Of a DNA stretch of 64,000 bases, positions 1 to 64,000 are shown in pieces. A program made the position numbers and the translations under genes. Origin of the DNA: Octopus sinensis (taxonomy: Eukaryota); assembly GCF_006345805.1 (NCBI RefSeq), contig NC_043014.1, forward strand, positions 47,678,001 through 47,742,000, written 5' to 3'. Numbering within the stretch: the stretch's first letter is position 1; every line of letters begins with the position of its first letter. A model generated the notes under the pieces. That model was not told where the DNA came from and did not search any database. It saw nothing but the letters and a program-made list of their open reading frames with translations.

Positions 1-1490
1 GAAAAGTTTTTTCAAAATTTTCATCAAACTCTACACAAAAGTTTTTTCAGAGTTTCCATGGAACACTTTGGAAAATTTTGAAAATCTTCATCAAATTCCA
101 TTGGACCAGGGGGCTTATATAGACTCTACAGGCCCCCTGTCCCTATATAGATTTGATGAAAATTTTGAAAAGCTTTTAGAAGATTTGGGAGAAAATTTTG
201 ATAAACTTTTCAAAAGAATTTGATGAAAGTTTTTAACATTTCAAAGGAATTTGATGAAAATTTTGAAAAACTTTTCAAAAGAAATTCAATGAAAATTTTG
301 AAAAAAATTTCGTCAAACACTGAAAAGTTTTTTCAAAATTTTCATTAAACTCTACACAAAAGTTTTTTCAGAGTTTCCATGGAACACTTGGGAAAATTTT
401 GAAAATTTTCATCAAATTCCATTGAAATGTTTTTCAAAATTTTCATCAAATTCTTTTGAAAAGTTTATCAAAATTTTCTTCAAAATCCTCTAAAAGTTTT
501 TCAAAACCCTATACAGGTGAATAAGTTGCAATATAAGCCCAGGTGTTCCTAGAATCTGCGAGCTGGCAGAAACGTTAGCACGCCGGGCGAAATGCGTTGC
601 CGTATTTCATCTGCCGTTACGTTCTGAGTTCAAATTCCACTGAGGTCGACTTTATCTCTCATCCTTCCGGGGTCGATAAATTAAGTACCAGTTATGCACT
701 GGGGTCGATGTAATCGACTTAATCCCTTTGTCTGTCCTTGTTTGTCTCCTCTGTGTTTAACCCCTTGTGGGTAGTGAAGAAATATATATAAGCTATTTTC
801 CCACGGGTGACAATATAAACTATACAGGGCGAGTAGGGGCCTATATAGATTGCATAGGACCCTGGTTATATAGTACCGGGTGGGGGTGGCTAAATAGCCT
901 AAATAGGACCTGGGGTCATATATATGTTTTTCAGAAATTTCAAGGAAATCAATTGAAATTTGTTTTGAAAATTTTCATCCAAATCCTATACAGCTGCAGA
1001 AGTTGCAATATAGGCCCATATTTTTTTCAGAAACTATATAGGGTCACTCAATATAGGCCCTGCTGGGCCTATATAGGCTATACAGTCACCGTGGGCCAAT
1101 ATACACTAAATAGTGAATATAGGCCCAGGTTCCTATATAATGTATATAGGCCCATGGGCCTATATAATGTATATGGACTCAGAGCCTATATAATGTATAC
1201 AGGTCCAGGGGGCCTATAGAGTACATTGGACCAGGGGGCCTACATTATAAAGGCCCTTTTACCTATATACATTATATAGGCCAAGGGCTTATATAGTGTA
1301 TAGTGTTTATATATACTATATAGGCACATGATCCTACATAGTGTATATAGGCCCAGGGGCCCATATAATGTGTATAGGCCCAGCGGGCCTATATACACTA
1401 TATTGGACCAGGGGGCTTATATAGACTCTACAGGCCCCCTGTCCCTATATAGATTTGATGAAAATTTTGATAAGCTTTTAGAGGATTTTA
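1..1490. repeat. Complex degenerate satellite-like block (TTTTGAAAA-rich and GGCCTATATA-rich motifs)
   Basis: 1-100 recurs at 321-422 and 102-165 recurs at 1404-1467. A SINE interrupts the block at about 558-784. Confidence 0.7.
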
Positions 1491-1502
1491 ATTTTAATAC
1501 TC

Positions 1503-2200
1503 TGTTGAGTAGGCACACTGACATTACACATCCATAAGATCATCCTTGCGAGCTTACGCATGTCCTCTGCAGTCACAGCCCATGTTTCACTGCCGTGTAG
1601 CATGGCTGTTCATACACATGCATCATGCAGTCTACCTTTTACTCTGAGCGAGAGGCCCTTTGTCACCAGCAGAGGTAAGAGCTCTCTGAACTTTGCCCAA
1701 GCCATTCTTATTCTAGCAGCTACACTTTCAGCGCACCCTCCTTCGCTACTGACTTGGTCACCTAGATAACGGAAGCTATCAACTATGTCTGGTTTTTCTC
1801 CCTGGAAAGTGGCAGAAGTCGTTCTCTGCACATTTTCAGTGTTTATCCCTCCCGAGCATCTGCCACATACAAAAACTATCTTCCCAGTTAGCCTTCCTTT
1901 GATATACTGCACCTCTTATGTGTCCATAGCTTACACTGGGTACATCTTATAGAGTTTCTACCTACGCCTCTACTACAGATCGAGCACGGCCATCTACCCG
2001 AAGGGATTTGTGGTTTGCCTGCCTTCCTACTTATTAGGACTTTGCTAGGTTGACTCTTAGGCCCTTCAATTCTAATCCTTGTCTCCACACTTGAAATTTC
2101 TCCTCTAGTTCTGATAGTGTCGCAGCAATTAGAGCAAGGTCATCAGCATAGAGGAGCTACCAGGGGCATCCTGTCTTGAATTCCTCCGTTATTGCCTGGA
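1503..2200 (-). mobile_element. RTE-type LINE fragment (RT C-terminal region with Cys-rich insert), frameshifted
   Basis: Broken peptides WPCSICSRGVGRNSIRCTQCKLWTHKRCS and VDSFRYLGDQVSSEGGCAESVAARIRMAWAKFRELLPLLVTKGLSLRVKGRLHDACV. Confidence 0.88.
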
Positions 2201-2264
2201 GGACTATGATAAATAGGAGGGGGCTGAGGACTGAACCTTATATATATATATATATTTATGTATA

Positions 2265-2386
<122 letters not shown>

Positions 2387-2771
2387 CACACATATATATA
2401 TACACAAATATACATATATATATATGTGTGTATGTATGCATATATACATATATATATATATACACACACATATATATGTATATACACACTCATATATATA
2501 TATCCATACATATATGTGTGTGTGCGTGTATGTGTATATATATTTATTTATATAAAATTATTTCTAGCTGACTCTCTATATATGTACATTGCATGCAAAC
2601 CACACAGACGTGTGTGTATACATATACACCCCACATTCACCAGCGTGCATTTTTTTTTTCATATTCGTTTACTACACGTTGTTGTACACCTATTTCACTA
2701 ATAAAAATCTGGCATAACTTCAGTATAGGTACCGGATACATTTCAAGAAAGTGTTTTATTTTATATATATA

Positions 2772-3162
2772 CTAGCAGTATCGCCCGGCGTTGCTCGGGT
2801 TTGTAAGGGAAATAACTATAAAGCATTTTTAGAGAGTTATAGCCAAAAAATAGCAAAAAATGCATTAAAAATGGAAAACAAATGATAGTAAATTTTTTTA
2901 AATCGTTGACTCATCGTAGACATTTTTAGAGAGTTACTTCCCTTATATTTAAAAAATATGCATTAAAATGGGAAAAAATTATGGTAAATTATTTTAAAAA
3001 TCGTACACTCATCGTAGACGTGCGCTAATACCCAGAAGGGCTCGATATGAATCACGACTATAAGATACCCGGTTTTGGTTAAACTGCACCGCAAAATGTG
3101 GGAGTAGTTAGGAATCTAAATCGTAGGAAACAGACACACAACTTCACTTTTATATATAAAGA
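2772..3162 (-). mobile_element. Non-autonomous Helitron, short variant
   Basis: On the minus strand: 5' TC, 3' CTAG, subterminal hairpin CCCGAGCAACGCCGGG, inserted between A and T, no TSD. Confidence 0.85.
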
Positions 3163-3531
3163 TATATGGGGTGGGTGGGTTAGGGTTAGGGTTAGGATTA
3201 GGGTTTGTGTAAGGGTTAGGGTTAGGGTTAATGGTGGGAGAAAAGGGTTTCTGCTATCTTCAGAAATGTAAACAAAACCACTTCCGGTACTTCCGGTACC
3301 TATACCGAAGGATCACCAAAAATCTTTTTTTGACTGTGGGGAGACGATTCGGAACATTCCTGATGTGAATTTTTCGAGTCCTCCACCCCACCCCACCCTC
3401 CGTTCTTTTTTCCCCTTTTTTTTTTAATGCTCAGGTTAAACCCTTTAGTTTGACCAATATGTTTTTTTATGCGTGATTCCGAATTTACATGAAACCTGTT
3501 TTCTTTTTTCTCAAATATTCTCTGATAATGC

Positions 3532-4076
3532 GGTACTACTAGCGAACAGTGGTCCCGTGCGCGCACCCGCGTACTCTGGCATCCCCGCTAGCTAGTCGTG
3601 ACTAGTCGATCCTACAACGACTACCTAGCAAAGTAAATAAAACACGTTAATTGTTTAAATTATTTTCCATTGCTTTCGTTTTTTTTTACACGCGTAACAA
3701 TTAAATTAATTTAACAATTAAGAAAAAAAAATTAGGGTTAGGGTGAGGTTTAGGGTTAGTGACAGGACGTTGTCTCAGTTTTAGACGCAGCAAATGATTT
3801 TAGCTCAATGGAGGTAATCGATTGGTTAAAATTGCCGAAATGCTCGAAATTTCAGACGAAATATCTTACAAACTATAGAATTTTCTCAATAAAACAAAGA
3901 GAAAATGATGTTTTATAAACACATTCTACCAGTATACGAAGTTTAAAACTTTTTAGTTACCTAGAAATAATGTCACAAAGTGCCGTTCAAAAGGAAAAGA
4001 TCCAGGATCGACTATTCACGACTAGCTAGCGCGGATGCGCGAGCGAGCGCCGGGACCACTGTTCGCTAGTAGTACC
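3532..4076. mobile_element. Mutator-like MITE upstream of MRPL39
   Basis: Imperfect TIRs of about 75-80 bp starting GGTACTACTAGCGAACAGTGGTCCCG. Exact 9-bp TSD TGATAATGC at 3523-3531 and 4077-4085. Confidence 0.88.
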
Positions 4077-4264
4077 TGATAATGCTTTAGACTAACGACT
4101 GAAGTGAGCAGCGGTAGATGCAAAACTCAAGACTTCGAAAAACATTAAAGCATTAAAGAAATACCTGGGTAAGAATGTGAATATATTAAGAGCGGCCTTA
4201 TTATTAGAAGGAACGGTTTGTTAGGTGGCACCGGCAAGTGGCGTGCTATACTTGCATGTGTTCA

Positions 4265-4328
4265 ATGGCTGCTCTGTGTGTTAACAGACGACCTCTACGA
4301 TGGCTCTCTGCATGGAGCAGTTTCTCTC
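4265..4328 (+). CDS. MRPL39: MRPL39 exon 1, mitochondrial presequence-like
   Basis: Encodes MAALCVNRRPLRWLSAWSSFS, Arg/Ser/Leu-rich with no acidic residues. Donor C|gtgagt; phase 1 matches exon 2. Confidence 0.8.
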
Positions 4329-5668
4329 GTGAGTATATATATTGATTGAATATTGTAGATACAATAATAATAATTATATCAGTGATGATTGTTAGCAAAT
4401 GTGATTTGATAGTTCGTTATTTTCGTTGTCTTTCGACAGAACGTTGTTCAGTTTAGACAATGAGGTAACAACGAAGATTATTTATGGTTATTCTTGTTTA
4501 TAAGCGAATGAAGAGGACGGGGTACTTTGACTATGAAGTGTTAATGCCTTTTTCAGTGAGGATAGTGATGTAAATGCAAGTCAGAAACACTGCCGGGAAT
4601 CGAAACCGGATCGCAGATTCTCCTGTCCCACTTCTATCCATTCCTATCGCTAACGGGATGCACTGGACGGCACTGCTCCCTCCCCTCACTGTTCAATGGG
4701 GGCATCCCCAGATTTAGAAACGGTCAAACTGTGGCTCGTAGGACTTTCTAAATAGCATACCGAACAAAGAATTACCTTGAACGGATGATGAGACTTCTCG
4801 AAAAAGGTTTGCCTGTGTCTGTTCTAAATTATCACTTAACCTGTTAAAAATAGCAGCAAAATCTCTCTGAAAGATCTGGCTACACTTTCTAGCATCTCTA
4901 CCATCTTAAAAAAAGAGGAAGAACACATTGAATTATGTGATCTAGACACATAATGCCTGGAAAAAATATGGGATGGTCGTGGCTGGCATGTCATTTGATC
5001 ATAGGTCGGCTAGATCAAGGTTGGACCTGAGACTGAACAACAACTGAAGGAACTATTATTTATGTCATCAAAGGGATCAGATATAATGTTTACCTTGACA
5101 TTTTATCTCAATAACAATAATAATGGTTTCAAATATTGTCACAAGGCCAGCAATACTTATTTTATCAACCCCAAAAGGATGAAAAGCAAAGTTGACCTCG
5201 GTAGAATTTGAACTCAGAACATAAAGACAGACAAAATACTTCTAAGCATTTTGTCCAGTATACTCTTTTACTTGTTTCAGTCATTTGACTGTGCCATGCT
5301 GGAGCAGCGCCTTTAGTTGAGCAAATCGACCCCGGGACTTATTCTTTGTAAGCCCAGTACTTATTCTATCGGTCTCTTTTGCCGAACCGCTAAGTGACGG
5401 GGATGTAAACACATCAGCATCGGTTGTCAAGCAATGCTAGGGGTACAAACACAGACACACAAACACATACACACACATATGTATATATATATATATACAT
5501 ATATACGACAGGCTTCTTTCAGTTTCCGTCTACCAAATCCACTCACAAGGCATTGGTCGGCCCGGGGCTATAGCAGAAGACAGTTGCCCAAGATGCCACG
5601 CAGTGGGACTGAACCCAGAACCATGTGGTTGGTTAGCAAGCTACTTACTCCTGCGCCTGCTAACAATT

Positions 5669-6086
5669 CTTATTTCTTTATTGCCCACAAGGAGCTACAC
5701 ATAGAGGGGACAAACAAGGATAGACAAATGGATTAAGTCGATTATATCAACCCTAGTGCATATCTGGTACTTAATTTATTGACCCCAAAAAGATGAAAGG
5801 CAAAGTCGACCTTGGTGGAATTTGAACTCAGAACGTAACGGCAGATGAAATACCTATTTCTTTACTACCCACAAGGTGCTAAACACAGAGGAGACTAATA
5901 AGGACAGACAGACAGATTAAGTCGATTACATTGATCCAGTGCATAACTGGTACTTATTTAATCGACCCCGAAAGGATGAAAGGCAAAGTCGACCTCAGCA
6001 GAATTTGAACTCAGAACGTAGCGGCAGACAAAATACTGCTAAGCATTTCACCCGGCATGGTAACGTTTCTGCCAGCTCACCACCTT
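5669..6086 (-). mobile_element. tRNA-headed SINE family A, head-to-tail dimer
   Basis: A/B-box-like head (TGGCAGAAACGTTAGC, GAGTTCAAATTC) and core GCCTTTCATCCTTTCGGGGTCGATAAATTAAGTACCAG. TSD CTAACAATT. Other family A copies at about 558-784, 19281-19490, 21570-21800, 22141-22356, 24508-24920, 26697-26930, 27977-28193, 31100-31543, 34939-35170, 38759-39173, 44987-45190, 49970-50200, 51243-51468, 56580-56790. Confidence 0.88.
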
Positions 6087-6313
6087 CTAACAATTTTGCT
6101 AGCTTGCTGCCTTTATTATTATAATAATAATAATAGTAGCAGTAGTAATAGGTGCAGCAGTGGCCGTGTGGTAAGTAGCTTGCTAACCAACCACATGGTT
6201 CCGGGTTCAGTCCCACTGCGTGGCATCTTGGGCAAGTGTCTTCTGCTATAGCCCCGGGCTGACCAATGCCTTGTGAGTGGATTTGGTAGGCGGAAACTGA
6301 AAGAAGCCTGTCG

Positions 6314-6348
<35 letters not shown>

Positions 6349-6361
6349 GTATATATATATG

Positions 6362-6414
<53 letters not shown>

Positions 6415-6417
<3 letters not shown>

Positions 6418-6564
6418 ATAGAGGGCATTATTACACATAAATGCCTCACACTAAGAGGGACAAAGTCATTACTACCAAAATTATACTAATTAGTATAATT
6501 TTGGTAGTAATGACTTTGTCCCTCCTAGTGTGAGGCATTTATGTGTAATAATGCCCTCTATACA
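6415..6564. repeat. Near-perfect 150-bp palindrome without spacer
   Basis: Centre between 6489 and 6490; 75-bp arms pair with a single mismatch (6454/6525). Confidence 0.95.
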
Positions 6565-7208
6565 TATAGATATAATTAATTTGTTCAAAAGGAAAAAAAT
6601 TATTTTCGAATTCTTTTCTTTTTATGAGGTTTTCACGCTAACTACCCGATAATTTCTTGTTAAGATCCCTTATTAAGAGATTATCCTTAATTGTTAAACT
6701 TATATATATATATATGTATATATATATGTGTATATGTGTGTGTGTCTGTGTTTGTCCCCCTAGCATTGCTTGACAACCGATGCTGGTGTGTTAATCTGGT
6801 TTCTCTCATTGGCTTAAGGACAAAAGTTTACCAAGGGACATTACAGTTAATATTATAAGGTACAGTTAAATTTTCCCTTCTGTTTTTTCTCACAAGGCTA
6901 GCTGTTTTGAGGTGAGTGGAGGAGCCATTACATAGACCCTAAAAGGATGAAAGGCAAAGTCAGTCTTGGCATTTGAACTCAAAATGTAAAGAGGGTAAAG
7001 AAATGCCACTAAGCATTTTGTCTGTTGATGTAACGCTTCTGCCATTGTATGACTGGAATTTGACATCAGAATTTAAAATGACACACCTAAACATCACAAA
7101 ACATTTTGTGAACCACTCTACCAATTCTGCCAATCTGCTGCCATTATGTCATTTTCCATCATGCTTTATAATAAAGCTGTTTATTATATTGATAAAATTA
7201 GTTGCTTC

Positions 7209-7239
<31 letters not shown>

Positions 7240-8418
7240 CATCATCATCGTTTAGCGTCCGCTTTCCATGCTAGCATGGGTTGGACGGTTCAACTGGGGT
7301 CTGGGAAGCCAGAAGGCTGCACCAGGCCCAGTCTGATCTGGCAATGTTTCTACGGCTGGATGCCCTTCCTAACACCAACCACTCCGTGAGTGTAGTGGGT
7401 GCTTTTTACATGGCACCGGCACAGGTGCCAGACGAGGCTGGCAAATGGCCACGATCGGATGGTGCATTTTATGTGCCACCGGCACGAGGCCAGTCTGGGC
7501 AGCGCTGGCAACGGCCACGTTCGGATGGTTCTCTTACGTGCCACCGGCACTGGTATCACAGCTGCAATTTCCATTGATGTTGATCGATTTCGATTTTCAC
7601 TTCCCTCAACAGGTCTTCACAAGTAGAGTTTTGTGTCCCCAGAAGGAAAGGTTTGCATAAGTGGACTGGCACAACCCGGGTTATGGTCTCGCTTGTCCTG
7701 CCGGGTAATAATAATAATAAGATTGAGAAAGTTGTTGGAGAAATTGGGATTGACATACTCAGAAAACTGCTTTATTGGGGAAAGTAAGAAATTGGAGACT
7801 GATACTTGGATGTTAAGAGACCCTGTGAGACCTTTGACAACAGATTGTTTTCTGCTCTTACAGAATTAACCAGAGCAAGTGAAATGGTGATGATAATATT
7901 ACTAAGAGTAATAATAATAATCCTTTCTGTTATAGGTGCAAGGCCTGAAATTTAGGGGAGGGGAATAGTCGATTACATTGACCCCAGTACTTAAGTGGTA
8001 CTTAATTTATCAACCCCGAAAGGATGAAAGGTAAAGTTGACTTCAATGTTTCATGTTTTGGTTAAAGGCCAGTAATTTTGAAGGGAGGGAGTTAGTTGAT
8101 ACCATCAGTCCTGGTACTTTATTTCATCAATTCCAAAGGGATGGAAGTCAAAGACGACCTTGGCAGGATTTGAACTCAAAATGTAAAGAGCTGGAACAAA
8201 TACTGTAGGGCATTTTCCTAATGCTCTAACAATTTTGAGAGAAGGGTGTAAGTCGACACTGTTAACCCCAGTATTGGAGCCTTTTGTAAAGTTCCCATGG
8301 AACTCTTGCACACAGATGGACCATCAGATAGTACCTAACAAGCTCAATATGTGTTAGTATTTGCCATGAAAATACTAACTGACTATGCAAGGGGGTGCTG
8401 AATAGTTCCTGACTTTAA

Positions 8419-8638
8419 CTCTTTAGTGTTCAGATTACTCTGTTAAATGTAATACTTTTTCACTCAAATTGTTTTGAATTAATCACGCATTATCTTATAG
8501 CTTTGAGGTTTCAATGATGTGATTATTTATTTTTAGAATATCAATGTAGGTTAGGTGTGAGAGGCTAGATATCGCCAGTTTGAATATAAAACATGTAGAA
8601 TATCTGGGCCAGATGTGGCCGGTTTAAACACTAAAGGG
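8419..8638. mobile_element. piggyBac-like MITE
   Basis: TTAA|C(T/C)CTTTAG ... CTAAAGGG|TTAA. Further copies at 29197-29416, 34275-34493 and 55209-55708 (interrupted); partial copies near 29420-29580, 33750-33950 and 55860-56050. Confidence 0.8.
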
Positions 8639-8904
8639 TTAAGGGTATCACAAAAGGCTTGATTGATGGTCCAACTTTCCAAGTTCTTTTACAGGGTTTA
8701 CAAAAAACTGAAGGGCCATCACAATAAATGTGTGAATCTGAGAGGGGATTATGTTGAATAAAATCATAATTAACTGATCCTCCTGTGTTTTCTTTTACCC
8801 AAAACCAGGAACTTTTTGTGAAGAAGTGAGCTGCAAGCGCTAAAGAATTCCTTTAACTGTTGAATAAAGACTTCAGGAATGTATCCTGTTATCCCATTTG
8901 TAAT

Positions 8905-11760
8905 TCATCATCATCATCATCATCGTTTAGCATCCGCTTTCCATGCTAGCATGGGTTGGACGGCATGACCGGGGTCTGGGAAGCCAGAAGGCTGCACCAG
9001 GCCCAGTCTGATCTGGCAATGTTTCTACAGCTAGATGCCGTTCCTAACGCCAACCGCTCTGTGAGTGTAGTGGGTGCTTTTTATGTGCCACCGGCACAGG
9101 TGCCAGACGAGGCTGGCAAACGGCCACAATTGGATGGTGCTTTTTACATGCCACCAGCACAAAGGCCAGGCAAGGCTGGCAAACGGCCACAATCGGATGG
9201 TGCTTTTTACATGCCACCAGCACAAAGGCCAGGCAAGGCTGGCAAACGGCCACAATCGGATGGTGCTTTTTACATGCCACCAGCACGGAGGCCAGGCAAG
9301 GCTGGCAAACAGCCACAATCGGATGGTGCTTTTTACATGCCACCAGCACGGAGGCCAGGCAAGGCTGGCAAACGACCACGATCGGATGGTGCTTTTTACA
9401 TGCCACCAGCACGGAGGCCAGGCAAGGCTGGCAAACGGCCACGATCGGATGGTGCTTTTTACATGCCACCAGCACGGAGGCCAGGCAAGGCTGGCAAACG
9501 GCCACAATCGGATGGTGCTTTTTACATGCCACCAGCACGGAGGCCAGGCAAGGCTGGCAAACGGCCACAATCGGATGGTGCTTTTTACATGCCACCAGCA
9601 CGGAGGCCAGGCAAGGCTGGCAAACGGCCACAATTGGATGGTGCTTTTTACATGCCACCAGCACGGAGGCCAGGCAAGGCTGGCAAACGGCCACAATCGG
9701 ATGGTGCTTTTTACATGCCACCAGCACGGAGGCCAGGCAAGGCTGGCAAACGGCACACAATTGGATGGTGCTTTTTACATGCCACCAGCACGGAGGCCAG
9801 GCAAGGCTGGCAAACGGCCACAATCGGATGGTGCTTTTTACATGCCACCAGCACGGAGGCCAGGCAAGGCTGGCAAACGGCCACATCGGATGGTGCTTTT
9901 TACATGCCACCAGCACGGAGGCCCACAAGGTGGCAAACGGCCACGATCGGATGTGCTTTTTACATGCACCAGCACAAAGGCCAGGCAAGGCTGGCAAACG
10001 GCCACAATCGGATGGTGCTTTTTACATGCCACCAGCACGGAGGCCAGGCAAGGCTGGAAACGGCCACAATCGGATGGTGCTTTTTACATGCCACAGCACG
10101 GAGGCCAGGCAAGGCTGGCAACGGCCACAATCGGATGGTGCTTTTTACATGCCACCAGCACGAGGAGCCAGGCAAGGCTGGCAAACGGCCACAATCGGAT
10201 GGTGCTTTTTACATGCCACCAGCAGGGGCCAGGCAAGGCTGGCAAACGGCCACAATCGGATGGTGCTTTTTACATGCCACCAGCACGGAGGCCAGGCAAG
10301 GCTGGCAAACGGCCACGATCGGATGGTGCTTTTTACATGCCACCAGCACGGAGGCCAGGCAAGGCTGGCAAACGGCCACAATCGGATGTGCTTTTTACAT
10401 GCCACCAGCACGGAGGCCAGGCAAGGCTGGCAAACGGCCACAATCGGATGGTGCTTTTTACATGCCACCAGCACGGAGCGCCAGGCAAGGCTGGCAAACA
10501 GCACGGATCGAGCGGATGGTGTTTTTTACATGCCACCAGCACAAAGGCCAGGCAAGGCTGGCAAACGGCCACAATCGGATGGTGCTTGGTGACATGCAAC
10601 ACCGGAGCAGAGGTGGCTTTTTCAGGTGTGCACGGCTAGCCAAGCTTCTGGCAAACGGCCAAATCGGATGGTGCTTTTCACATGCCACCAGCACGGAGGC
10701 CAGGCAAGGCTGGCAAACGGCCACAATCGGATGGTGCTTTTTACATGCCCCAGCACGGAGGCCAGGCAAGGCTGGCAAAACGGCCCAATCGATGGTGCTT
10801 TTTACATGCCACCGCACGGAGGCCAGGCAGGGGCAAACGGCACAATCGGATGGTGCTTTTTACATGCCACCAGCACGGAGGCCAGGCAAGGCTGGCAAAC
10901 GGCCACAATCGGATGGTGCTTTTTACATGCCACCAGCACGGAGGCCAGGCAGGCTGGCAAACGCCACAATTGGATGGGCTTTTCATGCCACCAGCACAAA
11001 GGCCAGGCAAGGCTGGCAAACGGCCACAATCGGATGGTGCTTTTTACATGCCACCGCACGGAGGCCAGGCAAGGCTGGCAAACGGCCACAATCGGATGGT
11101 GCTTTTTACATGCCACCAGCACGGAGGCTAGGCAAGCTGGCAACGGCACAATGTGATGGTGCTTTTTACATGCCACCAGCACAAAGGCCAGGCAAGGCTG
11201 GCAAACGGCCACAATCGGATGGTGCTTTTTACATGCCACCAGCACGGAGGCCAGGCAAGGCTGGCAAACGGCCACAATCGGATGGTGCTTTTTACATGCC
11301 ACCAGCACGGAGGCCAGGCAAGGCTGGCAAACGGCCACAATCGGATGGTGCTTTTTACATGCCACCAGCACGGAGGCCAGGCAAGGCTGGCAACGGCCAC
11401 AATCGGATGGTGCTTTTTACATGCCACCAGCACGGAGGCCAGGCAAGGCTGGCAAACGGCCACGATCGGATGGTGCTTTTTACATGCCACCAGCACAAAG
11501 GCCAGGCAAGGCTGGCAAACGGCCACAATCGGATGGTGCTTTTTACATGCCACCAGCACGGAGGCCAGGCAAGGCTGGCAAACGGCCACAATCGGATGGT
11601 GCTTTTTACATGCCACCAGCACGGAGGCCAGGCAAGGCTGGCAAACGGCCACAATCGGATGGTGCTTTTTACATGCCACCAGCACGGAGGCCAGGCAAGG
11701 CTGGCAAACGACCACGATCGGATGGTACTTTTTACGTGCCACCGGCACGGAGGCCGGGCG
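8905..11760 (-). mobile_element. 3' end of an RTE-type LINE (family C, (GAT)n tail) carrying an expanded VNTR
   Basis: Same 3' block as more than 20 other copies: GTGGTTGGCGTTAGGAAGGGCATCCAGC, palindrome CCATGCTAGCATGG, (GAT)n tail. Others at about 7240-7710, 16083-16285, 16490-16875, 17220-17545, 19975-20437, 20730-20920, 26240-26445, 30295-30545, 35715-35855, 36620-36965, 37680-38005, 38115-38520, 45437-45705, 54725-54950, 55415-55689, 59355-59575, 60700-61160, 61750-62055. Confidence 0.85.
9083..11760. repeat. 63-bp minisatellite, about 42 units
   Basis: Unit cggccacaatcggatggtgctttttacatgccaccagcacggaggccaggcaaggctggcaaa; period 63 (9121, 9184, ...). Confidence 0.97.
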
Positions 11761-12170
11761 TGGCGGGCAAACCACTTCTTCTGAGAAGATATTGACATGT
11801 TACCAGTGAATATCTGTACATTCCAGACATTAGCAACATAAAGGTGGATAAATAGTGTGGGAGTATATGAATAGTTCCTTTCTCAGCCATCCATCAATAT
11901 TAATATGGGTGTTTTCTAGCTCATTCATTTTGATTCAATAGAAGGAAACCATGACTAATTAATTATAATATAGGTGCATATGTAGCTGTGTGGCTATGAA
12001 ATTCACTTCAGGTCCTTGAGGTCTCGGGTTCTATTCCACTGTGTGGCACCCTGGACAAATGTCTTTTATTATAGCTTCACACTGACCCATGCCTTTTTAG
12101 TGAAAATACTAGACAGAAACTGTACAGACGCCTATTGTGTGTGTGTGTCTGTTTTATACACACCTATATA

Positions 12171-13070
12171 TCAGGTCATCCCATAAGTTCTGTCCAAATT
12201 TTGAATAAAGAAAACACGTGATCAAATGTTATATTTAATTGAAATTTAATCATCAATGTACTTTCCATCTATTTACAAGCTTTTTAATCCCATCAATGTA
12301 AAACTCTTTTGGCTTCAGAGTGAAAAACTCTGAAATGTCAGTTTCGACTTCCTCCTGGCTTGCAAAAGTTATGTCCCCACAAATGATTCTGTAAACTACG
12401 AAACAAATGGTAGTCTGAAGGAGCAAGGTTGGGAGAATAAGGTGGATGAGGAATTTTTTCCCAACCAAGCTCATCAATCTTCTGTGATGTGATCATTGCA
12501 GTGTGGGATCGCGCATTGTCCTGATGAAACATCATTCCTTTCTGATTCACTAAAGTGGGTCTTTTTTCCTTCAAAGCTTGGTTCAAACACTCTAATTACT
12601 GACAGTAGACTTGAGCATTGACTGTTGCATTAGTTGGTAACAATTCAAAGTGAATTACTCCTTTGCAATCACACCAGATAGAGAGAAGAACCTTTTTCCC
12701 ATGAAGTTCCCTTCTTGATTGTGGTTGAGCTTTTTCCCTTTTACCAAGTCACTGTTTATGATGTTTAACATTTCAATAGAAGATCCATTTTTCGTCACCA
12801 GTCATAAGTTTATCCAAAAAGGGTGAAGTGAGTTTGCGAGAATGGAGAGAAGAGCAGATATCAACTTGGGGTTTGCGGTTGCTTACGGACAGTTCATGAG
12901 GCACCCATTTTCCAAGTTGTATGGTTTGAACTAAGCTTTATTGCCAATTCTTCAACTGATAATGCAGGATTTTCTTCGAGTAATGCCTCAAGGAGCTTAT
13001 CATCAAACTCAACTGGACATCCTGTTTGATCTTCATCAGGGGAAAGCAGCTGTTCAGAAAGTATAGTAGC
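12171..13070 (-). mobile_element. Degenerate mariner (DD34D) transposon
   Basis: Motifs GKWVPHEL, MTGDEKWI, FHQDNARSH and HPPYSPNLAPSDYHLFRSL. TIR-like end TA|TCAGGTCATCCCATAAGTTCTGTCC. Frameshifted. Confidence 0.92.
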
Positions 13071-14249
13071 TGAAGTATAAATGGACGAGGACAGGCTCCG
13101 AGTGAATATTACCTCATTTGACTACAAACACCTTCTCCTCAGAGTGAAGAGCAGATACTCTTTACTCTTTTACTCGTTTCAGTCATATACGTATATATAT
13201 ACGACAGGCTTCTTTCAGTTTCCGTCTACCAAATCCACTCACAAGGCATTGGTCGGCCCGGGGCTATAGCAGAAGACACTTGCCCAAGATGCCACGCAGT
13301 GGGACTGAACCCGGAACCATGTGGTTGGTTAGCAAGCTACTTACCACACAGCCACTCCTAGTAGACCCTTGTTATACAACTGCAATAATGCATGGTAATG
13401 AGACAAAAGCCTTGATTGCAAAAGCAGCATACTTCGATGGATACCTTTTACTTCTTACCTGTTTCAGTCATTGGACTGTGACCATACTGGGACACTACCT
13501 TGAAGAGTTTTTAGTCAACAAATTGACCCCAGTCCTTTTTTTTTTCTTTTACCTTATTCTATCTCTTTAGTAGAAGACACTTGCCGAAGCCATGCAGTGG
13601 GACTGAACCTGGAACCATGTGGTTGGGAAGCAAACTTCTTGTTACACAGCCATGCCTGTGTAATGTTAGTGTACCTGAACACCAGAGTACAATGAGCTGA
13701 GAGAAAAACTGTAATATGTGAAGAATCAGGTGTAGATGAGAGAAGGCTACATTGTAATGGGCACCTGATAACTGTTGCACAAGAAAGTACTGAACACTCC
13801 AAGTAAGTTTGTCCCTTCTCGAGCCATGCCTGGCTCATAAGGGCCGGTTTCCCGGTTTCCTTGGCGTATAGGTTCCCCACCTGGACGGGACGCCGATCCG
13901 TCGCAGGTGAGCTGCAAGATGCAGGAGGAAAGAGTGATAGAAGGTTTTGGCGAAAGAGTCAGCAGAAGTTCGCCATTACCTTCTGCCGGAGCCGCGTGGA
14001 GCTTAGGTGTTTCACTCATAAGCACACATCGCCCGGTCTGAGATTCGAACCTGCAATCCCTCAACTGCGAGTCTGCTGCTCTAACCACTAGGCCATGTGC
14101 TTCCACTCCAAGTAAATGGGACCCACTGATGAGGAAAACCAAGGAAGACTTAGTTTGAAGTGGTGAAGGCTGCAGTGCTACATCAGACCCATCCCTCCTA
14201 CACCATATATTCCCCATCTCCACTCACATTCTGATACACTGCCACACCC

Positions 14250-14725
<476 letters not shown>

Positions 14726-14782
14726 CAGTCCTGTTCCTTGTGTCATTCCAGTTCTGAGATCCCTAAATATGTCTTATTTCAG

Positions 14783-14983
14783 GCTATCAGACCTACTGCT
14801 CCCAAAAGAAGAGCCCAGCTGAGATCCGGAAGAGACAAAATGAATTGTTTGATGAGGAGAAGAAACGGCAGCTGTCTTTTTTCCAAAGGATTGAGAAGAT
14901 CCGAGTGGAACATGTGGGTGCTCCTGAAGATTGTACCCTAATCATGAACAAGGGTCTGTCAACACCCTTTAATTGTGCCATGC
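14783..14983 (+). CDS. MRPL39: MRPL39 exon 2
   Basis: tttcag| ... ATGC|gtaagt; (R)YQTYCSQKKSPAEIRKRQNELFDEEKKRQLSFFQRIEKIRVEHVGAPEDCTLIMNKGLSTPFNCAM. Absent from the ORF track. Confidence 0.93.
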
Positions 14984-15111
14984 GTAAGTAGTCTTTCTTT
15001 TTAACCTCCCCCTTCAAGAAGTCCTACGTCTCTTCTATGTAGGTAGATTTAACAACGACCTCTTGGTTTTCACTGTTGACCTTCTATCATGTCAGATAGA
15101 TGGATAAAGGT

Positions 15112-15495
15112 GGATGCGCAATGGCCCAGTGGTTAGGGCAGCGGACTCGCGGTCGTAGGATCGCAGTTTCGATTCCCAGACCGGGCGTTGTGAGTGTTTA
15201 TTGAGCGAAAACACCTAAAGCTCCATGAGTCTCCGGCAGGGGGTGGTGGTGATCCCTGCTGTACTCTTTCACCACAACTTTCTCTCACTCTTACTTCCTG
15301 TTTCTGTTGTACCTGTATTTCAAAGGGCCGGCCTTGTCACTCTCTGTTTCACGCTGAATATCCCCGAGAACTACGTTAAGGGTACACGTGTCTGTGGAGT
15401 GCTCAGGCACTTACACGTTAATTTCATGAGCAGGCTGTTCCGTTGATTTGGATCAACCGGAACCCTCGTCGTCGTAACCGACGGAGGGCTTCCAA
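15112..15495 (+). mobile_element. tRNA(Arg)-like-headed SINE family D
   Basis: Head GGCCCAGTGGTTAGGGCAGCGGACTCGCGGTC..GGTTTCGATTCCC. Near-identical copy at 33345-33726. Variants with different 3' halves at 13810-14105 (-), 15968-16080, 35236-35530 (-), 47791-48090, 54010-54322 (-). Confidence 0.85.
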
Positions 15496-17545
15496 AAAGA
15501 TGGATAAAGGTTACATGTCCAAATCTACTGCTAGTGTGTCCTTGTGTATTTAGATTGAACACACAGCTTTTGAGAATGTCACACACAAGTAACTGGCAAC
15601 TATCCAAGGGTAGTTCTATATCACATTAGCTTCAACTCAACACTTCAAGCTAAAGAAACCTTATACTACATATTTACAGCCAGATGGACTTAGGTATTTG
15701 GGAGCTAAGTGTCTTGATCGTGGAATTAGCACTTCAGTACTGATAGCTAGATTAAAACCAGCAACCTATCAGATTCAGTCACTCAACATTCTCTTGATCT
15801 GCTTGTCCACACTCTCATCATCATCATGTGACTGTTATTTCTATATATGGTCATCATCGTAATGTTACATCTGTTTTTCTGGGGTGGCATTGATGTTCTC
15901 TACATCACATGCCAACAGAGAAAACTGACCTTCAGTGCTGTTGTGTATTTCGTGATTTTTATGCTCAGAGGAGGCGCATGGCCTAGTGGTTAGAGCAGCG
16001 GACTCGCGGTCGAGGGATCGCGGTTTCGAATCTCAGACCGGGCGATGTGTGTGTTTATGAGCAAAACACCTAAGCTCCACGATTGAACCTGTGTAGGTGG
16101 CACGTAAAACGCATCCACTACACTCACGGAGTGGTTGGCGTTAGGAAGGGCATCCAGCTGTAGAAACACTGCCAGATCAGACTGGAGCCTGGTGCAGCCT
16201 TCTGGCTTCCCAGATCCCCGGTCGAACCGTCCAACCCATGCTAGCATGGAGAACGGACGTTAAACGATGATGATGATGATGATGAGTGGCATCTTATCAC
16301 ACTATCAACACTAGGGAGGTTGTCTGTTGTAGAACTAAAGGGTCACCTCTACACTGTAGCATATATGTGTTTGTGTATTTAGAGGTAAAACTCATTTTTG
16401 TCATGCTGAATCCCTGAGAATCTATGTTAAAGGTATGTGTGTCTGTGGAGTACTCAGCCACTTGCACGGACACACAATGACCTGTTGAGGCAAGCGAAGT
16501 CGAAATCTAAACCTCATCCGACGACTACACCAACATCAAAATCAATGGAAACTGCAGTTGTGATCCCTGTGCCGGTGGCACGTAAAAAGCACCATCTGAA
16601 TGTGGCCGATGCCAGCGCCGCCTAGACTGGCTTCCGTGCCAGTGGCACGTAAAATGCACCAATCCGATCATGGCCATTGCCAGCCTCGCCTGGCACCTGT
16701 GCAGGTGGCACGTAAAAAGCACCCACTACACTCACGGAGTGGTTGGCGTTAGGAAGGGCATCCAGCTGGAGCCTGGTGCAGCCTTCTGGCTTCCCAGATC
16801 CCCGGTCAAACCGTCCAACCCATGCTAGCATGGAGAACGGACATTAAACGATGATGATGATGATGATGATGATGAAGCAGGCTGTTCCATTGATGAGATC
16901 AACTGGAACAATTGTCATTTTAAACAACAAAGTGCCAGTGTATCATATATTTAGAGGTTAGACTTCCAGTGCTGTGTATGCGTGGTTAGGCTAAGGAAAG
17001 AAATGCAGGGCAGATTTTACGAGCAAGACGCACCAGTAGAAGAACTAAGGATACAGCTCGTGAGATGGTTCCATAACATCCATGGCTTTGGTTAACTTTG
17101 CTTAACACTCCAGAGGACTCTACTCCCAACATCACTCACAGAAATAGGTAATGAAGATGGATGGAGATGTATGTGTGTGTGTGTATAGATAGATAGATAG
17201 ATATATACTTATAAATAGTTAGACCCATGCTAGCATGGAAGACAGACGTTAAGTGATGTTGCTGATGATGATGATGAACACATATGCACATGTGTGTGTG
17301 TGCCGGTGGCATGTAAAAAGCACCATCCGATCATGGCCGTTTGCCAGCCTCGTCTGGCACCTGTGCTGGTGGCACGTGAAAAGCACCCACTACACTCACG
17401 GAGTGGTTGGCGTTAGGAAGGGCATCCAGCCGTAGAAACACTGCCAGATCAGACTGGGCCTGGTGCAGCCTTCTGGCTTCCCAGACCCCAGATGAACCGT
17501 CCAACCCATGCTAGCATGGAAAGCGGCTGCTAAACGATGATGATG

Positions 17546-17592
<47 letters not shown>

Positions 17593-18112
17593 CATGATTG
17601 CCCTCTGAGCATAAGCCATGATTCATATTCTTTTTGCCCTGAAGCTGTATTCTATTCGTTTCTTATTTATCTCCTCTTTGTCCTTCGTCCATCATGTTCA
17701 ATTACATTTACTCACTTTCATATGTCCACTTCAGTATCGCTTGTTATCCATGTATTGTTTGCTCTCAACCCTATATTCTCCACAACTTTTGCAGGCACCA
17801 CCAGCATGGGAAGCATCTCAGTCTTATCATTAATGTTGCAAAACTGAGTAATACCATCTGGTTGATAACTGATGAAGAATTAGGGACCTTCTGTGTTTGT
17901 CTTTTGTCTGATTGTGCACACAGTAGACATTACTTTTTTACTTTTCATTTTCGTTTGTGTATTTACTATACATTTTTTCTCATATATATGTGTGTGTGTG
18001 TGTGTGGTGTAGAAGGTTGAAAAGGAACACATGATTTGATATATATATATATATATAATGTGTGTGGTTGTGTGTGTGTAGAAGGTTGAAAAGGAACGAA
18101 ACACATGAGTTG

Positions 18113-18162
<50 letters not shown>

Positions 18163-18163
<1 letters not shown>

Positions 18164-18638
18164 GTGGAAAAAAGTCAAGTAGAAAATGCTAAAATAATTT
18201 TATAAAAAACATTTCAGTACCGGTTTCAGTCATTGAGACTTTTTCAACTGTAAGTATGGAAAACAATTAAATTTTGGAAAAATTAAATGTTAATTTTTTT
18301 AAAAGAATATTTGCATATATTCAAATACAAGGGGCATTTTCCTTGTCTCTCTTGTTTACTCTTGTGGGTTACAAGAGTAAACAAGAGAGACAGAGACAGG
18401 CAGAAACAAGGAAAATGCCCCTTGCATTTGAATACTATGCAAATATTCTTTTTAAAAAGTTTTCATAGGTGCAGGAGTGGCTGTGTGGTAAGTAGCTTGC
18501 TTACCAACCACATGGTTCCGGGTTCAGTCCCACTGCGTGGTATCTTGGGCAAGTGTCTTCTGCTATAGCCCCGGGCCGACCAATGCCTTGTGAGTGGATT
18601 TGGTAGACGGAAACTGAAAGAAGCCTGTCGTATATATG

Positions 18639-18671
<33 letters not shown>

Positions 18672-18997
18672 CTGTGTTTGACCCCCTAGCATTGCTTGAC
18701 AACCGATGCTGGTGTGTTTACGTCCCCGTCACTTAGCGGTTCGGCAAAAGAGACCGATAGAATAAGTACTGGGCTTACAAAGAATAAGTCCCGGGGGTCG
18801 ATTTTGCTCGACTAAAGGCGGTGCTCCAGCATGGCCGCAGTCAAATGACTGAAACAAGTAAAAAAGAGTATTTAATTTTTCCAAAATTTAATTGTTTTCC
18901 ATACTTACAGTTGAAAGAGTCTCAATGACTGAAACCGGTACTGAAATGTTTTTTATAAAATTACTTTAGCATTTTCTACCTTGACTTTTTTTCCACA
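18163..18997. mobile_element. Foldback/MITE with about 135-bp inverted repeats, carrying an inserted SINE B
   Basis: 18163-18297 is the reverse complement of about 18870-18997, with few mismatches. The element sits in a TA tract. Confidence 0.85.
18468..18870 (+). mobile_element. tRNA-headed SINE family B with internal (TA)n(TG)n and (AAAGAGT)n tail
   Basis: Head GGAGTGGCTGTGTGGTAAG..GGTTCAGTCCC, then CTTGGGCAAGTGTCTT. Others at about 5265-5660, 6150-6790, 13160-13655, 24010-24425, 27215-27680, 28350-28742, 31847-32209, 32228-32652, 37212-37625, 41415-41840, 42020-42410, 45360-46062, 51865-52495, 53395-53810, 57155-57580, 59612-60012. Confidence 0.9.
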
Positions 18998-19090
18998 TTT
19001 ATATATATATATATATATACACACATTTACATACATATGTATACATATATTAAGCTTTTCTTCTAAATTTGTTTTATGTTCTGCCAACAG

Positions 19091-19230
19091 ACATAACAGA
19101 GTTGTTAATGAAGCGGTCAGTAGTGGCATGTGTTAATGGTCAGTTATGGGACATGCATCGACCTCTTGTTGAAGACTGTCAACTCAGCTTCCTTCATTTC
19201 AAACAGGACGACTGTCATGAAGTCAACAGA
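19091..19230 (+). CDS. MRPL39: MRPL39 exon 3
   Basis: caacag| ... AGA|gtaagt; (H)ITELLMKRSVVACVNGQLWDMHRPLVEDCQLSFLHFKQDDCHEVNR. Confidence 0.95.
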
Positions 19231-22200
19231 GTAAGTACTTCAATATATTGTTGTTGTTGTTGTTGTTCTACTCTAAGGCAACGAGCTGGCAGAATCGTTA
19301 GCATGCTAGGCAAAATGCTAAGTGGCATTTCATCCGTCTTGATGTTCTGAGTTCAAATTCTACCAAAGTTGACTTTGCCTGTCATCCTTTTGGAATTGAT
19401 AAATTAAGTACCAGTGGAATACCTGGGGTCAATGTAATCGACTTAGCCCTTCCCCCAAAATTTCAGGCCTTGTGCCTATAGTAGAAAAGATTGTTGTTCT
19501 ACACTAAAGATCTTATACAATTCTATATTTCTGAGATGTGGAATTTTTACACTGTGTCATAACAACACCACCACAACACAATATTAGATCTGTTATGTAT
19601 CCTGTTTGCATTAGTCCGACTGGTGCCCTCATCTTAATCGTTGCTTTCCCTATGTTTTGGCTGTGTATGCTCCAGCCTTCTTCTGGTGGCTCACCTTAGT
19701 CCCTTGTCTGGGAGTGAACTCAGAACCTCTCGGTGACTGCTTTGTATTAACCAGTGCCTTATCCACTATGCTACCTTAAAAATTCACTCTGTCACTGTCT
19801 ACAGGTATAGCATAGTAGATAAAGGTGTTGGTTACTGCAGTGCAGTCACCTCAAAGTTTCTAAGTTCGGTCCCAGGCAAGACACGAAGGTGAATCACAAG
19901 ACACCTGAAGACGGCTGGTGCATACACAGCCAAAATGTAGCGAAAGCAATAATCAAGATGAGGATACCAGTTTCATCATCATCATCATCATCATTTAACG
20001 TCTGCTTTCCATGCTAGCATGGGTTGGACGATTAACTGAGGACTGGCGAACCAGATAGCTGCACCAGGCTCCAATCTGATCTGGCAGAGTTTCTACAGTT
20101 GGATGCCCTTCCTTACGCCTATCACTCTGAGAGTGTAGTGGGTGTTTTACGTGCCACTGGCACGGAAGCCAGTTTGTTGCTCTGGCAACGATCATGCTCG
20201 GATGGTACTATTAGCACTCCACTAGCATGGATGCCAGTCATCGAATTTGATTTCAATTTCACTTGCCTCAACAGGTCTTTGCAAGAAGAGCTTAGTGTCC
20301 AATGAAGGAAAGGTATGCATAAGTGGGCTGGTTACACCCCTGGCATAGGCCACGAGGTTATGGTCTCAGTTGGCTTGCCGAGTCTTTTCAAGCACAGCAT
20401 ATTTCCAAAGGTCCCGGTCACTAGTCATTGCCTCGGACTAATGTAAACAGGGTACATAAAATAGAGATCTAATATTGTGCTGTGGCAGGTTGATTAATGT
20501 TGTGTTGTTGTGACACAGTGTGATGGTTATACAGCAGAGTGTAGTGTGGTACAGACATGCTGTGTAGCGAATTACTTTTGGTCGTAAATGTGTTCTAGTC
20601 TGTCTTGTGTATGTCTAAGTGTCCCATCTGCTGAAGATAAGGTCAAGCAGTTGCTGTGTGTGACACTGGGTAAACGGATGTGTTGCTGGGATTAAAAGGG
20701 CCACCGTCATCAAACACTTTCACAACTGATTCATCATCATCATCATCGTTTAACGTCCGTTCTCCATGCTAGCATGGGTTGGACGGTTCGACCGGGGATC
20801 TGGGAAGCCAGGAGGCTGCACCAGGCTCCAGTCTGATCTGGCGAGGTTTCTACAGCTGGATGCCCTTCCTAACGCCAACCACTCCGTGAGTGTAGTGGGT
20901 GCTTTTTATGTGCCACCTGTCTGAAAATTATGTTAATGATACAAATGTTTTTGGAATACTCAACCACTTGGACACATAAATGCAATGAGTAAATAGTTCT
21001 GTTGATTGAGCAATCAGAATACTCATTGTTGAAACTAGCAGTGGGTTTATTGAGTTTTTATTCTACCCCAACACCATATATGGTCATAGCCGAGGTTCTG
21101 AAGGCATAGTGTATATGCAAACAACTGGATCCTTCCCCCAATGTTCCTAAAGAGTCTACAACTGCTGCTTCTTCCTTTCTTCCCGAAACATGGATAACTG
21201 CAGCCCTCTCTTGAGCCACTTCCTATTGACATTCATCCTTTGTTCTTACCATTCGACCGTTTCCACCCTTGTTTATATCCATCTTTCATCTCCCCGACAT
21301 GCTTACGACCTTTAACCCCCGACCCTTATCTCCTTATCGCTCATCCTTCCATCACTCTCCTACCCACTGTATTCTGCTGCTGTTGTAAGAAATGAAAGCA
21401 GAACCTGTTCTTCTGTGCCATATCTGTGCTACTACTCACCAATTCCCTTCCTCCAAGCTTCTCCCATTTGACATCTACCCTCATTTTTATCATCATACCT
21501 CCCCACAACTCATATTTACCACTCCCACCCCTGTTCATCATTCACAGCATTCATCTTCTATGTACACCTTATTTCTTTACTACCCACAAGGGGCTAAACA
21601 CAGAGGGGACAAACAAGGACAGGCAAACAGATTAAGTCAATTACATCGACCCCCAGTGCGTAACTGGTACTTAATTTATCGACCCCGAAAGGATGAAAGG
21701 CAAAGTCAACCTCGGCGGAATTTGAACTTAGAATGTAAAGGCAGACGAAATACGGCTACGCATTTCGCCCGGCGTGCTAACGATTCTGCCAGCTCGCTGC
21801 CCTTTTCTTCTATGTACACCTGACTTACCTCTACCCCATGTGTTTATGTACCTCTCGCTCCCACCCTCTTACTACTTTACCTGTACTTCCTGACTTCTGT
21901 CTGTATGCTTTCCTTTATTCACCTTCCTGGACATGTCACCATAAGGGTACGTTCTGGTACCTCATCACCACTATATTTATCTCTCTTTGTGGCACCACAG
22001 CAGCCACCTTCACCCACAGAGATGTAAAATGCAAGGTTACCACAAGTCTTTTCCAGAACAATAAACTACACTTCTATACTTCCCATCATACTTCAATCTC
22101 TCAACATCTTGCAAGAAGTGACTACAATATCTCTTATCCAAGGCAGCGAACTGGCAGAAATGTTAGCACTCTGACCCAGATGCTTAGCAGTATTTTGTCT

Positions 22201-23028
22201 GTCTTTAGGTTCTGAGTTCAAATTCCGCCGAGGTCGACTTTGCCTTTCATCCTGTCGGAATCAATAAATTAAGTGCCAGTTGTGTACTGGGGTTGATCTA
22301 ATGAACTGGTGCCCTCCCAAAAAATTTTGGGCCTTATGCCTAGAGTAGAAAAGAATATCTCTTATCTTCCATCTCAGTCAAAGGAACTCTCTAATCTTTG
22401 GTCTTGCAAATTACAAGATCACCTCACTAGTGCTGGTGTCATGTAAAAGCACCCAGTACACTCTGTAAAGTGACTGGTATTAGGAAAGGCATCTAGCCAT
22501 AGAAACCATGCAAAAACTGAAACACTGGAGCAAAACCCAGTCCTTGTTGGATCCTCTCAAAACGTCCTTCCCATGCCAGCATTGGAAGCCAATGTAAAAA
22601 TGATGCTGATGTTCAGACTATAATAAATACACACATTCATGTGTGTTTGTTTAGATTATATATTGATGTGTGTGTTTATCCATGAATGAAGACATTCCAG
22701 GTATGATCGTTCCATGTTTCACTCACACATGATATATCCAAGTCACTTCAACTCAGCTCTGGTCCACCATTTCTATGATCAAAGACATTCCAGGTGTGTC
22801 CATCCCATCTGTTATTCAGTAAAACTGTATCTAGGATTACGTTATCTAATATTCCCTTCCTTTGTTTTTAACAAGGTTCAGTGGAATTGAGGTAGATTTG
22901 GTTGAAATTTTTAGCGGGTCAAATGGCTGTATAGTGGCTCCCTCCTTGACCCCAGTGTTGTGTATGTGTTTGTGTTTTTTCATCTGTATGCATGTGTTTA
23001 TACAGTGTGTTTGTCTGTTTATATAATA

Positions 23029-23532
23029 CTAGCAGTATCGCCCGGCGTTGCTCGGTTTTAAGGGAAATAACTATATAAGCATTTTTAGAGAGTTACTTCC
23101 CTTTAGATGCCAATTCGGGCTTTCTTAGCCATTTCTGTTTTTGGTCTTCAAGCCATGAAGTCGTTGTTCTAAAAGAACGCTGGTCTCCTTGACAACGCAT
23201 TACGACGTTGATTTCTTTACACTCCCTTCCCCACAGCTTCACGAGGAGGGAAGGGGGAGAAGCAAACAGTGCAGGTGTGACCATGGACGCCAACTCCGCT
23301 GCCATCGACACACGAAAAATTATGCATTAAAATGGAATAAAAAATGATGTTAATTATTTTTTAAAATCGTAGACTCATCGTAGACGCGCGCTAATACTCA
23401 GACGGGCTCGATATGAATCACGACTATAAGATACCCGAATTTGGTTAAACTGCACCGCAAAATGTGGGAGGAGTTAGGAATCTAAATCGAAGGGGACAGA
23501 CACTCACACAACTAGAGTTTTATATATATAGA
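23029..23532 (-). mobile_element. Non-autonomous Helitron, long variant
   Basis: TC...CTAG termini, subterminal hairpin, A/T insertion site; near-identical to 46235-46751. Confidence 0.87.
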
Positions 23533-23589
23533 TGTGTGTGTGTGTCTGATATCAGTCACAGTTATCAAATGTAATTTATATATTTTCAG

Positions 23590-23689
23590 GCATTTTGGAG
23601 GTCCTGCTCTTTTATACTGGGTTACGTTTTAATGTCAGCATTTAAAGATGAGTGCCATGTGGAGCTGTGCCGCTTTCCATCCCCTAATG
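23590..23689 (+). CDS. MRPL39: MRPL39 exon 4
   Basis: tttcag| ... AATG|gtgagt; AFWRSCSFILGYVLMSAFKDECHVELCRFPSPN. Confidence 0.95.
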
Positions 23690-24212
23690 GTGAGTGTTAA
23701 CTTTAAATACCAACCTTCACTTTTAACCTGCCTGTGGTCAGTAAAGCCTTGAAATGGCAATTTATTAACCATAGTTCTCGATTTTACTCTGGCCCTAAAT
23801 CCTTTATAGATTGAATAACCCCATCGTGGGGCTTTTTGTACAATTCGAGTTGTTGACCTTTTGTTCTTCCTTCATACCCGAAGTCAAATATTTATTTACG
23901 TCAACACTAAATGTGTGTTATGAATGTGTCTCTGTATGTATATATGCATGTGTGTGTATGTATGTGTCTCTGTATATGTGTATGGATATATGGTTGTTTT
24001 GTTTTTGTTTTTACTTGTTTCAGTCATTTGACTGCGGCCATGCTGGAGCACCGCCTTTAGTCGAGCAAATCGACCCCAGAACTTATTCTTTGTAAGCCTA
24101 GTACTTATTCTATCGGTCTCTTTTGCTGAACCGCTAAGTTACGGGGACATAAACACACCAGCACCGGTTGTCAAGCGAAGCTGGGGGGACAAACACAGAT
24201 ATACAAACATAT

Positions 24213-24251
<39 letters not shown>

Positions 24252-25303
24252 CATATATACGACGGGCTTCTTTCAGTTTCCGTCTACCAAATCCACTCAC
24301 AAGGCTTTGGTCGGCCCGAGGCTATAGTAGAAGACACTCGCCCAAGGTGCCACGCAGTGAGACTGAACCCGGAACCATGTTGTTGGTAAGCAAGCTACTT
24401 ACCACACAGCCACTCCTACGCCTACGTTGTGTGTAAGTATGTAGGTATATGGCAATTTATTAACCATAGTTCTCGATTTTACTCTGGCCCTAAATCCTTT
24501 ATAAGACAGTGACCTGGCAGAAACGTTAACACGCCGGTCCAAATGCCTAGCGGTATTTCATCTGCCGTTACGTTGTGAGTTCAAATTCAGCCGAGGTCGA
24601 CTTTGCCTTTCATCCTTTCGGGGTCGATAAATTAAGTACCAGCTACGCACTGGGGTCGATGTAATCGACTTAATACCTATGTCTGTCCTTGTTTGTCCCC
24701 TCTGTGTTTGGCCCCTTGTGTGTATTAAAGAAATAGGTATTTCATCTGCCGTTACGTTGTGAGTTCAAATTTCGTCGAGGTCGACTTTGCCTTTCATCCT
24801 TTCGGGGTCGATAAATTAAGTACCTGTTACGCACTGGGGTCAATGTAATCGACTTAATTCCTATGTCTGTCCTTGTTTGTCCCCTCTGTGTTTAGCCCCT
24901 TGTGGGTAATAAAGAAATAGGTATATGGGCCTCTTTAAAGCCAGGAACTTTTCAGCACCCCCTCACAAATGCGGAGTGCAACGATAGGCGGAATCAGCAA
25001 TGACTTATTTGGGTTTTACACCCCCTACCTTTCCTAACATGTGTCTCTTTTATTTGTCTCACATGTGGCACATGGTGTACCAGTTCAGGGTACACAATTA
25101 ACGAGAGAAAGTGGGACAGACTCTGCATAGACTTTCTACATTTCAAACAAACTCTTTGTGTGCTGGTTATTGACTAACAACGTATTTGATTTACATTTTT
25201 ACTGAGTGGCCATACACTGTTCTCAACAACGCATGTCATATATATATAATATATACATATGCATATTTGTATGTATGCATGTAAAAGCATAAACACACAC
25301 ACA

Positions 25304-25338
<35 letters not shown>

Positions 25339-25548
25339 GTGTGTGTGTGTACATAAATATATGCGACTGTCTGCCTCTCCAAATATAATTTTATATATAT
25401 ATACATATATATATATATATCATATATTATATATTATCAATATATATTACACACATATAATATATACATTATATATATATATACACACATACATACATAC
25501 ATACATACACATATATACATACATACGCACATATATATACATATATAT

Positions 25549-25579
<31 letters not shown>

Positions 25580-25732
25580 CATATACACACACACACACAT
25601 ATACATGCACTCAACACAAACACATTATGTGTGTATATATTTTAATCAATACTTCACATTTGCTCTTCTTCTCCCACTTCCAACATCTTCCACCTCGTTG
25701 CTGTAATTAACAACATTGTTCTTTGTCTGCAG

Positions 25733-25794
25733 TGAAAAGTGGCAGTTTTGTATATGATGCTGACCTGAATTTACCGAACTGGAAGCCAACGTTG
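25733..25794 (+). CDS. MRPL39: MRPL39 exon 5
   Basis: ctgcag| ... TTG|gtatgt; (V)KSGSFVYDADLNLPNWKPTL. Confidence 0.93.
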
Positions 25795-27424
25795 GTATGT
25801 CTCCGACATCATCTCTATCTTTACACACACACACACCACACAAAATATATCCACATGTGTCTGTATATACTTTGTGTGTGTGTGTATATTTACTGGCATA
25901 CATTTATATATACATACATACATACATACATAGGCATATATTTGTTTAAAGAAATAGGTATTATGTATAGATCAGCTCAATCAGCTGATTATTAATCAAT
26001 AACAACCCAGTCATGACCATCATGTCTTTTTTTCTCCAAGGAATTCAGTGTAGAACTACATTAACCAGTGTATCCGAGTTTATTTGAAATGTTAGTTTTT
26101 GGGCCAACAGAATTTAGCTGCTATTTCTAACAGATTAGGTGTCTACGTAGAAGATTTAGTGAGTACCAGTGGCAAGGAGTAGCTCACAGAAACAGTGGGT
26201 AGCTGTGGCATGGAACTGTAAAAGACATTAATATCAAGTTATAGGTGCCGGTCGCACTTGAAAGCACCCATTATATTCTTGGAGTAGTTAGTGTTAGGAA
26301 GGGCATCCAGCCATAGAAAACCATGCCAAATCAGACTGGAGTCTGATGTGGCCTTCCAGCTTACCAGCCCTGGTCAAACCGTCCAACCCATGCCAGCATG
26401 GACAATGGACATTAGATGATGATGTTGATGATGATGACTGATTGCTGTGAATTGATGGTGCAGAGATCAGGAATAGCAAGAGTTTACTAAGACATGATGT
26501 TGGCGGAGTGATGCCTCGACTCGTTGTATCAGAGCAACATCACTGAACATGTATTGACTTGGTTGAGGTAGGTAAGGTAAGCAGGGTCATAATCTAAGAC
26601 GTCTATGTATGTTATAGCTCTGTTGTCTTAGATATGTAAGTGAAATCATAGTCATGGCCAATGCCAGTGTCATAGGAATAGCACCCATTACACTCTTATT
26701 TCTTTATTGCCCACAAGGGGCTAAACATAGAGGGGACAAACAAGGACAGACAAACGGATTAAGTCGATTACATTGACCCCAGTGCATAACTGGTACTTAA
26801 TTTATCGACCCCGAAAGGATGAAAGGCAAGGTCGACCTCAGCGGAATTTGAACTCGGAATGTAATGGCAGACGAAATACCGCCAACCATTTCACCTGGTT
26901 TGCTAAGGTTTCTGCCAGCTCGCCACCTTCCCATTACTCTCTCGGAGTGGTTGGCATTAGGAAGGGTACCCAGCCATAGAAACCGTGCCAAACCAGATTG
27001 GAACCTGGTGTGGCTTACCAGTTTCAGTTTAACCCATCTAACCCATGCCAGCATATAAAGCTGATGCTAAATAATAACGATGAAGATACAGTCTAGGATG
27101 TCTACGTGTGTCATAGCCGTAATATTATATATTATGTTGTGGCTAAGTAAGATCTTGTTCTTACTGTTGTTGACGTTGACAAGGGATTTGGTAAACTGAT
27201 TTGCATAAGTATACTCTACTCTTTACTCTTTTACTTGTTTCAGTCATTTGACTGCGGCCATGCTGGAGTACCGCCTTTAGTCGAGAAAAATCAACCCTGG
27301 GATTTATTCTTTGTAAGCCCAGTATTTATTCTATCGGTCTCTTTTGCCGAACCACTAAGTTACGGGGACGTAAACACACCAGCATCGGTTGTCAAGCAAT
27401 GCTAGGGGGACAAACACAGACACA

Positions 27425-27512
<88 letters not shown>

Positions 27513-27797
27513 TACGACAGGCTTCTTTCAGTTTCCGTCTACCAAATCCACTTACAAGGCATTGGTCGGCCCGGGGCTATAGCAGAAGACACTTTCCCAA
27601 GATGCCACGCAGTGGGACTGAACCCGGAACCATGTGGTTGGTTAGCAAGCTACTTACCACACAGCCACTCCTGTGCCTATGTATGTAAAATCTTATGTTG
27701 TGATAACTTGATGTACACTACCAAGCATACTACACCACTAACACCCTCACCACTAACACCACCACCACTACAGTACAGATCTTTTATTTATCTGCAG

Positions 27798-27910
27798 AGA
27801 GAATTATATGCCCTCAGCTCTATTGGTTCTAAGCTCCAATACCAGGATTACAGGTTTGAACCTCTAACAGTCAACGAACAGACAGCAAGAGAAATGTTTC
27901 AACACAACAG
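27798..27910 (+). CDS. MRPL39: MRPL39 exon 6
   Basis: ctgcag| ... AG|gttcgt; RELYALSSIGSKLQYQDYRFEPLTVNEQTAREMFQHN(R). Confidence 0.92.
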
Positions 27911-28204
27911 GTTCGTAACTTTATTTACTTCTAGCTAGTAGTACATTTTTGTCTATCTATACCTTGTGTGTGACTAGGCGGCGAGGTGGTAGAAACGTTA
28001 GCACGCCGGGCGAAATTCGTAGCAGTATTTCGTCTGTTGTTACGTTCCGAGGTCGACTTTGCCTTTCATCCTTTCGGGGTCGATAAATTAAGTACCAGTT
28101 ACGCACTGGGGTCGATGTAATCGACTTAATCCCTTTGTCTGTCCTTGTTTGTCCCCTCTATGTTTAGCCCCTTGTGGGTAGTAAAGAAATATATACCTTG
28201 TGTG

Positions 28205-28347
28205 TGTATCTACGGCGTTCGCCGCTGGAATAAGGAGTGGTTGCAGATCACGCGGTCGTTAGCCTCAAATCGCCAGGCCTGGTTGGCATCTGTGAGAGAT
28301 GCAGCATTGAGGGTGAATGAAGCCAGCTCAACCCACGCCGGGTGAAT
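28205..28347 (+). mobile_element. 3' tip of a second RTE-like LINE family
   Basis: IYGVRRWNKEWLQITRSLASNRQAWLASVRDAALRVNEASSTHAG-stop; homologous to the end of 50614-51104. Confidence 0.7.
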
Positions 28348-29710
28348 ACTCTCTCTCTTTTACTTGTTTCAGTCATTTGACTGTGGCCATGCTGGGGTAC
28401 CACCTTTAATCGAGCAACTCGACCCCGGGACTTATTCTTTGTAAGCCCAGTACTTATTCTATCGGGCTCTTTTGCCGAACCGCTAAGTGACGGGGACATA
28501 AACACACCAGCATCGGTTGTCAAGCAATGCTAGGGAGACAAACACAGACACACAAACACACATATATATATACATATATACGACGGGCTTCTTTCAGTTT
28601 CTGTCTACCAAATCCACTCACAAGGCTTTGGTCGGGCTGAGGCTATAGTAGAAGACACTTGCCCAAGGTACCACACAGTGGGACTGAACCCGGAACCATG
28701 TGGTTGGTAAGCAAGCTACTTACCACACAGCCACTCCTGCTGTAAGAAGAAGGAGAAGAAGTGTGCGTGTGAGAGCGTGTGGCTGTTGTATGATGTATGG
28801 ATAGTGTCTGTGTTTTCCAGAAGTTGTGTTGTGTCTGGATGGGAGTTATTCTGTTGGTTTTTGTCTACCAACACACTAGTCACCCTGGTGCTATAGTAGA
28901 AGTCACTTGTTCAAGGTGTCACACTTTGAGACTGAACCCAAAACCATGTGGTTGTGAAGTAGATTTCTTAACCTCTTATGTGTACATATGCGTACGTGTA
29001 GATACACACACACACATTTGTAATATGAGGTTGAATGGTGTTGTTAGTCTCATAGTGATGAATTCAAATATAGGCTGCACTCCGTGTATGGAGTGTTTTA
29101 GAGCAAGGTTGCTTACTTTGCTTGCCTCACAGTCTGTCTGGCTAACAAAAAGACTTGACCACAATTAACCGTTTAGTATTCAGTTTACTCTGTTAACCCT
29201 TTAGTGTTTAAACTGGCCATATCCGGCCAAAATATTCTACCTATTTTATGTTCAAACTAGTCAGATATGGTCATTCATAGCTACCTTATTGTGTCATTTT
29301 AAAAATAAACAATCACATCATTGAAATCTCAAAGCCATGAAATGATGCAGGATTAATTTTACATGGTGTGAATACATAAGCTTTAAATTTGACAGAATAA
29401 TTTGAATGCTAAAGGGTTAAATGTAATGCTTATTTATTCACATCCATTTGAATTAGTCATGCCTGATCTTGTAGCTTTGCAAATATCAATGACACGATTG
29501 CTTAGACCAGATCTGGCCAGTTTGAACATAAAGCTAGTAGAATATTTTGGCCGGATATGGCCAGTTTAAATGCTAAAGGGCTGAGTATTTTGTATGCTGA
29601 GTTATAGATATAATTACGACAAACGTATATATATTTCTGAAAACAAAGCCAAAGCTGAAATTGAAACCTTGATGCAAAATGTATATGAGAAATGACAACT
29701 TTATTTTCAG

Positions 29711-29858
29711 ATTCAAATTGCAGCAGATTCCCAGCATTGCATCTCAATCAAGTTCCGGAGATAGTATAAACCTGTATCGTGTTGGTGATCATATTGATAT
29801 CAGCCAAGGACCCATGATATCCTCCACAGCCCATCTGGGTAGATTTTCACTTACAGCA
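29711..29858 (+). CDS. MRPL39: MRPL39 exon 7
   Basis: tttcag| ... GCA|gtatgt; FKLQQIPSIASQSSSGDSINLYRVGDHIDISQGPMISSTAHLGRFSLTA. Confidence 0.95.
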
Positions 29859-30726
29859 GTATGTTTCACTTTCTTATTATTTTTATCAAACTTTCAAACT
29901 TTTTCTTATTGAGAGAACCCTACAGTCCAAAAGTCTGTATTATGTTGAGCGACGCTGCAGTTCAGCCCCTGTCTTGTGGAGTGAACACCACTGTAAATTT
30001 CCTGTCATGTCAAAATCCTATAAGTTAGCCCCCTGACACGCTGAAGGATTCATTGGTTTAGCATCTCTCATGTTGAAACCCCTATAACAGCTTCTATCAT
30101 GTTGAAAGACCCTACAGCTCAGCCTTGCTATCTTGTTTAACAGACCATAGAATTCAACTCCTATCATCTTCAGGGACCAACATTTCAGCCCCTTGTCATT
30201 TTGAGGCACTTCACAGTTGCTGCCAGCCTCTCATTTTGAAACCATATGACAGCCACTGTCATGTCAAGATAACCTAAAATTCAGCCCCTGTTTTCATCAT
30301 CATCATCGTTTAACATCCGTTTTTCGCGCTAGCACGGGTCGGACGGTTCGACTGGGGTCTGGGAAGCCAGGAGGCTGCACCAGGCTCCAGTCTGATCTGG
30401 CAGTGTTTCTACAGCTGGATGCCCTTCCTAACGCCAACCACTCCGCGAGTGTAGTGGGTGTTTTTTACGTGCCACCGGCACAGGTGCCATGGGAGTCTGG
30501 CAGCAGCCCCGATCGTTTGGTGCTTTTAACGTGCCACCGGCACATACATATATATTGCAAGACCCTACTATTTAGTCCCTCTCATGTTGGGGAACCCCAC
30601 TGCTCAATCTCTGTTATATTGATGTTTTGTCATAGAGAAATATTTGAAGCCGGTGTACCCTAGTAGAGTACACTAACTACTACTACTACTACTACTGCTA
30701 CTACTACTACTCTTAAATACTTTCAG

Positions 30727-30801
30727 ATACATAATATTGAATGTCCTGACTATGGAAAATTACAAAGAGTACAAGGGGTAGCGATACCAAACCAGTTCTG
30801 G
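30727..30801 (+). CDS. MRPL39: MRPL39 exon 8
   Basis: tttcag| ... TGG|gtaggt; IHNIECPDYGKLQRVQGVAIPNQFW. Confidence 0.92.
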
Positions 30802-31639
30802 GTAGGTAACATGCTCTTGGTTTTCTTGTTGTTTCATTGTAGCTGTCCTCATTGACATCACCATCATCATCATCTCCATCATCATCATCATCATCCTTAA
30901 AGAAACATAATTATTGTTGACTTACATGAGTAGAGGAAGATTTCACATTGGCAGGAGTAACTGACGATACATGTGGATGAAATGAATTGTTGGTCTGTAG
31001 TTTCATAATAAGGCTAACATTGGTCAATTGTGCAAGAGAGACTGATGTTTGACTGTTGCGTTTGAGAGACTGTAGTGTTAGTCAGTAATGTACAAAGAAG
31101 TAAGCTGGCAGAAATGTTAGCACGCCGGGCGAAATGCTTAGCGGTATTTCGTCTGCTGTTACGTTCTAAGTTCAAATTCCGCCGAGGTCGACTTTGCCTT
31201 TCATCCTTCCGGGGTCGATAAATTAAGTACCAGTTACGCACTAGGGTCGATGTAATCGACTTAATACCTATGTCTGTCCTTGTTTGTCCCCTCTATGTTT
31301 AGCCCCTTGTGGGTAATAAAGAAATAAGAAACGTTAGCACGCCAGGCGAAATGCTTGGCGGTATTTCGTCTGCCACTACGTTCTGAGTTCAAATTCCGCC
31401 GAGGTCGACTTTGCCTTTCATCCTTCCGGGGTCGATAAATTAAGTACCAGTTACACACTGGGGTCGATGTAATCGACTTAATACCTATGTCTGTCCTTGT
31501 TTGTCCCCTCTATGTTTAGCCCCTTGTGGGTAATAAAGAAATAAGTAATGTACAAGCGAGTCTGTAGTGTTGGTCAGCTGCATTTGAGAAAAACAACAAT
31601 ATCCATCTGAATTCCTCTGTCTTTCTGTTTCATTGCCAG

Positions 31640-31687
31640 CTCCACCAATGGACATACAATTTATTGGAGAAACAGTCCCAGAAACTG
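31640..31687 (+). CDS. MRPL39: MRPL39 exon 9
   Basis: tgccag| ... CTG|gtaagt; LHQWTYNLLEKQSQKL, comparable to human AHFTIWDKLLERSRKM. Confidence 0.88.
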
Positions 31688-34594
31688 GTAAGTTCACTGT
31701 CAGCTCCCTGTAACATTGGCTGTTAGTGTAGAACTGTCTTTACTTCAGTTGCAACTGTATTAGATCACTACTGTATTGATTTATGTATCACAAACCCTCC
31801 TAGTTTTTGCTAAAAAAAAAAAAAATCACAGAAAAAATTATTGTTTGTAGCTTGCTAACTAACCACATGGTTCCGGGTTCAGTCCCACTGCGTGGCATCT
31901 TGGGCAAGTGTCTTCTGCTATAGCCCCGGGCCGACCAATGCCTTGTGAGTGGATTTGGTAGACGGAAACCGAAAGAAGCCCGTCGTATATATATGTATAT
32001 ATATATATGTGTGTGTGTGTTTGTCCCCCTAGCATTGCTTGACAACCGATGCCGGTGTGTTTATGTCCCCGTCACTTAGCGGTTCGGCAAAAGAGACCGA
32101 TAGAATAAGTACTGGGCTTATAAAGAATAAGTCCCGGGGTCGATTTGCTCGACTAAAGGCGGTGCTCCAGCATGGCCGCAGTCAAATGATTGAAACAAGT
32201 AAAAGAGTAATGTGTTCAGCTGGTTGGTCTCTTTTACTCTTTTGCTTGTTTCAGTCATTTGACTGTGGCCATGCTGGAGCACCGCCTTTAGTCGAGCAAA
32301 TCGACCCCTGGACTTATTCTTTGTAAGCCTAGTACATATTCTATCGGTCTCTTTTGCCGAACTGCTAAGTTACGGGGAAGTAAACACACCAGCATCGGTT
32401 GTCAAGCGATGTTTGGGAGACGAACACAGACACACAAACGTATACACACATCCACACACACATATATATATATATATACATATATAGGACGGGCTTCTTT
32501 CAGTTTCCGTCTACCAAATCTACTCACAAGGCTTTGGTCGGCCCAAGGCTATAGTAGAAGACACTTGCCCAAGATGCCATACAGTGGGACTGAACCTAGA
32601 ACCATGTGGTTCGTAAGCAAGCTACTTACCACACAGCCACTCCTACGCCTAAAGTAATTGCAGACTTTGTTTTATATATAGACATAAACACACTATGGAT
32701 GTGTGTGTGTCAATAGATAGACAGATAGATATTTGAACATCACAAAATACACAAAACCAGTATAATACACTCCTGATTATAAGGTGTCTATTCTGAAAAG
32801 GGTTTTTGCTATGCATGAATAAATACAGAATTATTACCTTTCATATTAATCCTATCTTCTTATGATCCCTAACTATCACATGGTTCTTAATTTTCACAAG
32901 ATAGAGTTCCTAAATACTTCTTAACTGGAGCCATCAAACAAACAAATGATTGTTTTGTAATGTGACCCTTACTTATTATCTTGTAACATTACCTCAATTT
33001 GTTGTCTTATAACCTCTCCCCTATTCACTTCAGAACTTCTATGCTCTTGTGTGGCCCTCAAACATGCCATGAGCCCAAACCACAATTCTTTTCCTTGTCC
33101 CAGTATGTTCAATAAACCTTCTGCTCTAGCCCTCTCCCCAATGTGGTCCCTTTACTATTTGCCTAGTATGTTCCACAAACTGTCTCTCCTCACTTCACCT
33201 AAACCACCACCACAAATTAACCCCTTTAATACCAACCCACTTGAGGGTGCTCGTGGATCTGTAGTACAAATGTCATGTTTTCAAAGTTCTGAATTTAAAT
33301 CTCCCACCCAAAACCTAGTGTTAATTTGTTCCTAATACCAGCTTGGAGGCGCAATGGCCCAGTGGTTAGGGCAGTGGACTCGCGGTCGTAGGATCGCAGT
33401 TTCGATTCCCAGACCGGGCGTTGTGAGTGTTTATTGAGCGAAAACACCTAAAAGCTCCACGAGGCTCCGGCAGGGATGGTGGTGATCCCTGCTGTACTCT
33501 TTCACCACAACTTTCTCTCACTCTTACTTCCTGTTTCTGTTGTACCTGTATTTCAAAGGGCCGGCCTTGTCACTCTCTGTGTCACGCTGAGTAACCCCAA
33601 GAACTACATTAAGGGTACACGTGTCTGTGGAGTGCTCAGCCACTTACACGTTAATTTCACGAGCAGGCTGTTCTGTTGATCGGATCAACCGGAACCCTCT
33701 TCGTCGTAACCGATAGAGTGCTTCCATAATACCAGCTTGACCCATTTTGTGTTCAGATTTCTCTCTCAAATGTAATGTTTATCAATTCTCATTGTTTTAA
33801 ATTAATCATGCATTATCTTGAGATTTTGAAGATGGGATTGTTTATTTTTAGAATAACATAGTAGGGTAAGTGTGAGAAGCCAGATCTGGCTGGTTGAGCA
33901 TAAAACAAGAATATTCGGACCAGATAAGGCCAGTTTAAATGCTAAAGGGTTAATAATAACAAAGTTATCTCAATATGGCTAACCACAAAGTGGGGGGGTG
34001 TTACTGTAGCTTTTTAGCCCCAGGAGATCATCGTCTCCAGCTGGCTTTAGACACACTTTCTGTGCCCTTGAAGTATTTGCAAAGGGAGGCCATCCCTTCC
34101 TCGTAAGCCTGAGTGATACGCACGGACCGGTACAGTAACACACCCCCACTTTGTGGTTAGCCATATTGAGATGGCTTTTATACTTTACATTGTCGAGCGG
34201 TTACTGTTTACATCTCGTTCTGTGATTTAATAATGATAACAAAGTTATTTTACTAAATTCTTCATTACATTTAACCCTTTAGTGTTCAGATTATTCTATC
34301 AAACATAATGCTTATTGATTCACATTAATTTGAATTTATCATGCATTATCTCTTATCTTCAAGATCTTGATGGTGTAATTACTTAATGTAGAATAACATT
34401 GTAGGGTAGGTGTGAGAGCCTGGATCTGGTCAGTTTGAACATAAAACAGATTAACTATTTTGGCCGGATATGGCCGGTTTAAATACTAAAGGGTTAATGT
34501 CAATCACTCGAAGTAAACGCAGAGTATCTCAACAGAAATATGGTAACAAAAGGGTTAAATACTTAATGAGATTATTTTTCCTATTCATTTTCAG

Positions 34595-34687
34595 AACTGG
34601 TGTACTTACCCAAATGTACAGAAAAAGATAGAAACAGAGAAAAGCCAACCAGAACCTGTACAGCAAGAAACCCAGATGCTACCCTGA
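34595..34687 (+). CDS. MRPL39: MRPL39 exon 10 (terminal)
   Basis: Pyrimidine tract then tttcag|; NWCTYPNVQKKIETEKSQPEPVQQETQMLP-stop. Phase 0 fits exon 9 and an AATAAA follows. Little homology support for this tail. Confidence 0.75.
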   Translation, partial: NWCTYPNVQKKIETEKSQPEPVQQETQMLP

Positions 34688-34818
34688 TGCCGAGCCTTGC
34701 TACACTGTACCCAATGATATTCTTTTGTTAATCCTGAACACCCAAACTGTACAGTGGTAATCCTCCGACTCCACTCAAGATATTTCAGTTCAGTTTTGTA
34801 TTCTTTTGTAGATATTTT

Positions 34819-34824
34819 AATAAA
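34819..34824 (+). terminator. Polyadenylation signal of MRPL39
   Basis: AATAAA 132 nt after the stop codon, followed by U/GU-rich sequence (gttggtattgttttagtgtt). Confidence 0.65.
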
Positions 34825-36372
34825 TTTAATTTTGACAGTTGGTATTGTTTTAGTGTTACTGGGATGAACAATGGTCTGAGGGGTGTGTAATGTTATTGTA
34901 GTGGACAGTGGTCAGAGGATTGCGTGATGTTATTGATAAGGCGGCGAGCTAGCAGAAACATTAGCACGTCGGGCGAAATGCTTAGCGGTATTTCATCTGC
35001 CGTTACGTTGTGAGTCAAATTCCGCCGAGGTCAACTTTACCTTTCATCCTTTTGGGGTCGATAAATTAAGTACCAGTTACGCACTGGGGTCGATGTAATC
35101 GACTTAATACCTATGTCTGTCCTTGTTTGTCCCCTCTATGTTTAGCCCCTTGTGGGTAATAAAGAAATAGTTATTTGATTGGACAGTGGCTGGAGGGCTA
35201 TGTGTGGTATGTCAACAACACATAACTGGCACTCTGTCAGTTACGATGACATGGGTTCCGTTTGATCTGATCAGCAGAACAGCCTGCTCAAATAATTAAT
35301 GTGCAAGCGGTTGAGCACTCCAAAGACACACATACCCTTAACATAGTTCTCAGGGAGATTCAGCGTGAGACAGAATGTGACAGGGCTGTCCCTTTGAAAT
35401 TCATTTTTGCCAGTTGAGTGAACTGGAGCAACGTGGAATAAAGGGTCTTGCTCAAAGACACAATACGCCATTAGGAATTGAACTCATGGCCTTAGTTTTG
35501 CAAGTTGAACATCCTAACCATCAAGCCATGTGCCTTCATCAACAACACATATAGAACAACAGGCATTAGCATCAATCCCTAAGCATTTACTGACTCAAGC
35601 CCTGGAACCCTATAGGGCCGGTTTCAATGGCCTCTAAGTGGTTGAGGTCACAACACTCTGAATTGCAGTCCAATGCAGTTATTGATTTAAGTGTTTTTCT
35701 CAAGAACACGGAAAGGCATCCAGCCTGAGAAACTCTGCCAGATCAGATTGGAGTCTGGTGCAGCCATCTGGTTCGCCAAACCTCAATAAAATCGTCCAAC
35801 CCATGCTAGCATGGAAAGCAGATGTTAAACAATGATAATGATGATGATGATGACAAAATACTACCCAGTCCAGCAATTGAAACCCTGATTTTCTGATTGT
35901 GAGTGCAACTCCCTAACCTCAAGGCCATGTAGAACGGTGAGTATCTGGTATGAGGTATCTAATATTTAAATGAGTTAGCAAACACTCCTAGTACTACTGC
36001 TACTATTATTATTGTCTTCACCACTACAGCTTAATACCAACCCCACCACTTCTGTCTACTGTTAGATTAATGAAAATTTATTGATTAGTACTCATAATTG
36101 GTATCAATCTTCATAACCTGTTTATGATTTATATTATGTGTGCTTGTGTGTGTGTATATATATATATTGTGTGTGTGTATATGTATATATATATATATAT
36201 TTTATATTTCTGATGATGATGATTACATTAACTGAAATTTTTCACCATGGCAAAAATTTTCTATATATTCTATTATAGACATGATCTGCTTCATATATAC
36301 TCCATCTATCTATCCATCCGTCCACCCATTTATTCATCTATCCTAACGCATTCACCAACAACCCATGTGGAG

Positions 36373-36404
<32 letters not shown>

Positions 36405-36407
<3 letters not shown>

Positions 36408-36598
36408 TCGCCATGATAGATCGTTAGCCACTACACACATTTTTTTTCTCTCCTTGTTTCTTTCTGTGTCCCTTTCTGTAGAAGAGCGTAGGCTCGAAAC
36501 GTAAAAGACTTTTTCTATTCCTGAGCGTTATACTAATACATCTATTTGTTTTGTACACCACCTGTCTTCGTCTTTTGTTTTTTTCGTAAACTCTCCTA
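36405..36598 (+). mobile_element. Penelope-like element terminal-repeat fragment (inferred)
   Basis: About 190 bp homologous, in inverted orientation, to 42602-42790. Contains a minimal hammerhead-like motif, the kind known from PLE repeats. No PLE protein sequence seen. Confidence 0.55.
36472..36507 (+). ncRNA. Minimal type I hammerhead-like motif, variant core
   Basis: CUUU-CUGUAGAA-GAGC(GUAG)GCUC-GAA-ACGU-A-AAAG: stem I, stem II, GAAA, palindromic stem III, NUH = GUA. Core position 6 is U rather than A. Confidence 0.5.
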
Positions 36599-39299
36599 TA
36601 TATATATATATATATATATATATCATCATCATCATCATTTAACGTCCGTTTTCCGCGCTAGCACGGGTTGGACGGTTCGACCGGTGTCTGGGAAGCCAGG
36701 AGGCTGCACCAGGCTCCAGTCTGTTCTGGCAGTGTTTCTACAGCTTGATGCTTTTCCTAATGCCAACCACTCCATGAGTGTAGTGGGTGCTTTTTACGTG
36801 CCACCGGCACAGAAGCTAGTCTAGGCGGCGCTGGCATCAGCCACGTTCGGATGGTACTTTTTATGTGCCACTGGCACAGGTATCACAACTACTATTTCCA
36901 TTGATATTTATTTCGATGTTCATGTACATGATTCAATAGGTCTCCTCAAGCACAGCGGGTTGTTCTGGAATCCAAGGTACTTTGAATGGACAGGGGCTAT
37001 GCGGAACTGGTGCAGGAAGCAGCATATCTCCAGATATATATATATGTGTGTGTGTATGTATTGTATGTGTGTATATACATTTGCCCGTGCACTCGCACCC
37101 GCACATATCTAATTAATAAAACTGAAAAATCTATAACTACAATTTACTGTAGTTTCATCTGTCAAATCTTCAAAATTGTAATAGAACTATTGGAAAGAAA
37201 TATTGTGTGCATAGATGTAGGAGTGACTGTGTGGTAGGTAGCTTGCTTACGAACCACATGGTTCTGGGTTCGGTCCCACTGTGTGGCATCTTGGGCAAGT
37301 GTCTTCTACTTTAGCTTCGGGCCAACCAAAGTCTTGTGAGTGGATTTGGTAGACGAAAACTGAAAGAAGCTCATCGTATATATGTATATATATATATTTA
37401 TATGTATATGTATATATATGTGTGTGTGTTTATGTTTGTCCTCCCCAAATTCACTTGACAACCGACGCTTGTGTGTTTACGTCCTCGTAACTTAGCAGTT
37501 CAGCAAAAGAGACTGATAGAATAGGTACTGGGCTTCCAAAGAATAAGTCCTGGGGCCGATTTGCTTGACTAAAGGTGGTGCTCCAGCATGGCCACAGTCA
37601 AATGACTGAAGCAAGTAAAAGAGTAATATACATATACTTATATGTGTGTGTGTGTAATATTGTATATATATCTATCAACATCAAAATAAAAATCAAATGG
37701 AAATTGTAGTTGTGAATATCTGTGCCGGTGGCACGTAAAAAGCACCATCCGAACGTGGCCGATGCTGGTGGCACGTAAAAAGCACCAACCAATCGTGGAC
37801 GCTGCCAGCCTCCCCTGGCACCTGTGCCAGTGGCACTTAAAAAGCACCCACTACAATCACAGAGTGGTTGGCGTTAGGAAGGGCATCCAGCTGTAGAAAC
37901 TCCGGCAGATCAAACTGGAGCCTGGTGCAGACCCCGGTTCGACCGTCCAACCTGTGCTAGCATGGAAAATGGATGTTAAACGACGATGATGATGATGATG
38001 ATACATATATTTAATGATAGGAAGAGTGGAAAAAAGAGTATGTGTGAAGTAAATGAATTTATGTTGGAGATAAATATTACATGGATGAGAAGAAAGAAAC
38101 TGGAAATATTTGAATCATCATCATCATCATCGTATAGCGTCCGCTTTCCATGCTAGCATGGGTTGGACAGTTCAACTGGGGTCTGTGAAGCCAGAAGGCT
38201 GCATCAGGCCCAGTCTGATCTGGCAGTGTTTCTACGGCTGGATGCCCTTCCTAACGCCAACCACTCCGTGAGTGTAGTGGGTGCTTTTTACGTGCCAGAC
38301 GGAGCTGGCAAACGGCCACGGACGGATGGTGCTTTTTACGTGCCACCGGCATGGGGCCAGGCGAGGCTAGCAACAGTCACGAACGGATGGTGCTTTATAC
38401 GTGCCACCGGCACAAGGCCAGTCGGGGTGGCGCTGGCAATGGTCACGAACGGATGGTGGTGCCAGAAGAGTCTGGCAAATGGCAAGACTCGTCTGGCACC
38501 ACCATCCGTTCGTGACCGTTGAATATGAGTGAATATATTTAATTATTTAGCAAACAGTTTGGGTTTTCAGAAATTGAGTAGAAGGCCCAAAATATAATTG
38601 TTTGACTAAGATTCTTCAGTGCGGTGTCCCAGCATGGCTGTATTCTAATGACTAAAACAAGTAAAAGATAAATATAAGTAACACATTTTAATTTCAATGA
38701 GGTAAATCGCTCTCGTTAACTATTTCCACTCATCAGTACAGACAGAACATAGTAATGAAGGCGGCGAGCTGGCAGAAACGTTAGCATGCGGGCGAAATGC
38801 GTAGCCGTATTTCGTCTGCCGCTACGTTCTGAGTTCAAATTCCATCGAGGTCGACTTTGCCTTTCATCCTTTCGGGGTCGATAAATTAAGTACCAGTCAC
38901 GCACTGGGGTCGATGTAATCGACTTAATCCATTTGTGTGTCCTTGTTTGTCCCCTCTATGTTTAGCCCCTTGTGGGTAGTAAAGAAATAGGTATTTCGTC
39001 TGCCACTATGTTCTGAGTTCAAATTCCGTCGAGGTCGACTTTGCCTTTCATCCTTTCGGGGTCGATAAATTAAGTACCAGTCACGCATTTGGGTCGATGT
39101 AATCAACTTAATCCGTTTGTCTGTCCTTGTTTGTCCCCTCTGTGTTCAGCCCCTTGTAGGTAGTAAAGAAATAAGAACATAGTATTTAGTTAGTTTGTCC
39201 CTTTATATTCTGAGCCCAAATCCTGCCAGGGTCACCTTTTTTTTATTTATCTTTCTAGTGTTGAGAAAATAGTGTACCACAAAATAGAGTATCTGGACT

Positions 39300-39830
39300 G
39301 GTCATAGCAATGAAGCTAAAGCACACAGAGTGAAACTGCTTGGCACAGATTGACCTTGAGCTCTGTTGTGCATGTGCACTAAGTTTTAGCATTCTAGCTC
39401 ACTTCCACTGTTTACAGCAGTGCTTGGAAGGAAGGTGTGTAGCATGTGATCATCGCATTGACCATGACAGAGAAAGTTTTCATGGCAATATCTGCTCTGA
39501 GCTCTACACAAAGTTGCAGAAAGTGTATGGAGAGGAGTGTTTGAGCCGCACACAAGCGTATGTGTGGTTCAGACATTTCCAAGACGACTGGAAAAATGTC
39601 AATATTGATGAACGTTCTGGGAGACCCACAACCAGCAGACCTGAGAAAAACATGCAGCTGTGAGATGAAATTGTCAAATTTTCATCCATGAGTTATCAGA
39701 GGATGTGCAGATTAATTACTGTTCAGTTCAGTCCATTATTACTGAAAATTTGGGTATGAGACGTATGTCAACTAAGTCTGTGCCAAAACTGCTTTCACCT
39801 GACCAAAATGACACTCAGATTTCATTTACA
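39300..39830 (+). mobile_element. Mariner transposase N-terminal (HTH) relic
   Basis: LQKVYGEECLSRTQAYVWFRHFQDDWKNVNIDERSGRP, then ITENLGMRRMSTKSVPKLLSPDQ. Confidence 0.85.
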
Positions 39831-39844
39831 CAATATCTCATTGA

Positions 39845-40730
39845 GTGAAAAGTAGATTGTATAATGCATGTGTGTGAACCGCCATGCTACATGACAGTGA
39901 AACATGGGCCATGACTGCTGAAGATATGCGTAGGCTTGAAAGAAATGAAGCTAGTATGATCTGCTGGATGTGTAATGTCAGTGTGCACACATGACAGAGT
40001 GTAAGCACCCTGAGAGAAATGTTGGACACAAGAAGCATCAAATGTGGTGTGCCGGTATGGTCATGTGCTGCATATAGATGAGGAGAGCTGTGTGAAGAAG
40101 TGCCACTCCCTAACAGTGGAAGAAACCCGTGGAAGAGGGAGACCCGGGAAGACATGGGATGAGGTGATGGAGCATGACCTTCAAACAGTGGGCCACACAG
40201 AAGCAATGATGAAAGATCGAGACCTCAGGAGAAATGCTGTGATTGAGAAGACCCAGGAAGGAAAGTGGGATCACAGCCTTAGCCTACACCAGTGTCACAT
40301 AACCAAACCATTTAAAAAGTACCTTTGAATCGTCAGGTGACATTCCATGCTTGAGGGTCAAGAAAATCAAAATCAAATCAAATGGAAATTGTAGTTGTGG
40401 TCATTACCAGTGCTGGTGGCACGCGATAAGCACCATTCAGTCATGCATGGGTCACTGCCAGTGTCGCCTGACTGGCTTCCTCTACCGGTGGCACATAAAA
40501 AGTACCATCTGAACATGACCAATGCCACTGCCGCCTGACTGGCTTCTATGCCAGTGACACGTAAAAAGCACCCACTACACTCTCAGAATGGTTGGCATTA
40601 GGAAGGCATCCGGCTGTAGAAACATTGTTAGATCAGATTGGAGCCTGGTGTGGCCTCCTGGCTTGCCAGTCTCTAGTCAAACCGTCAAACCCATGTAAAC
40701 CTGGAAAGTGGGCATTAAACGATGATGATG
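39845..40730 (+). mobile_element. RTE-type LINE 3' fragment: ORF end plus complete family C 3' UTR
   Basis: ETWAMTAEDMRRLERNEASM and RYGHVLHIDEESCVKKCHSLTVEETRGRGRPGKTWDEVMEHDL run directly into the family C block and (GAT)n tail. Confidence 0.85.
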
Positions 40731-40803
40731 TTTATATATATATGTGTCTATATTTGATTATATATGTATGTATGTACATATATATATATATACACATATT
40801 CAC

Positions 40804-40848
<45 letters not shown>

Positions 40849-42601
40849 GAGTAACTGATTAGTGGTGATAGAGGTGGTGATAGTCCAGTTGGTGGTATAG
40901 CTGCTGTTGTAGTAGTAATAGTAGTTGTTGTTGTGGTGGTGGTATGGTTGTACAGGTGGTACTTTAGTTGTTATAGTAGCAATAGTGGAATGGCAGCTGT
41001 AGTAGTAGTAGTAGTAGCAGCAGCAGTAGCAGCCACAGCAATGGTAGTAGTGGTGGTGGTATGCTTGTAGTGGGGGTGGGGGTAATAGTACAGGTGGTGG
41101 TATTATGAGAGAAATTTTATTAGAACAATGGGAAGTCAGGGATCTGATCTGTTTTACATTTTATTTCATCAGATTAAGGATAATGGGTGGAGGTGGGTGG
41201 GGGGGTAGGTGATGGTTTACAGCACCATGGGGGTGAATCAGATTGATGATGGTGGTAGTGACGGCGGGGGGGCGGGGTCAGTGGTGGTGGCAATGGCAGC
41301 GGTAAGTTTGTCTGAGAGTCTTGAAGAACAGAGAAAAGAACATTGCCAAATTAGTACAATATCAAATATACATACATGTGTGTGTGTGTGTGTTTATGTG
41401 TATGTACTCATACTCTCTTTACTCTTTTACTTGTTTCAGTCATTTGACTGCGGCCATGCTGGAGCACCGCGTTTTTTAATCGAGCAACTCGACCCCGGGA
41501 CTTATTCTTTTTATAAGCCCAGTACTTATTCTATCGGTCTCTTTTGCCGAACCACTAAGTAACGGGGACATAAACACACCAGCATCGGTTGTCAAGCAAT
41601 GCTAGGGGGACAAACACAGACACACAAGCACAGACACACGTATATATATATATATATATACACATATATACACATATATACGACGGGCTTCTTTCAGTTT
41701 CCGTCTACCAAATCCACTCACAAGGCTTTGGTCGGCTCGAGGCTATAGTAGAAGACACTTGCCCAAGGTGCCATGCAGTGGGACTGAACCCGGAACCATA
41801 TGGTTGGTAAACAAGCTACTTACCACACAGCCACTCCTGCACGTTTATTTTCATTGTACATTCATCATCATTTTACATCTGTTTTTCCATGCTGGCATGG
41901 ATCGGATAGGTCTGATACACACTTGTGCATCTAAATACACATGTACACACACAAGACACACAGTTGAATCTATACATACAAACACACACATACACACATA
42001 AAGTATAGTTATGTATACATGCACAGGAGTGGCTGTGTGGTAAGTAGCTTGCTAACCAACCACATGGTTCCGGGTTCAGTCCCTCTGCGTGGCATCTTGG
42101 GCAAGTGTCTTCTACTATAGCCTCGGGCTGACCAAAGCCTTATGAGTGTATTTGGTAGACGGAAACTGAAAGAAGCCCGTCGTATATATATATGTATGTG
42201 TGTGTGCATGTATATGCTTGTGTGTTCCCAACATCGCTTGACAATCGATGCTGGTGTGTTTACGTCCCCGTAACTTAGCAGTTCGGCAAAAGAGACCAAT
42301 AGAATAAGTACTAGGCTTATGAAGAATAAGCCCTGGGATCTTTTTACTCGACTATAGGTGGTGCTCCAGTATGGCCGCAGTCAAAATGACTGAAACCAGT
42401 AAAAGAGTATACATACATATATATTTTTCTTATTAATATTTACCAGAAGCGAGAGAGTGACTCAAGGGACGAGAGTTTCATGCGTTGGCACTTAACAAAC
42501 TTGAGCCACTCTCTTACTTCTGTTAAATATTAATAAAAATATATATCTAGTCATGTTTTGAGTTCCATTTCCCTGTTTGCATGACAAAACCTACATATAT
42601 A

Positions 42602-42790
42602 TAGGGGCAGAATTCACAAAAAAACAAAGGACGATACAGGTGGTGTAGACAACAAACAGATGTATTAGTATAACGCTAGGGAAGTGAAAAAGTCTTTAAC
42701 GTTTCGAGCCTATGCTCTTCCACAGAAAGAAACGAGGAGAGAAAATAAAGAATGAGTAGTAGCTGGCGATCTATCATGGCGAATGCTGGA
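42602..42790 (-). mobile_element. Penelope-like terminal-repeat fragment, second copy, with hammerhead-like motif at 42694-42729
   Basis: Minus strand reads CUUU-CUGUGGAA-GAGC(AUAG)GCUC-GAA-ACGU-U-AAAG. Confidence 0.55.
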
Positions 42791-43276
42791 CAGAAAGGTC
42801 ACACAGGAGAGCTAGGGAGAAGGGGAGATAATAAAGTAGTGGTGATCCCAAAAGGAATGTGCACATGCATGTGTATAAGGGAGTTTGTATGTGTAAGTGG
42901 AAGGGGGCTGGTGATTTTGACGTGTGCGTGTGTGCATGTGTACGTGTGGAAAGTGGGTCTGTATATAAATATATTTATATATATATATACATACATACAG
43001 AGTCTGTCAAAACAATGTATGCATATTCCAGGAGAGGAAAAATCTGCTTAAATTTTTAATTTGTTTAAGTATTCCTAAAAATATAAATATCTCTTTTGAT
43101 GTTTTATCAAATTGCAATAACACTGAATTAAAAAGTTTATACAGATTTTTTTCCTTTCTTGAAGTGTGTATACATATTTTTTTTTTGTAGACTCTGTGTG
43201 TGTGTGTGGGGGGGAGGTATGTATATATATATATGTATTTACATACACATATGTATATATGTATATATATATATAT

Positions 43277-43309
<33 letters not shown>

Positions 43310-44148
43310 CATACATATGTATATATATACATACATATGTATATATATATATACATATGTATATATATACATACATATGTATATATATAATACATATGTA
43401 TATATTATATATACATATGTATATATATATATATACATATGTATATATATTATATATACATATATATATATTATATATACATATGTATATATATATACAT
43501 ATATATATACATATGTATATGTATATATATAGATAGATAGATAGATAGATATAGATATATAAATCTGTACAAATATAAGATATAAAATATCAGCTGCATT
43601 AGTGGTGGCAACGAGTAAAAATGAAGAGACTGCAGTGTTGCTGCTGCTGTTGTTGATGATGATGATGGCAGTGATGTTTCAGATGGTGGTAGTGTTTGGA
43701 GGGAGGGGTGGCAGCAATGAAGAAGTTTGGAGATGGGGGGGTGATGGAATTGGTAGTGCCAGGGGGTAGTCAATAATGGTGGCAGCACTGATGATGAAGT
43801 AATCTCAGTGATGGTGGTGGTGCTGGTGGTGATTGTGGTGGTGGTGGTGCTGGTGGTGGTGATTGTGGTGGTGGTGGTGGTGCTGGTGCTGGTGATTGTG
43901 GTGGTGGTGGTGCTGGTGATTGTGGTGGTGGTGGTGCTGGTGATTGTGGTGGTGGTGGTGATTGTGGCAGTGGTGGTGGAGAAGATCATTAGACTTGCAT
44001 TGCATTGCATTCTAGTTGTTTTATGACCTCCAAAGGCAACTGAAGAACTAGCACATCAACAACAGCAACAACAACAACAACAACAGCAAGTGTCTTTAAG
44101 AACTCCAAATAACCCCTACATCACTGGAGGCATATTGTTCCTATCAGC

Positions 44149-44165
44149 ATGCATTGTACCAAAAG
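44149..44165 (+). CDS. GGT-like putative first coding exon (MHCTK-R)
   Basis: agcATG with A at -3 and an in-frame upstream TAA (44110-44112). Strong donor AAAG|gtaagt; phase 2 joins exon 2 to give MHCTKRGKLAVLSIGVLVAMIL. Confidence 0.55.
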
Positions 44166-44433
44166 GTAAGTTCTATGTTTTTAGCTCTACTCTTTCTAAA
44201 CAGGATTCATTATATTGTTACATGTGCACTCACACACACACACACACAAACACACATGACAGAACTGGATCTCCTCCTGTCAAGGGTTCCGGATGAGCCT
44301 ACCTCATGGCAGGAAACAGATGAGGGCAGCGACATCAAATTCCATCATTCACCAAATGCCACATAATGAAATGAAAGCCAACGTTGGTGCCCCTGTATGG
44401 CTGAAGCTTTCATGCTGCAATCAGTTAAAGGGT

Positions 44434-44471
<38 letters not shown>

Positions 44472-44519
44472 CTTAGAATAACTTAGAAAGGTTTTGGCCA
44501 GTATTGGCCCAGGCCATGT

Positions 44520-44790
44520 CTAACTTAATAGCACCACCTGGCGAAGTCTTTCAATTCAGGATTTGGGCACCAAGGCCCATTTGAGCAGAGAGTTATTGTT
44601 TGCGGAGACATATCCAGGTGTGGGTGGTTTGTCCGGGACAGTTTGAAGGAATTTGTCCAAAGACTTCTTGAATTTGTGTGTGGTCAGTTTCTGTTTTGAC
44701 GTGTCTTGGTGTAATGTTGAAGAGAGCGAGTCCAATTGAGGTGAAATAATTGTGCCGTATTGTTGTTATGAGATGCGATTTAGATTTTTG
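44520..44790 (-). mobile_element. CR1/L2-group LINE C-terminal relic
   Basis: Across a frameshift: SHLITTIRHNYFTSIGLALFNITPRHVK..KFKKSLDKFLQTVPDKPPTPGYVSANNNSLLKW. Confidence 0.7.
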
Positions 44791-45849
44791 TTATATATAT
44801 ATATATAAATGTTCTTTCTCGAACCATGCCAGGCCCATAAGGACCAGTTTCCCGGTTTCAGTGGTGTAGAAACTTCCCCCTCGACAGGAGACCGGTCCAT
44901 CGCAAGATTACTCATTTTTGTCACTCAAGAACACAATGCATCGCCCGGTCCAGGAATCGAAACCACAACCTTATGATCATGGGTTAAGGCAGCAAGCTGG
45001 CAGAATCTTTAGCTTGCTGGACGAAATGCTTAGCAATATTTTGCCCGTCGCTACATTCTGAGTTCAAATTTCGCTGAGGTCGACTTTACCTTCCATCCTT
45101 TCAGGGTCGATAAAATAAGTACCAGTTGAATCCTGGGGTTGATTTAATCCACTCATCCCCTCCCCCAAAATTGCTGCCCTTCTGGCAAAATTTGTACCTA
45201 TTATTTTCGGCAGGTTTTTATGGTTGGGTTCCTTTCCTATCACCAACCACTTCACAGCAATGGCTGGATGCATTTAATCATGTCATTGAAGAGTTTTCTC
45301 TACCTACACACTTTCTTCCTTCCATTCTTCTGTTTCCATTTTTATGTGTTGCATGTCCCTCTTTACTCTTTTACTCTTTTACTTGTTTCAGTCATTTGAC
45401 TGCGGCCATGCTGGAGCACCGCATTTAGTCGAGCACATCTGCCAGCCTCGTCTGGCACCTGTGTCAGTGGCACATAAAAAACACCATCTGAGCGTGGCCG
45501 TCTGCCAGCCTCGTCTGGCACCTGTGTCGGAGGCACATAAAATCACCCACTACACTCTCAGAGTGGTTGGCGTTAGGAAGGGCATCCAGCTGTAGAAACA
45601 CTGCCAGATCTGACTGGCCTGGTGTAGCCTTCGGGCTTGCCAGACCCCAGTTGAACCGTCCAACCCATGCTAGCATGGAAAGCGGACGTTAAACGATGAT
45701 GATTAAACGACGATCGACCCCGGGACTTATTCTTTGTAAGCCCAGTACTTATTCTATCGGTCTCTTTTGCCGAACCGCTAAGTGACAGGGACATAAACAT
45801 CGGTTGTCAAGCAATACTAGGGGGACAAACACAGACACAAACATACACG

Positions 45850-45900
<51 letters not shown>

Positions 45901-46234
45901 GATGGGTTTCTTCCAGTTTCCGTCTACCAAATCCACTCACAAGGCATTGGTCGGCCCGAGGCTATAGTAGAAGACACTTGCCCAAGGTGCCACGCAGTGG
46001 GACTGAACCCGGAACCATGTGGTTGGTTAGCAAGCTACTTACCACACAGCCACTCCTGCGCCTATGTCTATTTAGAATTACAAGTAAGCATGAAGTAAAA
46101 TGTAAAAATATTATCTTTCTCAAGTCACAAAATTCAGATTGTCAGAAAACAGAGTCTCAAATGGTTTATGCATAAGAGAAACATGGAATAGGCTAACTTT
46201 AGACATGTAATCTGCATTACTGTGGGAAAATATA

Positions 46235-46751
46235 TCTATATATATAAAACTCTAGTTGTGTGAGTGTCTGTCCCCTTCGATTTAGATTCCTAACTCCTCC
46301 CACATTTTGCTGTGCAGTTTAACCAAATTCGGGTATCTTATAGTCGTGATTAATATCGAGCCCGTCTGAGTATTAGCGCGCGTCAACGATGAGTCTACGA
46401 TTTTAAAAATAATTTATTATCATTTTTTATTCCATTTTAATGCATAATTTTTCGTGTGTCGATGGCGGCGGAGTTGGCGTCCACGCTCAAACACCTGCAC
46501 CTGTGTTTGCTTCTCCCCCTTCTTCCCTCCCTCGTGAAGCTGTGGGGAAGGGAGTGTAAAGAAATCAATGTCGTAATGCGTTGTCAAGGAGACCAGCGTT
46601 CTTTTAGAACACCGACTTCATGGCTTGAAGACACCAAAACAGAAATGGCTAAGAAAGCCCGAATTGGCATCTATAAGGGAAGTAACTCTCTAAAAATGCT
46701 TATATAGTTATTTCCCTTACAAACCCGAGCAACGCCGGGCGATACTGCTAG
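46235..46751 (+). mobile_element. Non-autonomous Helitron, long variant
   Basis: A|TC at 46235; hairpin CCCGAGCAACGCCGGG at 46724-46739; CTAG|T at 46748-46751. Confidence 0.9.
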
Positions 46752-46829
46752 TGAATTATAAACCACATGCAAAAAAGTAATGTTCTTACATATTTGGTCC
46801 CAAATTAATGTCATGTACCTCTGCTGTAA

Positions 46830-47520
46830 TACGTGTGTGTGTGTGTGTGTGTGTAAGTGTATGTAAGTGTTTGTGTAAGTGTGTGTGTGCATGTGTGTAA
46901 GTGTGTGTGTGTATAAGTGTTTGTATGTTTGTGTGTGTGTGTGTGTGTGTGTATGTGTAAGTGTATGTAAGTGTGTGTGTGTGTGTAAGTGTATGTAAGT
47001 GTTTGTGTAAGTGTGTGTGTGTAAGTGTGTGTGTGTATAAGTGTTTGTATGTTTGTGTGTGTGTGTGTGTGTGTATGTGTAAGTGTATGTAAGTGTGTGT
47101 GTGTGTGTAAGTGTATGTAAGTGTTTGTGTAAGTGTGTGTGTGCATGTGTGTAAGTGTGTGTGTGTATAAGTGTTTGTATGTTTGTGTGTGTGTGTGTGT
47201 GTAAGTATGTGTAAGTGTATGTAAGTGTTTGTGTGTGTGTAAGTGTATGTAAGTGTTTGTGTAAGTGTGTGTGTAAGTGTTTGTGTGTGTGTGTGTAAGT
47301 ATGTGTAAGTGTATGTAAGTGTTTGTGTGAGTGTGTGTAAGTGTTTGTGTGTTTGTGTAAGTATGTGTGCGTGTAAGTGTGTGTGCATAAGTGTGTGTAT
47401 AAGTGTGTGTGTATGTGTGCATAAGTGGGTGTGTGTGTAAGTGTATGTAAGTGCTTGTGTGTTTGTGTAAGTGTGTGTGTGTAAGTGTGTATAAGTGTGT
47501 GTGTGTGTAAGTGTGTTTAT
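46830..47520. repeat. Compound (GT)n/GTAA satellite with higher-order units
   Basis: Recurring blocks such as aagtgtatgtaagtgtttgtgtaagtgtgtgtg; ends about 40 nt before the GGT exon 2 acceptor. Confidence 0.92.
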
Positions 47521-47561
47521 GTATGCATACATATTTATTTATTTATTTATATGACTTACAG

Positions 47562-47732
47562 AGGAAAGTTGGCTGTACTCTCCATTGGTGTGTTGGTTGC
47601 TATGATCCTCGTCTGTTACTTCTACTTGATCCAAAAGAGCAGATTCCGCTTTGCCGTATCTGGTTCCAAATTGTTAGAATACAACCAGGCAGCAATCACA
47701 AGCGATTCATCTATGTGTTCCCAACTTGGCAT
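47562..47732 (+). CDS. GGT-like exon 2 (signal anchor plus first strand)
   Basis: ttacag| ... AT|gtaagt; GKLAVLSIGVLVAMILVCYFYLIQKSRFRFAVSGSKLLEYNQAAITSDSSMCSQLG. Confidence 0.88.
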
Positions 47733-48160
47733 GTAAGTAATTCCCTCTTGTTAAGATTATATATTTAAATATTGATATATATATATATCTGTGGAGGTGC
47801 AATGGCCCAGTGGTTAGGGCAGCGGACTCGCAGTCGTAGGATCGCGGTTTCGATTCCCAGACCGGGCGTTGTGAGTGTTTATTGAGTGGAAACACTTAAA
47901 AGCTCCACGAGGCTCCACGAGGCTCCAGCAGGGGGGGGGGATCCCTGCTGTACTCTTTCACCACTCTTTCTCCCACTCTTTCTTCTGTTGGCCTGCTCGC
48001 TTAGCCAGCGGGGTGACGTCATTCAAAGGCTAAAACAATGCATTGTGACCAGCGATGTGTAACAACATCTGATGGTCTGGTTGGTCACTTGACGTGATAT
48101 ATATATATCTACAGTATCAACATTCTTGAAATATTTCCAATTCCACATGTGTTTTAACAG

Positions 48161-48286
48161 GTCAATTCTGAGGGAGAAGAACGGAAGTACAATTGATTCT
48201 GTCATTGTCACTTTGGTTTGTATGGCACTTGACCAACCGATGTCCACAGGAATTGGAGGCAGTTTAATTATGAATATCTATGACAG
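48161..48286 (+). CDS. GGT-like exon 3
   Basis: taacag| ... AG|gtcagt; SILREKNGSTIDSVIVTLVCMALDQPMSTGIGGSLIMNIYD. Confidence 0.92.
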
Positions 48287-48878
48287 GTCAGTTCAAAATT
48301 TCCCTTACCTTTACCACAAACTAACTCCAAACCATTCTTGCTCTGTCCGAGAATATTCTCTCAGTTCATCTTCTTTTATAATAATGAAATTATTGTATAC
48401 AGTGCTCAGGTGCACCACAACTTGTCAGAAAGTGCGTATAAAGTATATGCAGTAATGTACAAATGTCTGGGAAGTGAACAGTGTATGAGTCAGATACATG
48501 CTTGCGTGTGTATGGAGGGGAGAAAATCAGGTGTAGTGTTGGCGAATTTCAGGAAGCATGGAAGTTTTGAAGGATGCAGTGCTCCGACAACTAACAACTG
48601 ATGCCGGCAGTTTGTTCCATGCTTCAGCAACTCTCAGCGTGAAAAAATGTTTCCTAAAGTCATGGGAGCTGTGCTGTTTTCTGACTTTGTAAACATGTCC
48701 ATGGGTGTTAGACGGGTGGAGTTCGAAAAGGTGCTCAGAGTTATTGTTTGTAAGATGGTTTTTTTTTTCATTTTTGTTACTATGGTTATTGTTTCTATGA
48801 TCTCATCGTTATTGCTATCATTGTCCTTACAGTCATCACTATCACCATAATTACAACCATTATCAACATCATCATCAC

Positions 48879-48913
<35 letters not shown>

Positions 48914-48914
48914 C

Positions 48915-48952
<38 letters not shown>

Positions 48953-49141
48953 CAACTACTATCATCTGCTGCAGCATCACAATCAATACTGTTATCATCA
49001 TCATCATCATCACCAACATCATCATTACCATCATCGTTAAAAAAGGACTTTGAGAAATGTCTTCTACTATGACCCCCAAGTCAACCAAAATTTTGTGGTT
49101 TGGTAGACAGAAACTGAAAGACTCCTTTTATATGTGTATAT

Positions 49142-49180
<39 letters not shown>

Positions 49181-49267
49181 TCCATCAGCCAAATCCTGCA
49201 TCTTCCATTGAGCCGAATTTCCTCAAAAGGCATTGTTCTGATGATGATGATGTTGTCGTTGTTGCAG

Positions 49268-49353
49268 TAAATCTCAAAAGAATGTCATCATAGATGCCTC
49301 TGGTAAATCACCACATCATGTGGCCAGCCTGAAGAATATGTCTCACCTGAAAG
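49268..49353 (+). CDS. GGT-like exon 4
   Basis: ttgcag| ... AAAG|gtaact; KSQKNVIIDASGKSPHHVASLKNMSHLK. Phases 2 in and 1 out bridge exons 3 and 5; length matches the GGT AREXAP exon. Absent from the ORF track. Confidence 0.75.
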
Positions 49354-49571
49354 GTAACTACACTACTTCCACCCGTCTACCTATCTGTGTGTCTACCTCT
49401 CTCCCACTTTCTCTCTCTTCCTCTCTCTCCCCCTCCCCATCTCTCTGTATATAGCAATCTATTTTCCCCCTCTCAAAGTGTCATGTGCATCTAGAATAAT
49501 ATAATGTTTTAAACAAAAATGGGATGGCCATGGCTGGAACACCTTTCATCATAGATCAGACATGTAATTAA

Positions 49572-49791
49572 CCCTTTTGTTACTGCATTTATTTTGAGAT
49601 GCCCTGTGTTTCTTTCAATTACTTTAAATATAACAAATACTTTAATAAAATAATTTAGTTACCATTAAGCTGGTGTTAGGAACATAAATTGTGACTAAGG
49701 TTTGGTGGAAGATTTTAATTCAAAACTTACGAAAACAAGACATTTGTACTCAGAGCCAGAGCCGGTTTCAGCCGGGTTGGTAATGAAAGGG
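49572..49791. mobile_element. Second piggyBac-like MITE family
   Basis: TTAA|CCCTTTTGTTAC ... GTAATGAAAGGG|TTAA; one end recurs at about 34500-34558. Confidence 0.7.
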
Positions 49792-49809
49792 TTAAACACT
49801 AATGCTAAC

Positions 49810-50600
49810 AACCCTAGACACTATTCTGTAACACTACTGCAATACACTATATTGTACTACCACACGACATGATCTTACAATCGCACAGCATGTCCTCACC
49901 AACACACAACATGCCCTCATCACAACACATCTTGCTTTCATTACCACAGAAAATGCCCTCATTGCAATGAGGCGAGCTGGCAGAATTGTTAGCACGCTGG
50001 GCGAAATGCTTAGCGGTGTTTCGTCTGCCGTTACTTTCTGAGTTCAAATTCTGCTGAGGTTGACTTTGCCTTTCATCCTTTCGGGGTCAATAAATTAAGC
50101 ACCAGTTACGTACTGGGGTCAATGTAGTCAACTTAATCCCTTTGTCTGTCCTTGTTTGTCCCCTCTATGTTTAGCCCCCTGTGGGTAATAAAGAAATAAG
50201 AAAATGCCTTCATCACAGTGCATCATGCTCTTACTACCACACAACATATCCTCACCACAAAACAACATACACTCACCACAAAGCACCATGTCCTCACAAC
50301 CACACAACATGATCTCATTACCATACAAGATATCCTCACTCCAGTTTAAGATACAAGATATCCTCACTCCAGTATAACATGCCCTCAATATCACATAGCA
50401 TGCTCTCTCTATGCACAACATGCTTTCACTAACATACAAGATACCCTCTACTGCAATACAACATACCCTCGGTATCACACAACATACCCTCATACACAAC
50501 ACAACTTTTCTTTACCGCCACACAACATGCCCTCACCAAAAAATAATATGCCCTCACTAACACACACCATCATGCTCTCACTACCACACGGCATGCCTTT
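49810..50600. repeat. Degenerate ~20-bp minisatellite (cacaacatgccctcac-like), interrupted by SINE A
   Basis: Repeating CACAACATG / CCCTCAC motifs. Confidence 0.8.
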
Positions 50601-50613
50601 ACAACCACCCAAA

Positions 50614-51104
50614 GTCCATCCCCTCCTCACCGTGGTGGGGACGCTGGCAATGGGTAGTGTCAGAGCTATGCCGTCGGGAACTTCGGTTCTTGGTAGGGCC
50701 ACCCAAGGCGGATTGATCTGACACCAAGTGGTATTAGGGCCACAACCTGGCAGACGGTGAAAATCCTTGGAGTGTCTGTTTCGGCAACCGGTGGCTCCTC
50801 GGTCGTTCTGTCCCTGCGTCTGCGGACAATCTACGGCAAACAGGATGTCTCTACATGCGGGATTGTTGGGGACCGCTTGTGAAATCCACATATTCCCACG
50901 AAACTTCTTCCATGAATTCTTAATGGCGAATACAATGGCAACATCGGCCTGCGCCAATGGAACCGTGACTGGCTCGCTATCTCCAGTGAACTGGCACAGG
51001 ACTGTCGTGCGTGGGCTGCCATGGTTCGAGATGCCTCGAGGGTGGTAGAAGAAGCCGACTCAACCCACCCAGGGTGAATGGCGCCACAAGTACAAGTAAG
51101 TAAG
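50614..51104 (+). mobile_element. Short RTE-like element: GC-rich 5' part joined to ORF tip and (CAAGTA)n-like tail
   Basis: Ends WNRDWLAISSELAQDCRAWAAMVRDASRVVEEADSTHPG-stop, then caagtacaagtaagtaag. Confidence 0.65.
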
Positions 51105-51592
51105 CCTAAACACAACCTGATGGTCAATATAGAGACCAAACTGTGTCATATGTCAATGCAAAGGATCTGTAAAATAGTGCCACATATTTGATTTTCCAAC
51201 TCTATTCCCCTTAACAATACCAACTGACTAGAGTGTTCCCTTAGAGCTGGCAGAATCGTTAGCACGCCGGGCGAAATGCTTAGGGGTATTTCGTCTGCGG
51301 CTTCGTTCTGAGTTCAAATTCTGCCGAGGTCGACTTTGCCTTTCATCCTTTCGGGGTCGATAAATTAAGTACCAGTTACGCACTGGGGTCGATATAATCG
51401 ACTTGATCCGTTTGTCTGTCTTTGTTTGTCCCCTCTGTGTTTAGCCCCTTGTGGGTAGTAAAGAAATAGAGTGTTCCCTTAGCAACCACAACAATACTTT
51501 CTGAATTACACAAGTCACATGACCATCTCAGCCAGAATCTCTCCCCCCTCTCAGTACACTCCTTACTCCTATGACCTTTCCAATTGATGCAG

Positions 51593-51785
51593 GTCCTTCA
51601 TCAGTGACTGTTCCTGGGCAACTGTACGGTCTATGGCAGGCACATCAGATGTATGGCTCGTTACCATGGAAACACTTGTTTGCTCCTGTGATACACCTTG
51701 CAACACAAGGTTTTAATGTCTCGCGTTTACTGGCTAATACCCTCAAAGAAATGGAGTCTGAAGTTAAGGATCAGCCCCTACTCAG
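51593..51785 (+). CDS. GGT-like exon 5
   Basis: atgcag| ... AG|gtaagt; PSSVTVPGQLYGLWQAHQMYGSLPWKHLFAPVIHLATQGFNVSRLLANTLKEMESEVKDQPLL. Confidence 0.96.
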
Positions 51786-52659
51786 GTAAGTGAAATAGAG
51801 ATCTGGTATTATTGTTTATGGGATCTTTTTGTTTCAAGGGTTTTATAGTTTTATATACAGCAGTAGGCGTAGGAGTGGCTGTGTGGTGAGTAGCTTGCTT
51901 ACCGACCACATGGTTCAGGGTTCAGTCCCACTACGTGGCACCTTGGGCAAGTGTCTTCTACTATAGTCTCGGGCCGACCAAAGCCTTGTGAGTGGATTTG
52001 GTAGACGGAAACTGAAAGAAGCCCGTCGTATATATATATATATATATGCAGCACGGATTTTTGTCAGTGAACAGGTCGCGGATTTTAGCGACGAAAATAT
52101 TTTGACAAATTAAACTTAAATGTTGAAGTGAATCGAACGGCTTTTGTGTGTTTCTTAAATGGCTTACAAACACCTTCCACGCTGCAATTGTTTTCGTTTC
52201 AGCACACGATCTCAGATCAAATCACTTGCTATGCGAGTACATCTCCCTATATATATATATACATATATATTTATGTGTGTGTGTGTGTCTGTGTTTATCC
52301 CCCCAACATCGCTTGACAACCGATGCTGGTGTGTTTATGTCCCTGTAACTTACCGTTTCGGCAAAAGAGACCGATAGAATAAGTACTAGACTTACAAAAA
52401 ATAAGTCCTGGGGTCGATTTGCTCGACTAAAGGTGGTGCTCCAGCATGGCCGCAGTCAAATGACTGAAACAAGTAAAAGAGTAAAAGAGTAAAAAGCAGT
52501 GCTGTATATAAAACTACTATATTGCTGTCATCACTCTATTATCTACGGTAGCATTGTCATCACAGTTTTGTCATCACAATATTATTATTACTACATAATC
52601 TGTATCAGTTTTGTCATCTCTACATTATCCATATCACTAGTGTCTGGGCATTATTGTCA

Positions 52660-53395
52660 GCAGTGACTGGCGCTGGACAAAGCACGTCTCTAAAATTGGC
52701 AAGAAGGCCGAAGGTGTCTTGGCATCACTCAGCAAGACCTTTGTCAGCTGCACTCCAGCTATCTTTTTAAGGCTGTATATGGCTTTGGTGTGGCCACACT
52801 TGGAATTTGCATCACCAGTCTGGAATCCCTATCTTGCTCAGGACATTGACCTCCTGGAAACTGTTCAGAGACGTGCAACCAAGTGAATACCCTCCATCAG
52901 GCACCTACCATACTCTGAACGCCTTGCTTCCCTGGGTATGGATACATTGAAGCTCCAACGTCTGGCAACTGACTTAGTAAACACCCACAAAACTATTAAC
53001 CATCACACCAACAATCACCTTCAGCATCTTTTCGAGCTCCATGTGTCTAACACATGTGGGCATGCCTACAAAGTCAGAAAAAAAGCACGGCTCCCATGAC
53101 TTTCAGAAACATTTTTTTACTACTCAAAGTTGCTGAAGCAAGGAACAAACTGCCTGCATCCGTTGTTAGTTGCCAAGACTTTGCATCCTTTAAAACCTCC
53201 ATGCTTCCTAAAATTCGCCAACACTACACCTAATATCTTCCCCTCCATACGCAGCCACACATGTATATCATGACTCATACCACTGTTCATTTTCCTGGCT
53301 TTGGTACATAATTCTACAAACTGTACATGCACCTTTGATGGGTTGTAGTGCCCCTGAGCATTATACGCAATAATTTCATCATTATTATTACATAT
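52660..53395 (+). mobile_element. CR1-like LINE 3' fragment
   Basis: YMALVWPHLEFASPVWNPYLAQDIDLLETVQRRATK..RHLPYSERLASLGMDTLKLQRL. Confidence 0.9.
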
Positions 53396-54518
53396 AGGCG
53401 CAGGAGTTGCCATGTGGTAAGTAGCTTGCTTACCAACCACATGGTTCCAGGTTTATTTCCACCGCATGGCACCTTGGGCAAGTGTCTTCTACTATAGCCT
53501 CAGGCTGACCAAAGTCTTGTGAGTGGATTTGGTAGACAGAAATTGAATGAAGCCCGTCGTATATATGTATATATATATATATATATGTGTATGTGTGTGT
53601 ATATGTTTGTGTGTCTGTGTTTGTCCCCCCAAATTCACTTGACAACCAATGCTGGTGTATTTACGTCCCCGTAACTTACCGTTTCGGCAAAAGAGACCGA
53701 TAGAATAAGTACTAGGCTTACAAAGAATAAGTCCTGGGGTCGATTTGCTCAACTAAAGGTGGTGCTCCAGCATGGCCGCAGTCAAATGACTGAAACAAGT
53801 AAAAGAGTATCTACAACAGTTTTGTCATCACCACATGATCTACAGCAATGCTGTCATCACCACATTATCTACAGCAGTGTTGTCATCAGTATATCGTCTA
53901 TACCAGCATTGTCATCTCATTATTGTCTACACCAGTTTTGTCATCATTGTATCATCTCTAGCAGTACTATCATCACTATGTAAGCTATAACATACATATC
54001 ATTGGTTTCTTTCTTTCTTTCGCCCCTTTCAAGCCTAGCCAGGCTCATGGGCCCAGTTTCCCGGTTTCTGTGGCATATGTGTTCCCCCCAGCTGGATGGG
54101 ACTCCAGTCCATCGCAGTGTTACTCAAGAAACAGGAAGAGAGAATGAGAGAAAGTTGTGGCGAAAGAGACAACAGGGGTCACCACCACTCCCTGCTGGAG
54201 CCTTGGGGAGCTTTTAGGTGTTTTCTCTCAATAAACACACACAACGGCCGGTCTGGGAATCGAAACTGCGATCCTCCAACTGTGAGTCCGCTGCCCTAAC
54301 CACTGGGCCATTGCGCCTCCACACATATCATTGGTTTATTAGCTTTAATCATTATATAATCCCTATATAATCAGTAAACAATGATACCCTAATTATATTA
54401 GCTAATATTTTCATCTTAACAGCTTATATGCATTCATAATATCACCTGATATTTGATATTATTGATAGTAGTGTTGAAGATATGAGTAATATCTGTTACA
54501 TTGATTTTGTCCAATCAG

Positions 54519-54688
54519 AGAGCTGTATGTAAATGAGGCAACAAGACATGTTTATCAAGAAGGAGACCTCATGAAACACCCAAGACTAGCAAAATCACTG
54601 AAGATAATCTCTGAGGAAGGATTTCTTGCTGTCTATAATGGCTCCTTGTCTAATGCCATTGTTGAAGATCTGAGAGATGCTGGTGAAG
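54519..54688 (+). CDS. GGT-like exon 6
   Basis: aatcag| ... GAAG|gtgagt; ELYVNEATRHVYQEGDLMKHPRLAKSLKIISEEGFLAVYNGSLSNAIVEDLRDAGE. An alternative same-phase donor lies at 54682. Confidence 0.93.
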
Positions 54689-56154
54689 GTGAGTTCAAGT
54701 TCTGGTTTGTCTACATTACTTTTATCATCATCATCATCATCATCGTTTAACGTCTGTTCTCCATGCTAGCATGGGTTGGACAGTTCGACCGGGGATCTGG
54801 GAAGCCAGAAGGCTGCACCAGGCTCCAGTTTGATCTGGCAGTGTTTCTACAGCGGGATGCCCTTCCTAACGCCAACCACTCCGTGAGTGTAGTGGGTGCT
54901 TTTTTACGTGCCACCTGCACAGGTGCCAGGCGAGGCTGGCAACGGCCGGTGCTGCATAAAACCACTCAGCATACTCTGCAAAGTGGTTGGCGTCAGGAAG
55001 GGCATCCAGGTGTAAAAACTATGCCAAACCAAACTGGAGGCTGGTGCAGCTCCCTAACTTTCCAGCTCTGGTCAAACCATCCAAGCCATGCCATCATGGA
55101 CAACAGACATTAAATGATTATGATGGTAATTCTCAACCATTTTTTACCTATGGACCCCTTTGATTATTATTTTATTCTGGTGGACCCTTATAGCCATTCG
55201 ATGTTTAACCCTTTAGTGTTTAAACCGGCCATATCAGGCCAAAATTGTCTTCCTGTTTTATGCTCAAACCAGCCAGTTCTGACCTCTCCCACCTACCCTA
55301 CAAAATCATTCTAAAAATAAACAGGGACGTCATCAAAATCTCAGAGTTACAAGATGCTATACAATTAATTTAAAAGAATGTGATTAAACAGGCTTTACAT
55401 TTGACAGAGTAATCATCATCATCATCATCATCGTTTAACGTCCGTTTTCCGCACTAGCACGGGTTGGACGGTTCGACCGGGGTCTGGGAAGCCAGGGGCT
55501 GCACCAGGCTCCAGTCTGATCTGGCAGAGTTTCTACAGCTGGATGCCCTTCCTAATGCCAACCACTCCGCGAGTGTAGTGAGTGCTTTTTACGTGCCACC
55601 TGCACAGGTGCCAGGGTGGTCCGGCATCGGCCGCAATCGGTTGGAGCTCTTAACGTGCCACCGTTCGGATGGTGCTTTTTATGTGCCACTAATCTGAATG
55701 CTAAAGGGTTAAAAACTAATTTTATAGATACTACTTTCAAAATTCTTATGTTGCTATTCACTCATTCACTTGTATAGGCTGAACGACGTAAAATGTTAGA
55801 GAAAGAAAGATACTTGTTTCTTGCTATACGTATAAACCAAAGCTTTTCATGTACCCTTAACCCTTTAGCATTTAGACTGTCTGTATCAGACCCAAATATT
55901 CTACATATTTTTGGTTCAAACTGGTCAGATCTAGCCTTTCGCACCTACCCAACAGTGTTATTCTAGAAATATACAATCACTTCATCGAAATCTCAAAGCT
56001 ATGAGATAATACTTGATTAATTCAAAGCAATGTGAATAAATAAGCATTACAGGTTCTTCTTATATAGCACACTTTTTGCATTTAATTCTAAGTTGACTTT
56101 GTGCGTAATTTAAATTTTGCAATATATCCATTTTAGTTTCTGGTAACTTATAAA

Positions 56155-56552
56155 TCTTTATATATAAAAGTGAGGTTGTGTGCTGTCTGTCTCCTACGAT
56201 TTAGATTCCTAACTCCTCCCACATTTTGCGGTGCAGTTTAACCAAAACCGGGTATCTTATAGTCGTGATTCACATCGAGCCCTTCTGGGTATTAGCGCGC
56301 ATCTACGATGAGTCTACGATTTAAAAAATAATTTACCATGAATTTATCCCATTTTTAATGCATTTTTGGCATATATAAGGGAAGTAACTCTCTAAAAATT
56401 TATTATTAAATCTCAGAACGTAAAAAGCTACAGTAACACCCCCCTCCTTTGTGGTTAGCCATATTGAGATGGCTATTATACTTTACATCTCTAAAAATGC
56501 TTATATAGTTATTTCCCTTACAAACCCGAGCAACGCCGGGCGACACTGCTAG
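56155..56552 (+). mobile_element. Non-autonomous Helitron, short variant with distinct internal segment
   Basis: A|TC at 56155, hairpin, CTAG|T at 56549-56552. Confidence 0.9.
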
Positions 56553-57119
56553 TATATTATATTACAACATCATATTCCTTTCTACTACAAGCACAAGGCT
56601 TGAAATTTTAGGGGAGGTGGCTATCCAATTACATTGACCCCAGTGCTTGACTGACACTTAGTTCATCGACCCCAAAAGGATGAAAGCAAAGTTAACCGTA
56701 GCAGAATTTGAACTCAGAACATAAAGATGGACAAAATGCTACTGAGCATTTTGCCTGGAATGCTAACGATTTTGCCAGCTGGCCACACCTTTGTATAACA
56801 ATACCATATTAACAAAATCTGTGACAATATATTCACATGGACCAGTCTTTCGTCACTCCTTATTGAAACTCGATCCGTGAGGGAAGTATGAATCACTACA
56901 CACACTCCTCAAATGTTTTTTTTTGTTTTTTTTCATTATTTCCAAGTTACATATATATAATTATCATCATCATCATCATCATCATTACTACTTGTAGCTC
57001 ATGCAGTTCACTGAAGTACAAATGTTAACAAATACACACACACACACACACACATATATGTGTGTCTATACATAGACACACACACACACACACACACATA
57101 TATGTGTGTCTATACATAG

Positions 57120-57152
<33 letters not shown>

Positions 57153-57368
57153 CTCTTACTCGTTTACTTGTTTCAGTCATTTGACTGCGGCCATGCTGGT
57201 GCACTGCCTTTAGTCAAGCAAATCGACCCCGGGACTTATTCTTTGTAAGCCCAGCACTTATTCTATCGGTCTCTTTTGCCGAACCGCTAAGTGACAGGGA
57301 CATAAACACACCAGCATCGGTTGTCAAGCAATGCTAAGGGGACAAACACAGACACACAAACACACACA

Positions 57369-57410
<42 letters not shown>

Positions 57411-57925
57411 TACATCGGGCTTCTTTCAGTTTCCGTCTACCAAATCCACTCACAAGGCTTTGGTCGGCCCGAGGCTATAGTAGAAGACACTTGCCCAAAG
57501 TGCCACGCAGTGGGACTGAACCCGGAACCATGTGGTTGGTAAGCAAGCTACTTACCACACAGCCACTCCTACGCCTACATATATGTGTGTCTATACATAG
57601 ATACACACACACACACATATATATATGTATGTATGTGTGTGTCTATACATAGATACACACACACATATATATAGATATATGTATGTGTGTATGTGTTAGT
57701 ATGTGCTCATGCATACACACACACACACACTCACACACGCATGCACACACACACACAGAGGACTTTTTTCATCTTCTCTCTACCAAATCCCCTCGTGACA
57801 ATTTGGTCAGCCCAGGGCTATAGTAGAAGACCCTTACTCAAGGCCCCAGTTGACAAAAACAAAATCGATTTATGTTTCATAAAGAAACCATTGATGTTGT
57901 TATTCTTGTTGCCCTTATTTTTCAG

Positions 57926-58075
57926 GATCTCTTATGTCCTTGAGTGACCTCACCTCTTATAATGTAAAGTTTCCAGCCCCATTAAGGACAAGACTGTCCA
58001 ACGGTGACCAAGTGATGGCAACCCCACCTCCATCGAGTGGCCCAATAGTGCAACTGATACTCAATGTTCTTGACC
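57926..58075 (+). CDS. GGT-like exon 7
   Basis: tttcag| ... GACC|gtaaga; SLMSLSDLTSYNVKFPAPLRTRLSNGDQVMATPPPSSGPIVQLILNVLD. Confidence 0.95.
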
Positions 58076-58084
58076 GTAAGACCT

Positions 58085-58975
58085 TTAACTTGTCACTTGT
58101 CACCTGTCATCTGGTCATAGTTACCTTGCCTGTGTCACTTGTCATCTTGTCATCAGTCATTTGTTATCTTTTCCTTAGTCGTTTGTCATCAATCTCTGTC
58201 ATCTTTCACCTATCATCTAGTCATATGTCACCTACCATATACCACCTGTCACCTCATCACCTGTCACCTCATCATCTGTCATCTAGTCATATGTTGCCTG
58301 TTACTTGTCACCTGTCACCTCATCATCTGTCATCTAGTCATATGTTACCTGTCACTTGTCACCTGTCATCTTGTCATTTGTCACCTGTCACCTTGTCAGC
58401 TCTCACCTACCATCTAGCCATATATCATCTGTCATCATGTCATTTGTCACCTGTCACCTTGTCATCTTTCACCTACCATCTAGCCATATATCATCTGTCA
58501 TCTTGTCATTTGTCACCTGTCACCATGTCAACTCTCACCTACCATCTAGCCATATATGAGCTGTCATCTTGTCATTTGTCACCTGTCACCCTGCCAACTC
58601 TCACCTACCATCTAGCCATATATCATCTGTCATCTTGTCGTTTGTCACCTGTCACCTCTCACCTACCATCTAGCTATATATCATCTGTCATCTTGTCATT
58701 TATCACCTGTCATCTTGTCACCTTTTACCTACCATCTAGTCATATATCACTTGTCACCTTGTCAGCTCTTATCTACCATCTAGCCATATATCACTTGTCA
58801 CCTTGTCAATTCTCACCTACCATCTAGCTATATATCATCTGTCATTTGTCACCTGTCACCTTTCACCTACCATCTAGCCATATATCATATGTCACCTTGT
58901 CATCTGTCACTTTGTCATCTATTACCTGTCTTCTTTTCATCAGTCATCTTGTCGTCAGTAACTTGTCACCATCTC
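58085..58975. repeat. 66-bp higher-order minisatellite built from TGTCA(C/T) submotifs
   Basis: tcacctac recurs at 58403, 58469, 58535 and 58601. Confidence 0.92.
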
Positions 58976-60156
58976 TCTCTATCTCTCTCTCTCTCTCTCC
59001 CTATTGCACCACACTAGAGAGTTCTACTCTCTTTCATTGTCCCATTGTGAAATACTCAACACAAAAGCAGTGGAGCATCTAAGTATAATTCTCAGTGCTG
59101 TGGTACCTTAAGTGCAACATCTCTACTTGTACCACCACCTTTGTTACTGATGCCGTTGTTTAAACTCCCTTTCTATGTGAACATTTCAAACTAACAGCCT
59201 TCATATAAGAACAGAACGTCAAGAAAACACCTGTTAAGCACACACTACTCCCACTACCCTCTCTCTCCCTCCCTCTCTATTTCCCTCCCTCTCTCCCTCT
59301 CTCTATCCCTCCATCCTCTCTCTCTCCCCCTCCCCTCTCTCTACTAAATATTCTAGCCGTTTGCCAGCCTGCTCTGGCCCCTGTGCCAGTGGCACGTAAA
59401 AAGCACCCGCTACACTCACGGAGTGGTTGGTATTAGGAAGGGCATCCAGCTGTAGAAACACTGCCAGATCAGACCTGAGCCCGGTGCAGCCTCCTGGCTT
59501 CTCAGACCCCGGTCAAACCGTCCAACCCATGCTAGCAGGGAAAACAGACGTTAAACGATGATGATGATGATGATAAAAGAAAGGGCAAGTATGCTGCTAT
59601 GTCACAACATTCGGAGTGGCTATGTGGTAAGTAGCTTGCTAACCAACCACATGGTTCCGGGTTCAGTCCCACTGCGTGGCATCTTGGGCAAGTGTCTTCT
59701 GCTATAGCCCCGGGCCGACCAATGCCTTGTGAGTGGATTTGGTAGATGGAAACTGAAAGAAGCCTGTCGTATATATGTATATATATATGTGTGTGTGTGT
59801 CTGTGTGTCTGAGTTTGTCCCCTTAGCATTGCTTGACAACCGATGCTGGTGTGTTTACGTCCCCGTCACTTAGCGGCTTGGCAAAATGGACCGATAGAAT
59901 AAGTACTGGGCTTACAAAGAATAAGTTCCGGGGTCGATTTGCTCGACTAAAGGCGGTGCTCCAGCATGGCCGCAGTCAAATGACTGAAACTAGTAAAAGA
60001 GTAAAAGAGTATCTCCGTTAACACCGCTTCCCCTTCTACTTCACCATACACCCACCACACCCCACATCACCACCACCACCACCACCATCACCATCACCCA
60101 CTAAGTACCTGTAATATCTTAACTCCTACGATACTACTCTATCTCTGATGCTTCAG

Positions 60157-60296
60157 TGTATGAGTTCAAGCCCAACTACCGCACCAACCTCAACATGTTC
60201 GCCACTACGCTACACAGGATCATCGAAACATTCAAGTTTGCGTACGGCATCCGATCCCGACTGGAGGAGCCCGGCTTTGATGAAGACGTCACACAG
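60157..60296 (+). CDS. GGT-like exon 8
   Basis: cttcag| ... CAG|gtgagt; YEFKPNYRTNLNMFATTLHRIIETFKFAYGIRSRLEEPGFDEDVTQ. Confidence 0.95.
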
Positions 60297-60384
60297 GTGA
60301 GTAACAGGTGCGAGGGATTGTTGACGGTGTAACAGAAGTGGGTGGTTGTCGATGGTGCAACACACCTGAGTGACTGTTGAGAAT

Positions 60385-60720
60385 GATGTGGGGCTGGTGG
60401 TGGTAGTGGTGGTGGTAATGGTGGTGGTGGTGGTAATGGTGGTAATTGTGGTGGTGGTGTTGGTGGTGGTGGTAGTGTTGGTGGTGGTGGTGATGGGATG
60501 ATGTTGATGGTGGTAATGATGGTGGTGGTGGTGGTGGTGGTGGTGGCAGCCGTAGTGGCGGCGGTGATGCTGGTGGTGGTGGTGGTGGCAGCCGTAGTGG
60601 CGGCGGTGATGCTGGTGGTGGTGGTGGTGGCAGCCGTAGTGGCGGCGGTGATGCTGGTGGTGGTGGTGAGGATGAAGATGGTAGTGGTTGTGATGATGAT
60701 GATGATGCGGGTGATGGTTG
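60385..60720. repeat. (GTG)n tract with repeated gcagccgtagtggcggcggtgatgctg unit
   Basis: Three copies of the unit are visible. A similar (GTG)n/GATT compound tract lies at 43800-43980. Confidence 0.9.
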
Positions 60721-61260
60721 TGATGTCCGCTTTCCATGCTAGCATGGGTTGGACGATTTGACTGAGGTCTGGCGAACCAGATGGCTGCACCAGGCTCCAA
60801 TCTTGATCTGGCAGAGTTTCTACAGCTGGATGCCTTTCCTAATGCCAACCACTCCGAGAGTGTAGTGGGTGCTTTTATGTGCCACTGGCACGAGGGCCAG
60901 TCAGGCGGTACTGGCAACGGCCACGCTCATGGTGATTTTTATGTGCCACCTGTACAATGTTTTTTTCATGTGCCACCAGCACAAGTGCCAGTAAGGCAAC
61001 GCAGGTAATGATCACACTCGAATGGTGCTTTTACATGCCACCAGCACAGAAGCCAGTTTGTTGCTCTGGCAACGATCACGCTCGGATGGTACTCTTAGTG
61101 CTCCACTAGCATGGATGCCAGTCATCGAATTTGATTTCAATTTCGATTCGATGATGATGATGGTAATGACAACACCACTGCCTCAATACATGAATTCTGT
61201 CATCCACAGCAAATTCTGGTATAATCTGATGTTCGTTTATTTTTCATTCTTATTTTAAAG

Positions 61261-61448
61261 TTCCTTGTCAATTTAACATCAACAGAGTGGGCCACCGGGA
61301 TTAAATCACAGATCGATGACCATAGCACATATGAGAGTGGATATTATAACCCTGGCACCCTCAATGAGGAAGGTTTAGGGACCACCCATCTGAATTGCAT
61401 CGGCTTGGATGGTATTGCTGTATCAGTGACTAGCTCACTCAACCATAG
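61261..61448 (+). CDS. GGT-like exon 9, autocleavage site and catalytic Thr
   Basis: ttaaag| ... AG|gtatgt; FLVNLTSTEWATGIKSQIDDHSTYESGYYNPGTLNEEGLG|TTHLNCIGLDGIAVSVTSSLNH. The nucleophile codon ACC is at 61381-61383. Confidence 0.96.
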
Positions 61449-61494
61449 GTATGTGATTTACAGTTTTATTTGACAGACACACATACACATACAT

Positions 61495-61533
<39 letters not shown>

Positions 61534-62054
61534 CACATATAAATAAAGGAACACAGATGAGGTTTAAAATTTACAAGAGCTTTTGCAGTAGAATTCTATT
61601 GATGTATTTTATTACATTACACCATGACATAGAATCCACCATCTTCAGGTAAAATTCTAAACAGGTATCAAACAGGTGAGACAATACCTTGATCAGGATG
61701 AATCCAATCAGCATTGTTAGATATATATATGTGTGTGTGTATGGATGTAGTTGCCAGCCTCGCCCCCGTGCCGGTGGCATGTAAAAGCACCATCCGTTCG
61801 TGTCCGTTGCCAGCCTCGCCTGGCCCCCGTTCGTGGCCGTTTGCCAGCTCCATCTAGCACCTGTGCGGGTGGCATGTAAAAAGCACCCACTACACTCATG
61901 GAGTGGTTGGCGTTAGGAAGGGCATCCAGCCGTAGAAACACTGCCAGATCAGACTGGGCCTGATGCAGCCTTCTGGCTTCACAGACCCCAGTTGAACCGT
62001 CCAACCCATGCCAGCATGGAAAACGGACGCTAAATGATGATGATGATGATGATA

Positions 62055-62085
<31 letters not shown>

Positions 62086-62390
62086 ATATATTATATATAT
62101 ATATATATATATACATATGTATATACTTATATATATATACATATGTATATACTTATATATATAATATATATATATATTATATTATATATATATATATATA
62201 TATATAGATATATATATATACATATGTATATACTGTATATATATATACATATGTATATACTTATATATATATACATATGTATATACTTATATATATATAT
62301 ACATATGTATATACTGATATATATATATATACATATGTATATACTGATATATATATATATACATATGTATATACTTAATATATATATAAC

Positions 62391-62421
<31 letters not shown>

Positions 62422-62740
62422 ATATATATATATTACATATGTATATACTTATATATATATATACACACATATATATATATATATATAACATATGTATATA
62501 CTTATATATATATATTATACACACATATATATATATATACATATGTATATACTTATATATATTACTTCACATATATAGATATATATATATATATACATGT
62601 GTATATACTTATATATATATAATACACACACATATTATATATATATATCTATATACATATGTATATACTTATATATATATATATTCACATATATATATAT
62701 ATATATATATACATGTGTATATACTTATATATATATATAT

Positions 62741-62782
<42 letters not shown>

Positions 62783-63014
62783 GTAATATACTTAATATAT
62801 ATATATATACATATGTATATACTTATATATATATACACACACATAATATATATATTATATACATATGTAATACTTATATATATATACACACACATATATA
62901 TATATATTATATCTATATATATATACATATGTATACTTATAATATATACACACACACACACATATATATTATATATATATATATATTATACATATGTATA
63001 TCTTATATATATAT

Positions 63015-63067
<53 letters not shown>

Positions 63068-63292
63068 TGTATATATATATATATGTATATACAATATATA
63101 ATACACCCACACACACATATATATATATATATACATATGTGCATACATATATATAAATACATATGTGTATACATATATATATATATATACATATGTGTAT
63201 ACATATATATATATACATATGTGTATACATATATATATATACATATGTGTATACATATATATTTATATACATATATACATTATATATATATA

Positions 63293-63323
<31 letters not shown>

Positions 63324-63345
63324 ACATATATATACATATATACAT

Positions 63346-63406
<61 letters not shown>

Positions 63407-63500
63407 ATATATATATATATATATATAACACTCACACGTGTGTATATGTATATATGCATAATATTTGTGTGTGTATATATATATATACACACACACACAT
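62055..63500. repeat. Large compound (TA)n/(CA)n/(TG)n microsatellite field
   Basis: Seen directly; similar fields at 2240-2560, 25240-25620, 43215-43560 and 57035-57760. Confidence 0.97.
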
Positions 63501-63646
63501 ACTCATCATATAAAAACCAATACTACTACTACTACTACACACAATCAGAAACACACTACAGGTAGCAAATATATTCACAGCAGCATCACCAGCAATACCA
63601 ACTATAGGGCTTACCCGTATCACATGCAAACTGCCTTGTCTTTTAG

Positions 63647-63890
63647 GTTTGGTGCCCAGATTTTGGGACGAAGGACTGGAATCTTGTTTAACAATGGAAT
63701 GGCAGCGTTCTCAACACCAAGCAGACACAATCGCAGTGCCTCAATAAACCAACCTCTCCCTAATTTGATCGGGGCCAACAAGTCTCCTATGTCCTATGTG
63801 TCACCAATTATTATGACAGACAACACAGGCAACACCAAACTGGTTATTGGAGCCTCTGGAGGAACTAAAATTATTTCTTCTCTCTCCTAT
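63647..63890 (+). CDS. GGT-like exon 10 (last exon in window)
   Basis: ttttag| ... TAT|gtaagt; FGAQILGRRTGILFNNGMAAFSTPSRHNRSASINQPLPNLIGANKSPMSYVSPIIMTDNTGNTKLVIGASGGTKIISSLSY. Confidence 0.96.
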
Positions 63891-64000
63891 GTAAGTTGGT
63901 TTGTCTTCTCTTTCTTTCTTGATGCTCAAACCAGAATCACAATTTTTTCTCTGTCTCTTCTATTACTATGACTACAATCGTGGCGATGCCAGAGCGCCAC

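Follow-up and report, generated by a model that had tools for sequence, protein, structure and literature searches.

Gamma-Glutamyltranspeptidases and Related Proteins

Gamma-glutamyltranspeptidase (GGT) is a textbook enzyme, whose glutamate-binding residues are near-invariant from bacteria to humans. Human GGT1 (PDB 4GDX, 4GG2, 4Z9O) has the same fold as the octopus protein analyzed here and shows about 36–38% identity to it. Both proteins share a type II membrane anchor, the C50/C74 cysteine pair, the G/T-x-H motif (the slash marks the autocleavage site), N401, S451, and G473/G474 (these and the pocket residues below are given in human GGT1 numbering), whereas the C192–C196 pair of human GGT1 is absent from the octopus protein and likewise from the Sepia protein. 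The closest relatives, with 46–48% identity, are the decapodiform GGTs (Acanthosepion/Sepia pharaonis CAE1255820.1, cluster P0004; P0132/P0384 from Logan transcript assemblies). They have the N-terminal anchor and the C-terminal ...PAGF in common with the octopod proteins but are fully canonical (ARETAP, GTAH, NNEMDDF, PMSSM, GSGG, and R at position 562) and evolve at about half the octopod rate. Human GGT2, GGT6, and GGT7 are members of the GGT fold that, like the octopus protein, have no established substrate or activity, but they are separate vertebrate paralogues and not orthologues.

That the GGT scaffold can accept other acyl groups is illustrated by the cephalosporin acylase of Bacillus halodurans (2NLZ) and by LmbA (6J3A), which share the Ntn fold and the Thr nucleophile (Foldseek TM 0.77–0.86) but are bacterial, only 16–22% identical, and not specifically related to the octopod protein. 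HpxW, a GGT-fold amidohydrolase, had been named as a non-glutathione precedent in a preliminary description of the locus. GGT1-type proteins have also been recruited to new biology in arthropod venoms (centipede “scoloptoxin SSD14” and parasitoid wasp venom gamma-GT). Proteins from Microplitis are the best non-cephalopod matches and also carry E420G, but they keep R107, D423, and S451/S452 (pattern RTSNGNDSSGG). For the octopus protein, which keeps its N-terminal hydrophobic membrane-anchor helix, a link to venom is unsupported. A literature search yielded no paper on an octopod GGT-like protein, which agrees with the preliminary description, where no cephalopod case was known.

The Octopus sinensis Locus Encodes a Protein of the GGT Family

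The window, a stretch of 64,000 nucleotides of Octopus sinensis DNA, carries the first 10 coding exons of a GGT-like gene. All ten are located on the + strand, are flanked by AG acceptor and GT donor sites, and splice to 495 codons without a stop when the frame is rebuilt from the window. These codons are 100% identical to residues 1–495 of O. sinensis XP_036366893.1 (P0121), a protein of 580 aa annotated as “glutathione hydrolase 1 proenzyme-like.” The window end cuts the frame, and the remaining 85 aa, among them the K562 position, are encoded by two further exons downstream. Thus, the uninterrupted 495-codon frame that had been described before is indeed free of stops, but it is a spliced concatenation that starts at 44149, while position 49268, where it had been placed, is the beginning of exon 4.

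Exon 1 (44149–44165, +) encodes MHCTK followed by two bases of an Arg codon, with the donor gtaagt; it is the sole match to ATGCAYTGYACNAA in the window and lines up with the start annotated for the gene in O. vulgaris and O. bimaculoides. Exon 2 (47562–47732, +) encodes the type II membrane anchor (KLAVLSIGVLVAMILVCYFYL), for which the AF2 model shows a helix at residues 5–31, and MCSQ at 47713, with the first of the two conserved Cys residues (human C50). The second Cys (human C74) lies within LVCM at 48213 in exon 3 (48161–48286, +), which also carries GIGGS, where Ser replaces the last Gly of the conserved GIGGG. In exon 4 (49268–49353, +), NAREVAP is replaced by DASGKSP, with the Ser codon TCT (49299–49301) at the position of human R107 and a Gly codon (49302–49304) at that of E108. 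Exon 5 (51593–51785, +; GPSSVTVPGQLYGLW...) is the best-conserved stretch between Octopus and Argonauta and is followed by exon 6 (54519–54688, +) and exon 7 (57926–58075, +; PPPSSGPIVQLILNVLD). An open reading frame of 297 aa at 57934–58827 represents a read-through of exon 7 into an intronic minisatellite. The annotated isoform X2 (XP_036366894.1) lacks exon 8 (60157–60296, +) and with it a core helix. Exon 9 (61261–61448, +) encodes the G/TTH autocleavage site, with the Thr nucleophile codon ACC at 61381–61383 (human T381), and TSSLN, in which T399 is changed to S and N401 is kept. Exon 10 (63647–63890, +), from which the gene runs on past the window, contains NNGMAAF with E420 changed to G (GGA, 63696–63698) and D422 and D423 both changed to A (GCA GCG, 63702–63707), PMSYV with S451 kept and S452 changed to Y (TAT, 63795–63797), and ASGG at 63852–63863 (GASGGT at 63849–63866), with the oxyanion G473/G474 codons at 63858–63863. 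The codon positions given in the preliminary description for these motifs were all exact.

The octopus protein matches Pfam PF01019 with E=5e-115 (386 bits at a cut-off of 27), so that a chance match is far from plausible. Its AF2 model (pLDDT 93, pTM 0.92) superimposes on the human GGT1 heavy chain with a Foldseek TM of 0.93–0.94 (rmsd 1.3–1.4 Å) and on the light chain with a TM of 0.90, and the top Foldseek matches are all GGTs with a probability of 1.00. The Thr nucleophile within T-x-H is present (GLG/TTH), at the position that matches the first residue of the human light chain, and so is the Gly–Gly oxyanion hole. By fold and sequence the protein belongs to the gamma-glutamyltranspeptidase family (PF01019/MEROPS T03), and the earlier assignment to an intact Ntn-hydrolase gene of this family holds.

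The Donor-Binding Pocket Is Lost in Octopods

Residue equivalences were taken from HMMER alignments to the heavy and light chains of human GGT1 (4GDX, 4GG2), and the roles of the pocket residues were adopted as given in PMC6949936 and PMC12663528. The octopus protein keeps T381, H383, N401, S451, and G473/G474 but has lost seven residues by the substitutions R107S, E108G, E420G, D422A, D423A, S452Y, and K562S. Among the alpha-carboxylate binders R107, S451, and S452 of functional GGT1/GGT5-type enzymes (EC 3.4.19.13/2.3.2.2) only S451 is left, and among the alpha-amino binders (N401, E420, D423) only N401. According to the preliminary description, the catalytic machinery is retained while the pocket is without charge; both statements hold, and the loss is wider than listed there, as it also includes E108, D422, and K562. 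Of 236 GGT homologues, 226 carry Arg at position 107, 229 carry Asp at 423, and 228 carry Ser at 452, and within this set the joint loss of these three residues is restricted to octopod proteins. Of the 226 non-cephalopod homologues, 218 have Glu at position 108, and 178 have K or R at position 562. Position 420 is more variable, with V, G, or Q in 51 of the 236. Two positions past the lost R107, a basic residue is found in both octopod genera (K in Octopus, R in Argonauta), which might partially substitute for R107; K or R occurs at this column in about 20% of ordinary GGTs.

Positions 420, 422, 423, and 452 read G, A, A, and Y in both Octopus and Argonauta, whereas Sepia and a second decapodiform are canonical at all four. 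NNGMAAF is identical in Octopus and Argonauta despite an overall identity of only 54–62%.

Orthology and Selection

The GGT-like gene lies between a TGS-domain gene and Dor1, an order that O. vulgaris, O. bimaculoides, and Argonauta share. In four species (three Octopus and Argonauta) the gene has the same 12-exon structure with identical boundaries, intact frames, and canonical splice sites. A different exon 4 carrying the AREXAP motif was searched for and not found, and the three other octopods use the same exon 4. In a neighbour-joining tree, the octopod protein nests inside metazoan GGT1/5, and octopod and decapodiform GGTs form one cephalopod clade in 200 of 200 bootstraps (100%). The gene is thus the octopod orthologue of the cephalopod GGT1/5-type ectoenzyme, whereby the synteny comparison covers octopod genomes and the tie to the decapodiform GGT is given by the tree. 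By the same tree and octopod synteny, it is not a side paralogue. Since the closest relatives are canonical decapodiform GGTs, the pocket was altered on the octopod stem.

Among Octopus species dN/dS amounts to 0.19–0.22, and the synonymous excess between O. vulgaris and O. bimaculoides is highly significant (Fisher p=2e-14). Against Argonauta dN/dS is about 0.17, with dS saturated. The gene is therefore kept by purifying selection and is not a decaying duplicate, for which the preliminary description had expected a dN/dS near 1. At the same time, the octopod lineage evolved about twice as fast: a relative-rate test gave 95 unique changes in Octopus versus 44 in Sepia (p=1.5e-5), and of 114 highly conserved columns, 25 are changed in Octopus, while the two decapodiforms deviate at 8 and 7.

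Ala Replaces the Nucleophile in the Argonauta Orthologue

In the one Argonauta assembly analyzed, the nucleophile codon is GCA (Ala, T381A) and the G473 codon is GCT (Ala), while the gene is otherwise intact. The lost Thr is the residue common to all known GGTs according to a recent review. A residue indispensable for the chemistry, the loss of which marks a pseudoenzyme, is thus missing in Argonauta but not in Octopus, where only substrate-binding residues are lost and both nucleophile and oxyanion hole are intact. As the Argonauta gene has remained intact although the nucleophile and an oxyanion Gly are gone, whatever function the clade has conserved may not depend on catalysis. However, invariant positions are also changed more often in the Argonauta copy, its exon 3 region is rearranged, and an exon fragment is tandemly duplicated, and this copy may be dying instead of revealing the function of the clade.

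Possible Functions of the Octopod Protein

Taken together, we consider it fairly probable that the octopod gene is a former GGT retained for a role without gamma-glutamyl chemistry. The parent protein would have been a type II membrane-anchored Ntn hydrolase with GGT fold. Before Octopus and Argonauta diverged, but after their lineage had separated from that of cuttlefish and squid, the residues holding the alpha-amino and alpha-carboxylate groups of the donor (R107, E108, E420, D422, D423, S452) as well as the acceptor-site Lys (K562) would have been lost and the changes fixed, and purifying selection would have held the gene thereafter. Because the Thr nucleophile, N401, S451, and the Gly–Gly oxyanion hole are kept, the Octopus precursor probably still cleaves itself into heavy and light chains. 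Judged from mutagenesis and structures of other GGTs, the processed Octopus protein would no longer act as a glutathione hydrolase or transpeptidase.

What the retained role is can be answered in two ways, and the amidase on a hydrophobic acyl-amide, which the preliminary description had put forward next to a non-enzymatic role, is only one of them now that the nucleophile is known to be lost in Argonauta. A role without catalysis, for instance as a cell-surface binding or scaffold protein, has in our estimation a little under an even chance. The other reading, a tentative one to which we give about one chance in three, is that the self-cleaved protein uses Thr and the oxyanion hole on an uncharged or more hydrophobic acyl-amide, by hydrolysis or transfer, in a pocket remodelled by E420G, D422A, D423A, R107S, and S452Y. 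This would fit with the retention of the catalytic set (G/T-x-H, T399S, N401, S451, GG) in three Octopus species, where T381, H383, N401, S451, G473, and G474 have been held since the split from Argonauta, and with the identity of NNGMAAF between two otherwise diverged genera, which suggests that the new pocket state is itself constrained. Moreover, cephalosporin acylase and LmbA, GGT-fold enzymes with other substrates, are among the structural matches. However, no candidate substrate for such an amidase is known, and the catalytic retention is not distinguishable from chance, as at a change rate of 22% for conserved columns all six residues would be kept about 22% of the time. As the sister lineage lost its nucleophile and one oxyanion Gly and yet retained the gene, we lean slightly toward the non-catalytic role.

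It could also be that the protein is a weak but working gamma-glutamyl transpeptidase, in which other residues, for instance K118, N412, and S463, would bind the substrate. N401 and S451, the basic residue two positions past the lost R107, and the natural variability of E420 among active GGTs are in line with this. Nevertheless, we regard it as very unlikely, since R107, D423, and S452 are near-invariant among the 236 homologues and their triple loss occurs there only in octopods. In human GGT1, site-directed mutants of R107, D423, and S451/S452 lose most activity. The positioning of the donor is described as relying on the salt bridge between R107 and D423 and on the contacts made with its alpha-amino and alpha-carboxylate groups. 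A non-functional gene on its way to a pseudogene, annotated merely because its frame is still open, is if anything even less probable. The faster octopod evolution, isoform X2 without its core helix, and the lost catalytic residues and duplicated exon fragment of Argonauta would be consistent with decay. The Octopus protein is also absent from Logan transcript assemblies, where the Sepia orthologue is found on many contigs, so that expression of the Octopus gene may be low. On the other hand, four species have open 12-exon frames and canonical splice sites, dN/dS is near 0.2 and the synonymous excess highly significant even for closely related Octopus species, and the pocket changes are old, being common to Argonauta, while the frame still survives.

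Implications

An animal lineage has here replaced the whole binding set in an apparently orthologous GGT1/5 gene that is still under selection. As a description of function in octopods, the database name “glutathione hydrolase 1 proenzyme-like” is probably incorrect. A second, canonical cephalopod GGT was not found by word-index and exhaustive searches of representatives, nor among the names of ten orphan representatives, although absence cannot be proven in this way. We think it doubtful that octopods are without any canonical GGT1/5-type glutathione hydrolase, the sole orthologue of the enzyme that is canonical in cuttlefish and squid having been converted in the octopod ancestor to a protein unable to bind gamma-glutamyl substrates and, in Argonauta, to one lacking the nucleophile. 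If this were true, the processing of extracellular glutathione, mercapturates, and cysteinyl-leukotrienes would have to differ in octopuses. In scope, the case is the divergence, within one lineage, of a gene that had been annotated before; it is of interest to specialists and does not open a new field. New is the finding that in the Argonauta orthologue Ala has replaced both the nucleophile Thr and one Gly of the oxyanion hole, which points to a non-catalytic role as much as to a new substrate. Together with Sepia, which is canonical, and Octopus, in which the pocket is lost and the nucleophile kept, Argonauta completes a natural series that allows one to ask what the GGT scaffold does without gamma-glutamyl recognition.

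Structure and Annotation of the GGT-Like Gene

The window DNA is eukaryotic and intron-rich, and among the stop-free segments of its plus strand ten GGT-resembling pieces were found between 44 and 64 kb. Joining these pieces at canonical AG/GT sites yielded an open frame of 495 codons, which is built from coding exons 1 (44149-44165), 2 (47562-47732), 3 (48161-48286), 4 (49268-49353), 5 (51593-51785), 6 (54519-54688), 7 (57926-58075), 8 (60157-60296), 9 (61261-61448), and 10 (63647-63890), all on the plus strand. Its translation matches residues 1-495 of the O. sinensis protein XP_036366893.1 ("glutathione hydrolase 1 proenzyme-like isoform X1," 580 aa) exactly, and the gene is already known as an automatic-pipeline annotation. 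Outside the window the gene continues with its final two coding exons (85 aa), which in O. vulgaris are located 3.0 and 3.9 kb past the end of the equivalent of 63647-63890. The preliminary description had let the feature begin at 49268, which is the start of exon 4 but not of the gene, since the coding region begins at 44149.

In O. vulgaris, O. bimaculoides, and Argonauta hians, the annotated gene shows conserved exon boundaries throughout and uses the same exon 4, with Ser or Thr at the position of R107 (human GGT1 numbering). A tblastn search of the whole window with canonical GGTs from Sepia, Ostrea, and Lineus revealed no alternative exon 4 of the AREXAP type, and no AREXAP-like peptide was found by a regular-expression search of the flanking introns in any of the three plus frames between exons 3 and 5. 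These results speak against a different true exon 4 carrying AREXAP. Likewise, no second GGT-like sequence was detected in the window, including positions 1-44,000 and the minus strand.

A second annotated isoform, X2 (XP_036366894.1, 525 aa), skips exon 8 (60157-60296) and uses an internal acceptor of exon 9 (61261-61287; …caacag followed by AGTGG), whereby 55 residues are missing, among them the conserved HRIxEAFKFAY helix. It is unlikely that this isoform gives a folded protein. A spurious open reading frame of 297 aa at 57934-58827 represents exon 7 reading through into a TGTCACC-rich minisatellite with 44/66-nt units, which was recorded at 57934-58910 and begins immediately 3′ of exon 7.

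Loss of the Gamma-Glutamyl Pocket

All codons cited in the preliminary description were found at their positions. These are ACC at 61381 (Thr of the cleavage motif G/TTH), TCT at 49299 (Ser of ASGKSP), GGA at 63696 and GCA GCG at 63702-63707 (NNGMAAF), TAT at 63795 (within PMSYV), and GGA GGA at 63858-63863 (ASGG), together with the motifs MCSQ at 47713 and LVCM at 48213. Residue equivalences were set by HMMER alignment to the heavy and light chains of the solved human GGT1, whereby the Thr at 61381 pairs with the first light-chain residue, i.e., T381. In this alignment R107 is changed to Ser, E420 to Gly, D422 and D423 to Ala, and S452 to Tyr. No change is seen at N401, S451, and G473/G474, and Ser replaces T399.

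In GGT, the glutamate is hydrogen-bonded by R107, S451, S452, and N401, salt bridges connect E420 with the alpha-amino group and D423 with R107, the tetrahedral intermediate is stabilized by G473 and G474, and the acceptor site consists of K562 and Y403 (PMC6949936; PMC12663528). The roles that had been assigned to the pocket residues beforehand agree with these reports. The proposed pocket loss is borne out and extends further, namely to E108, which is Glu in 218 of 226 non-cephalopod homologues and Gly in Octopus, and to K562, which is encoded past the window; 178 of the 226 carry Lys or Arg at this position, whereas Octopus has Ser there and Argonauta has Ala.

How rare these changes are was evaluated on a set of 236 GGT homologues (≥450 aa) that spans animals, plants, protists, and bacteria. 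The human GGT1 residue is present at position 381 (Thr) in 235 of them, at 451 (Ser) in 234, at 423 (Asp) in 229, at 452 (Ser) in 228, and at 107 (Arg) in 226, whereas E420 varies naturally (Val, Gly, or Gln in 51/236). Within this set, a joint loss of R107, D423, and S452 occurs in the octopod proteins only. A partly similar pattern (TTSNGDANSGG) is found in P0068, a JGI protein of 799 aa. The best non-cephalopod matches among those listed derive from Microplitis wasps and show E420G and D422N with R107, D423, S451, and S452 kept. When 1.84 billion representatives were searched exhaustively with HMMER, the matches listed past the octopod cluster were only ordinary GGTs of at most 40% identity, and D423 and S451/S452 were canonical in the eight best representative matches inspected.

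A Lys or Arg located two residues past the lost R107 was considered as an octopod-specific substitute and rejected, as ∼20% of ordinary GGTs have Lys or Arg there. A restoration of the canonical residues by A-to-I RNA editing is ruled out by the codons: TCT, GGA, GCA, GCG, and TAT offer no A-to-G route to Arg, Glu, Asp, or Ser, nor does the GCA at the nucleophile position of Argonauta offer one to Thr. Synonymous-site conservation around the pocket motif, which could hint at editing or RNA structure, revealed no unusual region.

In order to inspect the fold, an AlphaFold2 model was built on the full-length O. vulgaris orthologue, which is 98% identical. The model has a mean pLDDT of 93 and a pTM of 0.92, and the loop 441-450 is its sole poorly defined stretch. 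Residues 5-31 are modeled as an N-terminal helix, which is consistent with a membrane anchor. Foldseek matched the model to bacterial GGT precursors as well as to human GGT1, with a TM of 0.93-0.94 (rmsd 1.3-1.4 Å) for the heavy chain and of 0.90 for the light chain.

Origin of the Gene and Selection

Among the matches listed, the nearest non-octopod relatives are the cuttlefish (Sepia) GGT cluster P0004, with CAE1255820.1 of Acanthosepion pharaonis among its members, and another decapodiform cluster (P0132/P0384) that comes from Logan transcript assemblies alone. The proteins of both clusters are 46-48% identical to the octopod protein and fully canonical. In a neighbor-joining tree of 52 GGTs, Octopus, Argonauta, and the two decapodiforms form a clade in 200 of 200 bootstraps, whereby the octopod stem is long. 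In each of O. vulgaris, O. bimaculoides, and Argonauta, the gene has a TGS-domain gene on one side and a Dor1/COG8 gene on the other, and none of these three species has a tandem or second GGT within 10 kb of it. It is thus the orthologue of the decapodiform GGT and not a side copy. Hence, the rebuilding of the pocket took place on the octopod stem, before Octopus and Argonauta diverged. Positions 420, 422, 423, and 452 are occupied by Gly, Ala, Ala, and Tyr in both lineages, and their NNGMAAF motifs are identical, with one synonymous difference in the DNA. As for the neighborhood in the window itself, the region ∼22700-36200 is collinear with O. bimaculoides sequence bearing the 3′ part of the upstream neighbor, which encodes a protein of ∼350 aa with a weak TGS-domain match; Dor1/COG8, the downstream neighbor in the other octopods, is located outside the window.

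For the analysis of selection, dN/dS was calculated by the Nei-Gojobori method with codons taken from the genomic exons. It amounts to 0.19 for O. vulgaris and O. bimaculoides (dS 0.15), 0.22 for O. sinensis and O. bimaculoides (dS 0.15), 0.20 for O. sinensis and O. vulgaris (dS 0.04), and about 0.17 for Octopus and Argonauta, where dS is saturated at about 1.5. By Fisher's test, the synonymous excess is highly significant both in O. vulgaris versus O. bimaculoides (p = 2e-14) and in O. sinensis versus O. vulgaris (p = 4e-4). The preliminary description had named a lack of expression plus a dN/dS near 1 as the sign of a decaying duplicate; with values of about 0.17-0.22 and a significant synonymous excess, this option is refuted. 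Despite this purifying selection, the octopod lineage is accelerated. In relative-rate comparisons with a gastropod or bivalve outgroup, 81-101 unique amino acid changes were counted in Octopus versus 43-48 in Sepia (p 4e-3 to 2e-6), and 25 of 114 highly conserved columns are changed in Octopus, whereas the two decapodiforms show 8 and 7 such changes (Fisher p = 0.002, 25 versus 8).

No canonical octopus paralogue, nor any further cephalopod GGT, was present among the best 120-150 matches listed for the Octopus, Sepia, and Patella queries, where it has to be considered that the word-index search is leaky, the Sepia query having missed the Octopus protein itself. None was present either among the matches listed in the exhaustive representative search, and the ten orphan representatives (arthropods, a nematode, a myxozoan, and two Logan proteins) include no other cephalopod GGT. 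The Sepia label "GGT1_5" was not accepted as a sign of five paralogues, as Mytilus proteins bear the same label; apparently it denotes an orthology group in general, presumably KEGG "GGT1_5, CD224," and does not number a paralogue. Numerous contigs of Logan assemblies (17, 70, 7, etc.) include the Sepia orthologue, whereas the Octopus protein (cluster P0001) is found on NCBI chromosome records only, and from this contrast its expression in Octopus may be low or restricted.

The Argonauta Orthologue and the Putative Function

In the Argonauta orthologue (locus L003) the cleavage site reads GGG GCA ACC CAC (G-A-T-H), compared to GGG ACC ACC CAT (G-T-T-H) in Octopus, and the oxyanion site reads GCC ACT GCT GGT, compared to GCC TCT GGA GGA. 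Hence, the nucleophile Thr is Ala (GCA, L003 18908-18910) and the first oxyanion Gly is Ala (GCT, L003 19696-19698). The near-invariant residues G62, G293, R337, and I489 are changed as well, and the gene is otherwise intact. According to a recent review, the conserved nucleophile Thr is present in all known GGTs. The GIGG exon is absent from the deposited Argonauta model GAB1603247.1, which is not a true loss: the model skips an intact exon 3 (L003 13013-13129) with good AG and GT splice sites. Its 3′ half with the donor (…MALDQPMSTGVGASLIMNIYD followed by gttagt) is present in ∼10 tandem copies with a period of ∼150 nt at L003 13209-14419, and a diverged copy of this half lies at L003 14912-14974.

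From its residues and its modeled fold, the product would be an ectoprotein of GGT fold that is anchored in the membrane and probably glycosylated, and which in Octopus probably still cuts itself at the predicted site between Gly391 and Thr392. The residues further suggest that binding of gamma-glutamyl donors and of the Cys-Gly/acceptor carboxylate is lost, so that it would not be a glutathione hydrolase, and that selection maintains the gene for another role. Fold and catalytic core place the protein in the GGT family (PF01019/T03), and yet it lacks residues required of a functional GGT1/5-type glutathione hydrolase. Residual GGT activity is very unlikely.

As to the other role, the preliminary description had combined an intact gene and a lost pocket, both of which hold, with a new substrate as its main reading. 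That the protein is an amidase whose specificity has shifted to an uncharged acyl group is a possibility we regard with some doubt; it is not favored over a non-catalytic role because Argonauta has lost the nucleophile Thr and the first oxyanion Gly in an otherwise intact gene. That the six catalytic residues are kept in Octopus is not significant alone, because 22% of the conserved columns have changed. Bacterial GGT-fold enzymes with other substrates have no specific relation to the octopod protein and offer a functional analogy only, and the arthropod "scoloptoxin SSD14-like" matches carry pipeline labels and retain the pocket. We tentatively lean toward a non-catalytic role in binding or as a scaffold, without giving it quite an even chance. 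The Argonauta copy can be read in two ways. Either the function of the clade no longer needs catalysis, the Thr of Octopus being kept for self-processing or by inertia, or the enzymatic function in Octopus is new and the Argonauta copy is being lost; both fit the data, and the excess of unique changes in Argonauta (46 versus 30 in Octopus, p = 0.07) is compatible with either. That the gene as such is being lost is highly improbable. A literature search found no paper on a cephalopod GGT-like protein, and the pocket loss, its timing, and the nucleophile loss in Argonauta appear to be undescribed so far.

Repeats in the Window

Several introns carry simple repeats. A TG/TAAG tract at 46836-47524 ends ∼40 bp before exon 2, and an AT/TATACA-type tract of 1.3 kb (62055-63370) lowers the GC content to ∼21% just upstream of exon 10. 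Large intronic microsatellites are also located at 48858-49035 and 60395-60668, with (CAT)n and (TGG)n tracts among the repeats. Between 30000 and 64000, several families of SINE-like interspersed repeats of 130-300 nt are present in either orientation, both within introns and 5′ of the gene, with 75-94% identity between copies (e.g., 31093-31548, 49965-50203, 51235-51473, 52248-52483, 53574-53809, 57148-57541, and 59604-60012). A 109-aa open segment on the plus strand (39334-39660) shows a weak match to the Mos1/mariner transposase helix-turn-helix (Pfam HTH_48, E = 8e-5, 23.1 bits, below the cut-off of 24.1) and is probably an intergenic transposon remnant.
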